From Somniosus microcephalus (taxonomy: Eukaryota): DNA of 64,000 nt. Below are positions 1 to 64,000 of this stretch, piece by piece. A program made the position numbers and the translations under genes. The stretch spans positions 140,554,001-140,618,000 of the forward strand of contig CM126214.1 of NCBI GenBank assembly GCA_052327205.1, in the 5' to 3' direction. Positions within the stretch are counted from its first letter, which is position 1. Each line of letters starts with the position of its first letter. The notes beneath the pieces are model-generated. The model had not been told where the DNA came from. It saw only the letters and a list, made by a program, of their open reading frames with translations, and ran no database searches.

Positions 1-570
1 GAGTGTCTCACCTCCTGACTGCCCAAAGCCTTTGCACCATCTACAAGGCACAAGTAAGGAATGTGATGGAATACTCTCCACTTGCCTGTATGAGTGCAGC
101 TCCAACAACACTCAACACCATCCAGGACAAAGCAGCCCGCTTGATTGCCACCCCATCCACCACCTTAAACATTCACTCCCTCCACCACCGGCGCACCATG
201 GCTGCAGTGTGTACCATCTACAAGATGCACTGCAGCAACTCGCCCAGGCTTCTTCGACAGCGCCTCCCAAACCCACAACCTCTTCCACCTAGAAGGACAA
301 GGGCAGCAGGCGCAAGGGAACACCACCACCTCAAAGTTCCCCTCCAAGTCACACACCATCCTTACTTAGAAATATATCACCGATCCTTCATCGTTGCTGG
401 GTCAAAACCCTGGAACTCCCTCCCTAACAGCACTGTGGGAGTACCTTCACCACACGGACTGCAGCGGTTCAAGAAGACGGCTCACCACCAACTTCTGAAG
501 GGCAATTAGGGATGGGCAATAAATGCTGGCCTTGCTAGCGACGCCTACATCCCGTAAACGAATAAAAAAA
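1..570 (+). mobile_element. 3' end of a CR1-group non-LTR retrotransposon (ORF2 C-terminus, 3' UTR, A-tail)
   Basis: ORF 3-509 carries the motifs IYKAQVRNVMEYS, IQDKAARLI, SLHHRR and WNSLP typical of the post-RT region of CR1-group LINEs. AATAAA and an A-run follow at ~560-570. Confidence 0.8.
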
Positions 571-650
571 AGGAGGCCATTCGGCCCATCGTGCCTGTAT
601 CGACTCTGAAGTAGCTAACCAATTAGTCCCACTCCCCCCGCTCTTTTCCC
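571..650 (-). repeat. CR1 3' UTR fragment
   Basis: AGGAGGCCATTCGGCCCATCG matches the reverse complement of the CR1 3' UTR hairpin motif seen in the other CR1 tails in this window. Confidence 0.6.
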
Positions 651-1369
651 AAATTGATTAAAATGATTTTTCTCTAAATAAGTGAATGTCAATATTTATA
701 ACTACTTTAATAACTAATAACTGAGCTGTACTGAGAATTATAGAACTCTCTTTAATCATGTCTAATGTTAATACTTTTTTTTGCTTCAGGCTATTTTGCT
801 AAATGCACATTTAGCTGTAAATATATTTGTTCCTCTTGAATTTGTTGCTGTGTAGCTGTTACAATGGTCATTATTTCTGCCAGCCATGATTTGTTACTAC
901 TTGTAATCTCATTATGGGTTGATAGCCCACTAGTTCTTCCAGTTCTTTATTGATCCTAATTTGTTATTAATTCTTATTAATTTCGTTGTGTGACAGGGAA
1001 AACAGTAAGTGCAAAATACAGAGTTCATGTTGTCAGGTTTTCCACCGTAAAAAAAATTAGAAGTCCCAACTTTATAAAATATAGATCATATATTTATAAT
1101 GTTGCTAGGGATCTAATTCTTCTCACCTAAATAACCTACCCGCATATGCACGAAGCAAATTATATCAGCTACAAAAATGACTTTTAGATTCCTCCAGGCT
1201 GTAGAGTTGTACTTGATGTGCATAAAAGGAGGCGATGGAGGAAAAGCTTCTGTTGAATAATAAATGGTAAATTAAAAAAAAACTTTTAGCAATGTACTGA
1301 CTCTGCCCACGCCAAAAAAAAAGATTCACTCTTAGCTTGATCATACTAGATTGCCCCGTTTGCCTGCTC

Positions 1370-1620
1370 TTCTGGACATTAAACACCCCAAGGCACTATT
1401 CAAAGAAGAAAAAGGAGTTCTCCTGGTATCCTGGCCAACATTCCTCCCTATCAAAAACAGAATGAGTGGTAATTTATCTCATTTGCTCTTTGTGGGACCT
1501 TGCTATGCACACAGTGTTTACCCAAGTAACAAGTGACTGCATTTCAAATATGTTCATTGGCTGTGAAATGTTTTGGGACATCCTGAGGACCTGTCAAGGT
1601 GCTATATAAATGCAAGTTCA
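1370..1620 (+). repeat. Old Deu-SINE (SacSINE1-like) 3' part
   Basis: Diverged copy of the SINE at 5602-6050 (GGCACTATT..GAAGAA..GGAGTTCTCC..CCTGGCCAA, tail GCTATATAAATGCAAGT). Confidence 0.7.
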
Positions 1621-1711
1621 TTGCATTGCACTTCCCACACCAGTGATGTGTTTAGCTACATTAACTGTATTATTGAATATTTAGAGATCTCCTCTTTCGG
1701 TAAAAGTCCTT

Positions 1712-2556
1712 GGGCAGGATTTTCATTGAGGAGGCGGGTAGGAGGCGGGACTACAGCATTCGGGGTTGTAGTCCCGCCTCCATCGAGTTCTAGCCAACCC
1801 ACGCGATTTAGACTTGATTGACCTTGTTGAGCCCGCCCAGTGGGCTCAGCAGGCCAATTAAGGGCCACCCGGCAACAGGTGATGTCACAGATTGACATTT
1901 CACCTGTCAAGAGCTTTTGACAGATGAAATATTAGCGTTTCACAGCTGTTTGAAGCTGTCAAACACTGACAATTTGTACTCCAGGTTAATTCCTTCCTCT
2001 CAGGATGATTTAGAGATCTCCCCAGAACAGAAAGCGGAAGGCTGCAACTTTTGACAGCTCACAGCCATTCTGCTTTCTGTGCCGGTGAGATGAGGAACTC
2101 CCGAGACCTGAAGGAAGGAAGGCTGTAAAGGTAAGTACATTTAAGTAAAACTTCTTTTAACACTTTACACACACCAAACACACTTACCTCTGCACTCATG
2201 CACCCATCACTCACCTGAACACTGACATCTCGACCCCTCCAAGCCCTTCAGCCCGATGACCTGCCTCGCTAACTTGGCGTGGTTTGGAGCCGTCGGGAAT
2301 CCCACATTTCACCAATGAAAATAGGGATTAGGCTAAAAACTGCCTGTTAACCACCTGTTAACAAGCAGTTAATTGGCACTAATCCCATTCCCGCCTCGGG
2401 GAGGCAGGTCCCAGTGCGGGTCGGGTACCCGCCTCCTTTGAAACTGGCATGGAGGCGGGTTGGGGGGCGGGATGGGTTTGTGCCCCCCCGATTTCAGGAT
2501 TTTAACCCCCCACACGCCTCCAATCCCGCTTCCACGGCCCAATGAAAATCCTGCCC
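1712..2556. mobile_element. Non-autonomous Harbinger-type MITE
   Basis: Perfect 17-bp TIR GGGCAGGATTTTCATTG / CAATGAAAATCCTGCCC, 3-bp TSD CTT (1709-1711, 2557-2559), repeated GGAGGCGGG/CCCGCCTC subterminal motifs, no coding capacity. Confidence 0.85.
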
Positions 2557-2642
2557 CTTATCTCCCTCTACTCCAATGGATTGGAAAGCTATTTCATGCT
2601 TCATGTAACTGGTTTCATTTTAGATTAACTCGGTAAAATATT

Positions 2643-3298
2643 AGCCCTGAAATTGTGGTTGCGACGTAGCTAAGGAGTACGCCGCCGATCTCAGAAAGAA
2701 ATCCGTGCTTACCTGGTGCGAGGCCTCCTTTGAAAACTTGCTTTGTTTCACTATGGAGTTGAGCGCAGCATAGTGGCCCAGGGATCCCAGGGGCACACCA
2801 TGTGCATAGCATATCTGAGGATCATGTGGGGTGGTCCTCCAATCAGGAAAAAGAAATCTCCGATGCCCATTCATGATTTTTGGTTTCACTCATCCCGGTA
2901 AATTAATAAATAAATCAGCCTCTTATTCTTGGTAGAGTTGTGTTGGGATCAGGAGATAGTTAGGTGGATATATATATTTATTTTGAATTTTTTTTTATCA
3001 TGATGGGTGTACATTTCAAGCTGATGCCTATCCCCTCCCCTTACGCTGTGCAAACAGGCTCCTGCGCCTATTTGCACCAGCCGTAAAGTTTTACTGCATA
3101 ATTGCTGGGCAGTTGGTGGGCAATTAACCCAACTCTGCACCAGCAATAAAGATATCACAGTCAGAGCGGATGATCTGTCAATTCGGAACTTGACCAATCA
3201 CAAGTTTGAGATTTAGCACATGCGCTTGCTGTCCATTCCAAAGGCGGTATGACGGCGTACTCTGAGTACACCACCATACCGACCGCAAATTCTTCCCC
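2643..3298. mobile_element. Non-autonomous Harbinger-type MITE (older)
   Basis: Imperfect inverted ends (GAAATTGTGGT..GAGTACGCCG vs CGGCGTACTC..ACCGCAAATTC) and 3-bp TSD ATT (2640-2642, 3299-3301). Confidence 0.65.
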
Positions 3299-4029
3299 AT
3301 TGTATTCTGGATGCTGTGTTTGTAAAAAGTTATATAGACACTGGGTGGCAGTATAGTGCAGCTGGGGCTAATGTCCGCATATTAAATTTTAAGATACAAC
3401 TGAACAGAAGACCAATGGACCAGCAAAGTGAACACTTCAGGAACACACAGCATTAAATCAATTAAATCTAACGTGCATACCCCACTAATTTTTAATATAA
3501 ATTTTGCCAAAGTCTACAGATGAGTATTTTGTTTGACATTTTCATTAGTTGGGTAAAATTAATCTCCTTTTAAGAAGGTCAGCTCTTGTGGTCTCACTGC
3601 AATTCCAGTGCTGGAGACAAGTTGCTTTTCATCCTCCTACTAATTTTGTCAAGGGGCCATACAATTATTTATAATGTTAAAAGCCACGTCCTATCCTGAA
3701 ATGAGAATGGGTGTTCACACACACCCCTTTCACTTCTACCTGGTTTGTTTTAAACATTCTGGTACAACAGTTATTTTATCTTTGCTACGCATACAAAAAA
3801 GTTATTTTTAATGTCATCAAAATCAGCTTTGTTAAAATGAAAGTTCATACAATGTTGTTAATTGACCAGTAATAGATTTAATAGTGGGCATTTATTGCAT
3901 GTTTTATTATGTAATGATTGTTTTGGCATCAACAGTTTGATGCTAAAGTGGTTCTCCATATTCAAACCCTTTAATGTGTTTGTTAAAATGTTTAATTTGT
4001 GACATTGCCTGCGATCTGATGTCAAATTT

Positions 4030-4110
4030 TGACTGATAATGCTCCTGTGAAGCACTTTGGGATGTTTTACTATGTTAAAGGAGCTATACAAATGCAAGTT
4101 GTTGTTATTG
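4030..4110 (+). repeat. L2 / L2-mobilised SINE 3' tail
   Basis: GCTCCTGTGAAGCACTTTGGGATGTTTTACTATGTTAAAGGAGCTATACAAATGCAAGTTGTTG matches the L2 tails at ~13300-13372 and ~14600-14668. Confidence 0.7.
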
Positions 4111-4411
4111 ATTTCCACCAGACTCCACAACAGCGGCACTGACAGAAAGTAATCAAAGGTTTTGAAGGTTAAAGCCAATCATGCGCTTATCATGGGTTTT
4201 AACACAATGCTCAACCATTTGGAAATCATTTTTATGAAAACCTATAATGCAATTATTAATATTGATGACAACTGCTGGTGAACTGTTATTTCCATTTTAT
4301 TTTACTTCAAACTAATGAAAGCCTAGGAATTCATTTTATGAACAGATTAGTGTTTCAAGTCTGACTTTAGTGTTAACAGCTACCAAGTATAATGATTAAA
4401 AAGAACATATT

Positions 4412-5480
4412 GGTTGGATTTTGTGGTCAGTGGCGAAGGAACGGTGCTCGCCGTTCACTACACTGCCCACAGAGTTTTTGCAGGCTTTTGAGCAGAGACT
4501 TGCTGTAATCGGGCATCTGATGCAGCGCGCCACCCTCTACAGGGGATCTGTGGCGTGCATGAGCAGGTAAAGCAACAGTGTGGCTCTTCAACCAATCAGA
4601 TAGAAGAATCCTCACTGGGATACGCAGGGTCTAAACCAGGAAGTATAAACCAGGAAGCATAAATTAGATTTAAATCATGTACAGAAAGCAAAAGAAAGAG
4701 AGGGAAACAAAGATGGGATTACGAGAGAAATAAAAGAGAGAGGCAGAAAAAGTAAAAAAATTATTACAATTTAAAAAAAATCTTCAACACTAATTAAATT
4801 CTAAAGGAATGAAACACCACACTTGTAAAATTAAATTTTCAGTGCTAGAGAGTTTGTTTGACAGTACTTATGACTTATCACACCATTAAATATTCACTTA
4901 TACCTTAATACATCAGCCCAAACTTTTACTGGCGTGCTTAGCAGATACTAATGGGCAAGAACCGCAGCTTCACACCTTACTTGGATTTTAATACCAAGAT
5001 TATCAGTGAGGTACTGTTAAAATGCTGGAAATAATTAGCAGGTCAGGCAGCATCTCGACCTGAGACGTGAACTCTGTTTCTCTCTCCATGGATGCTGCCT
5101 GACCCCCCCGCTGAGTATTTCCAGCTGCTTCTGTCTTCTCCGAGGCGTTCCTTTACCATCTGAAGCCTTGCAAGTGTCCAGCAGCACTCCCTGCACTCCC
5201 TACACACGTTAAAAACTTATAACATCTATTGCACCAAGCCACTACTTCAATAAAATATTTTTTAAAGTCCAAAATTTTAAATCCAAACTTACCTGAAAGA
5301 TGTGTGTATCCCTTTAGGGTGTGCTGACAGCATCTCGGCAGGGCTGCTTCATGCACGCTTTTCTCAGCGTGCTTAGGACCCAGCAGTAAATACAGTGAAA
5401 AGGTCGAAGTTTGCAGACGTGGTGTCAAGTCAGCGTTGCATGCTGACTGACGCCATGCTCTGCTCATTTACATTTCTGGG
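4412..5480. mobile_element. Probable non-autonomous Harbinger-type element, right end not resolved
   Basis: Begins with a GG(N)TGGATTTT terminus like the other Harbinger-type ends here, followed by a GC/CpG-richer subterminal block. No matching right TIR found. Confidence 0.4.
5019..5137. repeat. Penelope-like pseudo-LTR fragments in inverted arrangement
   Basis: AAATGCTGGAAATA..CAGGTCAGGCAGCATC is followed by its reverse complement GATGCTGCCTGACC..GAGTATTTCCAGC. Same motif as 25852-26077. Confidence 0.6.
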
Positions 5481-5601
5481 GCCAGCGCTGTCTGCCCTCA
5501 CAGGTGGATGTAAAAGATCCCATTGCACTCTTAGAAGAGCTGGGGAGTTCTCACCGGTGTCCTAGGTTAGTTATCACTCAACCCACATCACTAAAATAGA
5601 T

Positions 5602-6050
5602 CAGCTGTGGCTCAGTGGGTAGTACACTTGCCTCTGAGTCAAAAGATTGTGGGTTCAAGTCCCACTCCAGGGACTTGAACACATAAATCTAGGCTGACAC
5701 TCCAGTGCTGTACTGTCGGAGGTGCCGTCTTTCAGATGAGACGTTAAACCAAGGCCCTGTCTGCTCTCTCAGGTGGACGTAAATGATCCCATGGCACTAT
5801 TTTGAAGAAGAGCAGGGGAGTTATCCCCAGTGTCCTGGCCAATATTTATCCTTCAATCAACATAACAAAAACAGATTATCTGGTCATTATCACATTGCTG
5901 TTTGTGGGAGCTTGCTTTGCGCAAACTGCCTGCCGCATTTCCCACATTACAACAGTGACTATACTTCAAAAGTACTTCATTGGCTGTAAAGCACTTTGAG
6001 ACATCCGGTGGTCGTGAAAGATGCTATATAAATGCAAGTCTTTCTTTTTT
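5602..6050 (+). mobile_element. Full-length tRNA-derived Deu-SINE (SacSINE1/AmnSINE1-related)
   Basis: tRNA-like head with A box TGGCTCAGTGG and B box GGTTCAAGTCC, Deu-domain GGTGGACGTAAATGATCCCATGGCACT, L2-type tail GCTATATAAATGCAAGT plus T-rich end. Flanked by partial copies at ~5490-5600 and 6055-6230. Confidence 0.85.
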
Positions 6051-6359
6051 CTTTATTATCTGGTCATTATCACATTGCTGTTTGTGGGAGCTTGCTGTGT
6101 GCAAATTGGCTGCCACGTTTCCTGCATTACAATAGTGACTACACTCCAAAAGTACTTAATTGGTTGTAAAGCACTTCAGGATGTCTTGAGGTCGTGAAAG
6201 GCACTATATAAATGCAAGTTCTTTCTTTCATACTCTTCATTCTCAAAAAATAATTGCATCAGCATTGAGAGGACACTTAAAAAGTAACTTTCCAGTTAAT
6301 TCACAATCATAATTTCAGTTGAGATTTCTTTCAGGCATATTCTTCGGTTATTTTGGCAA

Positions 6360-6490
6360 TAAACTTCGTCAGAGCTGCTCCTGTCCCGTTAACATAACTT
6401 CACTGGAAGTTTACGCATAGAAATGGAGATTCTGCCGCACTTCCGGTGAAGTTATGGCCGCAGAACAGGAGCAAGTCCAAAGCAACTCCG
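6360..6490. repeat. Short palindromic MITE-like element
   Basis: TGCTCCTGT..ATAACTTCACTGGAAGT pairs with ACTTCCGGTGAAGTTAT..ACAGGAGCA. Confidence 0.55.
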
Positions 6491-6612
6491 AGTTTATATC
6501 ATAGGTTTTCAAACTGGGGTCTCCAGATCTGAGGGGAACCATGAGTGAAACCCAGGAAGTCCCTGAGGTCATTAGGTTCTTATCCTCCTATTATCGAAAT
6601 GTCTGTATTGAT

Positions 6613-6993
6613 TATAAAATTCTGTCAGGCCTGGACAGACTAGATGCAGGAAGGATGTTTATGATGGCCGGGGAGTCCAGAACCAGGGGTCATAGTCTAA
6701 GGATAAGGGGTGAGCCATTTAGGACTGAAATGAGGAGGAATTTCTTCACCCAGAGAGTGGTGAACCTGTGGAATTCTCTGCCACAGAGGGCGGTGGAGGC
6801 CAGTTCATTAAATATATTCAAAAAGAGTTGGATATATTTCTTAAGGCTAAAGGGATCAAGGGATATGGGGAGAAGGCAGGGACAGGGTACTGAATTTGGA
6901 TGATCAGCCATGATCTCATTGAGTGGCGGAGCAGGCTCGAAGGGCCGAATGGCCTACTCCTGCTCCTATCTTCTATGTTTCTATGTTTCTATG
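6613..6993 (+). mobile_element. CR1 (HER1-like) LINE 3' fragment
   Basis: Encodes YKIL..RTRGHSLRI..RRNFFTQRVVNLWNSLP; 3' UTR ends in (TTTCTATG)n. Confidence 0.9.
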
Positions 6994-7102
6994 ATTGACA
7001 TACTAGCACATTATTTCCGTGGTTGTAAATTAATAAAAAAGCACTGTTTGCCTTTCGATAGCTGATGCTATCTTTTGGAAGATACGGCGAGAGTTCCCGG
7101 GA

Positions 7103-7899
7103 ATAGAAACATAGAAACATAGAAGATAGGAGCAGGAGTAGGCCATTCGGCCCCTCGAGCCTGCTCCGCCATTCAACAAGATCATGGCTGATCATTCAAA
7201 TTCAGTACCCTGTCCCTGCCTTCTCCCCATATCCCTTGATCCCTTTAGCCTTAAGAAATATATCTAACTGCTTCTTGAATATATTTAATGAATTGGCCTC
7301 AACTGCCTTCTGTGGTAGAGAACTCCACAGGTTCACCACTCTCTGGGTGAAGAAATTCCTCCTCATCTCTGTCCTAAATGGCTTACCCCTTATCCTTAGA
7401 CTGTGACCCCTGGTTCTGGACACCCCGGCCATCGGGAACATCCTTCCTGCATCTAGTCTGTCTAGTCTTGTTAGAATTTTATAAGTTTCAATGAGATCCC
7501 CTCTCATTCTTCTGAACTCCAGCGAGTACAAGCCCAATCGACCCAATCTCTCCTCATACGTCATTCCTGCCATCCCAGGTATCAGTCTGGTGAATCTTTG
7601 CTGCACTACCTCCATGGCAAGAACATCCTTCCTCAGATAAGGCGACCAAAACTGCACACAATACTCAAGGTGTGGTCTCACCAAGGCCCTGTACAACTGC
7701 AGCAAGACATCCTTGTTCCTGTACTCGAACCCTCTCGCTATGAAGGCCAACATACCATTTGCCTTCTTAACCGCCTGCTGCACCTGCATGCTTACCTTCA
7801 GCGACTGGTGCACAAGGACACCCAGGTCTCGTTGCACTTCCCCTTCTCCCAATCTATTGCCGTTCAGATAATAATCTGCCTCCCTGTTTTTGCCACCAA
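7103..7899 (-). mobile_element. CR1 (HER1-like) LINE 3' fragment
   Basis: ORF 7202-7852 has RDLGVLV..LVRPHLEYCVQFWSP..WSSLP; (CATAGAAA)n tail at ~7103-7125. Confidence 0.92.
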
Positions 7900-8659
7900 T
7901 GTGTCAATGCTTGCAGGAGGTGCCCCACACAGAAATGTTTAAAACTGACTGCCATATCATAAGTATAAATCCCCAAAGAGATAACTGAGAAAATGATAAC
8001 AAGCCATACAATTTCATACAGGTTTCACCTTCAAGATTGAGTTTCTCCCAAAAGTGAGCATGTGCATAATTAATATAGGATACAAAATGCCACAGACGAT
8101 GCTGATTACTCTGTGACTGTAAGACAACTGCCCTTCATTAAAATGTCATTAATGAAGCCTGCTTTCTCCAAATTGTTAATTGTCCTGTGAGACTGGGCTT
8201 AAGGAACCTGGCTTAATATGGATGAAATGGTATTGATTGGGGTTTAGAAGAAAAGTTCACATCCTATTGAAATGTGAATCAAATGCTTAATCCCAGGATT
8301 CTGAGCTCTGCTGTGCTGGCTTTTCATGTGAGCTTGTTGCTTAACACCAAAGCTGTGCTGGAGGCTGATTAAAAGTGCGAGCTGCAGAGTATTGCCCAAG
8401 GACATGAAAATGCAGGTATTCTTAAAAAGCAGTTATTGACAGCTATGAAATGCTGAACCACTCGCTGCATTTTAATGTGATTTAGAACAGGATTTTTGAT
8501 GTAAAAAGATGATCTCATTCACTAAACTTAAAATAATTTTGCAAATGAATTCAAGCAGTATTTCTTTGTAAGAGTGTTTTTCACTTTTAATCTGGCGAAC
8601 ACGGTTGCCATTTGCTGAAAATTGCAACAGAAATAATACCAATATGTAGAGATAAAAAC

Positions 8660-8765
8660 AAACAAAATCCTGATTAAGGATCTCAACCTGAAATGTTAAC
8701 CTAGCTTTTTTTTTCTTCAGCTGCTGAGAGGCCTTCAGTGCATTTTTAGCATTTTCTGCTTTTGT
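8660..8765 (+). repeat. Degenerate Penelope pseudo-LTR fragment
   Basis: CTGATTAAGGATCTCAACCTGAAATGTTAAC...AGCATTTTCTGCTTTT resembles the reverse complement of the 25852-26077 motif plus a decayed hammerhead-like core. Confidence 0.45.
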
Positions 8766-9247
8766 GACAATACAATGAGAATAGCACGTTTATCTGTTTT
8801 CAAGATATTTTTCATCACTTTCCTTGCCCTGTGTCATCCATCATTCGTGACCAAGTGTACTGATAGATGACCGGTCCTTGACCTCTGCAAATGGCAATGT
8901 TGTTCCACCACAGACTGCTAGGAGGTGAGCTCTGGGGGACTCTTCCTCCGGATTTCCTTACTCCGTGGCTGACTGTAGACAATTCCAGGCAGAAACCCAC
9001 ATCTTACCATTCTTAGCTAAATAATCGTGTCACCGACATTAGAAATCTGTTTTTGAACAGTGTATTTACTTATTAAAATATACCTTCTCAAAAAAAACAA
9101 CTGTTCTTAATGCTTCATGTGTGCCTTCTTCCCTTGCTTGCGTTTATATTGTTGCATGCTATAGTGATATTCACAGACAAAGAAGGGCAGTATTTTACAT
9201 TTACAAGCATTATGAATTTATATTTTGTTAAATGCTGCACCTGGAGA

Positions 9248-9650
9248 AAACAACAACTTGTATTTATATAGCGCTTTTAACATAGTAAAACATCCAAGAC
9301 GCTTCACAGGAGTATTATCAAACAAAACTTGACACTGAGCCACATAAGGAGATATTAGGGCAGATGACCAAAAGCTTGGCCAAAGAGGTAGGTTTTAAGC
9401 AGCGTCTTAAAGGAGGAAAGGGAGATAGGGAGGCAGAGAGGGTTAGGGAAGGAATTCCAGAGCTTAGTCCTTGGCAGCTGAAGACATGGCCACCAATGGT
9501 GGAGCAATTAAAAATTGGGCATGCTCAAGAGGCCAGAATTGGAGGAGCACAGATATCTCGGAGGGTTCGAGGGCTGGAGTAAATAACAGAGATAGGAAGG
9601 GGCAAGGCCATGGAGGGATTTGAAAACAAGTATGAGAATTTTAAAATAGA
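9248..9650 (-). mobile_element. L2 LINE 3' fragment
   Basis: Reverse complement of the L2 copy at ~14250-14668, including the (CAA)n tail. Confidence 0.85.
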
Positions 9651-11046
9651 GGAGACAACTGATGCTGTAACTTCAACACTTTGCAATGCTCATTGAAATC
9701 CCTGCGCAATGCCAAGACGTGGCACTGCTGGGTCCTGGCCTAATTTGCATCTGTTTGGCTGCCAACTGTTCAGATGCTGAATTTACAGCAGGAGTGTGAC
9801 TGAAGGGCCACAGATTTTCAGCCATCTATTCCTTAACCCTTCAAATGTAGGATAGATTTTAAATGCTTTTTCAGAATTCATAGCCTGCATAGATTTTATG
9901 CAGTTCTAATACTCAAAATGATGAAGTAAAATTGGAGAAACATTTATCAATTCAATATAAATGCAAATGAAGATAAAGAGAGCTCTCCAAAACCTGAGTA
10001 TGATCACTCTCAGATTAAGCTGCTATTAGATTTCCTTTTCAGCTTTCTCTCCTCCTCTCCTGAAAGTGATGGCTCATTCTGAGGTATGATTTCACAGCTA
10101 CTGCCAACTTCTGGTACCCGGAGCTGGTACCCATTCTTCATGCACAATGTTAGACAGAGAGCGATGTTTGATCATGAGAAATCACACAGGGCCACAAGAC
10201 TACGGAACTCCTTACCTCCCTCCATCTCCTCTCCTATAATAGAGATATTTCAAATCTGAACAAAATGCCACTTAACCACTGCAGATTTATTTAATTTCTG
10301 CTACTCTTTTCAACCTTGGGGTTGTGCAGCACTTGAGCCTTGGCTCTTTACTTGGATTTCCCACAAAAGAAAGTGTATGCCTTCAGTTATCTCTGTAGTG
10401 CCTATAATATGTGTATGTATATAAGAGCTATATTAAATCACTCCATTGAGCAGAGGGCAGGCATATTATAGCAACATACAAATGAGGAAGTCCACCACAT
10501 CATGCACTTCCCATAATTTGTGCCTTATCAATGCTGGGTGTCAAGGACATCTATGCGATTCTGTCATCCAGTCTTGCTAAGAGCCTGGGGGTATTTTAAA
10601 TTTAAATGGCCAGTCTCCCTAAAGCAATAGATCACAGAGCAACCAATTGCATTAGGGAATCTGGCGTATTTCAAATCAGGGCACTTTATTAAAAAAAAAA
10701 GTTTTAAATTATAATGTTGGTCTGGTCCACAGGCCCACTCATGTTATGGTAAAACACTGCAGCAATTACCACTGGATTTTCAATCCTTAGTTAGCAGAGG
10801 CCACTGCCAGGTGGGTGATCTGCAATAGGAACCTGAACCCAAGGTCCAGGCAGAATCAAGTCATGTCAGGCGGTGTGTGCTTTGCATGACTCACACTCGA
10901 GCAGAGGGGGGAGAGGAATATCAAGCCCATAATATTTGCTCCAAGCTGTGGATTGAAAGCAAAACAGAATATGCTGCCATCAATTTAGTTTGTATACGAA
11001 TACAGAAGGTGATCCTTTTATATATTCTTTCACTATTTCAAGGTAA

Positions 11047-11805
11047 CCTTTCACCATTACTCTCTGCTTTCTGTCCCTTAGCCAATTTCTTATCCACACA
11101 GCCACTGCCCCTTTAATCCCATGGGCTTCAATTTTTCTAATAAGTCTATTATGTGGTACTTTATCAAACGCCTTTTGAAAGTCCATATACACAACATCAA
11201 CCGCAGTACCCTTATCAACACTCTCCGTTACTTTATCAAAGAACTCAATCAAGTTAGTTAAACACGATTTGCCTTTAGTACCTCTGCCCCCACAAGTAGA
11301 TCTCCTTTTTGGTCCCAAATCGGCCCCACCCTTTCTTGGACTACCGTTTTACTATTTATATATTTATAAAAGACTTTTGGCTTCCCTTTTATGTTACCCA
11401 CTAATCTATTCTCATACATTCCCTTTGCTCCTCTTATTCCCTTTTTCAGTTCTACTCTGTACTTTCTGCATTCTCCTTGGTTCTCTACTGTATTATGAAC
11501 CTAACATTTATCATAAGCCTCCTTTTTCTGTTTCATTTTAATCTCTATATCTTAAGTTATCCAGGGAGCTCTAGTTTTGGATGCCCTTCCTTTCCCCCTC
11601 GTGGGAATGTGTCCAGTCTGTGCCCAAACTATCTTATTGAAGGCCTCCTATTGCTCAGTTACTGTTTTACTTGCCAATCTTTGATCCCAATCCACCTGGG
11701 CCAGATCCCTTTTCAATTCACTGAAATTAGCTCTCCTCCAGTTGAGTATTTTCACATTTGAATGTTTCTTTGTCCTTTTCCATAACTATTCTAAACCTAA
11801 TGATA
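11047..11805 (-). mobile_element. CR1 ORF2 internal fragments (RT and endonuclease-adjacent parts joined by a deletion)
   Basis: ORF 10980-11318 contains KGKSCLTNLIEFF..VDVVYMDFQKAFDKVPH..WIRNWLRDRKQRV. Confidence 0.85.
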
Positions 11806-12854
11806 TTTTAGCTATTATAGACTTCTTACAATTAGTGTGTGTTTTCAAAGGATGTTGTCCGAATTTAAATGTTATAGCTACTTTTAAGCACTGTAAAGTC
11901 TGTTTGAATACGTGTTGAGGTTATGTCTCAATAATCTTTAGGAGGATTTCTAGATAGAGAATGGCTAATGCTTTTTCTGTCTTTCAATTCTTTATCCAAA
12001 TGTCATCCATTATCCTCCTGTGTAATGCATTTTGAAGAATCGATACGTGCTAAACCTTTATCTGTGAATGACTTGGAGATTATTTGTATACTCCCAAATG
12101 GCATAGAAGCATTGAACAAATTATTTTCTGCAGAATCACAAATTATTTCAAAACTAGAGATATTTTGTAGTTTTGAAGAAATCTATTTCTTGCATGAATT
12201 ATTAACCACTGAGCAGATAATTTTAGAAGAAAGGTATTGAATTCCATTTATCAAGTAATTTTTCTCAGTTTTGAAAAGTTAATGCCCTATTGCAACATAT
12301 TTATATTGAAGCTGGTGATGAGCAATGTGACAAGAACAAAGAAAACTCCACAACAAATTGATTTATCACCGGCTTTTAATTAAAAGCAAAATGGTGACAT
12401 TTTGCTCATGAGCTAAAGCAAGGCCTTCCAGGAATTAGGGATTTCCCACCTTTTTACCAATCAGGAGTACCAGAGGTATGTGCATTATAAAACAGAATTA
12501 GCTGACTTTTGCAGGCTTGAGCAGGTGCATGGTTAGCACCTTAATAAGCGACTTAGCGTTATTATCACAATCATTTTGTTTGGCTCTTCAGTTATTATGC
12601 GAAACGTAAAGAAAATACAGGGATGTGCTCCATTGCATTCCTGCCTCCCTGTAGTTTTACATTGGCTAGTCCCACTGGGGAGAACTGCAGCTGCCCATAT
12701 GTAGGCGAGCATATTGTAAGTATATGCAAATGAGGGAAGCACAACCTCCACTTTGTTTCCAGCCATTTGCACTCTTGGAATGCTGCAGGTGGGGGCTTCC
12801 TATTAGAACAATTAATTAAAAAAAATTAAATAGCTTGTAAACTGCAAGAAAACT

Positions 12855-13372
12855 TGGTCGACCTTCCACGTTCTACCCTCCGTGAACTTGAGCTCATCCA
12901 AAACACTGCTGCCTGTGTCCTAACTCGCACCAAGTCCCGTTCGCCCAGCACCCCTGTGCTCACTGACTTACATTGACTCCCAGTTAAGCAATGCCTCGAT
13001 TTTAAAATTCTCATCCTTGTTTTCAAATCCCTCCATGGCCTGGCCCCTTCCTATCTTTGTAATCTCCTTCAACCCCACAATTTTCCAAGATATCTCTTGG
13101 GTATCCCTGAATATAATTATTGGTGGCTGTGCCTTCGGCTGCCAAGGCCCTATGGTCTGGAATTCCCTGTCTAAACCTCCCCGTCTCTATATCTCTTTTG
13201 CCTCCTTTAAGACACTCCTTAAAATCTTCCTCTTTGAACAAGCTTTTGGCCATCTGCCCTAATAGCTCCTTATGTGGCTCGGTGTCAAAGTTTGTTTTAT
13301 AACGCTCCTGTGAAGTGCCTTGGGATGTTTTACTATGTTAAAGGTGCTATATAAATACAAGTTGTTGTTGTT
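12855..13372 (+). mobile_element. L2 LINE 3' fragment
   Basis: Encodes PVLTDLH*LPVK..FKIL and WNSL; tail GCTATATAAATACAAG(TTG)n. Confidence 0.85.
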
Positions 13373-13554
13373 GTATGTCTGGATTCTGATTGATTGGGTG
13401 TTGTAACATGATAACGGTTCGGAATATTCTATTTGCCAAAATAGATAAAATCTGCTTCCACTGATTATAGGGAAGAAAAACATCTGTAAATAAATGCAGT
13501 GTTATTTGAAACCAAGTGGGAAGATTTCCAGCTTCCAGTCAGACGTCTTGTTAC

Positions 13555-14668
13555 CTGCAATGGCTTCTTCACCTGCAATGGCTTCCCTTCCCACTCCCAC
13601 ATCGTTACCTCTAGTGTCCCCCAAGGATCTATCCTTGGCCCTTTCCTATTTCTCAGCTACATGCTGCCCCTTGGTGACATCAGCCGAAAACACAGCGTCA
13701 GTTTCCACACGTACGCTGACGACACCCAGCTCTACCTCACCACCACTTCTCTCGACCCCTCCACGGTCTCTAAATTGTCAGACTGCTTGTCCGACATCCA
13801 GTTCTGGATGAGCAGAAATTTTCTCCAATTAAATATTGGGAAGACCGAAGCCATTGTTTTTGGTCCCGCCACAAACTCCGTTCTCTACCCATTGATTCCA
13901 TCCTTCTCCATAACATATGTCTGAGTCAGAATCACACTGTTTGCAACCTTGGTGTCATATTTGACCCTGAAATGAGCTTCCGACCACATATCCACAGCAT
14001 AACTAAGACCACCTATTTCCACTTCCATAACATCGCCCGTCTCCATCCTTGCCTCAGCTCATCCACTACTGAAACACTCATCCATGCCTTTGTTACCTCT
14101 GGACTTGACTATTCCAATGCACTCCTGGCTGGCCTCCTACGTTCTACCTTACGTAAACTTGAGGTCATCCAAAACTCGACTGCCTGTGTCCTAACTCACA
14201 TCAAGTCCCGTTCACCCATCACCCCTGTGCTCGCTGATCTACATTGGCTCCCAGTTAAGCAACGCCTCGATTTCAAAATTCTCCTCCTTGTTTTCAAATC
14301 CTTTCATGGCCTTGCCCCTCCCTATCTCTGTAATTTCCTTCAGCCCCACACCTCCCGAGATATCTGCACTCCTTCAATTCTGCCCTCTTGTGCATCCCTG
14401 ATTAAAATCACGCAACCATTGGTAACCATACCTTCTGTTGCTTAGGCCCTAAGCTCTGGAATTCCCTCCCTAAACATCTCCGCCTCTCTACCTCTCTTCC
14501 CTCCTTTGAGACACTCCTTAAAACCTACCTCTTTGACCAAGCTTTTGGTCATCTGCCCTAATTTCTCCTTATGTGGCTCAGTGTCAAGTTTTTGGCTTTT
14601 AATACTCCTGTGAAGCACCTTGGGACATTTTACTACGTTAAAGGTGCTATATAAATACAAGTTGTTGT
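13555..14668 (+). mobile_element. L2 LINE 3' fragment (RT YADD through tail)
   Basis: ORFs 13499-13924 (VPQGSILGP..YADDTQLY..LQLNIGKTE) and 13972-14445 (LDYSNALL..LHWLPV); L2 tail. Confidence 0.9.
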
Positions 14669-14669
14669 T

Positions 14670-16815
14670 TTTACACAGCGAGTTGTTATGATCTGTAATG
14701 CACTGCTTGAAAGGTTGGTGAACAACAGATTCAACAGTAACTTTGAAAAGGGAATTGGATACATAGAGATACATAGAGATAGGAACAGGAGTAGGCCATT
14801 CGGCCCTTTGAGCCTGCTCCGCCATTCAATGAGATCATGGCTGATCTTACCAGTTCAGTACCCCGTCCCCGCCTTTTCTCCGTAACCCTTAATCCCCTTA
14901 GCCTTCAGAAATATATCCAATTCTCTCTTGAAAATATTTATTGAATTAGCCTTCACAGCCCTCTGTGGCAGGGAATTCCACAGGCTCACCACTCTTTGAG
15001 TGAAGAAATTCTTCCTCATCTCTGTTTTAAATGATTTGCCCGCTATTTTTAGACTGTGGCCCCTGGTTCTGTGCTCCCCGGCCATTGGAAACATTCTCTC
15101 TGAATTCAGCCTGTCCAGGCCTGCCATAATTTTATATGTTTCGATGAGATCCCCTCTCAATCTTCTAAACTCCAGTGAGTACAAGCCCAAACTATTTAAT
15201 CTCTCTTCGTAGGTCATTCCCGCCATTCCAGGTATCAGCCTGGTGAATCGCCGTTGCACTCTTTCCATGGCAAAAACATCCTTCCGCAGATGGGGCGACC
15301 AAAACTGTACACAATACTCCAGATGCGGTCTCACCAGCACCTTGTACAGCTGTAGTAAGGTATCCCTATTCCTATACTCGAACCCCCTTGATATGAAGGC
15401 CAACATACCATTTGCCTTCTTAATTGCCTGTTGCACCTGCATGCTCTCCTTCAGTGACTGGTGCACAAGAACACCCAGGTCCCTCTGCACATCCCCATCT
15501 CCCAATCTATTGCCATTTAGATAATAATCTACCCTCCTGTTTTTACCCCCAAAGTGGATAACCTCGCATTTATCCACATTATAGTGCATCTGCCACGTAT
15601 CCGCCCATTCCCCCAACCTGTCCAAATCGCACTGTAGCCTCCTGACATCCTCATCAGAGCCCACCCCTCCTCCTAGTTTAGTGTCGTCAGCGAATTTGGA
15701 AATATTGCATCCAATTCCCTGATCCAGATCATTTATATATATTGTGAACAGCTGGGGTCCCAGGACAGATCCTTGCGGCACCCCGCTGGTCACTGCCTGC
15801 CACTCCGAAAACGAGCCGTTTATTCCAACTCTCTGTTTTCTATCCGCCAGCCAGTTCTCTATCCACGTTAATACTTTGCCCCCAATCCCATGAGCCTTAA
15901 TTTTGCATGATAATCTTTTGTGTGGAACCTTATCGAAGGCTTTCTGGAAGTCAAGGTACACCACATCCACTGGCTCTCCCCCATCTATTTTACCAGTTAC
16001 TTCCTCAAAAAATTCCAGCAGATTAGTCAAACACGATTTACCCTTTGTAAATCCATGTTGACTCTGTCCGATCCTTTCCCCATTTGTCAAGTGCTCCGCT
16101 ATTTTATCCTTAATAATGGACTCTAGCATTTTGCCCACAACCGATGTAAGGCTTACTGGTCTATAATTCCCTGCTTTCTCTCTACCCCCCTTTTTAAATA
16201 TTGGGGTAACATTAGCTACCCTCCAATCCACGGGTACTGTTCCCGAGTCAATGGAGTTCCGGAAGATGATCCTTAGAGCATCTGCTATCTCCAGGGCCAC
16301 CTCCTTAAGTACCCTAGGATGTAGTTTATCAGGCCCCGGGGATTTGTCGGCCTTCAGTCCCCTCAACTTACCCAACACCATATCCCTAGAGATACTAATT
16401 TCTGTCAGCTCCTCCCTCTCATTAGTCCCCATGTTTGCCGATATTCCTGGGAGGTTATTTGTGTCCTCCTTTGTGAATACAGAACCAAAGTATGAGTTTA
16501 ATTGGTCTGCCATTTCCTTATTCTCCATTATATATTCTCCCGAATCGGACTGCAAGGGACCGACTTGGGATTTTACCAGTCTTTTCCTCCTGATATACCG
16601 ATAAAAGCTTTTGCAGTCTGTCTTTATGTTTGCTGCAAGTTTACTTTCGTATTCTATTTTCCCCTTCCTGATTAATCCCTTTGTCCTCTTTTGCTGTACT
16701 TGAAGATGATAATTTTGCAGAGCTATGGGGAAAGAGCAGGGGATTGGGACTAATAAGGATAGCTCTTTCAAAGAGCCGGCACAGGCATAATGTGCTGTAG
16801 GATTCTATGATTCTA
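14670..16815 (+). repeat. Older CR1 3' fragment split by a younger antisense CR1
   Basis: Left half ~14670-14765 (FTQRVV..GAATTGGATACATA) continues at ~16698-16815 (TACTTGAAG..GCTATGGGGAAAGAGCAGG..TTCTATGATTCTA). Confidence 0.7.
14762..16697 (-). mobile_element. Young 5'-truncated CR1 LINE with uninterrupted RT region
   Basis: ORF 14855-16771 has KSPGPD, NYRPVSLTS, DFQKAFD, GVPQGSVLGP, KFADD with no stops. It lacks the endonuclease, and its first ~25 codons are flanking sequence. Confidence 0.92.
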
Positions 16816-17967
16816 GGTCTCCCATTAATGAGCCAATGTGGTTATTTAAAATATCATGTAAACTGTAAACTGTATAACTTTGTAACTTGTAATAAACTTT
16901 ATCTAAACTGAGAGTGATGTAAAAACTCTCAACCCCTGATCTGTCAGTTTTCAAACAGCTTGGTGTAAATAGCCAGATTCAAACTCTTGTATGTACTGTT
17001 GCATCATTCTTCAGTCCAGTAATTTGAAACTGTTTGAAGTGAGCTTTTGTTTAGAATAAAAGCTTAGAGTAAACAGTATGTAAACAGTCAGATCTGACTC
17101 ATTGGTGACAACTAACCTGTATTAAATCAGATCCCAAGGCTAGTTTGCGCTCATTGATTTCTGAGAGTACTGTCAGTTAGGATGTTATTCACCATTCTGG
17201 AATTTAGAATCTGTTAAACCTACTTTACACTTTAAGCCCCTTAAGATTACATTCAATTTGAGCTATCCTGACCCAAATTGAATGTGATTCCTCCCCTAAG
17301 AGTGCATACAGAGTTTTGTTTTTCAGCTGAAATCCACAGAAAATTCTCAATTTGTACCAGCATTTATACAAGGCTATAAACCTCATGCTTTACAGCACCA
17401 GACAATGCAGCTGAGAGAAATCTCATTAAAATAAATAACTCCTTACCATTTATATTTGAGCATTCACTGTGATTGCACAGGCTGGACTCCCAGCTAGATT
17501 GTCCCTGAACCAGTTGTTATACTTGAACAATTATGATTCTGTTGTAAATTTGCAGCACAAGCATATTTGTTTGGACTATCTAAATTTGTGATCAGTAAAG
17601 ACAAGAAAATGGTCAAAGTACATTTTTAGTGGGGGGTGGGGGGGGGGTGGAGTGAGGGGTAGGGGACTAATCATTGTTAAAATGGGTTTTAGCCACAGAT
17701 GAAAAATGCCTGCCTTTCATGGTACTAATACAATAATAATCACACTGCATGTGCACCAAGGGAGTTTTTATTCCTCTGCAATTCACTCACTGAATTGGCA
17801 CAAGCACTCTTAAATGCACCTAGTCTTCAGAGAGCTAAAGAATAAATACTCTTATCAAAATGTATGAGGTAGTCTATAAACTACTTCAGGTTTTCTAAAA
17901 GTAACAAGTGCACAGTAGCAGAAAATTACATTTGGGGACACAGCATATGAGTAATTTGAGACATGAT

Positions 17968-19235
17968 GGGCTGGATTTTCCCTGCGGAGGCGGGATGGCG
18001 GCGGGAGAGCTGGTTGGCGGGTTCCAGTCCCACTCCTGTCTGCAGCTGCTCACTGAAAATGATTTTCCATAGATTGGCCTTGTTAAGCCCACCCTGTGGG
18101 GTTCCCGGCCAATTAACAGGAAGCAGATCTGATGACGTCATTTGATGATGCGTCATTAGCCAGTTTCCTTAAATGGACCATGGTCACATTGATTTTGACA
18201 GTTGTGCTGTCAGTGCTCTGCAGCATTGAGGTGCTGCAAACACTGACAAGCACTGCACAAAGGTACACGTCTGCACTCAGGCTCATGCATGACTCCCTCC
18301 ATATCCTTATGGAGAGAGTCACAGCACGCAGGGAGATTCTCTTCCCTTCCCATGGACAGAAGAGACCTCTCCAGGAGATCAACACAGTCTGGTTGCACAT
18401 TGCACAGGAGGACACAAGCAGGGATGTCGTCAGGAGTGCCTGGCTGCAGTGGCGCCAACCTTTCAATGATCTCAGTCGATCACGAAACGTTACTGCAAAG
18501 CCACACTCAACCTCATCCTGTTGTGCCACTCATCACATCCCCATTATTCTGCCTTCCCTACCCTACTCCTGCCCATCCTTACTCACACCAACTTATCTTG
18601 CACCTCCACCCATCCCTCTCTATCTACATTATCACTTCCCCATCTCACTAGCCACCCCTCACACACATCCTCATCCAACTGCAAGCATACCAACTAACAA
18701 TACACAATGACAGGTGCTTGAGATGTTTAGCCAATGTTCACGTGAGAGAGGTTGTTCCAATGAGGTGCCACTGGATATAGAGTTGGCTCTAAACACTTAC
18801 AAGCTAAAGAAATCTCTATGTCTTATAAATGCAGTAACCAACAGTTTTTGAGCTCTGAAACTGAACAGCTGCAACATAATATCCTTTATACCACTTCTGC
18901 AGCTGTCAGGTTATCAGATAAATCAAAGCAGACTCAACTCACGACAGGGTGAGCTGGCGTGTTCCCCGAGCAGCGGGTAAGTCGTGGGGGAGCATGTAAA
19001 ATTACAAGGTAGGCTCAAAAGAGCATTAAACTGGCTGTTAACAAGCCATTTAATGATCTAAATTGCCTCCCCTGCTGCTTGGTGTCGGGTCAGTTCTGCG
19101 CAGACAGACCCGACACCTGGGAGACACGTGTGGAGGCGGGTTGACAGCGGGTTTCCTACCCGCTGTCAATCTTTGCTATTTTGACAGCAGACCCGCCTCC
19201 AAACCCGCTCTCTGAGCACTGGCAAAATTCAGCCT
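17968..19235 (+). mobile_element. Internally deleted Harbinger element with a Myb/SANT exon-1 relic
   Basis: Ends GGGCTGGATTTT / AAAATTCAGCCT. ~18255-18480 encodes LHILMERVTARREILFP..W..IA..V..W.Q.R..FNDL, homologous to 55652-55891. CRE TGACGTCA at 18133. Confidence 0.75.
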
Positions 19236-19307
19236 GACATGTGGTAGGTGTAGCATGCTTGGGAGGGAAAAGGTGACTTTGGACCTATGGTTCCCAAAGC
19301 TTTCTAC

Positions 19308-22300
19308 TGTTAAGTCCGTGAATGATTGAGACATGGACTAGCAGGAGAGAAACAAAGAGATCTTTACTGGTGAAAGGCATAAACGAATCTAACCAACAGA
19401 GGCTCTCTAGCGCCTTTTATACAGGGGTGGTCACTGCCGGTACTGCAGTCTGAGACCAGTTATTCTCTTAAAGGTACATACACAACAATTCCTCCCCTTT
19501 TAGATAAACAGTACATAACATTCATTTAACCACTAATGATAACGAATTACAATCACAATTACTGTTGCTAGATACATTGGTTAAGTTTAAGCAATTATAA
19601 GTTCAGTCTTTGAGGAGGCTTCCTGATTCTGTCTGGATAACGCCTCTTTGGAGTATCAGGTTCTTCTGGCAATGTTGAGTCGGAATCAATGTCGTTGTTT
19701 GGTTCATCTGCTTCCAATATTACCGGTTCTGCGGTAGCTGCAATTGGAACGTCGATTTCATTACCAGGTGCATCAGATCGTGGTGTGGAATTGACGTTTT
19801 CCAGTGACTCTAGAATCTGGTCAGCATGGCGTCTTACAATGCTCTCCCCAACGTCCACGGTATACATGAGAGGTCCTTGTCGTGTACAAATCGTTCCTGG
19901 CTGCCATTTCTCAGTGCGGTAGTCCCGGGCCAAAACTGGTTGACCTATCTTAAAACTCCTGGTCGGCCTTTCATTCATATTCTGAAACTGCCTGTTCTCC
20001 ACATCTCTTCGGACGTTTGGCTTAACCAAATCCAAGCGGCATCGTAGTCTTCGATTGAAGAACATCATGGCTGGAGTTTGGTTGGTAACCGCATGTGTCG
20101 CATTCCGGTAGGCAAACAAGAAGTTGTCCACCTTGTGTTGTAGGGGTATATCTTCATTACACATTGCCTTGATAGCCTTCTTGAATGTTTGGACAAACCT
20201 CTCGGCCAATCCATTAGTGGCTGGATGATATGGGGCAGATGTGTAATGCTTAACACCATTGTTCTTTAAGAACCTCCGGAACTCTTCAGACACAAACTGT
20301 GGTCCATTGTCAGAGCAAATCTGTTCAGGCAGCCCATTCCTGGCGAATATGGTTCGTAAAACTGCGATAGTTTTTTCCGTGGTGGTTGAGGACATTTTTA
20401 TTACCTCTGGCCACTTTGAATGTGCATCCACCGCAATTAAAAACATCGAGTCCATGAAGGGACCAGCAAAATCAATGTGCACCCTTTGCCATGGAGATGA
20501 GGGCCACTCCCATGGATGCAGAGGAGCTTGTGGTGGGGCGTTTTGGACCTTCTGGCATCCTGCACAGCTCTTGGTCATCTCTTCGATTTCTCTATCGATT
20601 CCCGGCCACCACACAAATGCTCTGGCTAAGCTCTTCATTTTTACCCCACCCAGATGACCCTCATGAAGCTCATTGAGCACTCTATCCGTCAACTTAGGTG
20701 GAATTACTACTCTGGATCCACACATCAAGGTTCCTCTGCACACTGACAGCTGTTCTCTTCTTGGCGAAAATGCTGGCAGCAGTGGTTCGCCATGTGCTGG
20801 CCATCCCTTCACCGTTAAATCATAGACCCGTGATAGTGTCGGGTCATTCCGTGTTTCCTTTTCTATGTTTGCATTCGTCACAGGGAGACATTCGACTATG
20901 GTCGAGTGGAATAACTCCATTGGATCCACTGCAAGGTCTTCTTCTTCCACCGTCGGCAACGGTAGATGTGACAATCCATCAGCATTTCCATGCTGTTTAG
21001 TTCCCCTGTACTCGATGTCATGTTGGTGTGCCCCTAGGAAAAGGGACCATCTCTGCAGCCGTTGTGCTGTCATTATCGGTACGCCCTTCTGAGGGTTGAA
21101 AATGGAGACAAGAGATTGATGATCGGTTAGTAGAGTAAATTTTTGACCGTGCAGATAGTGATTGAACTTCTTCACCCCCCACACTAGGCTGAGGGCCTCT
21201 CTGTCAATCTGGGCGTAGTTACGCTCGGCGTGACGCAAAAGCTATCGGCCTCTCCAAACCATCAAGGAATTTATGTGACATTACCGCCCCAATGCCGTAG
21301 GGAGACGCATCACACGCCAGCCTGATTGGCAGTGCTGGGTTGTAGTCAGCCAATACTTCCTTCGAAGTGATTAAGTCCTTACTCTTCTGAAAAGCACGTT
21401 TACAATCATCGCTCCATTTCCATGCTACTCCCGTTTGTACTAGGGCGTTCAGTGGGTGCAGAATTGTGGACAAATTCGGCAAAAACTTATGATAGTAATT
21501 CACCAACCCGAGGAATTACCTCAGTTGTGACACATTTTCAGGCGCTGGGGCCTTAACAACCGTTTCAATTTTGTCAGGGGACTTATGTAACCCCTCTTCA
21601 TCAATCACGTGGCCACAATACGATATCTGTTTCTTAAAAAATTCGCACTTGGGGCGGTTGGCTCGCAGCCCATGTTCCCGTAGTCTAGTGAGCACCTGTT
21701 CTAGGTTGTTAAGGTGTTCACTGTCATCTTCACCTGTTACAAGGATGTCGTCCAAGTAACACTGAGTCCCCGGAATCCCTTGCAGGACTTGTTCCATCGC
21801 TCTTTGCCATATCGCCGGAGCCGATGCTACTCCGAATACCTATCGATGATACTGGTAAAGACCTTTGTGAGTGTTTATCGTGAGATACTTCCTAGAGGAC
21901 TCTTCAACCTCCATCTGCAAATACGCTTGTGCTAGGTCAATTTTTGTAAAACGCTTCCCTCCAGACAGTGAGGCGAAGATGTCTTCTATCCTTGGAAGAG
22001 GATATTGTACTGTGTGAAGGACAGGGTTCACCGTCACCTTGAAATCCCCACAGATGCGAATCTTCCTTGGCTCTCCGGACTTATTGCTTAACGTTTTCTT
22101 CATGACAGGAACGATGGGTGTCGCCCACTCACTCCAGTCGACCTTAGACAACACGCCCGCCTTCTCCAGATTCTCCAGCTCTGCCTCGACGGCTGGGCGA
22201 ATTGCATATGGTACCGGTCTCGCTTTGAAAAACTTGGGAACTGCATTCTCTTCTATTTTTAACGAGGCGGTTACGCCTTTAAGCGTGCCCAGTTCTTGTT

Positions 22301-24224
22301 GAAATACCTCTTTGGCATTAGCTAATATTGTTGACAATCGTCCAGGAGTGACGTCTCATCTTTTTTACCGTCCACCATCATTGCATGAATGGAATACCAA
22401 TCTAAGTTTATCTTCCTGATCCATTCACGTCCCAATAACGGTGGTCCACCATTTGGCAGTATTTAGAGATACAATTTCCGTATTTTCTTGCCATTGTATT
22501 CGACAGGCACCCTTATTTTTCCTCTGGGGTATACTTTTTGCCCCGTATACGTCGTCAAGACGATGGATGTCTCTCTCAAGGGTATGTGTGAAAATAGCCG
22601 CTCATAGTCTCGTCGATTCATGACGGTTAGCGCTGATCCTGTATCCAATTCCATTTTAACTTGGGACCCTGCTATCGTGAGGGTGACCCAAATGGTTCGG
22701 TGATCCTCTTTTGCGATTACATTGTGAAGTTTGAGACAGCTTAATCTCCTGTTCTCGGATTCACTATCGCTCATCTGGTCTTCGGAACTACTGTCCGTCA
22801 TCTTTTGTACTTTCTTGTACGGTTCCTTAGTAGCCTTTTTGTTGTCACTGGTCTTCTTCCCAGACCTACAAACTCGTGCAATGTGTCCAATCTTCCCGCA
22901 TTGTCTGCATATTTTGTCTTTGGACCAGCAGTCCTTCTGGTCATGGTTAGTTCTGCCGCAGCGATAACATTTTGCAAATCCCCGTGTCATTTCGTGGGTG
23001 CCGTATTCCTGTGGTTTTTGTTGAATTTCTGCAGCTCCCCTGGCTGCTGCTTCATACAATACTGCCACGCTGAAAGCCTTATCTAGCGTCAGCTCTTTTT
23101 CTGCGAGTAACTTCTTCTGTGTTCCTTCACTCAGGAGTCCACAGACAAATTTGTCCCGTAGGGTATCTGCCAGTCCTGCTCCGAACTGGCAGTGCTTTGA
23201 TAGCTTGCGTAGTTCCGTAAGATACTCAGCATTGCTCTCATCTTTGTGCTGAGTTCTCCTGTGGAATTTAAATCTTTCTGCTATCAACAGCAGTGCAGGG
23301 TTTAAGTGCTCCTGTAGAACAGCAACAATTTCGTTAAAACTCTTCGCCTTCGGTTTGGCTGGAGTAATCAGATCCCGCAATAGGCCGTACGTTCTAGCGC
23401 CCATTATGTTTAGCAATATTGATGCCTTTTTCCCCTCCGCTATTTCATTTGCCTCGAAATATACCTCGACTCTTTCCACATACGTGGTCCAGTCCTCTAA
23501 TGTATTATCAAAAGCAGTGATACAGCCAGTCTTCAGCATCTTGCAAATCTAAAATGGTGCCTCCCGCGCTTTTCCTTCTTCCCCGCTGTTGTTAGCGCTG
23601 CTTTCCACGGTTTCCTGCGCGTTAAATATTAATTCGTTTTTTTAAATTATCTTCCCGTCGTGGAGTGGACCCTCTGGGACACTTCCCTCCCTCTTCTGAG
23701 GTCCGAACGCTGCCCAGCTTCGAAACACCGGCCGCGCCCTGTATGCTCCACCCTCTCTCTCTCTCCTTGCTTCCCGACTCGCTGCCCAGCCCCGTTGCAG
23801 CTCAGGAAGGATCAGAGCACTACCTGCCACCAGCCCGATTAGCTGGGAAACCACGGACCGAGGAACCCAGCCTGGCTCTGGACAGTCTCTCCTGCAAGTT
23901 TTGAAATCGATGATTGACGGTCGACGCCCGTTTCTCGAGTTTCAATGGCCTATTTTTTTTTTTCTTTCTTCTGGCTCCGACCTTCAACACGTCGTCGGAG
24001 CTGCTGCTGAGTTGCAGGTAAGTTCGTTTCTAACTCGTCGCCAGTGTTAAGTCCGTGAATGATTGAGACACGGACTAGCAGGAGAGAAACAAAGAGATCT
24101 TTACTGGTGCAAGGCATAAATGAATCTAACCAACAGAGGCTCTCTAGCGCCTTTTATACAGGAGTGGTCACTGCCGGTACTGCAGTCTGAGACCAGTTAT
24201 TCTCTTAAAGGTACATACACAACA
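19308..24224 (-). mobile_element. Full-length Gypsy (Mag-type) LTR retrotransposon, copy G1
   Basis: 180-bp LTRs 19308-19487 and 24045-24224 (TG..CA, 4 differences), 5-bp TSD TCTAC (19303-19307, 24225-24229), PBS TGGCGACGAG (tRNA-Ser GCU) at ~24034-24043, PPT AAAAGGGGAGGAAT next to the 3' LTR. Confidence 0.97.
19595..23539 (-). pseudogene. G1 gag-pol (Gag with two CCHC knuckles, protease LDTGS, RT YLDD, RNase H, integrase), frameshifted
   Basis: Broken across ORFs 22463-23539, 21840-22337, 21516-21797, 21219-21506 and 19595-21238; collinear with copy G2. Confidence 0.93.
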
Positions 24225-24289
24225 TCTACCAGTGGAGTTTTCCTAGTGTCATTTCTGGCTCTGCTGTAGACTAATTGATGAAGATTAAT

Positions 24290-24650
24290 TGCTATGGCGA
24301 GCCTGTAAATGGGCGTGCAGCGCCCCTACCTGATACAGGCGTAAGGCTACCTAAATATATAAATTACAGTCCTATGTTGGTTGTCAACTATAAATGGCGG
24401 AGTGTGCGGCTTGAACACTCCACTCAGTTGTACCATACATTGGGCGGCCTAACCAATGGTCCTTAAAGGGACCGCTGGTGGTTGTTCTAATATTGGCTCA
24501 GGAAATTTTGAGTTTTTCTTTTTGTGGGCCCAGGAGAAGCAGGAGCGTTTCTCTTGGACCCACAAAAAAACTCCAGCCCATTCGAGACCACCCCTTAGGA
24601 TCAACCGCCCACCCCACCAGACACAACCCACCAGCCATTTTGGGTAGAAT
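24290..24650. repeat. Fragment of a non-autonomous GC-rich element with an internal hairpin
   Basis: Hairpin TTTTGTGGGCCCAGGAGAAGC..GTTTCTCTTGGACCCACAAAA; a related motif occurs at ~57520. Confidence 0.45.
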
Positions 24651-25851
24651 TTGAATTTCTCGGTCAGTATTTTGTTAACTTTCTTCCTAATACTAAATCA
24701 TATCAATGTCCAGAAATATAAAACTTATACACATGAGGTTTTGTCTATCCAACATGGAATCTCCAGCCTCTATCTCAATGGGCTCTGAAGAACTGGCAGA
24801 AGGCTCTTCAATTCTCTTCAAAATTGGAAGCTGCTGGCTACAGAACTGTCAAGTAAACTTCAAAGGGACAGGGCCCTCTGCTAAGATGTCTGTCATCTCT
24901 TTTATCTATTCCCAGGACAAAGCCAAGCTATGAGAGACTTAGTACCAGAACCTCCTAATGTGTTAAACAACAATGATGGATTTTGCTGTCTCCAGTAGCC
25001 AAGTAAACAATGCTAAGTGATTCAGTCACTTATGTGAACCTGGTAAATAACCCCTGTTAAATTTATCAATCTAGAAGGTACTACTGATCATTTGCCTTTG
25101 AGGTGACATTTTGCATTCCAGATAGCAATGTGCATCTTCTCCAACATGGAGAAAACAAGTCAGCTAAGAGCCACAGGCATCTCAGAGTTGTCAAATTCCA
25201 TTCCATTTGTTAGATGCCCCACTGCAGCAAATTCTGGCCACAGCTTCTAAAGAAATGAACATTTTCTACTAATAACATCTTCAAATACTAAACTGAATAC
25301 TGCAAATAATCAAAACACGAACCAGTATATATTTAGTACAAGGAAATAAAGCATTAATTGAAAAATATTAGCTTGTATGTAAATGGGTAGTAATCAAATC
25401 CTACGGAGCATGACAAATGATATATTGTCAATGCAGCACATTTAAATTTAGGACCTGTTTATGATCAGGTTTTTCATAATGTTAGGTCCCAGATGTATCC
25501 TTTTAAAAAAATCACATAAGCAAAGAAATGGAACTCCTATTGATCCTTTGGAATTCAGATTTATGTGCGTTGTACTGCCATCTGCAAGTTTTTGTCCACT
25601 ATCAAATGAACAATAATGGAAAACAACAGAGATGTTTACTAAGCAGCTGAGCTCACACATCAAAGCTTTGTGACAAACAAAATCCTGTTAAGAAAAGTAT
25701 AGTCAGTGCCGAACAGTTGTCAACAGAAGAATGGAGCCTATCATGTCGTCATTACTTTGCTATTTGATAGCAAGTCTTTACTTGTCAGCAACATTAACCT
25801 TTCATTATCCACCCAGGACAAAACACAAAGCAGAAGGATTTCTGCAGGAAC

Positions 25852-26077
25852 ACAAAAAGAAAATACTGCAGATGCTGGAAATCTGAAATAAAAACAGAAA
25901 ATGCTGGAGAAACTCAGCAGGTCAGGCAGCATCTGTGAAGAACTTCTTCAAGGTGGGCATTCCTGGAAGAGAAGTGGCAGTGAATTAAACACTAATACAA
26001 AAACAAAATACTGCAGATGCTGGAAATCTGAAATAAAAACAGAAAATGCTGGAGAAACTCAGCAGGTCAGGCATCAT
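25852..26077. repeat. Two tandem Penelope pseudo-LTR fragments
   Basis: Near-identical ~75-bp AAAATACTGCAGATGCTGGAAATCTGAAATAAAAACAGAAAATGCTGGAGAAACTCAGCAGGTCAGGC at ~25860 and ~26005. Confidence 0.65.
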
Positions 26078-26102
26078 TTCTGCAGGGTTCTTCTGATCAA
26101 AG

Positions 26103-26350
26103 AATCATAGAATTTTACAATACAAAAGGAGGCTTTTTGGCCCATCTTGACTGTGCCGGCTCTTTGAAAGAGCTATGCAATTTTTTCCTTTTCAAGTATA
26201 TATCCAATTCCCTTTTGAAAGTTACTATTGAATCTGCTCCCACCGCCCTTTCAGGCAGTACATTCCAGATCATAACAACTTGCTACATGAAAAAATTTCT
26301 CCTCATATCCTCTTGGGTTATTTTGCCAATTATATTAAATTTATGTCCTC
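26103..26350 (-). repeat. CR1 3' fragment
   Basis: Minus strand encodes GHKFNII..MRRNFF, followed by a CR1 3' UTR. Confidence 0.75.
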
Positions 26351-26976
26351 CACTATATTTTGAGTGGAAGATCAGCTTAAAATTTGAAGAAATGGCCACT
26401 TTTGGCTGTTCACGCTGTTTCTCTGTGAGTTCCGCCGATCTTCTGCCAAAGTTCCAGCGGGAGTTTGGGAGAACCTGGCCTAGAAATTCAGTTGCGTGCA
26501 CCAGCCATTAGCGCCTTAGGAGGAGTAGATCTCGAGCGCTAGGCACTTAGCGGCCGGGCGCAGGGCGATCTGCGCCTACGCACAACTTCAGTAGACATTT
26601 AGCACCGGCGCAAAGTGTTTGCGCGCGCTCAGCTGCACGCGCAGCTTATGATGTCATTTTGTCGTGCAACGCCCTTTGTGCGCCCCAAACTGGAACTTCA
26701 GTCGCGCCCGCCCAATGTGGGCATGGCGGTGCTAAGAACTGTGAAGTGGAATGCAGCAGAGGCCCTGCGGGCCTTGGGGAGCGCTAATTAAAGGGCACTT
26801 ACACTGAACTATAAAGGCCAGCCATTTTGCAGCAATGACTTTTGTGCAACGGATTTCTGGACAGAGACCAAGGAAGAGACCTTACTGATTTGGCCCAACA
26901 TAGGAGAGGTATTTTTGGCTTCTGGCCAGAGCTTGGAAATTTGCCTCATTGTGATTTCATTGTTTGCAAGTATATT

Positions 26977-28170
26977 ATGGGGGCTGCATGGGGTTCCAAC
27001 CCTCAGTTCCAGCATTATGTGCGAAGGGCTCGCAGACGCTGTGTGAGAGGGGCAGCCATGCCTAGACGCAGAGGGGGCATCAGGCGTCGGCAATGTAGGC
27101 CTTACCCACTCAGGGAATACCGCCAGCAGGTGTCCTATCTCACCATGACTGCCGCGCAGTGTGTTAAGAGGCTGCGCTTCAGAAGGGAGGTGGTTGCAGA
27201 GATCTGCCAGCTGCTTCACAGAGATCTGCGTCCACAGCTGATGTGCAGGACGTCTCTGTCGGTGGAAGTGAAGGTCACGGTGGCTCTGAACTTTTATGCA
27301 AGCGGCTCCTTCCAAGCCGCTGCTGGGGACATAGCTAACATATCCCAGTTCGCCGTGCATCGCTGCATCCGGCAGGTCACCGATGCCCTTTTCACAAGGA
27401 GACACCAATTCATCTCCTTCCCCATGACCCTGGAGAGGCAGGAGCAGCGTGCAGTCGGATTTGTGAGGATCGCGGACTTCCCCATGGTGCAGGACGCCAT
27501 TGACTGCACGCATGTGGCTTTGCGGGCACCTATCGGCAATGCCGAGGATTACCGCAACCGGAAGGGCTACCATTCCCTCAATGTACAGCTGGTGTGTGAC
27601 AACAGGCAGCGCATCCTAGCTGTCAATGCTCGCTTTCCAGGCAGCAGCCACGATGCATTTATCCTGCGCCAGACTACTGTGGCTGACATGTTCCAGGCAC
27701 AGCCTCCCCCAAGAGGATGGCTTATCGGGGACAAAGGCTATCCTTTGTGTACATGGCTCATGACCCCGCTCCGCGCGCCCAGGACCCCTGCTGAGGAGGC
27801 ATACAACGAAAGCCATCAAGCCACAAGGAACATCATAGAGCAAACGATTGGCATCCTCAAGCAACGGTTCCACTGCCTGGATCGCTCCGGCGGATCTCTG
27901 CAGTATTCGCCGGATAGAGTCTCCCAGTTCGTCGTCGTTTGCTGCATGCTGCACAACCTGGCTATCCGCAGGACTCAGGCACTGCCACCTCACGTTGGAC
28001 CACCACCTCAGGAGGAGGAGCAGGAGGACCATGAGGAGGAGGAGGAGGAGGAGGAGGAGTACCAGCCCAGGAGGGAGCCACAAGGTCCAAGGGCCGTCCG
28101 TCGGCGGCTTATTGAACGACACTTCTCGGCCCCCTGTCAGGGAATGGCTTGTGGCAATGAAGGGACATGA
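26977..28170 (+). CDS. Harbinger (HARBI1-like) DDE transposase, 397 aa, open frame
   Basis: ATG at 26977 (MGAAW). Motifs ALNFYASGSFQ, AIDCTH, NRKGYHSLNVQLVCD, PGSSHD, GDKGY, RNIIEQTIG, CCMLHN and an acidic tail. Catalytic D-D-E are present. Confidence 0.93.
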   Translation: MGAAWGSNPQFQHYVRRARRRCVRGAAMPRRRGGIRRRQCRPYPLREYRQQVSYLTMTAAQCVKRLRFRREVVAEICQLLHRDLRPQLMCRTSLSVEVKVTVALNFYASGSFQAAAGDIANISQFAVHRCIRQVTDALFTRRHQFISFPMTLERQEQRAVGFVRIADFPMVQDAIDCTHVALRAPIGNAEDYRNRKGYHSLNVQLVCDNRQRILAVNARFPGSSHDAFILRQTTVADMFQAQPPPRGWLIGDKGYPLCTWLMTPLRAPRTPAEEAYNESHQATRNIIEQTIGILKQRFHCLDRSGGSLQYSPDRVSQFVVVCCMLHNLAIRRTQALPPHVGPPPQEEEQEDHEEEEEEEEEYQPRREPQGPRAVRRRLIERHFSAPCQGMACGNEGT

Positions 28171-28468
28171 ATGCAGCCGCTCCGCAAGCCCTCAGCCGGT
28201 TAACGCAACAACCACTTCAAACATCAAACATGGACAAGCTGAATAAAGAAAAAGCTTTATTGAACAAACTCAGGGCCCTTCCCACATGAAACCCAAAAAC
28301 AGACAACACCCCCAAAAAACAGTCAAACACATGACTCACTCCCACAACCTGGGGAGGAATAGCAAAACTTTTCCATCCAAATGGCCTTCATCCTCGGCCT
28401 TACCAAAACAACCCCCCCCCATAGACAACACAACCACCCCCATATAAAAAAACATTTGGCAACACACT

Positions 28469-31080
28469 CTACTTTGTGTGCCGAGAGGGCGAGTCCTTGT
28501 CCAGCCTTTTCCGGCCCCTGGCCGACCTGCTGCTCCGCCTCAACCTGGGCCCTGTGGGTGCTGCAAGGCTGGGGGAAGGCTCCTGAGGGGCACATTGCGT
28601 GACGGCAGATGCCCTTGGGGGTCGGCCTAGATGAGCTCTGGCCCTCGAGGGGCCGGCTGCTGACTGCTGCAGCTGTGGCTGGGCAGCATCAGTCTCTCCA
28701 GCAGCTCGTGGCAGCTTCGCTGGGGGAGTGGCAGTGGCGGCTGCAGCAATGGGGGCAAGCTGGCTGATGCCAGGCGCTCGCTGCTCGCCTGAGACCCTGG
28801 CACTCGGCCGGGCTGGCACTGCAGCAAGCGCAGCAATCTGCTGAAGGCCAGACCGCTGTGCTGCTGCAGCGCGGCGGGTGCCCTGGCGATGCCTGCCTGA
28901 CACAGCGAGTGTGGCAGCAGTGAGTGCCTGTACTGCCCTGGTCTGTGCCTGCATCAGACCAGCCAGTGACTGCACGGCACCACTGATCAACTGGCCACTC
29001 GCTGCCTGTGCTGCCCTGAAGTCGTCCCGACTCGCGTCCTGTGCTGCCCTGAATTCGGCCCGACTCGCATCCTGTGCTGCCCTCAATTCGGCCCGACTCG
29101 CGTCCTGTGCTGCCCCGAATTGTTCGAGACCCCTGGCCTGTGCTGCCCCGAGTTGTTCAAAACCCCTGGCCTGTGAGGCCCCGAAATCGGACACACTATG
29201 AGCCAGGGACTCGATGGCCTCAGGCAACCGTGCCACAACCCCCATGAACTCGGTGTGCCGGCGATCCGAGTCCGCGTACATTTGATCGAGGAGGCGCACC
29301 TCCTGGGTGAGGACCATCTCCGGACTGGAGGCCGGACTCTCCCTCTGGGGAGAAGGCCGCCGAGTTGCCCGACCCTTCCCACGTGGCTGGACGCCACTGG
29401 GCCCAGCAACTACACTCCCCTGCAACACTTCCCCCCTCTGGGGAGAAGGCAGCCGAGCTGCCCGACACTTCCCGCGTGGCTGGACGCCACTGGGCCCAGC
29501 AACTACACTCCCCTGCAACACTTCCCCCCTCTGGGGAGAAGGCAGCCGAGCTGCCCGACCCTTCCCGCGTGGCTGGACGCCACTGGGCCCAGCAACTACA
29601 CTCCCCTGCAACACTTCCCCCCTCTGGGGAGAAGGCAGCCGAGCTGCCCGACCCTTCCCGCGTGGCTGGATGCCACTGGGCCCAGCAACTACACTCCCCT
29701 GCAACACTTCCCCCCTCTGGGGAGAAGGCGGCCGAGCTGCCCGACCCTTCCCGCGTGGCTGGACGCCACTGGGCCCAGCAACTACACTCCCCTGCAACAC
29801 TTCCCCCCTCTGGGGAGAAGGCAGCCGAGCTGCCCGACCCTTCCCGCGTGGCTGGACGCCACTGGGCACAGGAGCTACACTCCCCTGCAACACTTCCCCC
29901 CTCTGGGGAGAAGGCCGCCGAGCTGCCTGACCCTTCCCGCGTGGCTGGACGCCACTGGGCACAGGAGCTACACTCCCCTGCAACACTTCCCCCCTCTGGG
30001 GAGAAGGCCGCTGAGCTGCCCGACCCTTCCCGCGTGGCTCGACGCCACTGGGCACAGGAGCTACACCCCCCTGCAACACTTCCCCCGGCTCTCCTCCAGG
30101 GAAGACATGTCCCCTCCATTGCCATCCCCTGGCGCGGATGAGGGTTCCCCCGATGGGCCGCCTTCCTCTTGCTCCTCCTCGTCCTCCTCTTCCGAGGGAC
30201 TGTCACTGGCAGCTTCAGGGACCTCCTCCTCACCAGCTGAAAGCAGGAAGGCACAAGAGTAGCTTTAGAGTGAGGACAGGGCGTCAGCGAGGGAGGCATG
30301 AGTGGTGGCATTCAGCGCATTGGTCGGACAGTGGCAAAGGATGTAGATCTGAAGCACAAGGGGAACGAGAGAGGTCCAAAAGGTCATGTCCTTACCATTG
30401 GGGCCCAGCACAGGGTCGGCATCTCCACATGCAACGGGGCCAATCAGCCGGCCACCCATGAGTCGACCCATGCGCTCCTCCAGGTCACTGAGCTGCTGGA
30501 ACTGGGGACGGCCTCCCCCGGTGACAGTCCGGCTCCTCAGATTCTGGGTCAGCTTGGCCTGCAAGAGAAAGGATGGCCTCTAAGTACAGTGTGGTGCCCT
30601 GTTGTTGTGTGCACTGCCTCCCATGGTCGAATAGCTTGGCCAGTGTGGTGCCCTGTTGCTGTATGCACTGCCTCCCATGGTCAAATAGCTTGGCCAGTGT
30701 GTCAAGTGCAGAAAGTGCAATTGATGTTCATGCCAGTGCCATAGCTGCTGGATGAGGGCTGGCCATTAGGGCTTTGAGGTCCCTTTGCCCATAATGTGAG
30801 GTGCACATGCAAGGATGAGGAGGACACTGGAAAGGGTACTCACCCTGACAATCCGAGTGAGGTCGTTAAACTTTTTCCGGCATTGGACACCAGTCCTGGG
30901 GACATTGCAGGTGGCTGTGACCCTCTGGGCGATATCCCTCCAGGCTCTCCTGTACACCCTGGTGGCAGGCTTCTTGCCACGGTCCGGGAACAAGATATGG
31001 CGTCTCCTCTCCAAAGCCCTAACCAGCACCTTTAAATCATGGGCAGAGAAGCGCTGCGCTCGCTCACGGGCCCTCTGCAT
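28469..31080 (-). CDS. H1 Myb/SANT (NAIF1/MSANTD-like) partner, 3 exons, 1-bp frameshift at ~30082-30086
   Basis: Exon 1 31080-30844 (RFS..W..IA..RT..QCRKKFNDL, GTGAGT donor), exon 2 30558-30396 (TGGG motif, GTAAGG donor), exon 3 from 30236. As written it stops at 30061 (191 aa); adding one G to the 5-G run gives 722 aa ending at 28469. Confidence 0.85.
29343..30086 (-). repeat. 93-bp coding minisatellite, 8 units of 31 aa
   Basis: Unit GEVLQGSV(APV/VAG)PSGVQPRGKGRAARLPSPQR occurs 8 times in ORF 28469-30079. Confidence 0.95.
30587..30700. repeat. ~54-bp tandem duplication in H1 Myb intron 1
   Basis: CAGTGTGGTGCCCTGTTG..GCACTGCCTCCCATGGTC.AATAGCTTGGC occurs twice. Confidence 0.85.
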
Positions 31081-31879
31081 CCTTCCTGGTGCTATTTCTC
31101 TCCAGCAGCAGTGTTTAGGCCTAGCTGGAGGGCTGCAGTATCCAGGGCGTGGCAGCAGACCAAGTCGACCCTTCCCCCTTTAAGAGCTGGCCGGCGCCAG
31201 GGTGTCTGCTGTCAATCAAGAAATGACCGCACCTGCGCTGCGCCCGGCCTCGGCGGTATCACGCTGCACCGCTGGCTTAGCACCTAAAGATAGCCGTGCA
31301 TCGCCAGTTTTAGCGCTCGAGCAAACTCCTTGGCCAAAGCTACTGAATATCGGCGAAGTGGCCTCCACTTTGCGCCGGGCGCAAACTTTAGCGGCCGCCC
31401 GACTTTACCGCCCCAAAAGTGGCTATACTGAATTTCTAGGCCCCTGTGTCTTTCAAAAGAATTGCAGCTGGAAATCTGGCCATAGAATTGTTATACCTGC
31501 CTCTAAAGGGTCACACAAAAAATCATGATTGACTCAAAATAACTATTTATCTATTAAGGTACCAATCAAATATCTGATTGACTAACCAAATATAAAAATA
31601 TCAAAAGTGGTAGAAAATATCAGCGAGGAACATACAATCAGAAAATTGAGCAATCAGTCACTCAATTCTTTTCAAAGCTACGAATTTGCAAATGAGGAAA
31701 TACCATTAAACTAACTAATCTGATTGATAAAACCATTTTTTCACAATATCTATGGCTGCCATTTTGCTTCTTCACTTAGATGAGTGTATAGAGCTAGAAA
31801 CAATGTTTAAAGCACTATAAAACATTAACAATTATCCTGAAACTGAATCAGTAAACTTATCCATAAAATTGAATCTTAA

Positions 31880-32200
31880 TATTTCCACTTGTGGGGAAGA
31901 GCATAACTAGAATATAAGATAGTCACCAAGAAATCAAATAGGGAATTCAGAAGAAACTTCTCTACCCAGAGAGTGGTGAGAATATGGACCTCGCTACCAC
32001 AGGGAGTGGTTGAAGTGAATAGTATAGATGCACTTAAGGGGAGGCTAGATAAGCATATGAGGGAGAAGGGAATAGAGGGCTATGCTGACAGGGTTAGATG
32101 AGGAAAGACGGGAGCAGGCTCGAGTGGAGCATAAACGCCGGCATGGACTGGTTGGGCCGAATGGCCTGTTTCTGTGCCATATTTCCTATGTAATCCTATG
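31880..32200 (+). repeat. CR1 3' fragment
   Basis: Encodes RRNFSTQRVVRIW; 3' UTR ends TCCTATGTAATCCTATG. Same subfamily as 48203-53572. Confidence 0.85.
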
Positions 32201-33917
32201 TTACTAATGCCTACAAGACTTTTCTGCACTTGTGTCTGAAGCCTGGGGCTTGATTTGGAAATTTCACCTCAGCCTGAGTGTTGAAACTTCTAGTTGTTAT
32301 GGACAAGCTTTTGTATTTAGGCTGCCCAAGGCTGCAGGTAGCATCAGAAACTGTGCTCCAGGCTTTGGCCTACTAGTGGCAACACCACTAGTAGGTCTAC
32401 TAGTATATTAATAAAAAATGACATTGTGAGTGAATGAAGGTGCCAGCTGGGAAATTCACACATACACTGCAAAATCCAAATGCACTGTTTACTTAAGAAA
32501 CTAATTATGGATTGAGCAATTTACACTCAACTTGACAAGACAAGTGAAAGACTGGAATCAACTTCATTTACAGAATACTGTACAGGAGTGAAAATTTATC
32601 CAGGAATTTAAAATCATTTGGTTTCTCCTGGTGTTCTGAGCAATTTGTGCATACATCTTTCTGGTAGCTGGAAGGTACGTTCTTTTTATAATTTTTTCTG
32701 TTTCGACTTTTTTTATTTAAGAACTTTCACAGCAAAATACAAATCACCTTCACACTCTGCCTCAGAAAATACCCTCTGAGGAGACCTAATGCAGGAACAG
32801 CAATTTATATAAAGTAGCAATGTGTGGAACATTGTAGATCAAGTGAAGTTGGGTCGATTACAGGGCAGTACAGCACATCCTGTAATGTACAGGTTCGTAA
32901 ATACCATGGGGCGAGTGCCAACACTCCGTAATGAGGTACAGTATTCCCAGGAGGGAGTGCTGATGAATTGCAGCATTCAATCCTGAATCAAATGCTTACT
33001 TTTTATGTATATAATTATACAATTATTCTGGATAGAAAAGGATTGAATCATAGCCACAGAGAGGGAAAAATCCAGATCGATTTTTAGAACAAATAGAACA
33101 GGACTCGCGATCTCTCCAGGTCCATTCCAATTATTTTAGCACAGAGAATGATTAGCCATATTGAAGTTAGATACTGTTAGCCTAAGGTTATCGACTACCC
33201 ATCTAATTTTTTTAATTAAAACAATTAATTTATTCAAAATAATTCTTGCAATATAAACCTTTTTTAATAAAAAATCTTTTTACACAAACTATTTCTGTTG
33301 ATGCTCCTCTTGAAGTGGCAGCTTATCAATGCAATTTAATTCTTTATTTTGCAAAACAGGCTTTAGTGCTGTTAAGCATTTAGTCTTGTCTCAACAAGTT
33401 CTTTTAGTTGTGTTCGACGGCTTGCCATTATGTGTCATTGGTACAAAGAAGGCAATGAAAGTACTAACATTGCAGTACGATACAAGGTTTGCTTGAAAGT
33501 CAATCAGGTCGAACCAAAGAAAATTGTTTTTATCCATTTCTAAAATGTAGACTGTGATCAATTATTAATTGGCATTGCAAACAATGCGTAAATTGAGTTG
33601 ACAAAATTTTTGGGAATAATGATTTCCAAAAACCCAAATGAGATGCACATGTCACTTTATATGGAAACCAAACAAATTGATAAATGTACTTTGTGGCAAT
33701 GCTGTGGGGTAGGCAGCTTCCTGAAAGATATATGTTACATGTCTACCTAGTAATAGTTTATCCATGTGTTTATGCATACCAATTAAGGCACATTAGATTG
33801 TCAAAGAGCAGTCGGCAAAAATGAAAGCAATTCAGAAGAGATCTGCAAGAACTGCCGTGACCCATTCCTCGCATCAGCAGGCATGTATTAAGACCAATAA
33901 ATAAGCTGACAGATACA

Positions 33918-34268
33918 TCAACAACAACATGTATTTATATAGCGGCTTTAACATAGTAAAACGTCCCAAGACGCTGCACAGGAGTATTGTAAAACAAAAA
34001 ATTTGACACCGAGCCACATAAGGATAAATTAGGGCAGGTGACCAAAAGTTTGGTCAAAGGGATAGGTTGTAAGGAGTGTCTTAAAGAAGGAAAGAGAGGT
34101 AGCGAAGCAGAGAGGTTTAGGCAGGGAATTCCAGAGCTTAGGGCCTAGGCAGCAGAAGGCACGGCCACCAAAGGTTGAGTGATTATAATCAGGGATGCTC
34201 AAGAGGGCAGAATTAGAGGAGCGCAGATATCTCGGGGGGTTGTGGGGCTGAAGGAGATTACAGAGATA
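33918..34268 (-). repeat. L2 3' fragment
   Basis: ORF 34029-34277 YLCNLLQP..RYLRSS..GGRAF..LWNSLP; (CAA)n tail. Confidence 0.85.
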
Positions 34269-35094
34269 AGTCTTCACAAGCTTTCATTAGAGATGCAAGA
34301 ACCTTCACATAAATTTCATAAGAAGCCGCTAAAGGAGATGTGGGGCACCAACCTATTGGGTAGGTTTTCAGCTGGCTGCTCGGGCGTAAAGCTAGCATTG
34401 CGGGTCAGCTGCAATAGAAACTGCCTGATATGTAACTCATGCTTGAATAATAATAGTTTTTAAATCTCCCACTGTGGCTTTTCCTGTAGTTGTTGGGAGA
34501 AGATGTTTAGATTTCCTATCTTGTGAATGGCAGTTTGGTGAGTCAGTAATGGTGTCCCAGTACGTTCCAATTGAACTTATTAAATTTGAGTCCTAAACAT
34601 TGACAAATTTGAATAAGTCACAGTTTTTAATTTCAATACAAGATACACAGATGTGCAAATATGTGGATTGGACCCTGGCCATCCTAGCCACAAGCGGTGG
34701 TGTTCAGTGTAGGCTTAGAAAGGGTAGCTATTTAGCAACAGTTATTAGTAGCTTAGCAATTAGAAAATATTGGCCTTGAATTCCCTTAGTAAAATTGCAA
34801 CTCTTTGGATGGTTTAGCGACATAAATTAAGGGAAATGTTCTGCCACAACCTCACCAACCAAACAGACTGTCAGTATATTGCTCCCTGCCAGTAACTTGG
34901 GCAATACCCTCTCCCCCCAACCTCATATAACTGGTGGCAGGTGCATGCAGTTTAACAAACCAGTTCTTTCCCTTTGTTTCTGCACCAGAACATCACTATA
35001 AATGTAGTATTGGGAAGGCCAGTACAGTGTCCCAGAGGTGATGGAGCTGAATGGAATCCATAGCTTTTTGAATATTGGCCCTGAATTCGCGGTC

Positions 35095-35350
35095 GGTATG
35101 AGTCATGGCAGCTTCCTGGATAGGAGGCATAGACGTACAAAATTATGCAACTGGCATCACATGTTAGCTACACATTAATTGAAAGGCACTCCTTCCAGTT
35201 TATAAAATTGAGGCATGTTCTCAAATGGGGCCATCAATGCCACATGAATAAAAACAATGATACCCTGTCCCTGGAGGAATCCTGCTTGCCTATAAAAGTT
35301 GCCCATTGAGAATATGATGAAATTAAGATGAACACAGCATCTGTAACGTT
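35095..35350 (-). pseudogene. Old Harbinger transposase relic
   Basis: Frameshifted GFLQGQGIIVFIHVALMAP and YASYPGSCHDSY, homologous to GAIDCTHVAL..PGSSHDAF. Confidence 0.7.
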
Positions 35351-35369
35351 CGTAGTACATTTTGGGAGG

Positions 35370-36088
35370 GAAGAACAAGGAATGTGAGTATACACTGAAT
35401 GGAAAGATGTTGCAGGGTATGGATGAACAGAGAGACCTAGGGAGTCAAAAACATAATTTCCTGAATGTGCAAGTGCAGATAGGTATTGCCATAAAAGGGG
35501 CAACAGCGCTTTGGGTTTTATAAATAAGGACACAAACTACAACAGTAACGAATGATTAATATACACAAAACATTGGTTAGGCCACAGTCAGAGTACTGTC
35601 TGCTGTTTTGGGCACTCCATTACAAAAAGGACATTAAAACCATAGAGAGTGTATAGCATCATTTCACAGGATGATGCCAGGGATGGGGAAATATTTCCAT
35701 TACAGCAGAGATGACTAAGAGATTTAATAGAAGATTTTTTTGTAAATTATGGATGGCTTTGCTAGAGTAAATAGGGAAAGGTTATTTCCTTTGGTTGGGT
35801 AGTCAGTGATGAGGGGGTCATCAACTTAAAATTATCATCTAGAGCGTGAAGAGAGAAGTTGGGGGAAACTTGTTACACAGAGGGTTGTTGGAGCATAGAG
35901 AGCTTTGTCACTAGAGGCAGTGATTATTGCATCTTTTAAAAGAAAATTGAATGAAGTTTTGAAGCAGAGGAAGATACCGGGCTTTGGGGAGAGCAATGGA
36001 CACTGGGATTAGTCTTGGAGTGCTGTCATAAAGAACCAGCACGGACACAAAGGGCTGAATGGCTTCCTTTTCTTCTGTAATATTCTAT
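35370..36088 (+). repeat. Old CR1 3' fragment whose tail is interrupted by H2
   Basis: Decayed RDLGV..LVRPQSEYC..FWA..TQRVV. The tail TTCTAT resumes as GTTTCTATG at 40302. Confidence 0.75.
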
Positions 36089-36446
36089 GGCCTAGAAATT
36101 GGGTATAGCCCCGCTTGAGGCGTTAGAACTGGCGATGCGCTAAGTTTATAGCCAGACGCGAGCTATCCGCGCCTGGCGTGATATTGGGTTGCATCGCCCC
36201 CAAGGGGGATTGAGGCGCTAAATCAGCCGTTGCACGGTGCTCTTAAGGCGCAAAAGGTCAGGCGCTACTCAATTTCGACGCGGACGGGCGCAGCGCAGGT
36301 GAACTCAATTACGGCAAAGCACGAGACCTGCAGGCGCCGGCCGGCTCTTAAAGGGGTGGGTCAGTCAGACTGAGCTTCAACACCCAACGCCCTGAAGGCC
36401 TCAGATTCGGCGCTCACCCTTGTCTGGCGGTACAAAGTTGTTCATT

Positions 36447-38906
36447 ATGGAGAAGGTTAGGCAGATAGCAGAGCGCTTCAGCACTGAGGCTCTGGACCAC
36501 TTGGTGGCTGCAGTTGAACACCGTCGGGAGGTCCTGTACCCGGATAATGGCAAGAGGCCAAATCAGAAGGCTTATCGACGATCTTGGAGGGAGGTTGCTG
36601 TGAGGGTCAACTCCAGCAGCATGGCGACCAGGACCCCTGTTCAGTGCAGGAAGAAATTCAACGACCTCACATGGATCGTTAGGGTGAGTGATGGTTTACC
36701 AAACTTGTGCTTCCCTCCATCTACAGCTGACTTCGGGCACCCTGCTGCAATGATGCACCACTGGCCATCTGTCAGTATGCACCCATGGCCCTTTCTGGGC
36801 AGACACATGGACAGATGTCTCAAGGCCTCATGTAAGGGCTCTTGCACAATAGGGGGCATGTGATGATGTCTCAAGGCCTCATGTAAGGGCTCTTGCACAA
36901 TGGGGGGCATGCGATGATGTCTCAAGGCCTCATGTAACAGAACCTCCCCTTCTTTCCCCTGCAGTCCAAGATGGCGCATAGAAACACAGAAGATAGGAGC
37001 AGGAGTAGGCCATTCGGCCCTTCGAGCCTGCTCCGCCATTCAACGAGATCATGGCTGATCATCCAAACCCTAGCACCCAGTCCCTACACCAACAGCCATC
37101 CCACCCAAGCCCTATCCCTGTAACCCCACGTATTTAATCCCCCCAAACACTAAGGGCCAATTTTTTTATCATGGCCAATCAACCTAACCCGCACATCTTT
37201 GGACTGTGGGAGGAAACCGGGGCACCCGGAGAAAACCCACGCAAACACGGGGAGAATGTGCAAACTCCACACAGACAGTCACCCGAGGCCAGATATGAAC
37301 CCGGGTCCCTGGCGCTGTGAGGCAACAGTGCTAACCACTATGCCACCGTGCTGCAGATTAGAAAAGAACAGCGTCGAACCAGTGGTGGACCTGCACAAGT
37401 GGTCACTCTCACGGATCTGGAGGAGAGAGTGCACCAGATACTTGGAGGACGTCTGTCTGGTCCAGTGACCACTGCATCTGCCGACCCCATTACCGACAGC
37501 GAGGGTAAGACTCTGACCTTTTCCACCTGTTGCCTTCCACTTGGTCCCCCCGCCAGCATGCATCCTCAGTGTGCAGCCATGTCAGAGCCATGCCGCAATC
37601 TGGCATGCCTTTCAGCAAACCTGTCCTTTTGCTAAAGCCACTCTTCCACCTCCCACTTTCAGATGAAGCAGCACCAACTCGGGCTCAACGTGCTGAAGCT
37701 GCCAGTGCCAGTGCCACCGGAGGTGAGGACCAGGAGGAATCCAGACCAGCCGTTGCAGAATCCGGGGAGCTGAGACATCTGCAGACTGGGGATAGTAGTC
37801 CCCTGGAGGGGAGGGGGGGTGGCTCTGAGGATGAACCAGTTGCCGGACCAAGCGGCATGGAGCAACACAGGGGGGATAGGCAAGTTCGCCCACTGTCTCC
37901 CCGCAGGACAAGGCAGGTCGTCATGACTGCTGCACAGAGTGCAGATGAGGTCCGTCGCCTGGCAGAGATGAGCAACCAGGCCCGGGTCAGACACACGGAG
38001 CTGATGGCTGCAGTGGAGAAAATGCCTGAGTCAATAGATTCATTGGCTAGGAGTATGTTGGACTTTGGGGCAACAATGGAGAGGACTCTGCAGGGCTTTG
38101 GCGCAACAATGGAGAGGTCTCTCCAGGTGTTCGGGGAAACAATGGACAGGTCTATCCAGGGCTTCGGGGCCACAATGGACAGGACTATCCAGGGCTTCGG
38201 CCCAACAATGGAGAGGACTGTCCACGGCTTTGAGTCGGCAATGGAAAGGACTGTTCAGGGCTTCGGACAATCCCTGGAAAGGTCTGTGCAGGGCTTGCCC
38301 GAGGCAGTGGAGCGGTCGGCTCCTGCCTTGTCCGAGGCCATGGGAAGAACTGTCCAGGCCTTCTCCGAAGCACTGGCACCTGGCACACAGGTCCTCACTG
38401 TTGCCACACATTCACTTGCTGGGCTCCTTCACAGCCAGATTGACGCAACGCGATGTCTCACTGCAGCCACCCTCTCTGCATCAGATAGGATCACCCCGGG
38501 CCCTTCCACTCCCATACAAGGCCAGGAATCCGTGGAGCCTGCGATTGTGGCGGATGAGCCGAGCCGCTCCCCTCAGATAGCCAGTGTGTCGTCCGACCAT
38601 GGTGCAGGTGTCCTCTCTCGTCAGGAGACCATTCCACATGCCAGTGCTGGGACGCCTGCATTGCAGCTGCCACCACCTGCAGCCCACACTGCTTCCAGCC
38701 ATGCTCAAAGCAAGCATCCTGCGTCCGCACCCTCCAAGCCCAGAGGTCGGCCAGGCCGTACCTCAGGGGCTTCTGCGCTTCCAGACAGTCGGCAAGTGTC
38801 CCCCAGCCTTGAGGCCGCCACTGGGGTGCAATTACATAGGAGCAGCAGGGAGGGAAGGGGCCGGGCGCAGAAGAGAAGTCGTTCTCCCTCAAGGGGCCAG
38901 TTGTAG
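36447..38906 (+). CDS. H2 Myb/SANT partner, 3 exons, SINE inserted in exon 2
   Basis: Exon 1 36447-36683 (79 aa, same length as in H1, GTGAGT donor). Exon 2 36965-37504 is interrupted by a SINE. Exon 3 37663-38906 is open and in phase. Confidence 0.85.
36814..36937. repeat. ~51-bp tandem repeat (~2.4 units) in H2 Myb intron 1
   Basis: GATGTCTCAAGGCCTCATGTAAGGGCTCTTGCACAAT.GGGGGCATG repeated. Confidence 0.85.
36980..37354 (-). mobile_element. HE1-type V-SINE with CR1-derived tail
   Basis: Minus strand: tRNA head GCAGCACGGTGGCATAGTGGTTAGC..GGTTCATATC, V-domain TGTGTGGAGTTTGCACATTCTCCCCGTG..GGTTTCCTCCCACAGTCCAAAGA, tail matching the CR1 3' UTR. Confidence 0.9.
38064..38393 (+). repeat. 33-bp coding repeat, ~10 units of 11 aa
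   Basis: FGATMERTLQG / FGATMERSLQV / FGETMDRSIQG / FGATMDRTIQG / FGPTMERTVHG / FESAMERTVQG / FGQSLERSVQG, then three more degenerate units. Confidence 0.9.
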
Positions 38907-39183
38907 AGGGAGGTGCTGAGACGTTTGTTTGTCCAAATTCAAGGACACCCTCACCTGCTGTTATAGGTGCAGATTTTTGTTGAGTTTTGCTGCTTTGCCG
39001 AACAGGTCACATTTATTTTGGAAGTTATGGTTTCTGCTCACTTTACGTTGTTTAGCTGTAATGAAAGACTTTTGTGTCAATAAACAGAAGTTTAAATGTT
39101 GCTTGGTGCATGTGACTACTTTCAGTGATGCTGGCATGCAGAGGCCCTCAAACATCCAAAGTGCGCATGAGGTAAGACTCTCA

Positions 39184-39795
39184 TCATTCCGCCACAGGGG
39201 TGTCGAGACGAGTCCAGAGGAGCCTCTGACGTATGGCCCTTCCACTTTCAGCAGCCCTTCCATCTTCCTCCTCCTCCTCCTCCTCCTCCGCCTGCTCTTC
39301 CTCCTCCTCCTCATACTCCTCCTTCTCTGCCTGCTTGTGCAGGGTCCGAAGGAAGGTAATGAATGGACGCGTTCGCCTATAAAGGGCATCTGTCACTTGC
39401 CGGATGCAACAGCGGACTGCAGCCTGAGCGACAGTCGCATTGTCCCCAATGGCTGACTGAAAGGATCCGTTGGCATAAAAATGGAGGCCTTCAGTCAGTG
39501 TAGCCATCACGGACAGAGAGGTTCTGCAGCGTTCATGCGGCAGCAGATCCTGACCAAGCAGGTGGCACAGGTCAGTAACAATGTCCCTCCAGATTCGGAG
39601 CCTTCGCAAACACTGCTCCTCCGACATGTCAAGGCTTGTCACCTGCTGCCTAAAGACCCTCGCAGCATCCCATCGGATTGGCCGACCTCCATTGCCCCTC
39701 CTCCTTCTGGCTAATCCCGGCCCTCTCTCCCGCCGTCTCTCTGCCCCTTCACAGTGTTGGGCGATGAGGCTGTCGCCCTCCAAACAAGCTCCCAT
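39184..39795 (-). CDS. H2 transposase with in-frame deletion of the DDE domain (203 aa)
   Basis: N-terminal region QCLRRLR..LHFYANGSFQ..CIRQVTDAL..FITF joins directly to the acidic tail and RAIRQRLL end. IDCTH, GDKGY and IEQ motifs are absent. Confidence 0.85.
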   Translation of the reverse strand: MGACLEGDSLIAQHCEGAERRRERGPGLARRRRGNGGRPIRWDAARVFRQQVTSLDMSEEQCLRRLRIWRDIVTDLCHLLGQDLLPHERCRTSLSVMATLTEGLHFYANGSFQSAIGDNATVAQAAVRCCIRQVTDALYRRTRPFITFLRTLHKQAEKEEYEEEEEEQAEEEEEEEEDGRAAESGRAIRQRLLWTRLDTPVAE

Positions 39796-40720
39796 TCCGA
39801 TGCCAGTTGGTCAAAAGGCTTTTAGGTGTAGTGCTGCAAGTGGTTCGGACAGGGTTGAAGGTCCCAAGTACTGTAAAGCTCAAATCCCAGAACTCCGCTC
39901 CACATTAGCTCGCCAACTCTCTCTAGCAGCGATCACAATGAGCAGGCCAAGTGGCAGAAGATTCTGCACTAGAGCTGTCCCCTTTAAATAGCGCCGCCCT
40001 ACTCCGAGAAGGGCCTGTTAGCCCTCCCTCGAACTGTCACTAATAGCGCTGGGCGCTAAGGCTCCGGGCGCCACCCAATATGCGCTCAGGCGCTCCTAAA
40101 AGGCGTTGCACACTGAAATGACGTCATGAGCTGTTTGCGCTCGCGGGCGCGTGCAAACACTTAGCGCAGGCGCTAAATGTATAGTCAATTTCTGAGTCGG
40201 CGCTATCCTCATAACGTTCGCCCCAACATAGGGCTTCGCCCCAATTCTAGGTCTCTTTAGGCGCTCAGCGCCGGCGCTACCAACCCAATTTCTAGGCCTA
40301 TGTTTCTATGATAATAGAGATGCACAGCTGCATGATTGCTGTAACTGAGGTCATTGGAGGTTATCTAGAAGAACCCAGCTGCATATAAATTCAGCACTCT
40401 GGTCACTTTTGCAGCTACTGATAAGGCTGGGCTTCATGTTGACGTGGGCTGGAAGTCTTCAACCAGCAGCTGGCATAACTCGCCAATAACCTCTAACATA
40501 TTGTCAGTGTGAAAAACCAAGGTTGAGTGGGTACCTATGGGTCGGCTGAAAATGTCTTCTATGATGCCTCACTCCAGCCTTCGTCCTTGTCTACTCCATA
40601 TCCTTATCATCATACCCTTCAGAACATAGGATTAAGGGTATTCCCATAGTGTACATCAAGTATTTGCCCCAAAATGCATTCGTTTACTGTACTCACTTCA
40701 AATTTCACATACTATTCATT

Positions 40721-41632
40721 TTCTTCTTAGGCAGTCCCTCAGAACCGAGGATGACTTGCTTCCACATTAAAAATGAGTTCACAGGTGACTGATTAGTCCA
40801 ATGCGGGACCTACAGTCTCTGTCACAGGTGGGGCAGACGGTGGTTGAAGGGGCAAGTGGGTGGGGTGCTTGGGTTGACGTATGCTCCTTGCGCTGGCTGC
40901 GCTTGGCTTCCGCTTGCTCCCAGCGAAGAGACTCGAGGTGTTCGGTGCCTTCCCAGATGCTTCTCCTCCACTTTGTGCAGTCTTGGGCCAGGGAGTCCCA
41001 GGTGTCGATGGGGATGTTACACTTTTTCAAGGAGGCTTTGAGGGTGTCCTTGAAGCATTTCCTCTGCCCACCGGAGCTCCGAGTAGAGCGCTTGTTTTGG
41101 GAGTCTCGTATCGGGCATGCAGACAATGTGACCCATCCATCGGAGCTGATTGAGTGTGGTCAAAGCTTCAATGCTGGGGATGTTGGCCTGAGCAAGAACA
41201 CTGACGTTGGTGTGCCTATCCTGCCAATGGATTTGCAGGATCTTGCGGAGGCAGCGTTGGTGGTACCTCTCCAGTGCGTTGAGGTGCCTGCTGTACATGG
41301 TCTGTGTCTCTGAGGCATACAGCAGGGCGAGTATCGCTGCTGCTCTGTAGACCATGAGCATAGTGCCTTGTATGTGGTCCTGGTCTTCAAACTCTCTCTT
41401 CCTCAGGCGACCGAAGGCTGCACTGGCACACTGAAGGCGGTGTTGGACTTCGTCGTCGACGTCTGCCCTTGTTGACAGTAGGCTCCCGAGGTATGGAAAG
41501 TGGTCCACATTGTCCAAGGCCTTGTCGTGGATTTTGATAATAGGGCGGCAGTACTGTGTGGCGGGGGCAGGTTGGTAGAGGACCTTTGTCTTACGGATGT
41601 TTAGTGTAAGGTCCATGCTCTCGTACGCTTCG
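40721..41632 (-). mobile_element. 5'-truncated RTE LINE
   Basis: Same family as 44369-48125: FPYLGS, LRWMGH, CPTC..GLISH, (GAA)n tail. Confidence 0.9.
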
Positions 41633-41669
41633 CCATAACCATCCCTCCATTGTTGAGCCAGAACACTGC

Positions 41670-41920
41670 ATCATGATAATTGATTGGAGGCCAGGGATAC
41701 CCCTGCATCTGTGGTTGATGACAACTCTAAGGCATCCACACTCAACAGGAGCCAACAGTTACAGTGAGACCCTTGAAGCAATTTAAATTTGCCATTAAGC
41801 ATTCAGTTGGGATACTGAAACTTCACAGGTCTGGTGGAGCCCTGCAGTGCAGGCTGGCGAGGGTATAAAGAATAATTGTAACCTGCTATGTGCCTCACAA
41901 CTATGCAATTCAGAAAGACT
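41670..41920 (+). pseudogene. Old Harbinger transposase C-terminal relic
   Basis: Decayed LIGGQGY..LWLMT..VGILK..RSGGALQ..RIIVTC..HNYAIQ. Confidence 0.7.
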
Positions 41921-44368
41921 TAGTTAACTGAATGGTGGAACAGGCTTGAAGGGCTGAATGGCCTAGTTCTTTTCCTGTGTTCCTATATTTCTATGTTCCA
42001 GGCAGCGATGCAGCTGCTATCCACATATCCATCTACTCAGGCGATAGAAATAGTTATAAGTACTGGCTTGTCGAGATAGAACAGAGAGTTTCTGCAAAGA
42101 AGTTGGCTCCCACTTCAAGGGAAGTAAGGGGTATATCTGGGCAGCAGCCCCACTATGTTTAGTTCACCCAGTTCAATCGCATGTCCGTGCTATTGCAGTG
42201 ATTCAGAACTACATGGGCGCAGAGACATATATTTACAAAAATATCATCAAAGTACTCAGTTTAAAGATTCTGAAAAGGGATTCCTCTCCCTCCTCAAAAG
42301 AATCTATTACATGAGTGTGACACTTTCCATTTCTCACAACATCCATTCTGTGATCTCTCTGAGTAAGATGACGAATTTACCAAAATTAGTTAAGGTTTTA
42401 TGCTGCGAGTTTGTGCCCACTTGGAACTAAGGTGAAGCTGTCAAACTCATTCCACAAAGGATTTATAATGCCAACAATCAGAGGAAACATTCATCCCACC
42501 GTTCTGGGCTGGACTACTTTGTTATTGCTGTCTATACATAAACCTTGAAAGATGACCAGATGGGAGCTAACCATTGTTGTTATTAATACTGTTGTTACCT
42601 GGTTATTAAATATTACTCAGTCATCACTCTCTTCAACATATTAGTAGGCAATTAACTCCACTGTAATTATATCTTAAATACTTCTTTTTGCCCCCCTTAG
42701 AATGAAGCTGTTGTTATACAGTTATTAAATGTTACAACGTTGTCATTCATTGCACTGTGTTAACATATTAATAGATAGCTTACAGCATTGCAATTATGCT
42801 CTTGTTAAATATGGTAATAATGAATGTTCCGTGATATTTTGTTCTGGATTGTGAAAGTAGGAGCTGATTAAAATAGAAGGCGGTGCTGAGTTTTTTTATC
42901 ACGGTCAGGCCTTGAATTCCAGAATAAGACAGAGAAGGAGGCTGGAATTTTCCCATTCCCGTGCGTGTGGGTTTGGAGGCAGGTCGGCTGTAACAATTAC
43001 GGAAATAGGCAGCGCGTTGGGACCCCGCCGTCATCCCGCCTCCTCGCGCCTTTAACTCGGGCACTTTTCCCAGCGCACCACAGGCCCGATTGGCAGAGGC
43101 AGGTGACCAAATTCAACTCATTAAATGTTTGTTATCAGACCTTTAAGAGGTTTTTTAACTTCAGCTTCTGAATTTAATGGCATGAACACGGGAAGCACGC
43201 AGCTCGGGAACCTCACTTGTGAAGGGGAGATGGAAGCTCAGTGGCCATTGTGTGAAGGCATTAACTGACAGCTGGGAATACCAGATAAATAGACACACCT
43301 TACACCTCATTGGTTGCCGAAGGGAAAGGTTTTTGCTGATTCTATTTTTGTGCACAGATTTAGGTTTCTGGAGTTTGCAGATCAGTTCTGCAATCTCGGA
43401 AGCCACTCTCAGCACATTGCTAGTCAGTATTAGAACATTGAGGGATTGTCCCTCTGATCACTACTTGACCTGCCATCTACAACATCAGCACGGGTGCCAA
43501 GATGAGCCCCAACACCAGCCACACCACAGTAGCAGCAGCCACAACAGCAGCCTTCTCCTCAACGACCTGATGCTCCACAGGAGAGAGGGGGGCACCACAG
43601 GGCTGCACCGCTCTGGAGGCAATACCCCCAACACAGGGTATACAGGCAGAGGATGAGCTTCCTCAACAGGACTGAGCAGCAGTGCTTCAGAAGGCTCAGG
43701 CTATCGTGCCAGGTCATCGCAGATATTTGTAGCTTGCTGGAACAAGACCTGCGGCCCAGAGGTTCTGGTGGACATGCCTTAACAGTGGCTGTCAAAGTCA
43801 CCACTGCTCTCAACTTCTTCGCCTCAGGCTCCTTCCAGGGATCTGGAGCAGATATTTGCAGGATCTTGCAGTCGGCCGCCCACAGATGCATCACCCTGGT
43901 CACCAATGCCATGTTTCACAAGTCAGCCAATTATATCAACTTTGCCACTGATGAAGCCAGTGTTACTGAGCGGGCGCTCAGCTTTGCAGCTCTGGCTGAC
44001 TTCCCACGGGTGCAGGGCATTATCAACTGCACAAATGTGGCCATGAAGGCACCCCATCATCACCCAAGAGTGTTTGTGAACCGCAAGGGCTTCCACTCCC
44101 TCAATGTGCAGCTCATCTGCAACCATAAAAAGATGATTATGCATGTGTGTGTCAGATTCCCTGGCAGCTGTCATGACTTTTTCATGCTGTGCCAGTCCAC
44201 CCGCCCTCAGCTCTTTGCACCTCCAAACAGACTTACCAGCTTGCTGCTTGGAGATAAGGGCTATCCACTGAAGACGTGGCACATGACATCCCTGAGGAGG
44301 CCAAGTACTGAGGCCGAGGACCGTTATAATGAAAGCCACATCGCAACCAGAAGTGTCATAGAACAAGC

Positions 44369-47300
44369 TCACTCACTAGAAGGAGACACACTATAAGGAG
44401 GTTGGGACCCAGGAGTGAGGTCGAGGCCCAGGAGCGAGGACGGGACCCAGGAGCGAGGACGAGGCCCAGGGGCGAGGACGGAGCCCAGGGGCGAGGTCGA
44501 GGCCCAAGAGCGAGGAAGAGGCCCAGGGGCAAGGACAGGGCCCAGGAGCAAGGAAGAGGCCCGGGAGCGAGGACAAGGCCCAGGAGCGAGGTCGGGACCC
44601 AGGAGCGAGGACAAGCCCAGCAGCGAGGTCGAGGCCCAGGAGTGGTGCAGCGTGGACCAGCAGCGGGGTCGGGAGGACCACACTGCAGCCTATGAAACCC
44701 AGGCAGAGAGGACCTGCGGGAAGGAGGGAGGAGGACAGTAGGAGTACGTTTGTGTGTATGTGCTAGGCCAATGTAGCAGAGCCTGGTCTCCAATCATCTT
44801 GGATCCCCTTGCCATTGGACCAAGACCTTGCTCTGTCAAGCCCGTCTGGTAGCTAGTGTGGAAGGGCCACCCCACGTTAAAAGAATTGAGGCATAGGCAT
44901 CTTCCACCCTTTAAAATGAAATTCGGGACCTGAAGCGTCAGGACCCTCATGGACAACCTCAACAGCGACAGACCGGAACGCCGTACTGCTATCGTTGCCC
45001 GGGAGCTCAGACGTTTTGACATAGACATCACCGCCCTAAGTGAGATCCGGCGGGCAGGGGAAGGCCAGATCAAGGAGCAAGGCAATGGTTACACCTTCTT
45101 CTGGAAAGGCAAACCTGAAGAAGGACGGCATCTCCATGGGGTAGGCTTTGCCATAACAAATGAGCTAGTTGAACGTCTCAGAGACTCCCCTTGTGGAATA
45201 AACGAACGCCTCATGACTCTACGGCTCACCCTAGCCCGGAACCAGTGCGCTTCGGTCATCAGTGCGTACGCCTCAACACTGGAAGCCACAGACGAGACCA
45301 AAGAGGAATTCTACTCCAGCCTCGAACAATCCCTGTCCCGAGGCCCAACGGGCGACAAGCTGATCCTCCTTGGCGACTTCAACGCCAGAATTGGAAAGGA
45401 CAGGGTCCTCTGGGGAGGTGTGATCGGCAGAGAGGGGGTAGGGAAAGCCAACTCCAATGGTACCCTCCTCCTGACGATATGCTTAAAACATGGCCTGGTC
45501 ATAACCAACACCTTGTTCCGTCAGAGGGACAAGTACAAGGCTTCATGGCAACTCCCTCGCTCCAAGCACTGGCATCTGCTGGACTACGTCATTGTCAGAA
45601 GGCGGGACCGCAAGGACGTCCGCATCACCCGCGCTATGACAGGAGCTGACGACTGCTGGACAGACCACCGCCTAATCCGCTCTGTCATCTCCATCAACGT
45701 AGCCCCAAAACAGCAGCGGCAACAGAAGCAATGCCGCAGGAAAATCAACGCTGGAGCACTCAAAGACCCCACTAAGAAAGCCCTATTCAGCCTGCGCCTC
45801 ACAACCAACCTGATGACTCCCAGTGATTCAGAGACACAGTGTCCACAGTGCCTGGTCTGCACTCAAGGCCTCCATAATCAGCACCTGTGAAGAGATGCTC
45901 AGTCACTTGACCAGGAAACACCAAGACTGGTTCGACAGGAACGACTAGGAGATCCAGGAGCTAATAAGCCGCAAGTGCAAGGCATTCCTGATCCTGAAAC
46001 AACAACAGAACTCGAGAGCAAGAAAGCAGCTCTACAGACGCCTGAAGGCCAAGGTCCAACAAAAAACTCATGACCTAAAGAACAGATGGTGGGTGGAGAA
46101 AGCGCAGGAGATCCAGCAGCTAGCCGACAACCACGACATGCATTGATTCTTTAGCGCAGTCAAGACCGCCTACGGCCCAAGCACCCAAGGTCCTACACTA
46201 TTGTGGGCCAAGAACGGAGAGGTACTCATCAAGGACAGAGAGGCAGTCAGTGCCCACTGGAAGGAGCACTTCGAAGATCTCCTTAACCGAGACTCTGTCT
46301 TTGACACGAGTGTCCTGAACTCCATTCCGCAGCTTGTTACCCGCCACCACCTCAGCACAACCCCAGCCCGGCATGAGGTTGAAAAGGCCATCCGAAAATT
46401 GAAGAACAACAAGGCCACAGGAGCAGATGGAATCCCCGCCGAGTCGCTAAAACATGGCAGAGAAGCACTATCGGCGTGAATACATGAACTAATTTCTCTT
46501 ATTTAGAAGGAGGGGAACATGCCAGGGGATCTCAGAGACGCCGTAATCATGACCATCTTCAAGAAAGGTGACATGTCTGATTGCGGTAATTACAGAGGAG
46601 TCTCCCTGCTGTCTGCCACAGGGAAAATAATCGCAAGAATCCTCCAAAATCGCCTTCTCCCAGTGGCTGAAGAGCTCCTCCCAGAGTCACAATGCGGATT
46701 CCGCCCACTAAGGGGCACAATGGACATGATCTTCAACGCACGACAACTATAAGAGAAATGCAGGGAACAGCAACAACCGCTGTACATGGCCCTCTTTGAC
46801 CTCACAAAGGCCTTCGACACCATCAACCGTGAGGGATTATGGAGTGTCCTCAAATTCGGCTGCCCTCAAAAGTTTATCACCATCCTCCACCTGCTTCACG
46901 ACGACATGCAAGCCATGATCCTGACCAATTCACGTACGGACTGGGGTCAAGCAAGGCTGTGTCATCGCAACAACGCTCTTCTCAATCTTCCTAGCTGCAA
47001 TGCTCCATCTCACCCTCAGTAAGCTCCCTGCTGGAGTGGAGCTAATCTACAGAACAAACGGGAAACAGTTCCATCTCCGTCGCCTCCAGTCCAGATCCAA
47101 GGTCGTCCCATCCTCTTTCATCGAATTACAGTATGCAGACAATGCTTGCATCTGCGCACACTCTGAGGCCAAATTCCAAACCATCGTCAACACCTTCACC
47201 GAAGCATACGAGAGCATGGGCCTTACACTAAACATCCATAAGACAAAGGTCCTCTACCAACCTGCCCCCGCCACACAGTACTGCTCCCCGATTATCAAAA

Positions 47301-48125
47301 TCCATGACAAGGCCTTGGACAACGTGAACCACTTTCCATACCTTGGGAGCCTACTGTCAACGAGGACAGACATCGATGACAAAGTCCAACACTGCCTTCA
47401 GTGTGCCAATGCAGCCTTCGGTCAGCTGAGGAAGAGAGTGTTTGAAGACCAGGACCTCAAACCCAGCACCAAACTCATGGTCTACAGAGCAGTAGTGATA
47501 CCCGCCCTCCTGTATGCTTCAGAGACATGGGCCATATACAGCAGGCACCTCAAAGCAATGGAGAGATAACACTGCAAAATCCTACAAATCCATTGGCAGG
47601 AATAGGCGCACCAATGCCAGTGATCTCGCTCAGGCCAACATCCCCAGCATCGAAGCTTTGACCATGCTCGAACAGCTCCGATGGACGGGCCACATCATCC
47701 GCATGCCCGATACGAGACTCACAAAACAAGCGCTCTACTCGGAGCCCCGGCACGGCAAGAGAGCCCCAGGTGGGCAGAAGAAACGCTTCAAGGACACCCT
47801 CAAAGCCTCCTTGAAAAAGTGCAACATCCCCACCGACACCTGGGAATCCCTGGCCCAAGACCGCACAAAGTGAAGGAGCAGCATCCGGGAAGGCACCGAA
47901 CACTTCGAGTTTCTTCGCCGGGAGCAAGCGGAAGCCAAGTGCAAACAGTGGAAGGAGCACATGTCAACCCAAGCACCCCACCCACCTGCCCTTTCAACCA
48001 CCGTCGACCCCACCTGTGGCAGAGACTGTAGGTCCCGCATTGGACTCATCAGTCACCTGAGAACTCATTTTTAGTGTGGAAGCAAGTCATCCTCGGTTCC
48101 GAGGGACTGCCTAAGAAGAAGAAGA
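44369..48125 (+). mobile_element. Full-length RTE-clade LINE with inactivated ORF
   Basis: 9-bp TSD AGAACAAGC (44360-44368, 48126-48134). 5' UTR contains a tandem array. ORF ~44916-48074 has APE endonuclease (ALSEIR, GDFNA, TDH), RT (QCGFR, DLTKAFD, YADN) and a C-terminal zinc finger, with multiple stops. (GAA)n tail. Confidence 0.95.
44403..44642 (+). repeat. ~18-20-bp tandem array in the RTE 5' UTR
   Basis: About 12 units of GAGGCCCAGGAGCGAGGAC variants. Confidence 0.9.
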
Positions 48126-49018
48126 AGAACAAGCAATAGGCTTTCTGAAGATGTGCTTCAGATGCCTTGACAGATCTGGAGGAACCCTTCAGGGTCTCCA
48201 GAAATCAAATAGGGAATTGAGAAGGAACTTCTTTACCCAGAGAGTGGTGAGAATGCAGAACTTGCTACCACAGGGAGTGGTTGAAGCAAATAGTATAGAT
48301 GCATTTAAGGGGAGGCTAGATAAGTGTTGTGTATGTACCTTTAAGGGAATAACTGGTCTCAGACTGCAGTACCAGCAGTGACCACCCCTGTATAAAAGGC
48401 ACTAGCAATCTTCTGTAGTTTCAGTTTCCCGATTGTCTCCATTCAGTAAAGACTTGTTATAATCAACTCCTGCTGTCCGTGTCTCAATTATACACGGACA
48501 TAATATTGGCGACGAGCAGATACGAACTTACCTACAGTCTGCACCACCTCATGGGATCCATTCCTGAAGCGAAGTGAGCAGAGGTCGAGGCCAGAAGGAA
48601 GAAAGAAGCAGTAGAAACGGGCGTCGACCGTGGGCATCCGCCCCTGAGTCAGCGGAGTTGAAGATTACAGGAGAAGCTGTCGAGAGCGGGGCCTGGTTCC
48701 TGTCGATGGTGCTTCAGCTAATCGGGCTGGTGGCAGGTAGTACACTGATCCTTCCTGGGCTGCGGGGGTTGAGAACTCGAGCGGGTGGCTTGCAACGGGG
48801 CCGAGCAGCGTTGTCGGGAAGAGGAGAGAGAGAGAGGGTGGAGCACACAGGGCGCGGCCGGTGCTACGAAGCCGAGAAGAGGGAGGCAAGAGTCCCACAG
48901 GGTTGTTCCACGACGGGAAAATAATAAAATAACAAAAAGAAAAAAGAAATATTAAACGCGCAGAAAACCGCGAGGAGCTGCAGGTTGCAACGGAAATCGT
49001 GGAAAGCAGCGCTAGCAA

Positions 49019-49182
49019 CAGCGGGGAAGAAGGCAAAGCACGGGAGGCGCCATCTTAATCCAGCGGGGAAGAAGGCAAAGCGCGGGAGGCGCCATCTTAA
49101 TCAGCGGGGAAGAAGGCAAAGCGCGGGAGGCTCCATTTTGTTAAATCGGGGAAGAAGGCAAAGCGCGGGAGGCGCCATTTTA
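49019..49182 (+). repeat. Four ~41-bp repeats in the G2 leader
   Basis: GCGGGGAAGAAGGCAAAGCGCGGGAGGCGCCATCTT occurs 4 times; G1 has one unit. Confidence 0.9.
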
Positions 49183-49192
49183 GATTTTCAAG

Positions 49193-52100
49193 ATGCCGAA
49201 GACTGGCTGTATCACTGCCTTTGATAATGCAATAGAGGACTGGACCACGTATGTGGAAAGAGTCGAGGTATATTGCGAGGCAAATGAAATAGCTGATGAG
49301 AAAAAGGCATCGGTATTGCTAAACTTAATGGGCGCTAGAATGTACGGCCTATTGCGGGACCTGATTACTCCAGCCAAACCGAAGGCGAAGAGTTTTAACG
49401 AAATTGTTGCTATCCTAAACCCTGCACCGCTGCTGATAGCAGAAAGATTTAAATTCCACAGGAGAACTCAGCACAAAGATGAGAGCAATGCTGAGTACCT
49501 TACGGAACTACGCAAGCTATCAAAGCACTGCCAGTTTGGAGCAGGACTGGCAGATACCCTACGGGACAAATTTGTCTGTGGACTCCTGAGTGAAGGAACA
49601 CAGAAGAAGTTACTCTCAGAGAAAGAGCTGACGCTAGATAAGGCTTTCAGCGTGGCAGTATCGTACGAAGCAGCAGCCAGGGGAGCTGCGGAAATACAAC
49701 AAAAGCCACAGGAATACGGCACCCACGAAATGACACGGGGATTTGCAAAATGTTATCGCTGCGGCAGAACTAACCATGACCAGAAGGACTGCTGGTCCAA
49801 GGACAAAATATGCAGACAATGCAGAAAGATGGGACACATTGCACGAGTTTGCAGGTCTGGGAAGAAGACCAACGACAACAAAAAGGCTACTAAGGAACCG
49901 TACAAGAAAGTACAAAAGATGGCGGACAGTAGTTCCGAAGACCAGATGAGCGATAGTGAATACGGGAACAAGAGACTAAGCTGTCTCAAACTTCACAATG
50001 TAATCGCAAAAGAGGATCACCGAACCATTTGGGTCACCCTCACGATAGCAGGGTCCCAAGTTAAAATGGAATTGGATACAGGATCAGCGCTAACCGTCAT
50101 GAATCGACGAGACTACGAGCGGCTATTCTCACACATACCCTTGAGAGAGACATCCATCGTCTTGACGACGTATACGGGGCAAAAAGTATACCCCAGAGGA
50201 AACATAAGGGTGCCTGTCGAATACAACGGCAAGAAAATACGGAAATTGTATCTCTACATACTGCAAGATGGTGGACCACCGTTATTGGAACATGAATGGA
50301 TCAGAAAGATAAGCTTAGATTGGCACTCCATTCATGCAATAACGGTGGATGGTAAAAAAGATGAAGACGTCACTCCTGGACGATTGTCAACAATCTTAGC
50401 TAACGCCAAAGAGGTATTTCAACAGGAAATGGGCACTCTTAAAGGCGTAACCGCCTCGATAAAAATAGAGGAGAATGCAATTCCCAAGTTTTTCAAAGCA
50501 AGACCGGTACCATATGCAATTCGCCCAGCCGTCGAGGCAGAGCTGGAGAATCTGGAGAACGCAGGCGTGTTGTCTAAGGTAGACTGGAGCGAGTGGGCGA
50601 CACCTATCGTTCCTGTCATGAAGAAAACGTTAAGCAATAAGTCTGAGGAGCCAAGGAAGGTTCGCATCTGTGGGGACTTCAAGGTGACTGTGAACCCAGT
50701 CCTTCACACAGTACAATATCCTCTTCCAAGGATAGAAGACATCTTCGCCTCACTATCTGGAGGGAAGCGTTTTACAAAAATTGACCTAGCACAAGCGTAT
50801 TTGCAGATGGAGGTTGAAGAATCCTCTAGGAAGTATCTCACGATAAACACTCACAAAGGTCTTTACCAGTATCATTGACTGGTATTCGGAGTAGCATCAG
50901 CTCCGGCGATATGGCAAAGAGCGATGGAACAAGTCCTGCAAGGGATTCCGGGGACTCAGTGTTACTTGGACGACATCCTATTGACAGGTGAAGATGACAG
51001 TGAACACCTTAACAACCTAGAACAGGTGCTCACTAGACTACGGGAACATGGGCTACGAGCCAACCGCCCTAAGTGCGAGTTTTTTAAGAAACAGATATCG
51101 TATTGTGGCCACGTGATTGATGAAGAGGGGTTACATAAGTCCCCTGACAAAATTGAAGCGGTTGTTAAGGCCCCAGCGCCTGAAAATGTGTCACAACTGA
51201 GGTCATTCCTCGGATTGGTGAATTACTACCATAAGTTTTTACCGAATTTGTCCACAATTCTGCACCCACTGAACGCCCTACTACGAACGGGAGTAGCATG
51301 GAAATGGAGCAATGACTGTAAGCGGGCCTTTCAGAAGAGTAAGGACTTAATCACTTCAAGAGAAGTATTGGCTCACTACAACCCATCACTACCGATAAGA
51401 CTGGCGTGTGATGCGTCTCCCTACGGCATTGGGGCGGTACTGTCACATAAATTCCTTGATGGTTTAGAGAGGCCGATAGCTTTTGCATCACGCTCGTTAA
51501 CTTCAGCCGAGCGTAACTACGCCCAGATTGACAGAGAGGCCCTCAGCCTAGTGTGGGGGGTGAAGAAGTTCAATCACTACCTGCACGGTCAAAAATTTAC
51601 TCCAGTAACTGATCATCAACCTCTTGTCTCCATTTTCAACCCTCAGAAGGGCGTACCGATAATGACAGCACAATGGCTGCAGAGTTGGTCCCTTTTCCTA
51701 GGGGCACACCAATATGACATCGAGTACAAAGGAACTAAACAGCATGGGAATGCTGATGGATTGTCGCGCCTATCGTTGCCGACGGTGGTGAAGAACTTGC
51801 AGTGGATCCAATGGAGATATTCCACTCGACCATAGTCGAATGTCTCCCTGTGACGAATGCAAACATAGAAAAGGAAACACGAAATGACCCGACACTATCC
51901 CGGGTCTATGATTCAACGGTGAAGGGATGGCCAGCACATGGCGAACCACTGCTGCCAGCATTCTCGCCGAGAAGAGAACAGCTGTCAGTGTGCAGAGGAA
52001 CCTTGATGTGTGGATCCAGAGTAGTAATTCCACCCAACTTGAAGGATAGAGTGCTCAATGAGCTTCATGAGGGTCATCTGGGAGGGGTAAAAATGAAGAA

Positions 52101-53136
52101 CTTAGCCAGAGCGTTTGTGTGGTGGCCGGGAATCGATAGAGAAATCGAAGAGATGACCAAGAGCTGTACAGGATGCCAGAAGGTCCAAAACGCCCCACCA
52201 CAAGCCCCTCTACATCCATGGGAGTGGCCCTCATCTCCATGGCAAAGGGTGCACATTGATTTTGCTGGTCCATTTATGGACTCGATGTTTTTAATTGCGG
52301 TGGATGCACATTCAAAGTGGCCAGAGGTAATAAAAATGTCCTCAACCACCACAGAAAAAACTATCACAGTCTTACGAACCATATTCGCCAGGAATGGGCT
52401 GCCTGAACAGATTTGCTCTGACAATGGACCACAGTTTGTGTCTGAAGAGTTCCGGAGGTTCTTAAAGAACAATGGTGTTAAGCATTACACATCCGCCCCA
52501 TATCATCCAGCCACTAATGGATTGGCCGAGAGGTTTGTTCAAACATTCAAGAAGGCTATCAAGGCAATGTGTAATGAAGATATACCCCTACAACACAAGG
52601 TGGACAACTTCTTGTTTGCCTACCGGAATGCGACACATGCGGTTACCAACCAAACTCCAGCCATGATGTTCTTCAATCGAAGACTACGATGCCACTTGGA
52701 TTTGGTTAAGCCAAACGTCCGAAGAGATGTGGAGAACAGGCAGTTTCAGAATGTGAATTAAAGGCCGACCAGGAGTTTTAAGATAGGTCAACCAGTTTTG
52801 GCCCGGGACTACCGCACAGAGAAAGGGCAGCCAGGAACGATTTGTACACGGCAAGGACCTCTCATGTATACCGTGGACGTTGGAGAGAGCATTGTAAGAC
52901 GCCATGCTGACCAGATTCTAGAGTCACTGGAAAACGTCAACTCCACACCACGATCTGATACACCTGGCGATGAAACCGACGTACCAATTGCAGCTACCAC
53001 AGAATCGGTGATATTGGAAGCAGCTGAACCAAACAACGACATTGATCCAGACTCAACCTTGCCAGAAGAACCTGATACCCCAAAGAGGCATTATCCAGAA
53101 AGAATCAGGAAGCCTCCTCAAAGACTGAACTTATAA
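49193..53136 (+). pseudogene. G2 single-ORF gag-pol with a few stops and frameshifts
   Basis: ORFs 49193-50878, 50924-51835, 51802-52761 and 52798-53136 carry CCHC x2, LDTGS, YLDD, CDAS and the HHCC/DDE integrase. Confidence 0.93.
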
Positions 53137-54095
53137 TTGCTTAACCTCAACCAATGTATCTAGCAACCGTAATTGTAATTGTAATTAGTTATCATTTAGT
53201 TGTTAAATGAATGTTATGTACTGTTTATCTAAAAGGGGGGGAATTGTTGTGTATGTACCTTTAAGGGAATAACTGATCTCAGACTGCAGTACCGGCAGTG
53301 ACCACCCCTGTATAAAAGGCGCTAGCAATCTTCTGTAGTTTCAGTTTCCCGTTTGTCTCCATTCAGTAAAGACTTGTTATAATCAACTCCTGCTGTCCGT
53401 GTCTCAATTAAACACGGACATAATAATAAGCATATGAGGGAGATGGGAATAGAGGATTATGCTGATTGAGTTAGATGAGGAAAGACCGGAGGAGGCTCGA
53501 GTGGAGCATAAATGCCGGCATGGACTGGTTGGGCTGAATGGCCTGTTTCTGTGCTGTATATCCTATGTAATCTGATGAATCATCGTTGTCTGCTGCGCGC
53601 TTCACAACATAGTGCAGCAGCGAGGAATGGAGCTGTAGGAGGAGCATGGCGCACAGTCTCTTCAGAGGAGAAGGATGGGGAGGTGGAAGACGAGGAGGAG
53701 GAGGAGGAACCTGAGATGCAGACGGCACCAGCAGCGGCGCACATTGCTGCCCGGGAGGCCCGGGTTGGCCTCACCATGGCCAGATTTACTTAACTTGTTC
53801 CAATTCAGCCACATGCCTGCCACATGCTGTACTAGGTCCCCCCCCACCCCCAACACCAACAACACCGTAAGGCATCCCTACAATGGCCATTCCATTCATC
53901 TCACCCAAAGCACCAATGCTCAAAGTTAAATAATGTCTCACCATTCACTCCAAGCGACAAAACCACTTCCAAGGTTGGAGGCAAAATTGGACAAGACCTG
54001 AAGGTGATGCAAAGAAAAACATTTGTGTGTTATCAAAACAACTGAAACTTAGCACTAACATTTTTTGATACACCCATGTGCATACCCTTGTGCAT

Positions 54096-55891
54096 CTACT
54101 TGTGTGTCATTTTTCTTTTGCGAGTGCTTTTACGAGATGCAACCCTTGTGGCTTCAGCAGAGGTAGTGGCAGGCTGCTCACTTCCCTGCTGTGACTGGGT
54201 AGACACTTATGGTGAACGTCCTCTGAGTTTTGGAGCCTGTGATGGCCCCGCCTGTGCAGGGGCAGACTCGGCCATCGGGATCCAAGGAAGCATGTGGGGC
54301 TCTGACTGAGGGGATGGCAATGGGGGAGAAGTGGGAGCGCTTTGAGAAGAGCCCCCATGTCCATGCCCCCTCTCACCATCATCCCTCTCATGGGCCACCC
54401 GCACTCCTCTGTTAGCAAGGAGCTCGCAAGCACCTTGCTGCACAGCAATGGGGCAATGAAGGCCCAAGTCAACGTTTAGATCCCTCCTTGAGAGGAGGTC
54501 TGTGAGCGCCTGCCATCTGTTGTCCACAACTAGGATGTGCTCATGTGAGTGGCGCATTTGCTGCTCCATGCAGGTGGCCATCCTTTCCATGGAAGAGCAC
54601 ATCATTGTCATCGCCTATGACATGGCGGTGCTCATGTTGGAGATGGACTCCTCCATTCTCTGAACATTTGCAGACATTGCAGCTGCACAACCTGCCAGAG
54701 CCTCCTGTAATTGTTGCTGCCACTCCAGGATCACCCTCTTTCTTGACGGCTCCCGAGGCTCAGCGTCTGCAGGCAGCTCAGCAGAGCATGGCGCATCCTG
54801 CACCCTCCGGCGAGGAGTCTCTACTGCTGTCCCTGTCAACACCATCTGCTCTTGCTCACTTGTGAAGTGTGAGACACCAGGTGAAAACTCTACTCTGTGG
54901 TGCAAAGGACCCACCGAAGTGTGCGTATCTGCGATGGTGCTGGGTGCGCTTCGGTCTCCTGATGCTGCAGCCTCAGAGGCTGGAGACTCCTCTGAGGAGT
55001 CAACTTCCTCCTCCGGGTGGAGAGTCAGGGGGGAGCAGTTGATGGACCTGTGGGAGAGTAAAGAGATGAATTAGAAGTGTTATCATAAGAATGAGTAATG
55101 TTACCATTATGCACATGATGACATTTCACTGGCTGCTGACATCAGTCACCATATGGGTGACTGGTGTATGGCATGTAGCTTTATGAGATGTGATTCTGTC
55201 ACCAGGTTGCTGGGATGTGCCCCTCTCTCCATCTCCCACCACTAGCGTCTCTCGAGCTCCCGAAATTTCCAGATCCGCCTCCTCTGCTGCTGTAAGATGT
55301 GCAATGACTGGAGGGCCACCTCCGGTTCTCTCCCTCTCTCTCTTGTTGTGGGCTCTCTTCTCCTGTAAGGAGGGGAAGAAGAGAAGTTTGAGTGAGAGTG
55401 ATGGAATGAGCGTAAGGAATGGATGGGCTATGTCTATAGAGGGTGACTATGAGGGAGAATGGTGCCAATGCCAAATGGACTCCTTCTGTGGTGTTACTTG
55501 CTATGATTGCATTAGGAAGAAGATGAGTGTGAGGGGTGGTTAGTCAGATGGAGATGTGAGTATGTGAGGAATGATGTGCAGGAGTAGGCAGAGTGATGGG
55601 GATGTGTTGATAAGCACTTCAGGATGAGGGTGAGTGTGGCATTGCACTCACCTTTCCTGACCTCATGAGATCATTGAAGCGCTTCCTGTACTGTATCCAG
55701 GTTCTCCTCACCACATTCCTGCTGCTGACCTCCTCAGCTATATCCAGCCAGGTTCTTTTTGTTTCTTGTGGAGGTCTCCTTCGCCTGTCAGCAGGGAAGA
55801 GGACCTCCCTGCGTGCTCTCACAGCCTCCACAAGAGTATGCAACAAAGAATCAGAGAAGCGTGGTGCAGCCCTCTGTCTTTGGCTATCCAT
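54096..55891 (-). pseudogene. H3 Myb/SANT partner, 3 exons, decayed
   Basis: Exon 1 55891-55652 (RAAPRFSD..W..IAEEV..RTWIQYRKRFNDL, GTGAGT donor), exon 2 55362-55203 (EKRAHNKRERERTGGGPP), exon 3 from 55047 with frameshifts and an AQAGPS motif. Confidence 0.85.
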
Positions 55892-57238
55892 GTTTCAAAA
55901 GTTTTAGCTGTACTGTGGCCTTTTGTTGACACCTTCCACCCTCCTCTGGCAACCTTCAAGTGAGTTGAGTGCAAGGCTGCTTTAAATATGGGTGCCAGAA
56001 ACGCGTCATCGATGATGCCATCCGACCCGTTCCATTTAATAGGGCCTGGAAACGGGCATGAGTCTTTTAATTGGGGCCATTAAGTGAAAGTCGCTCTGAG
56101 CAGCGTGTAGCTCAGAACATCGTGTTCCCGACCCACTGCGCCGTCTGCATGTACCCAATCCGATGCAAAGGTGAAAATTCCGGCTGTAATCTTTATAGCC
56201 ACTATGCATTCTTTTTTTCTTTCCAATCCATTTTACACCTTACAAGATTCCTAATTTGTCTGAGAGGATCCCAGAACACTTACGCAGACGAAACTCCTGA
56301 CTCCACTGCCCCCCTTGCCCTGTCGGGAGCAGAACAATCTGGAAATTTGCCTGCAACACCAGGCGTTAGCACAGATGGTCCTGGTCCTTTAAAAATACAT
56401 GTCAGATGTGCAATGTGCATTATGTGATGCAGTCTTTATTTGTCCCATCCTATGACATCGGAAATTGCCCTAGGCAATTAAAGTAGAAAATTTCAGCACT
56501 GTATATTTACGCTGCAGTGATGAGTTGGAGTGGGAGGAGAGTTAAGGGGCTACATTTTTATTGAAAATTCTTTATAATTCTTTTTGTTTTCCAGATGTGA
56601 TAACATAACTTATGTCACAACACATCACTGCATCATAAAAATGATCCCATCACTTTGGTGTAATGATATTGAGGGACTATTTTCTCTGAGTAACAAAATC
56701 GTAATGCCATTTATGAACAACAGGTTTGATTTCATTGCACACAGAGGCAATCCCCCCATAACAAATATGACACATGGCTACCCAGCTTGTCCCCCTGCCC
56801 CCCTTTTCCAATCATGAAGACAGTGTGCCTTTAATAGATAAATAGGACAAAAGCAAGCACAGGCGACAATATCACAATTCAGGTAGTGCTGCTTTTGATC
56901 TGCATAATGGCATTTATTAGTTAATTATCTATAATAACCAGTTTACTGCTGCTTAAGTATACCCTATTAAAATAAAATGCTGCAATGAAACTTATTACAA
57001 AGTCATGGGGACCAGGGTTTTATTAGGGTTATTTTTAGTGATGTTTGAATTTCTCTATTGATTAGTGGAGCTTCTGGAAGGACCCAGGAAAATGTTTCTT
57101 TCTACATAAGTTTGTAATTTTTTATGTTTTCTAATGTTTGTTATTAATTCTACATCAGCCTTCAAGTGACACCAGAGATAATAGTTGCCTCCAGTTAATT
57201 TTTCATTGAGCTATGTGATCTTTGGACTTGTAGGCAAT

Positions 57239-57853
57239 GGGGTCGATTTGCGTTTCCGGTGTTCGGCGGGCAGGCAGTGGTTGGAGCGATTGCTCCGCCG
57301 ATCTTGTAGGCCCGAGCCATTTTCATGTTCGGGCCTCGTTAGAATAATATCGGTCAGCTGCCAGCGCTGAACGGCCACTGACGGGTAGCTCACCAATCGG
57401 GAAGTCGACAGGAGATCTGCCGCTTTGTCCATGAAATCGAGCCAGAAGTGGGTCTTAAAAATGGAAGAGGAAATCCCAGGGGAGAGGGCATGGAGGGACT
57501 ATCAGCAGGTGGGAAGATTTTTGTGGGACCTGGAGGAGCATTCAAACATCACTGGCAGAGCGGACTTTAAATTTTCAGTGGTCCGTTTAAAAATGACTGG
57601 TTCAGGCGCTCAGTGGGAGACCAAAATTGCATCAGGTCCTAAATGCAGCGTAGGACTCCGATTTAACTATTTTAATGAGGATCCCACCTGTTTCGGTGGT
57701 GGGTGGGGGAGTGGTGGTGGGTGGTAGCGCTGGCCATTTATTTTGTTGCCTGCTCAAAAATCGCATTGTCCGGGCCTCAGGCGAGAAGATAGCAGTAGGT
57801 TTTTTGTTTTAAATTGTCTCACTACCACCCCGTTCATGTTGAAAATTGCCCCC
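57239..57853. mobile_element. Old Harbinger-type MITE
   Basis: Ends GGGGTCGATTT / AAATTGCCCCC, flanks AAT/ATT, CpG-richer interior. Confidence 0.55.
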
Positions 57854-58009
57854 ATTCTAATTACATCTCCTTACTAACAAGTTCCTTCAAGTAGAACGTA
57901 AATACTTAAAGTTATCTTAGTTCTCTGAGAAATTAGTAGATGAAGGGCTCCTCTATATGGCCCACAAAATATCTGAGTCCGTGTGAGGACATAAATGTGG
58001 CTATGCTGT

Positions 58010-58210
58010 AGTTCTCCCCGGTGTCCTGGCCAATATTTATCCCTTAACCAAAAAAAAATACAGATTATCTGGTCATTATCACATTGCTGTTTGTGGGAGC
58101 TTGCTGTGTGCAAATTGGCTGCTGCATTTCCTGCATTACAACAGTGACTATACTTCAAAAAGTGCTTTGGGACACCCTGAGGTTGTGAAAGGCATTATAT
58201 AAATGCAAAT
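58010..58210 (+). repeat. Deu-SINE 3' part
   Basis: Matches 5820-6040. An older copy lies at ~59385-59690. Confidence 0.8.
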
Positions 58211-61200
58211 CATTACACTGCGCTGATAGCTTGGGGGAATCTCCATGCCTTCACTACCTTGCTTACAATTTTTATAAAAAGCAATATGCTTTTATTAATT
58301 GATTGGCTAATGATTTCTCCTGTCTGGAGACAGAAAGTCCTAACTTTATGCATCATTCGTCAATTGGAAACTGCTGAAGTGAGAATTTAGGAATTGAGAG
58401 GTCACTGCTCAACATCTTCCAGTTGTAATCAGTTTTATCCATATGCAAGATGTAGAGTCTGGTTTTCTTGCATTAACTCAGAACAATCAAATCAATCTAT
58501 AAATCCAGATCATGAAATCAAAAAAATTGCAGAGTCATCCAGTTTTAATTCTAAGATTTCCCTTTTTGGCTAAGCTAAACCTAAAGAAATGTCATGAGAA
58601 AGGTTAGTGTGTACTTATTTATTCTATGAACTGGAGCAGATGAAAAGGTTATCAATATTCTGTATTGTAGAAAATATTTAGCATTTCCAGGAAAAGCTAC
58701 AGCAGGAGCGCTGACATTAATCTCAGTGCTGATCCTCTCTATGAAAAGAAAGCAGGCAAAGAAAATCAATGTCCCCAACCAGAAAGATGAAGCTGTTTCA
58801 AGTGCTTTCTGATTCCTCTATGCCCACTTAATTTCCTGTCTCCTCAGGGCTATGATTAATCTCAACTGATATTGTGAAACCACTATTCATCTGAAGCATC
58901 AAGAAAGTAATTATTGTTTAATCGTTAAAACAGGCACAAACCAGATCAAAGAAATCACCAATAAGTAGCATGCATCTCTTTTACCTTGAAAGACAAATTG
59001 TCTCTTTATAACCAACTTGAGTGAAGGTCAATGAAAAACTTATCTTATCTTTACTTGACTAGAAAGTGTGGCATTATACAGGCATTATATTATACATCAT
59101 TGGATGATTTAGATTAAAGAAAAAGGCTTCATAGTCTCCTTTCAGAAAAGGATCTGTAGTGCATATTTTCTGTGGAAAAATAATTTATGTTTATAAAATG
59201 TTGCCTGCTTGCAAATTGACACAATTATTAGCATTTGTCATGGTAAGTCAGAGGATGTACTGTTTAACACAATAGGAGTGTTATACCAATCAATGCACAA
59301 CATAGATTAAAAGCGATTGATTTCCAATGGCATTATTTACAGCCAAAAAAGTTCACTCTCTTTTTGACCACACAATCTAAGCTGACAACCCACTACACTA
59401 CCGTGGGAACTCTGTCTTAGAGGTGTGGTCCTTCACAGGTCTCCTCTATCTGTTCTGGTGATTCTGTTGGGCATTAAAGATCTAACTGGAACCAATTGAA
59501 GAAGAGCAGAAAGTTCTCCTGATATCCTGATCTAGATTCTTCCCTCAACCAATACCAACAAAAAATATAGACTTACTGGGCCATTCATCTCACTGTGGTT
59601 TGTGGAGATTGCTGGAATGGAATGATGTCAACTTTGCCCACCTAAGAATTATTAACATCCAAAGTAATTCATTGTGTGTGAAGTGCTATGTATTTTCTCT
59701 TCTTCATGTATTCCAATGTCTCTCTGTCTCTCATACATGTTTCTTTACTGATATAGTCAATTTCTATGTTTTATCTTTGCTAAAGCCCAGGGCATGCAAC
59801 AAGTTGGTAGCCAACATGAAGTGGGTCAGAGTTGGCTTCTAGGATTAGATGGAAACAGGGTTGATGGGAGCTGTGGCAACATGCGCAGGTGAGAGATGAA
59901 TTGTGGTGTTAGTTTGAGGCCAAGAGAAAGAAGGAACCAGTTCCTTGGATTGCCATATGGGATATGGAGGCACCACAGGTCAGGAGGAAGCGGGAGGGCT
60001 AGAGCTCATGTAAGGGTTTGGAGCAAAGCAGGCAGTGTGGGGCTGGCAACTACTCGAGAGAGAGCTGTGTCCTGGTACCAATTGGGTTGGGGGAGTTATT
60101 GGAGACTGACACCAGTTGAGGGAGAACTGGGTTCTGTCAGCATTTGGGAAAATGGGCTGAGGTACAGCAGTATTGGGGTTGTGGTCTTGGAGCATTTGGA
60201 GAAGAGGATATGGGGTCTGGTAGCACTTCTGGAAAGCAAAGACCTGGCTGCACTCATGGGATGTGGAGTCCTGACAGAACTGAGAGATGGAGTGGAGATA
60301 GGGTTGGGTCTTTCAGTACTGTACAGGAGCCTAACCAACCTGGGAGAGGGAATTCTTGCCTGGAAGTACTGTGGAAGGAGGACTGGCAGTACTATCGGGT
60401 GGGAGAGGGAGTTTGGCAGACCTCAGTGAGGGAGCCTGAGCTGTATTCCCTCCTTCTACCCTTATGGCTGAGAGGGAGAGAGACTGAAAGAAATAACCTG
60501 GAACTGGCATACCTTGAGTTTACTTACTTCTGCAAGGAGATTTCAGAAATAAAATCATCTTCACAAACTCCCATCTCTCTCTCTCTTTCTCTCTCTCAAC
60601 AGACAATAAATGCAGCATATTAAGGTTTTTTGCTTTTCTAAATGTAAAATGATCTAATCTTGCATTTTATGTCTATATTGTTTTAATTCAAATTATACCT
60701 GTGAATACCGATTCCCTCTTGAATAAAAACACTTTCCATAAAATGGGTGACAACCTATTCAAAACATTTCTTTTTGATTACTGAATCCTATACACAGAAC
60801 ATTAAATATATATAAATACCACAGTTAATTAAGGCAAATTGTTGTGGAAGCAAAGCACTTGTCAGTATTTTTTAAAAAGTGTGGTAAAATATATTATGTT
60901 ATTTTGCTTGCTTTGTGCAGATTCCAGTAGTTAGTTTTGAATTTGTGGAATAGCATTAAAGATTGGTGGTTGCCAGGACAGTGCAGTGGCACATAGAGAT
61001 TGCAGGGCACAGCAGGCCTCTGACTTATATTTTTACACATGAGTAAAGCTTTTATTTCAGTGTTGTGAAAAGTCAGTGGTTGGGCCTGAAATAAGAGTAG
61101 TGCTGGATACCAATATAAACTAAAGTGCTTTGAAATCTTTTCCATGACATAGATAATTTCATTGTAATTATAAGAATGTGCATGAGAGACATTCTAAGCA

Positions 61201-62089
61201 CTTAAAATTGTTTTGCAAATGTCTAAATGATGCTGAATTCTTGAAGTGTGTTCATTTCTAAGGCTCTCACAAATGTAATTTATTGTTCCATTGTTGAGAC
61301 AAATGATCAATTATTTGCCCTGTTAGGAAATTATTTAATATCTTGAATACAAATTTTTCACTTTACACTTTCGCTTTAGCCATGTGAGCTCTTGCAATGG
61401 GTTGCAGTGAGAACCCAATCAGTTTTTCAGTACATGATATTAGTCTGTGCGTCTTCACATTTAGCATCATATACATTCAGGTTACTCACATTTAACTTTG
61501 GAAAGTCAATCTTGACTCCCACAGTTGCAACTATGTAGGGATACAGGATGCAATAGAATGGTAGATGGATACGCTCAAGTTAAATATTTCTATTTGTAAT
61601 CCTGAATGTATGATGCCAAATTTAGTCAGTTCATCTTCATGTCACATTTTGAAAAAATTGATTGGATCCGGCAGAACATCCCATTGTAAATTCTGCAAGG
61701 ATAAATACAAAGCATAAAGTGAGAGGGGGGAAATGCTAAAGTTTCAGTATAGCTCATCGCTCTCCAAATATATAAATTGTAGCCATTAGGAGAGGAGCAT
61801 CCAAAGGATCTCTCCTCAGAAGGAGAATTGCAATTGGAGGCCGACAGCATAAAGCTGGTACTGACTGGCTTGCCTGTCGGCTCCTTCTAAATTAATTCTA
61901 TATAATTGTGTATGTTTAGTGAAAGCGGAGAGATAATTGTATTGAAAACAAATCCTTTTCTTCTCATTTTGCACTCAGTGATAAATGAAATTAACTCTAT
62001 AGCTGGTTCTAAAGGTTCTGGCATTTATTTCCCCTCCCTTATTGCCTCCCAAGCCCCTGTTAAAGCATTGCTACATTACAGTGGTTCAA

Positions 62090-62447
62090 GGATGCTGAGG
62101 GAAGTGAAGGAAGCAATCACGGAGGTACTGGCCATAATCTTCCAATCCTCCTTAGAAACGGGGGTGGTGCGAGAGGACTGGAGAATTGCAAATGTTACAC
62201 CCTTGTTCAAAAAAGGTTGTAAAGATAAACCTAGCAACTATAGGCCGGTCAGTTTAACCTCAGTAGTGGGGAAGCTTTTAGAAACAATAATCAGGGACAA
62301 AATTAACAGTCACTTGGACAAGTGTGGATTAATTAAGGAAAGTCAGCACAGATTTGCTGAAGGCAAATCGTGTTTAACCAACTTGATCAAGTTTTTTGAT
62401 GAGGTAACAGAGAGGGTTGATGAGGGCAATGTGGTTGAAGTGGTGTA
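62090..62447 (+). repeat. CR1 ORF2 RT fragment interrupted by Gypsy G3
   Basis: DWRIANVTPLFKKG..NYRPVSLTS..GKSCLTNL..VVY ends exactly at the LTR start. Confidence 0.88.
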
Positions 62448-64000
62448 TGTAGTGATCAATAACATGTCATTCTGTGGTGGACACTAGATGGAGCAGTAGA
62501 GCTGTATAGAACTGTATGTATAAAACTACACTACCCAGCTGTATATATATTAAGACTACATTACCCATGAGGCTAGGCTACCCATAAGGCAACAGTCAAG
62601 ATGGCAGCCTGCACACAGGAGCACACATGCAGCATCTCTACAGATACTGTACCTAGAGAACGTGTACTGTATAAATGACTAGCTAGAAGCTAGCTGTGTT
62701 CATAATAAGAATGTCTATTTATTAATGAACATAACATGGTACCAGGGTGGTGAAGATCTGCTGAAAATTGTGAAAAGCGACATGGAGAATTTGAAGCCAC
62801 CAGAGCGTTTGAATCTCGAGGGAAATGTCGACTACAATTGGCGGATTTTTAAACAACAATTCGAACTCTACATTGCAGCCATCGGATTCGGTACGAAGCC
62901 AGACACAAGGAAGATAGCGTTGCTGCTTATGGTTGCAGGCCCACAGGCGATAGAGGTATTTAATACATTTGTATTTAATTCAGCAGAGAACAGAGAAAAA
63001 TTAGAAGATGTGCTAAAAAAATTTGATGCACATTGCTCTCCCAAAAAGAATGAGACGTATGAAAGATACATCTTCTGTTCTCGGACACAGCAACAAAATG
63101 AGACTTTTGTTAGCTTTATAACTGATCTGAAACTGAAAGCACAGACATGTAATTTCTCTGAGCTCAAAGCATCCATGATTCATGACCAGATTGTGTTTGG
63201 TATTCATGATAAAAAAGTCAGGGAACGTCTGTTGAGAGAAACCGAACTAACATTGGAAAATGCTGTGATAATATGCAAAGCCAGCGAGCTAGCTCAAAAT
63301 CACGCGAAAACTTTCAGTGAAATCAATAATGATGCGAATGTAATGAGTGATAATGCTGCTGTCGGTGCTGTGTCCTACAAGGGGAAGAAACGTGGGCAGA
63401 ACAGAAATGAAAAGCAATCGGAGGATGAAATTTTTAATTGTAAACCCTGTGGTTACAAACACCAGTTAAGCCAAACAATGCTTTTCAAAAGTTAAAACAA
63501 CGAAAGGGCAACAAGTTAATGTGATTGAGGACACTGATTTAAGTGAGACATTTTTTGTAGGAATGGTGTCATGTGACAATATCAAAAAAGATACAGAAAA
63601 TGTGCAGCTCTCAGAAATAGACAATGCTGAACATAAAGTTAATGCAGTAAAAGAGGACAAATGGATGACCCCACTGCAGATAAATGGAGCATTAGTTACA
63701 TTGAAACTGGACACTGGGGCAAAAGCAAACTTAATCAGTATGAGTGACATTAACAATATGAAAGAAAAGCCCAAAATACAGAAAAAGTCAGTACTACTGA
63801 AGGACTATAATGGACAGAAAATAGATAGCTTAGGTGTATGCAGACTTAAAGTGACAGTCAAAGACAAAGTGCATCATCTCATGTTTTCTGTTGTGGCTGA
63901 AAGGCTTGATTCATTACTAGGTGACAAAGCTTGTGAAGACTTAGAACTGGTCAAGAAAGTCTACCGTATAAACTGTGCCATAAGCAGACCAGATGACTCA
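62448..64000 (+). mobile_element. Gypsy (Mag-type) element G3, 5' part, runs off the window
   Basis: 5' LTR 62448-62736 (TG..CA), PBS TGGTACCAGG (tRNA-Leu UAA-like) at 62737, Gag from ATG 62782 (MENLKPP..W..FKQQFELY..RERLLRE), frameshift near 63470, protease LKLDTGAKAN at ~63700. Confidence 0.88.

What the first reader, a model, noticed from the sequence alone, without database searches (positions are those of the whole stretch)
26477..40298. Two neighbouring Harbinger elements with reciprocal defects: possible split two-component transposition system
Seen: H1 and H2 lie 4.6 kb apart in inverted orientation. They share the outer 12 TIR bases (GGCCTAGAAATT), GGCGCTAA-type subterminal repeats and the same Myb gene exon structure. 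H1 keeps an open D-D-E transposase but its Myb gene is frameshifted. H2 has lost the catalytic domain but its Myb reading frame is open apart from a SINE. Established: Harbinger transposition needs both proteins; the Myb-like protein binds subterminal repeats and recruits the transposase. Inference: H1 transposase plus H2 Myb could complement in trans. The outer ends (26477, 40298) could also define a 13.8-kb composite unit. Different TSDs (CCT, TAT) show they inserted independently.
Basis: partly seen in the sequence, partly recalled or inferred. Interest (0 to 1): 0.72.

Follow-up and report, generated by a model that had tools for sequence, protein, structure and literature searches.

The report
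Transposase-dead Harbinger lineage keeping its Myb
The two neighbouring jumping genes are independently damaged copies of large families and most likely sit together by chance, but one belongs to a lineage of over a thousand copies that lost its DNA-cutting enzyme while its DNA-binding helper gene stayed under purifying selection, so it likely spreads by borrowing the enzyme from intact relatives.

Summary
Anatomy confirmed: H1 (26477-31442) and H2 (36089-40298) are Harbinger DNA transposons with their own 3-bp TSDs. The pair idea fails. H1's Myb frameshift and H2's SINE are private to these copies, and the SINE truncates H2's Myb. The shared TIR core marks 89,021 ends genome-wide, about 62 such close pairs are expected by chance, and 6 of 20 position-sampled H1 copies have both genes open. 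The idea survives at family level. H2's catalytic deletion is shared (1,064 junctions) and nests in a lineage whose transposase died earlier (527 matches at a second stop site, 100 of 100 listed TAG). Of 35 complete H2-lineage elements, 35 keep Myb exon 1 and 29 lack a working transposase. After transposase death, Myb exons 1-2 stay constrained (27N:25S, omega about 0.3, as on live branches), while the dead transposase shows 86N:12S. Spliced H2-lineage Myb reads exist. The helper is unresolved: intact own-lineage copies or the H1 clan. Closest known: C. inopinata MADF-only Harbingers (PMC13668399), with no selection test in its main text. Earlier scan notes saw chance Harbinger pairs in this genome; the 8 shown of 18 did not describe this lineage.

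The parts
26477..31442 (.). H1: full-length Harbinger of an autonomous two-gene family; TSD CCT (26474-26476, 31443-31445); 16-bp TIRs
   Evidence: copies at 96-98% identity; TSDs
26977..28170 (+). H1 transposase ORF, 397 aa; D176 (27502), D252 (27730), E288 (27838); private G173D, R299H and four more changes; stop codon lost (15-aa extension)
30844..31080 (-). H1 Myb exon 1 (Myb/SANT-like domain)
30396..30558 (-). H1 Myb exon 2
28469..30236 (-). H1 Myb exon 3 with a 93-bp tandem repeat; private 1-bp loss near 30081-30088, premature stop at 30063
36089..40298 (.). H2: member of the DDE-deleted subfamily D2 of a Myb-retaining Harbinger lineage; TSD TAT (36086-36088, 40299-40301)
36447..36683 (+). 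H2 Myb exon 1 (Myb/SANT-like domain)
36965..37504 (+). H2 Myb exon 2, interrupted after codon 84
36979..37352 (-). Private interspersed-repeat insertion (homologues in 52 stored loci; tRNA-headed SINE look, recalled as shark HE1/V-SINE type); truncates H2 Myb at 131 aa
   Evidence: no Rfam match; family name recalled
37663..38906 (+). H2 Myb exon 3, open (413 aa), with 33-bp repeats
39184..39795 (-). H2 transposase remnant, 203 aa: N-terminal 157 residues joined in frame to the acidic tail
39325..39335 (-). Family-wide deletion junction (short repeat coding ..KQAE / ..EQAE) that removed the DDE domain

Best explanation
H1 and H2 are independently inserted, privately damaged copies of two large Harbinger families that most likely lie together by chance; H2 belongs to a lineage whose transposase died while its Myb gene stayed under purifying selection, so that lineage likely spread by making its own Myb protein and borrowing transposase in trans from intact copies elsewhere. 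Shown: a ladder of subfamilies. O and A0/A1/A1b have an intact D-D-E. A2 carries stop Q232. F carries stop E190 and catalytic E288Q. D has the DDE domain deleted and includes the window copy. A side branch M (1.6 kb) keeps only a 184-aa mini-Myb frame. The F and D subfamilies transposed with 3-bp TSDs. Shown: constraint on Myb, none on the transposase, after the death. Inferred from Harbinger biochemistry: Myb binds the ends and imports and recruits transposase through the transposase N-terminus. Inferred: Myb is the dose-limiting, multi-site partner and transposase is an abundant shared catalyst, so a de-repressed master copy gains from its own Myb but not from its own transposase. The donor is most simply the lineage's own intact A copies (about 60%); the far more numerous H1 clan is possible (about 40%). 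The window's H2 copy is itself a dead end, with its Myb truncated.
For: Private lesions. All 10 other H1 copies in which the motif was found have the missing base (15 loci examined; 11 matched, including the window's own). The other H2 top hits skip the insert. Chance closeness. 89,021 clan ends, 13,118 clan transposases with the intact-E motif and 3,275 H2-type ends give about 62 expected pairs within 4.65 kb. Family-level loss. The deletion junction is seen in 33 of 35 loci (2 not matched by the anchor) and 1,064 times genome-wide. 12 of 12 longer copies share a stop and lack the catalytic E; there are 527 matches at that site, 100 of 100 listed TAG. 10 of 30 A-type copies share another stop and are sister to F. 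In the first 41 H2-type ends on contig 1, 35 have both ends; 35 of 35 keep Myb exon 1 and only 6 of 35 belong to catalytically intact subfamilies. Selection on subfamily consensus sequences, dead branches: Myb aa 1-133 27N:25S (omega 0.33, p=1e-4; live branches 0.31); coiled region 0.44; rest of Myb 0.83; transposase 86N:12S (live 0.20); Fisher p=2e-7. ML codon model: 0.26 dead vs 0.29 live. The signal persists without the F stem (11:14 vs 26:4, p=0.0013) and after the deletion (7:10, p=0.002). Myb, transposase and non-coding trees give the same ladder, apart from the weakly supported placement of A2d. Private mutations run near 2.3N:1S. RNA: exact removal of Myb intron 2 (158 nt) in 16 reads from 5 starts in two runs, in the orientation expected for Myb-sense RNA if the library is stranded in the usual way. 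Precedent: Ping and Pong ORF1/TPase cross-function (PMC2836001, passages).
Against: Myb is not needed in cis. Clan derivatives with no Myb amplified too: three 1.38-kb copies and several 650-730 bp MITEs. The recognition helix is identical in H1 and H2 Myb, and trans Myb should be plentiful, so why selection acted is inferred, not shown. Several consensus sequences rest on 4-9 copies and O on single copies. The 'coiled' region was chosen after seeing alignments. The transposase omega above 1 on dead branches (2.1-3.3) is not explained by plain neutrality, so the neutral baseline may be imperfect. The RNA comes from a coded organism that may be a relative; most reads are 90-99% alike and lie on both strands and across introns. 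The spliced reads cannot be assigned to D rather than A, M or O, nor to this locus. Age and target-site profiles do not single out a donor.
Confidence: 0.72

Rival explanations
1. One reading: this H1 copy and this H2 copy form a linked, mutually complementing split system or a 13.8-kb composite transposon.
For: Inverted neighbours, 12 shared TIR bases, similar subterminal motifs, open H1 D-D-E. Cross-family ORF1/TPase mixing works for Ping/Pong at 62%/77% identity; H1 vs H2 lineage is 54-57% (Myb N-terminus) and 76% (transposase core).
Against: H2 Myb is truncated at 131 aa; H1 transposase carries G173D; both reciprocal lesions are private; outer TSDs differ; proteins act in trans, so closeness gives nothing; about 62 chance pairs are expected; H1 copies with both genes open are common.
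Confidence: 0.03
2. H2's lineage is an ordinary non-autonomous deletion series; the Myb frame is a passenger and the low omega is an artefact of few consensus sequences, mutation bias or sequence exchange with live copies.
For: Myb-less derivatives amplify in this clan. Internal-branch mutations have an odd spectrum. The dead transposase deviates from omega 1 in the other direction.
Against: Changes in Myb exons 1-2 fall at codon positions 11/4/25 (p=2e-4) versus 37/30/22 in the transposase. The low-complexity part of the same gene is near neutral (0.83). Region trees show the same ladder. Constraint equals that of live branches.
Confidence: 0.1
3. The Myb protein is selected for a job other than recruiting transposase, such as shielding its own copies from silencing or activating their transcription, or a benefit to the host.
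For: [quoted passage not shown] C>T is the rarest change on internal branches (18 of 192) but the commonest private change (344 of 712). M keeps only exons 1-2.
Against: No direct evidence here. Avoidance of CpG decay is expected of any master lineage. Ends and Myb evolve together along one mobile ladder, unlike a fixed domesticated gene.
Confidence: 0.15

Closest known systems
Harbinger-1M_cIno and Harbinger-2M_cIno of Caenorhabditis inopinata (PMC13668399; abstract, section 8 and Discussion read, term search of main text; supplements not seen)
   Same: PIF/Harbinger derivatives that keep the DNA-binding gene, lack a DDE transposase, and expanded; no matching expansion of DDE-only copies; trans supply of transposase inferred. 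A 1.63-kb class exists there and a 1.6-kb class (M) here.
   Different: There: 19-25 MADF loci, one intact DDE gene, no intact two-gene element, and no selection test found in the main text. Here: over a thousand copies, intact two-gene relatives remain abundant, the transposase was lost in steps and more than once, and continued purifying selection on Myb is measured. There a new insertion shows present activity; here none is shown.
Harbinger3_DR / Harbinger3N_DR of zebrafish (known through passages of PMC2836001 and PMC9392472; the primary paper was not held)
   Same: Two genes, DDE transposase plus Myb-like protein; Myb binds the ends and imports transposase via its N-terminus; non-autonomous derivatives moved in trans.
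   Different: Harbinger3N_DR is non-coding; no Myb-retaining dead lineage is described in the passages seen.
Ping/Pong/mPing of rice (PMC2836001, passages)
   Same: ORF1 and TPase of different families cross-function; short derivatives amplify.
   Different: mPing encodes nothing; cross-mobilisation there was shown experimentally, here it is only plausible.
Myb-bearing Harbinger expansion in Pleurodeles waltl (PMC5741667, passages)
   Same: Large vertebrate Harbinger expansion with expressed Myb and Harbi domains.
   Different: The passages seen do not describe transposase-dead, Myb-selected subfamilies.

Membership tests
PIF/Harbinger superfamily | TIRs and 3-bp TSD | tested here: met
   Both window elements; most fetched complete copies show matching 3-bp TSDs
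PIF/Harbinger superfamily | DDE_Tnp_4 transposase with D-D-E | tested here: met
   H1: Pfam E=1e-38, D176/D252/E288. H2 lineage: intact in O, A0, A1, A1b; dead or deleted in A2, F, D
PIF/Harbinger superfamily | Separate Myb/SANT-like gene | tested here: met
   Myb_DNA-bind_5 in both elements
Autonomous Harbinger copy (H1 in the window) | Both genes able to make full proteins | tested here: not met
   Myb stops at 191 aa; the family consensus meets it
   H2 Myb truncated at 131 aa; outer flanks CCT vs TAT
   0 of 35 complete H2-lineage elements; none among 25 loci inspected (five A-type loci lacked the Myb-side end and look truncated); no genome-wide census
DNA-binding-gene-only Harbinger derivatives (Harbinger-1M_cIno type) | DNA-binding gene kept, DDE absent or dead, family expanded by transposition | tested here: met
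DNA-binding-gene-only Harbinger derivatives (Harbinger-1M_cIno type) | DNA-binding gene expressed | tested here: inconclusive
   Spliced H2-lineage reads, not assignable to subfamily or locus
DNA-binding-gene-only Harbinger derivatives (Harbinger-1M_cIno type) | No intact two-gene element left in the family | tested here: not met
   417 A-type intact-E motifs; 20 of 30 sampled lack the shared A2 stop; A0, A1 and A1b consensus frames are open in both genes
DNA-binding-gene-only Harbinger derivatives (Harbinger-1M_cIno type) | Present-day mobility and trans complementation | not testable with these tools
   Needs population data or an excision assay

The most novel reading that the evidence does not exclude
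The H2 lineage is an adaptor-only parasite: it keeps a selected Myb protein, recruits the abundant transposase of a different family (the H1 clan), and its dead transposase N-terminus, the Myb-binding part, was driven by positive selection to stop soaking up Myb (omega 2-3). That would be division of labour across Harbinger families in a vertebrate genome, with selection acting in opposite directions on the two genes of one element.
Probability: 0.2. Interest if true: 0.72.

Novelty: new variant of a known kind. Interest (0 to 1): 0.5.

Why it matters
DNA-transposon proteins act in trans, so defective copies are expected to shed all coding capacity (general theory, recalled). Here one of two genes stays as constrained after the transposase died as before, through a ladder of subfamilies. 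This gives a quantitative, vertebrate-scale test case for the trans-partition model proposed in 2026 for C. inopinata and left hypothetical there. It also suggests a route by which Myb genes of Harbingers outlive their transposases, which bears on the repeated domestication of MSANTD/NAIF1-type genes (PMC9392472, passages). The pair in the window itself is ordinary.

Tried and rejected
(1) An early reading that the H2 lineage has no intact parent (long branch to the H1 clan) was wrong. The degenerate motif missed the lineage's EHTIG motif; intact A and O subfamilies turned up. (2) An apparent age gap (D younger than live A, p=3e-4) used top-hit-biased D copies. With position-sampled copies it vanished (D 0.90%, live A 0.99%, H1 0.83% private non-CpG; p=0.22 and 0.18), so age does not name the donor. 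(3) Target-site profiles of H1, A, F and D are alike and do not name it either. (4) My first junction pattern matched only the window copy because of a private base. (5) RNA laid on an H1 copy showed reads on both strands and no intron joint at stricter settings; uninformative. No indexed RNA holder was listed; runs X1 and X9 added nothing on expression. (6) Protein search with H2 exon 3: no hit at E<=1e-10. PDB search with the H1 transposase: none. Rfam on the insert: none. (7) Complex prediction for H1-type transposase with H2-type Myb was not available; no verdict. (8) Likelihood-ratio tests are trusted only for Myb 1-133, because the fixed-parameter order was not echoed. (9) Rows dropped: L044, L045 (partial or inverted) and the duplicate L025; L085, L094 (rearranged); L096, L027, L055, L184, L201, L212, L214; L091, L098, L215, L217, L221, L020, L023, L067, L069, L220 were left out of group consensuses; codons 276-329 (repeat) were excluded. 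L004 was cut at its first true end. (10) The Sinzelle 2008 paper was not held. Literature searches. They found no other report of selection on a Myb-only Harbinger lineage; Repbase and subscription journals were not searchable, and no supplements were read.
Full report
1. Observation. The window lies in a 6.4-Gb animal genome. It is likely a shark or ray; that rests on a recalled likeness of the repeats and on earlier scan notes, and was not tested. H1 runs 26477-31442 (TSD CCT) and H2 36089-40298 (TSD TAT), 4,646 bp apart, with 16-bp TIRs that share 12 outer bases and clustered GGCGCTAA-like sites. H1 has an open DDE_Tnp_4 transposase and a three-exon Myb gene that stops at 191 aa. H2 has the same exon plan, a 374-bp repeat inserted after codon 84 that ends the protein at 131 aa, and a transposase remnant with no catalytic domain. 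The H1 transposase has six private changes, among them G173D beside catalytic D176.

2. The pair is ordinary. Both elements are members of large dispersed families, with top hits at 96-98%. The H1 frameshift is private: all 10 other copies in which the motif was found have the missing base. Both genes are open in 9 of 28 top-hit copies and 6 of 20 position-sampled copies. The H2 insert is absent from the other top hits. The TIR core occurs at 89,021 ends across many subfamilies and MITEs. 13,118 clan transposases carry the intact-E motif and 3,275 ends are of H2 type, which gives about 62 chance pairs as close as this one. The window holds further, unrelated Harbinger remnants. The outer flanks do not form a TSD.

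3. What is not ordinary. H2's deletion is a family trait: 33 of 35 loci show the junction, there are 1,064 genomic matches, and the 100 listed split into 60 of one junction type, 39 of a second and 1 other, which suggests two deletions at the same short repeat. Longer relatives (F) share an in-frame stop and have lost the catalytic E: 12 of 12, and 527 matches with 100 of 100 listed TAG. The first 41 H2-type ends on contig 1 gave 35 complete elements: 15 DDE-deleted, 7 of a 1.6-kb class M, 2 other short forms, 2 F, 3 A2, and 6 of catalytically intact subfamilies. All 35 keep Myb exon 1. M keeps a 184-aa mini-Myb frame, open in 5 of 7 copies. Of 30 A-type copies (417 matches), 10 share a different stop and are sister to F. 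Trees from ends, Myb, transposase and non-coding parts give one ladder, O - M - A0 - A1 - A1b - A2 - F1 - F2 - D1 - D2/D3, with the window copy in D2; only A2d shifts, with weak support. F and D copies carry their own 3-bp TSDs, so they transposed after the transposase died.

4. Selection. Private mutations run near 2.3N:1S in both genes. On internal branches, counted by parsimony on subfamily consensus sequences against a neutral fraction taken from non-coding internal changes, live branches show omega 0.20 for the transposase and 0.31 for Myb aa 1-133. After the death the transposase shows 86N:12S (omega 2.1), while Myb 1-133 shows 27N:25S (0.33, p=1e-4), the coiled region 0.44, and the rest 0.83; Fisher p=2e-7 for the constrained Myb parts against the transposase. 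An ML codon model gives 0.26 (dead) against 0.29 (live) for Myb 1-133, and 2.5-3.3 against 0.20 for the transposase. The result holds without the F stem (p=0.0013) and on the branches after the deletion (p=0.002). Exons 1-2 were defined by gene structure; the coiled region was chosen after seeing alignments. Groups are small (4-16 copies; O single copies), and dropped rows are listed under Tried and rejected.

5. Expression. Two RNA runs from a coded organism, which may be a relative, gave 16 reads from 5 starts that remove exactly the 158-nt Myb intron 2 of a D copy, all in one orientation consistent with Myb-sense RNA. Most reads cover both strands and introns, as expected of read-through. 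Many reads at that boundary carry an M-like exon start (compare), so the spliced reads show only that the H2 lineage's Myb is spliced somewhere. No intron joint was listed for H1 at stricter settings.

6. Mechanism. Established from passages: both proteins are needed, Myb binds the ends and imports transposase through its N-terminus (PMC2836001; PMC9392472), and Ping and Pong proteins cross-function. Inferred: dead-lineage masters made their own Myb and used transposase from intact copies. The most likely reason for selection is that Myb is dose-limiting while transposase is abundant. Against a strict need, Myb-less derivatives also amplified and the recognition helix is identical in H1 and H2. 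The donor is unresolved. Live A, D and H1 copies are of similar age and share a target preference. Own-lineage A copies are the simpler donor; the H1 clan (76% core identity) is far more numerous.

7. Comparison and novelty. It is a Harbinger by every tested feature. It works like the MADF-only Harbinger-1M_cIno family (PMC13668399; abstract, section 8 and Discussion read), whose authors call the partition unreported and the trans supply hypothetical; their main text has no synonymous or purifying-selection terms (supplements not seen). It differs in that intact two-gene relatives persist, the loss was stepwise and repeated, copy numbers are in the thousands, and constraint on Myb is measured. 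Eight literature searches found no other such report; Repbase and most subscription journals were out of reach, and Myb-only Harbinger entries may exist there.

8. Unexplained. The dead transposase has an excess of amino-acid changes, several next to the catalytic residues. Internal changes are rich in transversions with C>T rarest (18 of 192), whereas private changes are 344 of 712 C>T. About 12% non-coding divergence built up along the dead ladder while subfamily ages differ by under 0.5%.

9. Verdict. The neighbouring pair is chance decay. The H2 lineage is a Myb-retaining, transposase-dead Harbinger with measurable selection on Myb: a new variant of a recently described kind. Interest 0.5.

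Noticed in passing
G000, genome-wide: One Harbinger clan has at least 89,021 TIR ends and 13,118 intact-E transposase motifs, a very large expansion; PMC9179366 (passages) found no Harbinger in elephant shark and asked for other cartilaginous fish to be checked.
   Followed up: partly
L152, L183, L196, L199, L200, L204, L209 (e.g. G000:C1:7574864-7576491): 1.6-kb subfamily M with no transposase and a 184-aa mini-Myb frame, open in 5 of 7 copies; 4N:6S on its own branch.
   Followed up: partly
H2-lineage internal branches: Dead transposase shows omega of 2-3, with clustered changes around the catalytic D and E.
   Followed up: partly
H2-lineage internal branches: Transversion-rich, CpG-sparing substitution spectrum and fast internal divergence relative to copy age; could reflect error-prone repair during transposition.
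   Followed up: partly
L313-L315 (G000:C1:3780383-3781758 and two more): 1.38-kb H1-clan derivatives that keep only a transposase N-terminal remnant, with no Myb and no DDE.
   Followed up: partly
L327, L328 (G000:C1:428883500-428891500; 433799500-433809400): Close inverted pairs of F-type copies; 4 pairs within 15 kb among the 100 listed matches, far more than even spacing would give (local hopping or inverted duplication).
   Followed up: partly
window 43653-44366, 55891-55661, 18234-18479, 41694-41916, 40320-40493, 35018-35209: Further, more distant Harbinger transposase or Myb remnants in the same window.
   Followed up: no
window 19595-23548 (-), 49184-52761 (+), 14855-16804 (-), 44934-45890 (+): Two LTR-retroelement gag-pol regions, a LINE reverse transcriptase and a LINE endonuclease ORF (Pfam).
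   Followed up: no
flanks of H1, A, F and D copies: Shared target preference, roughly N-A-C followed by an A/T-rich 3-bp TSD.
   Followed up: partly
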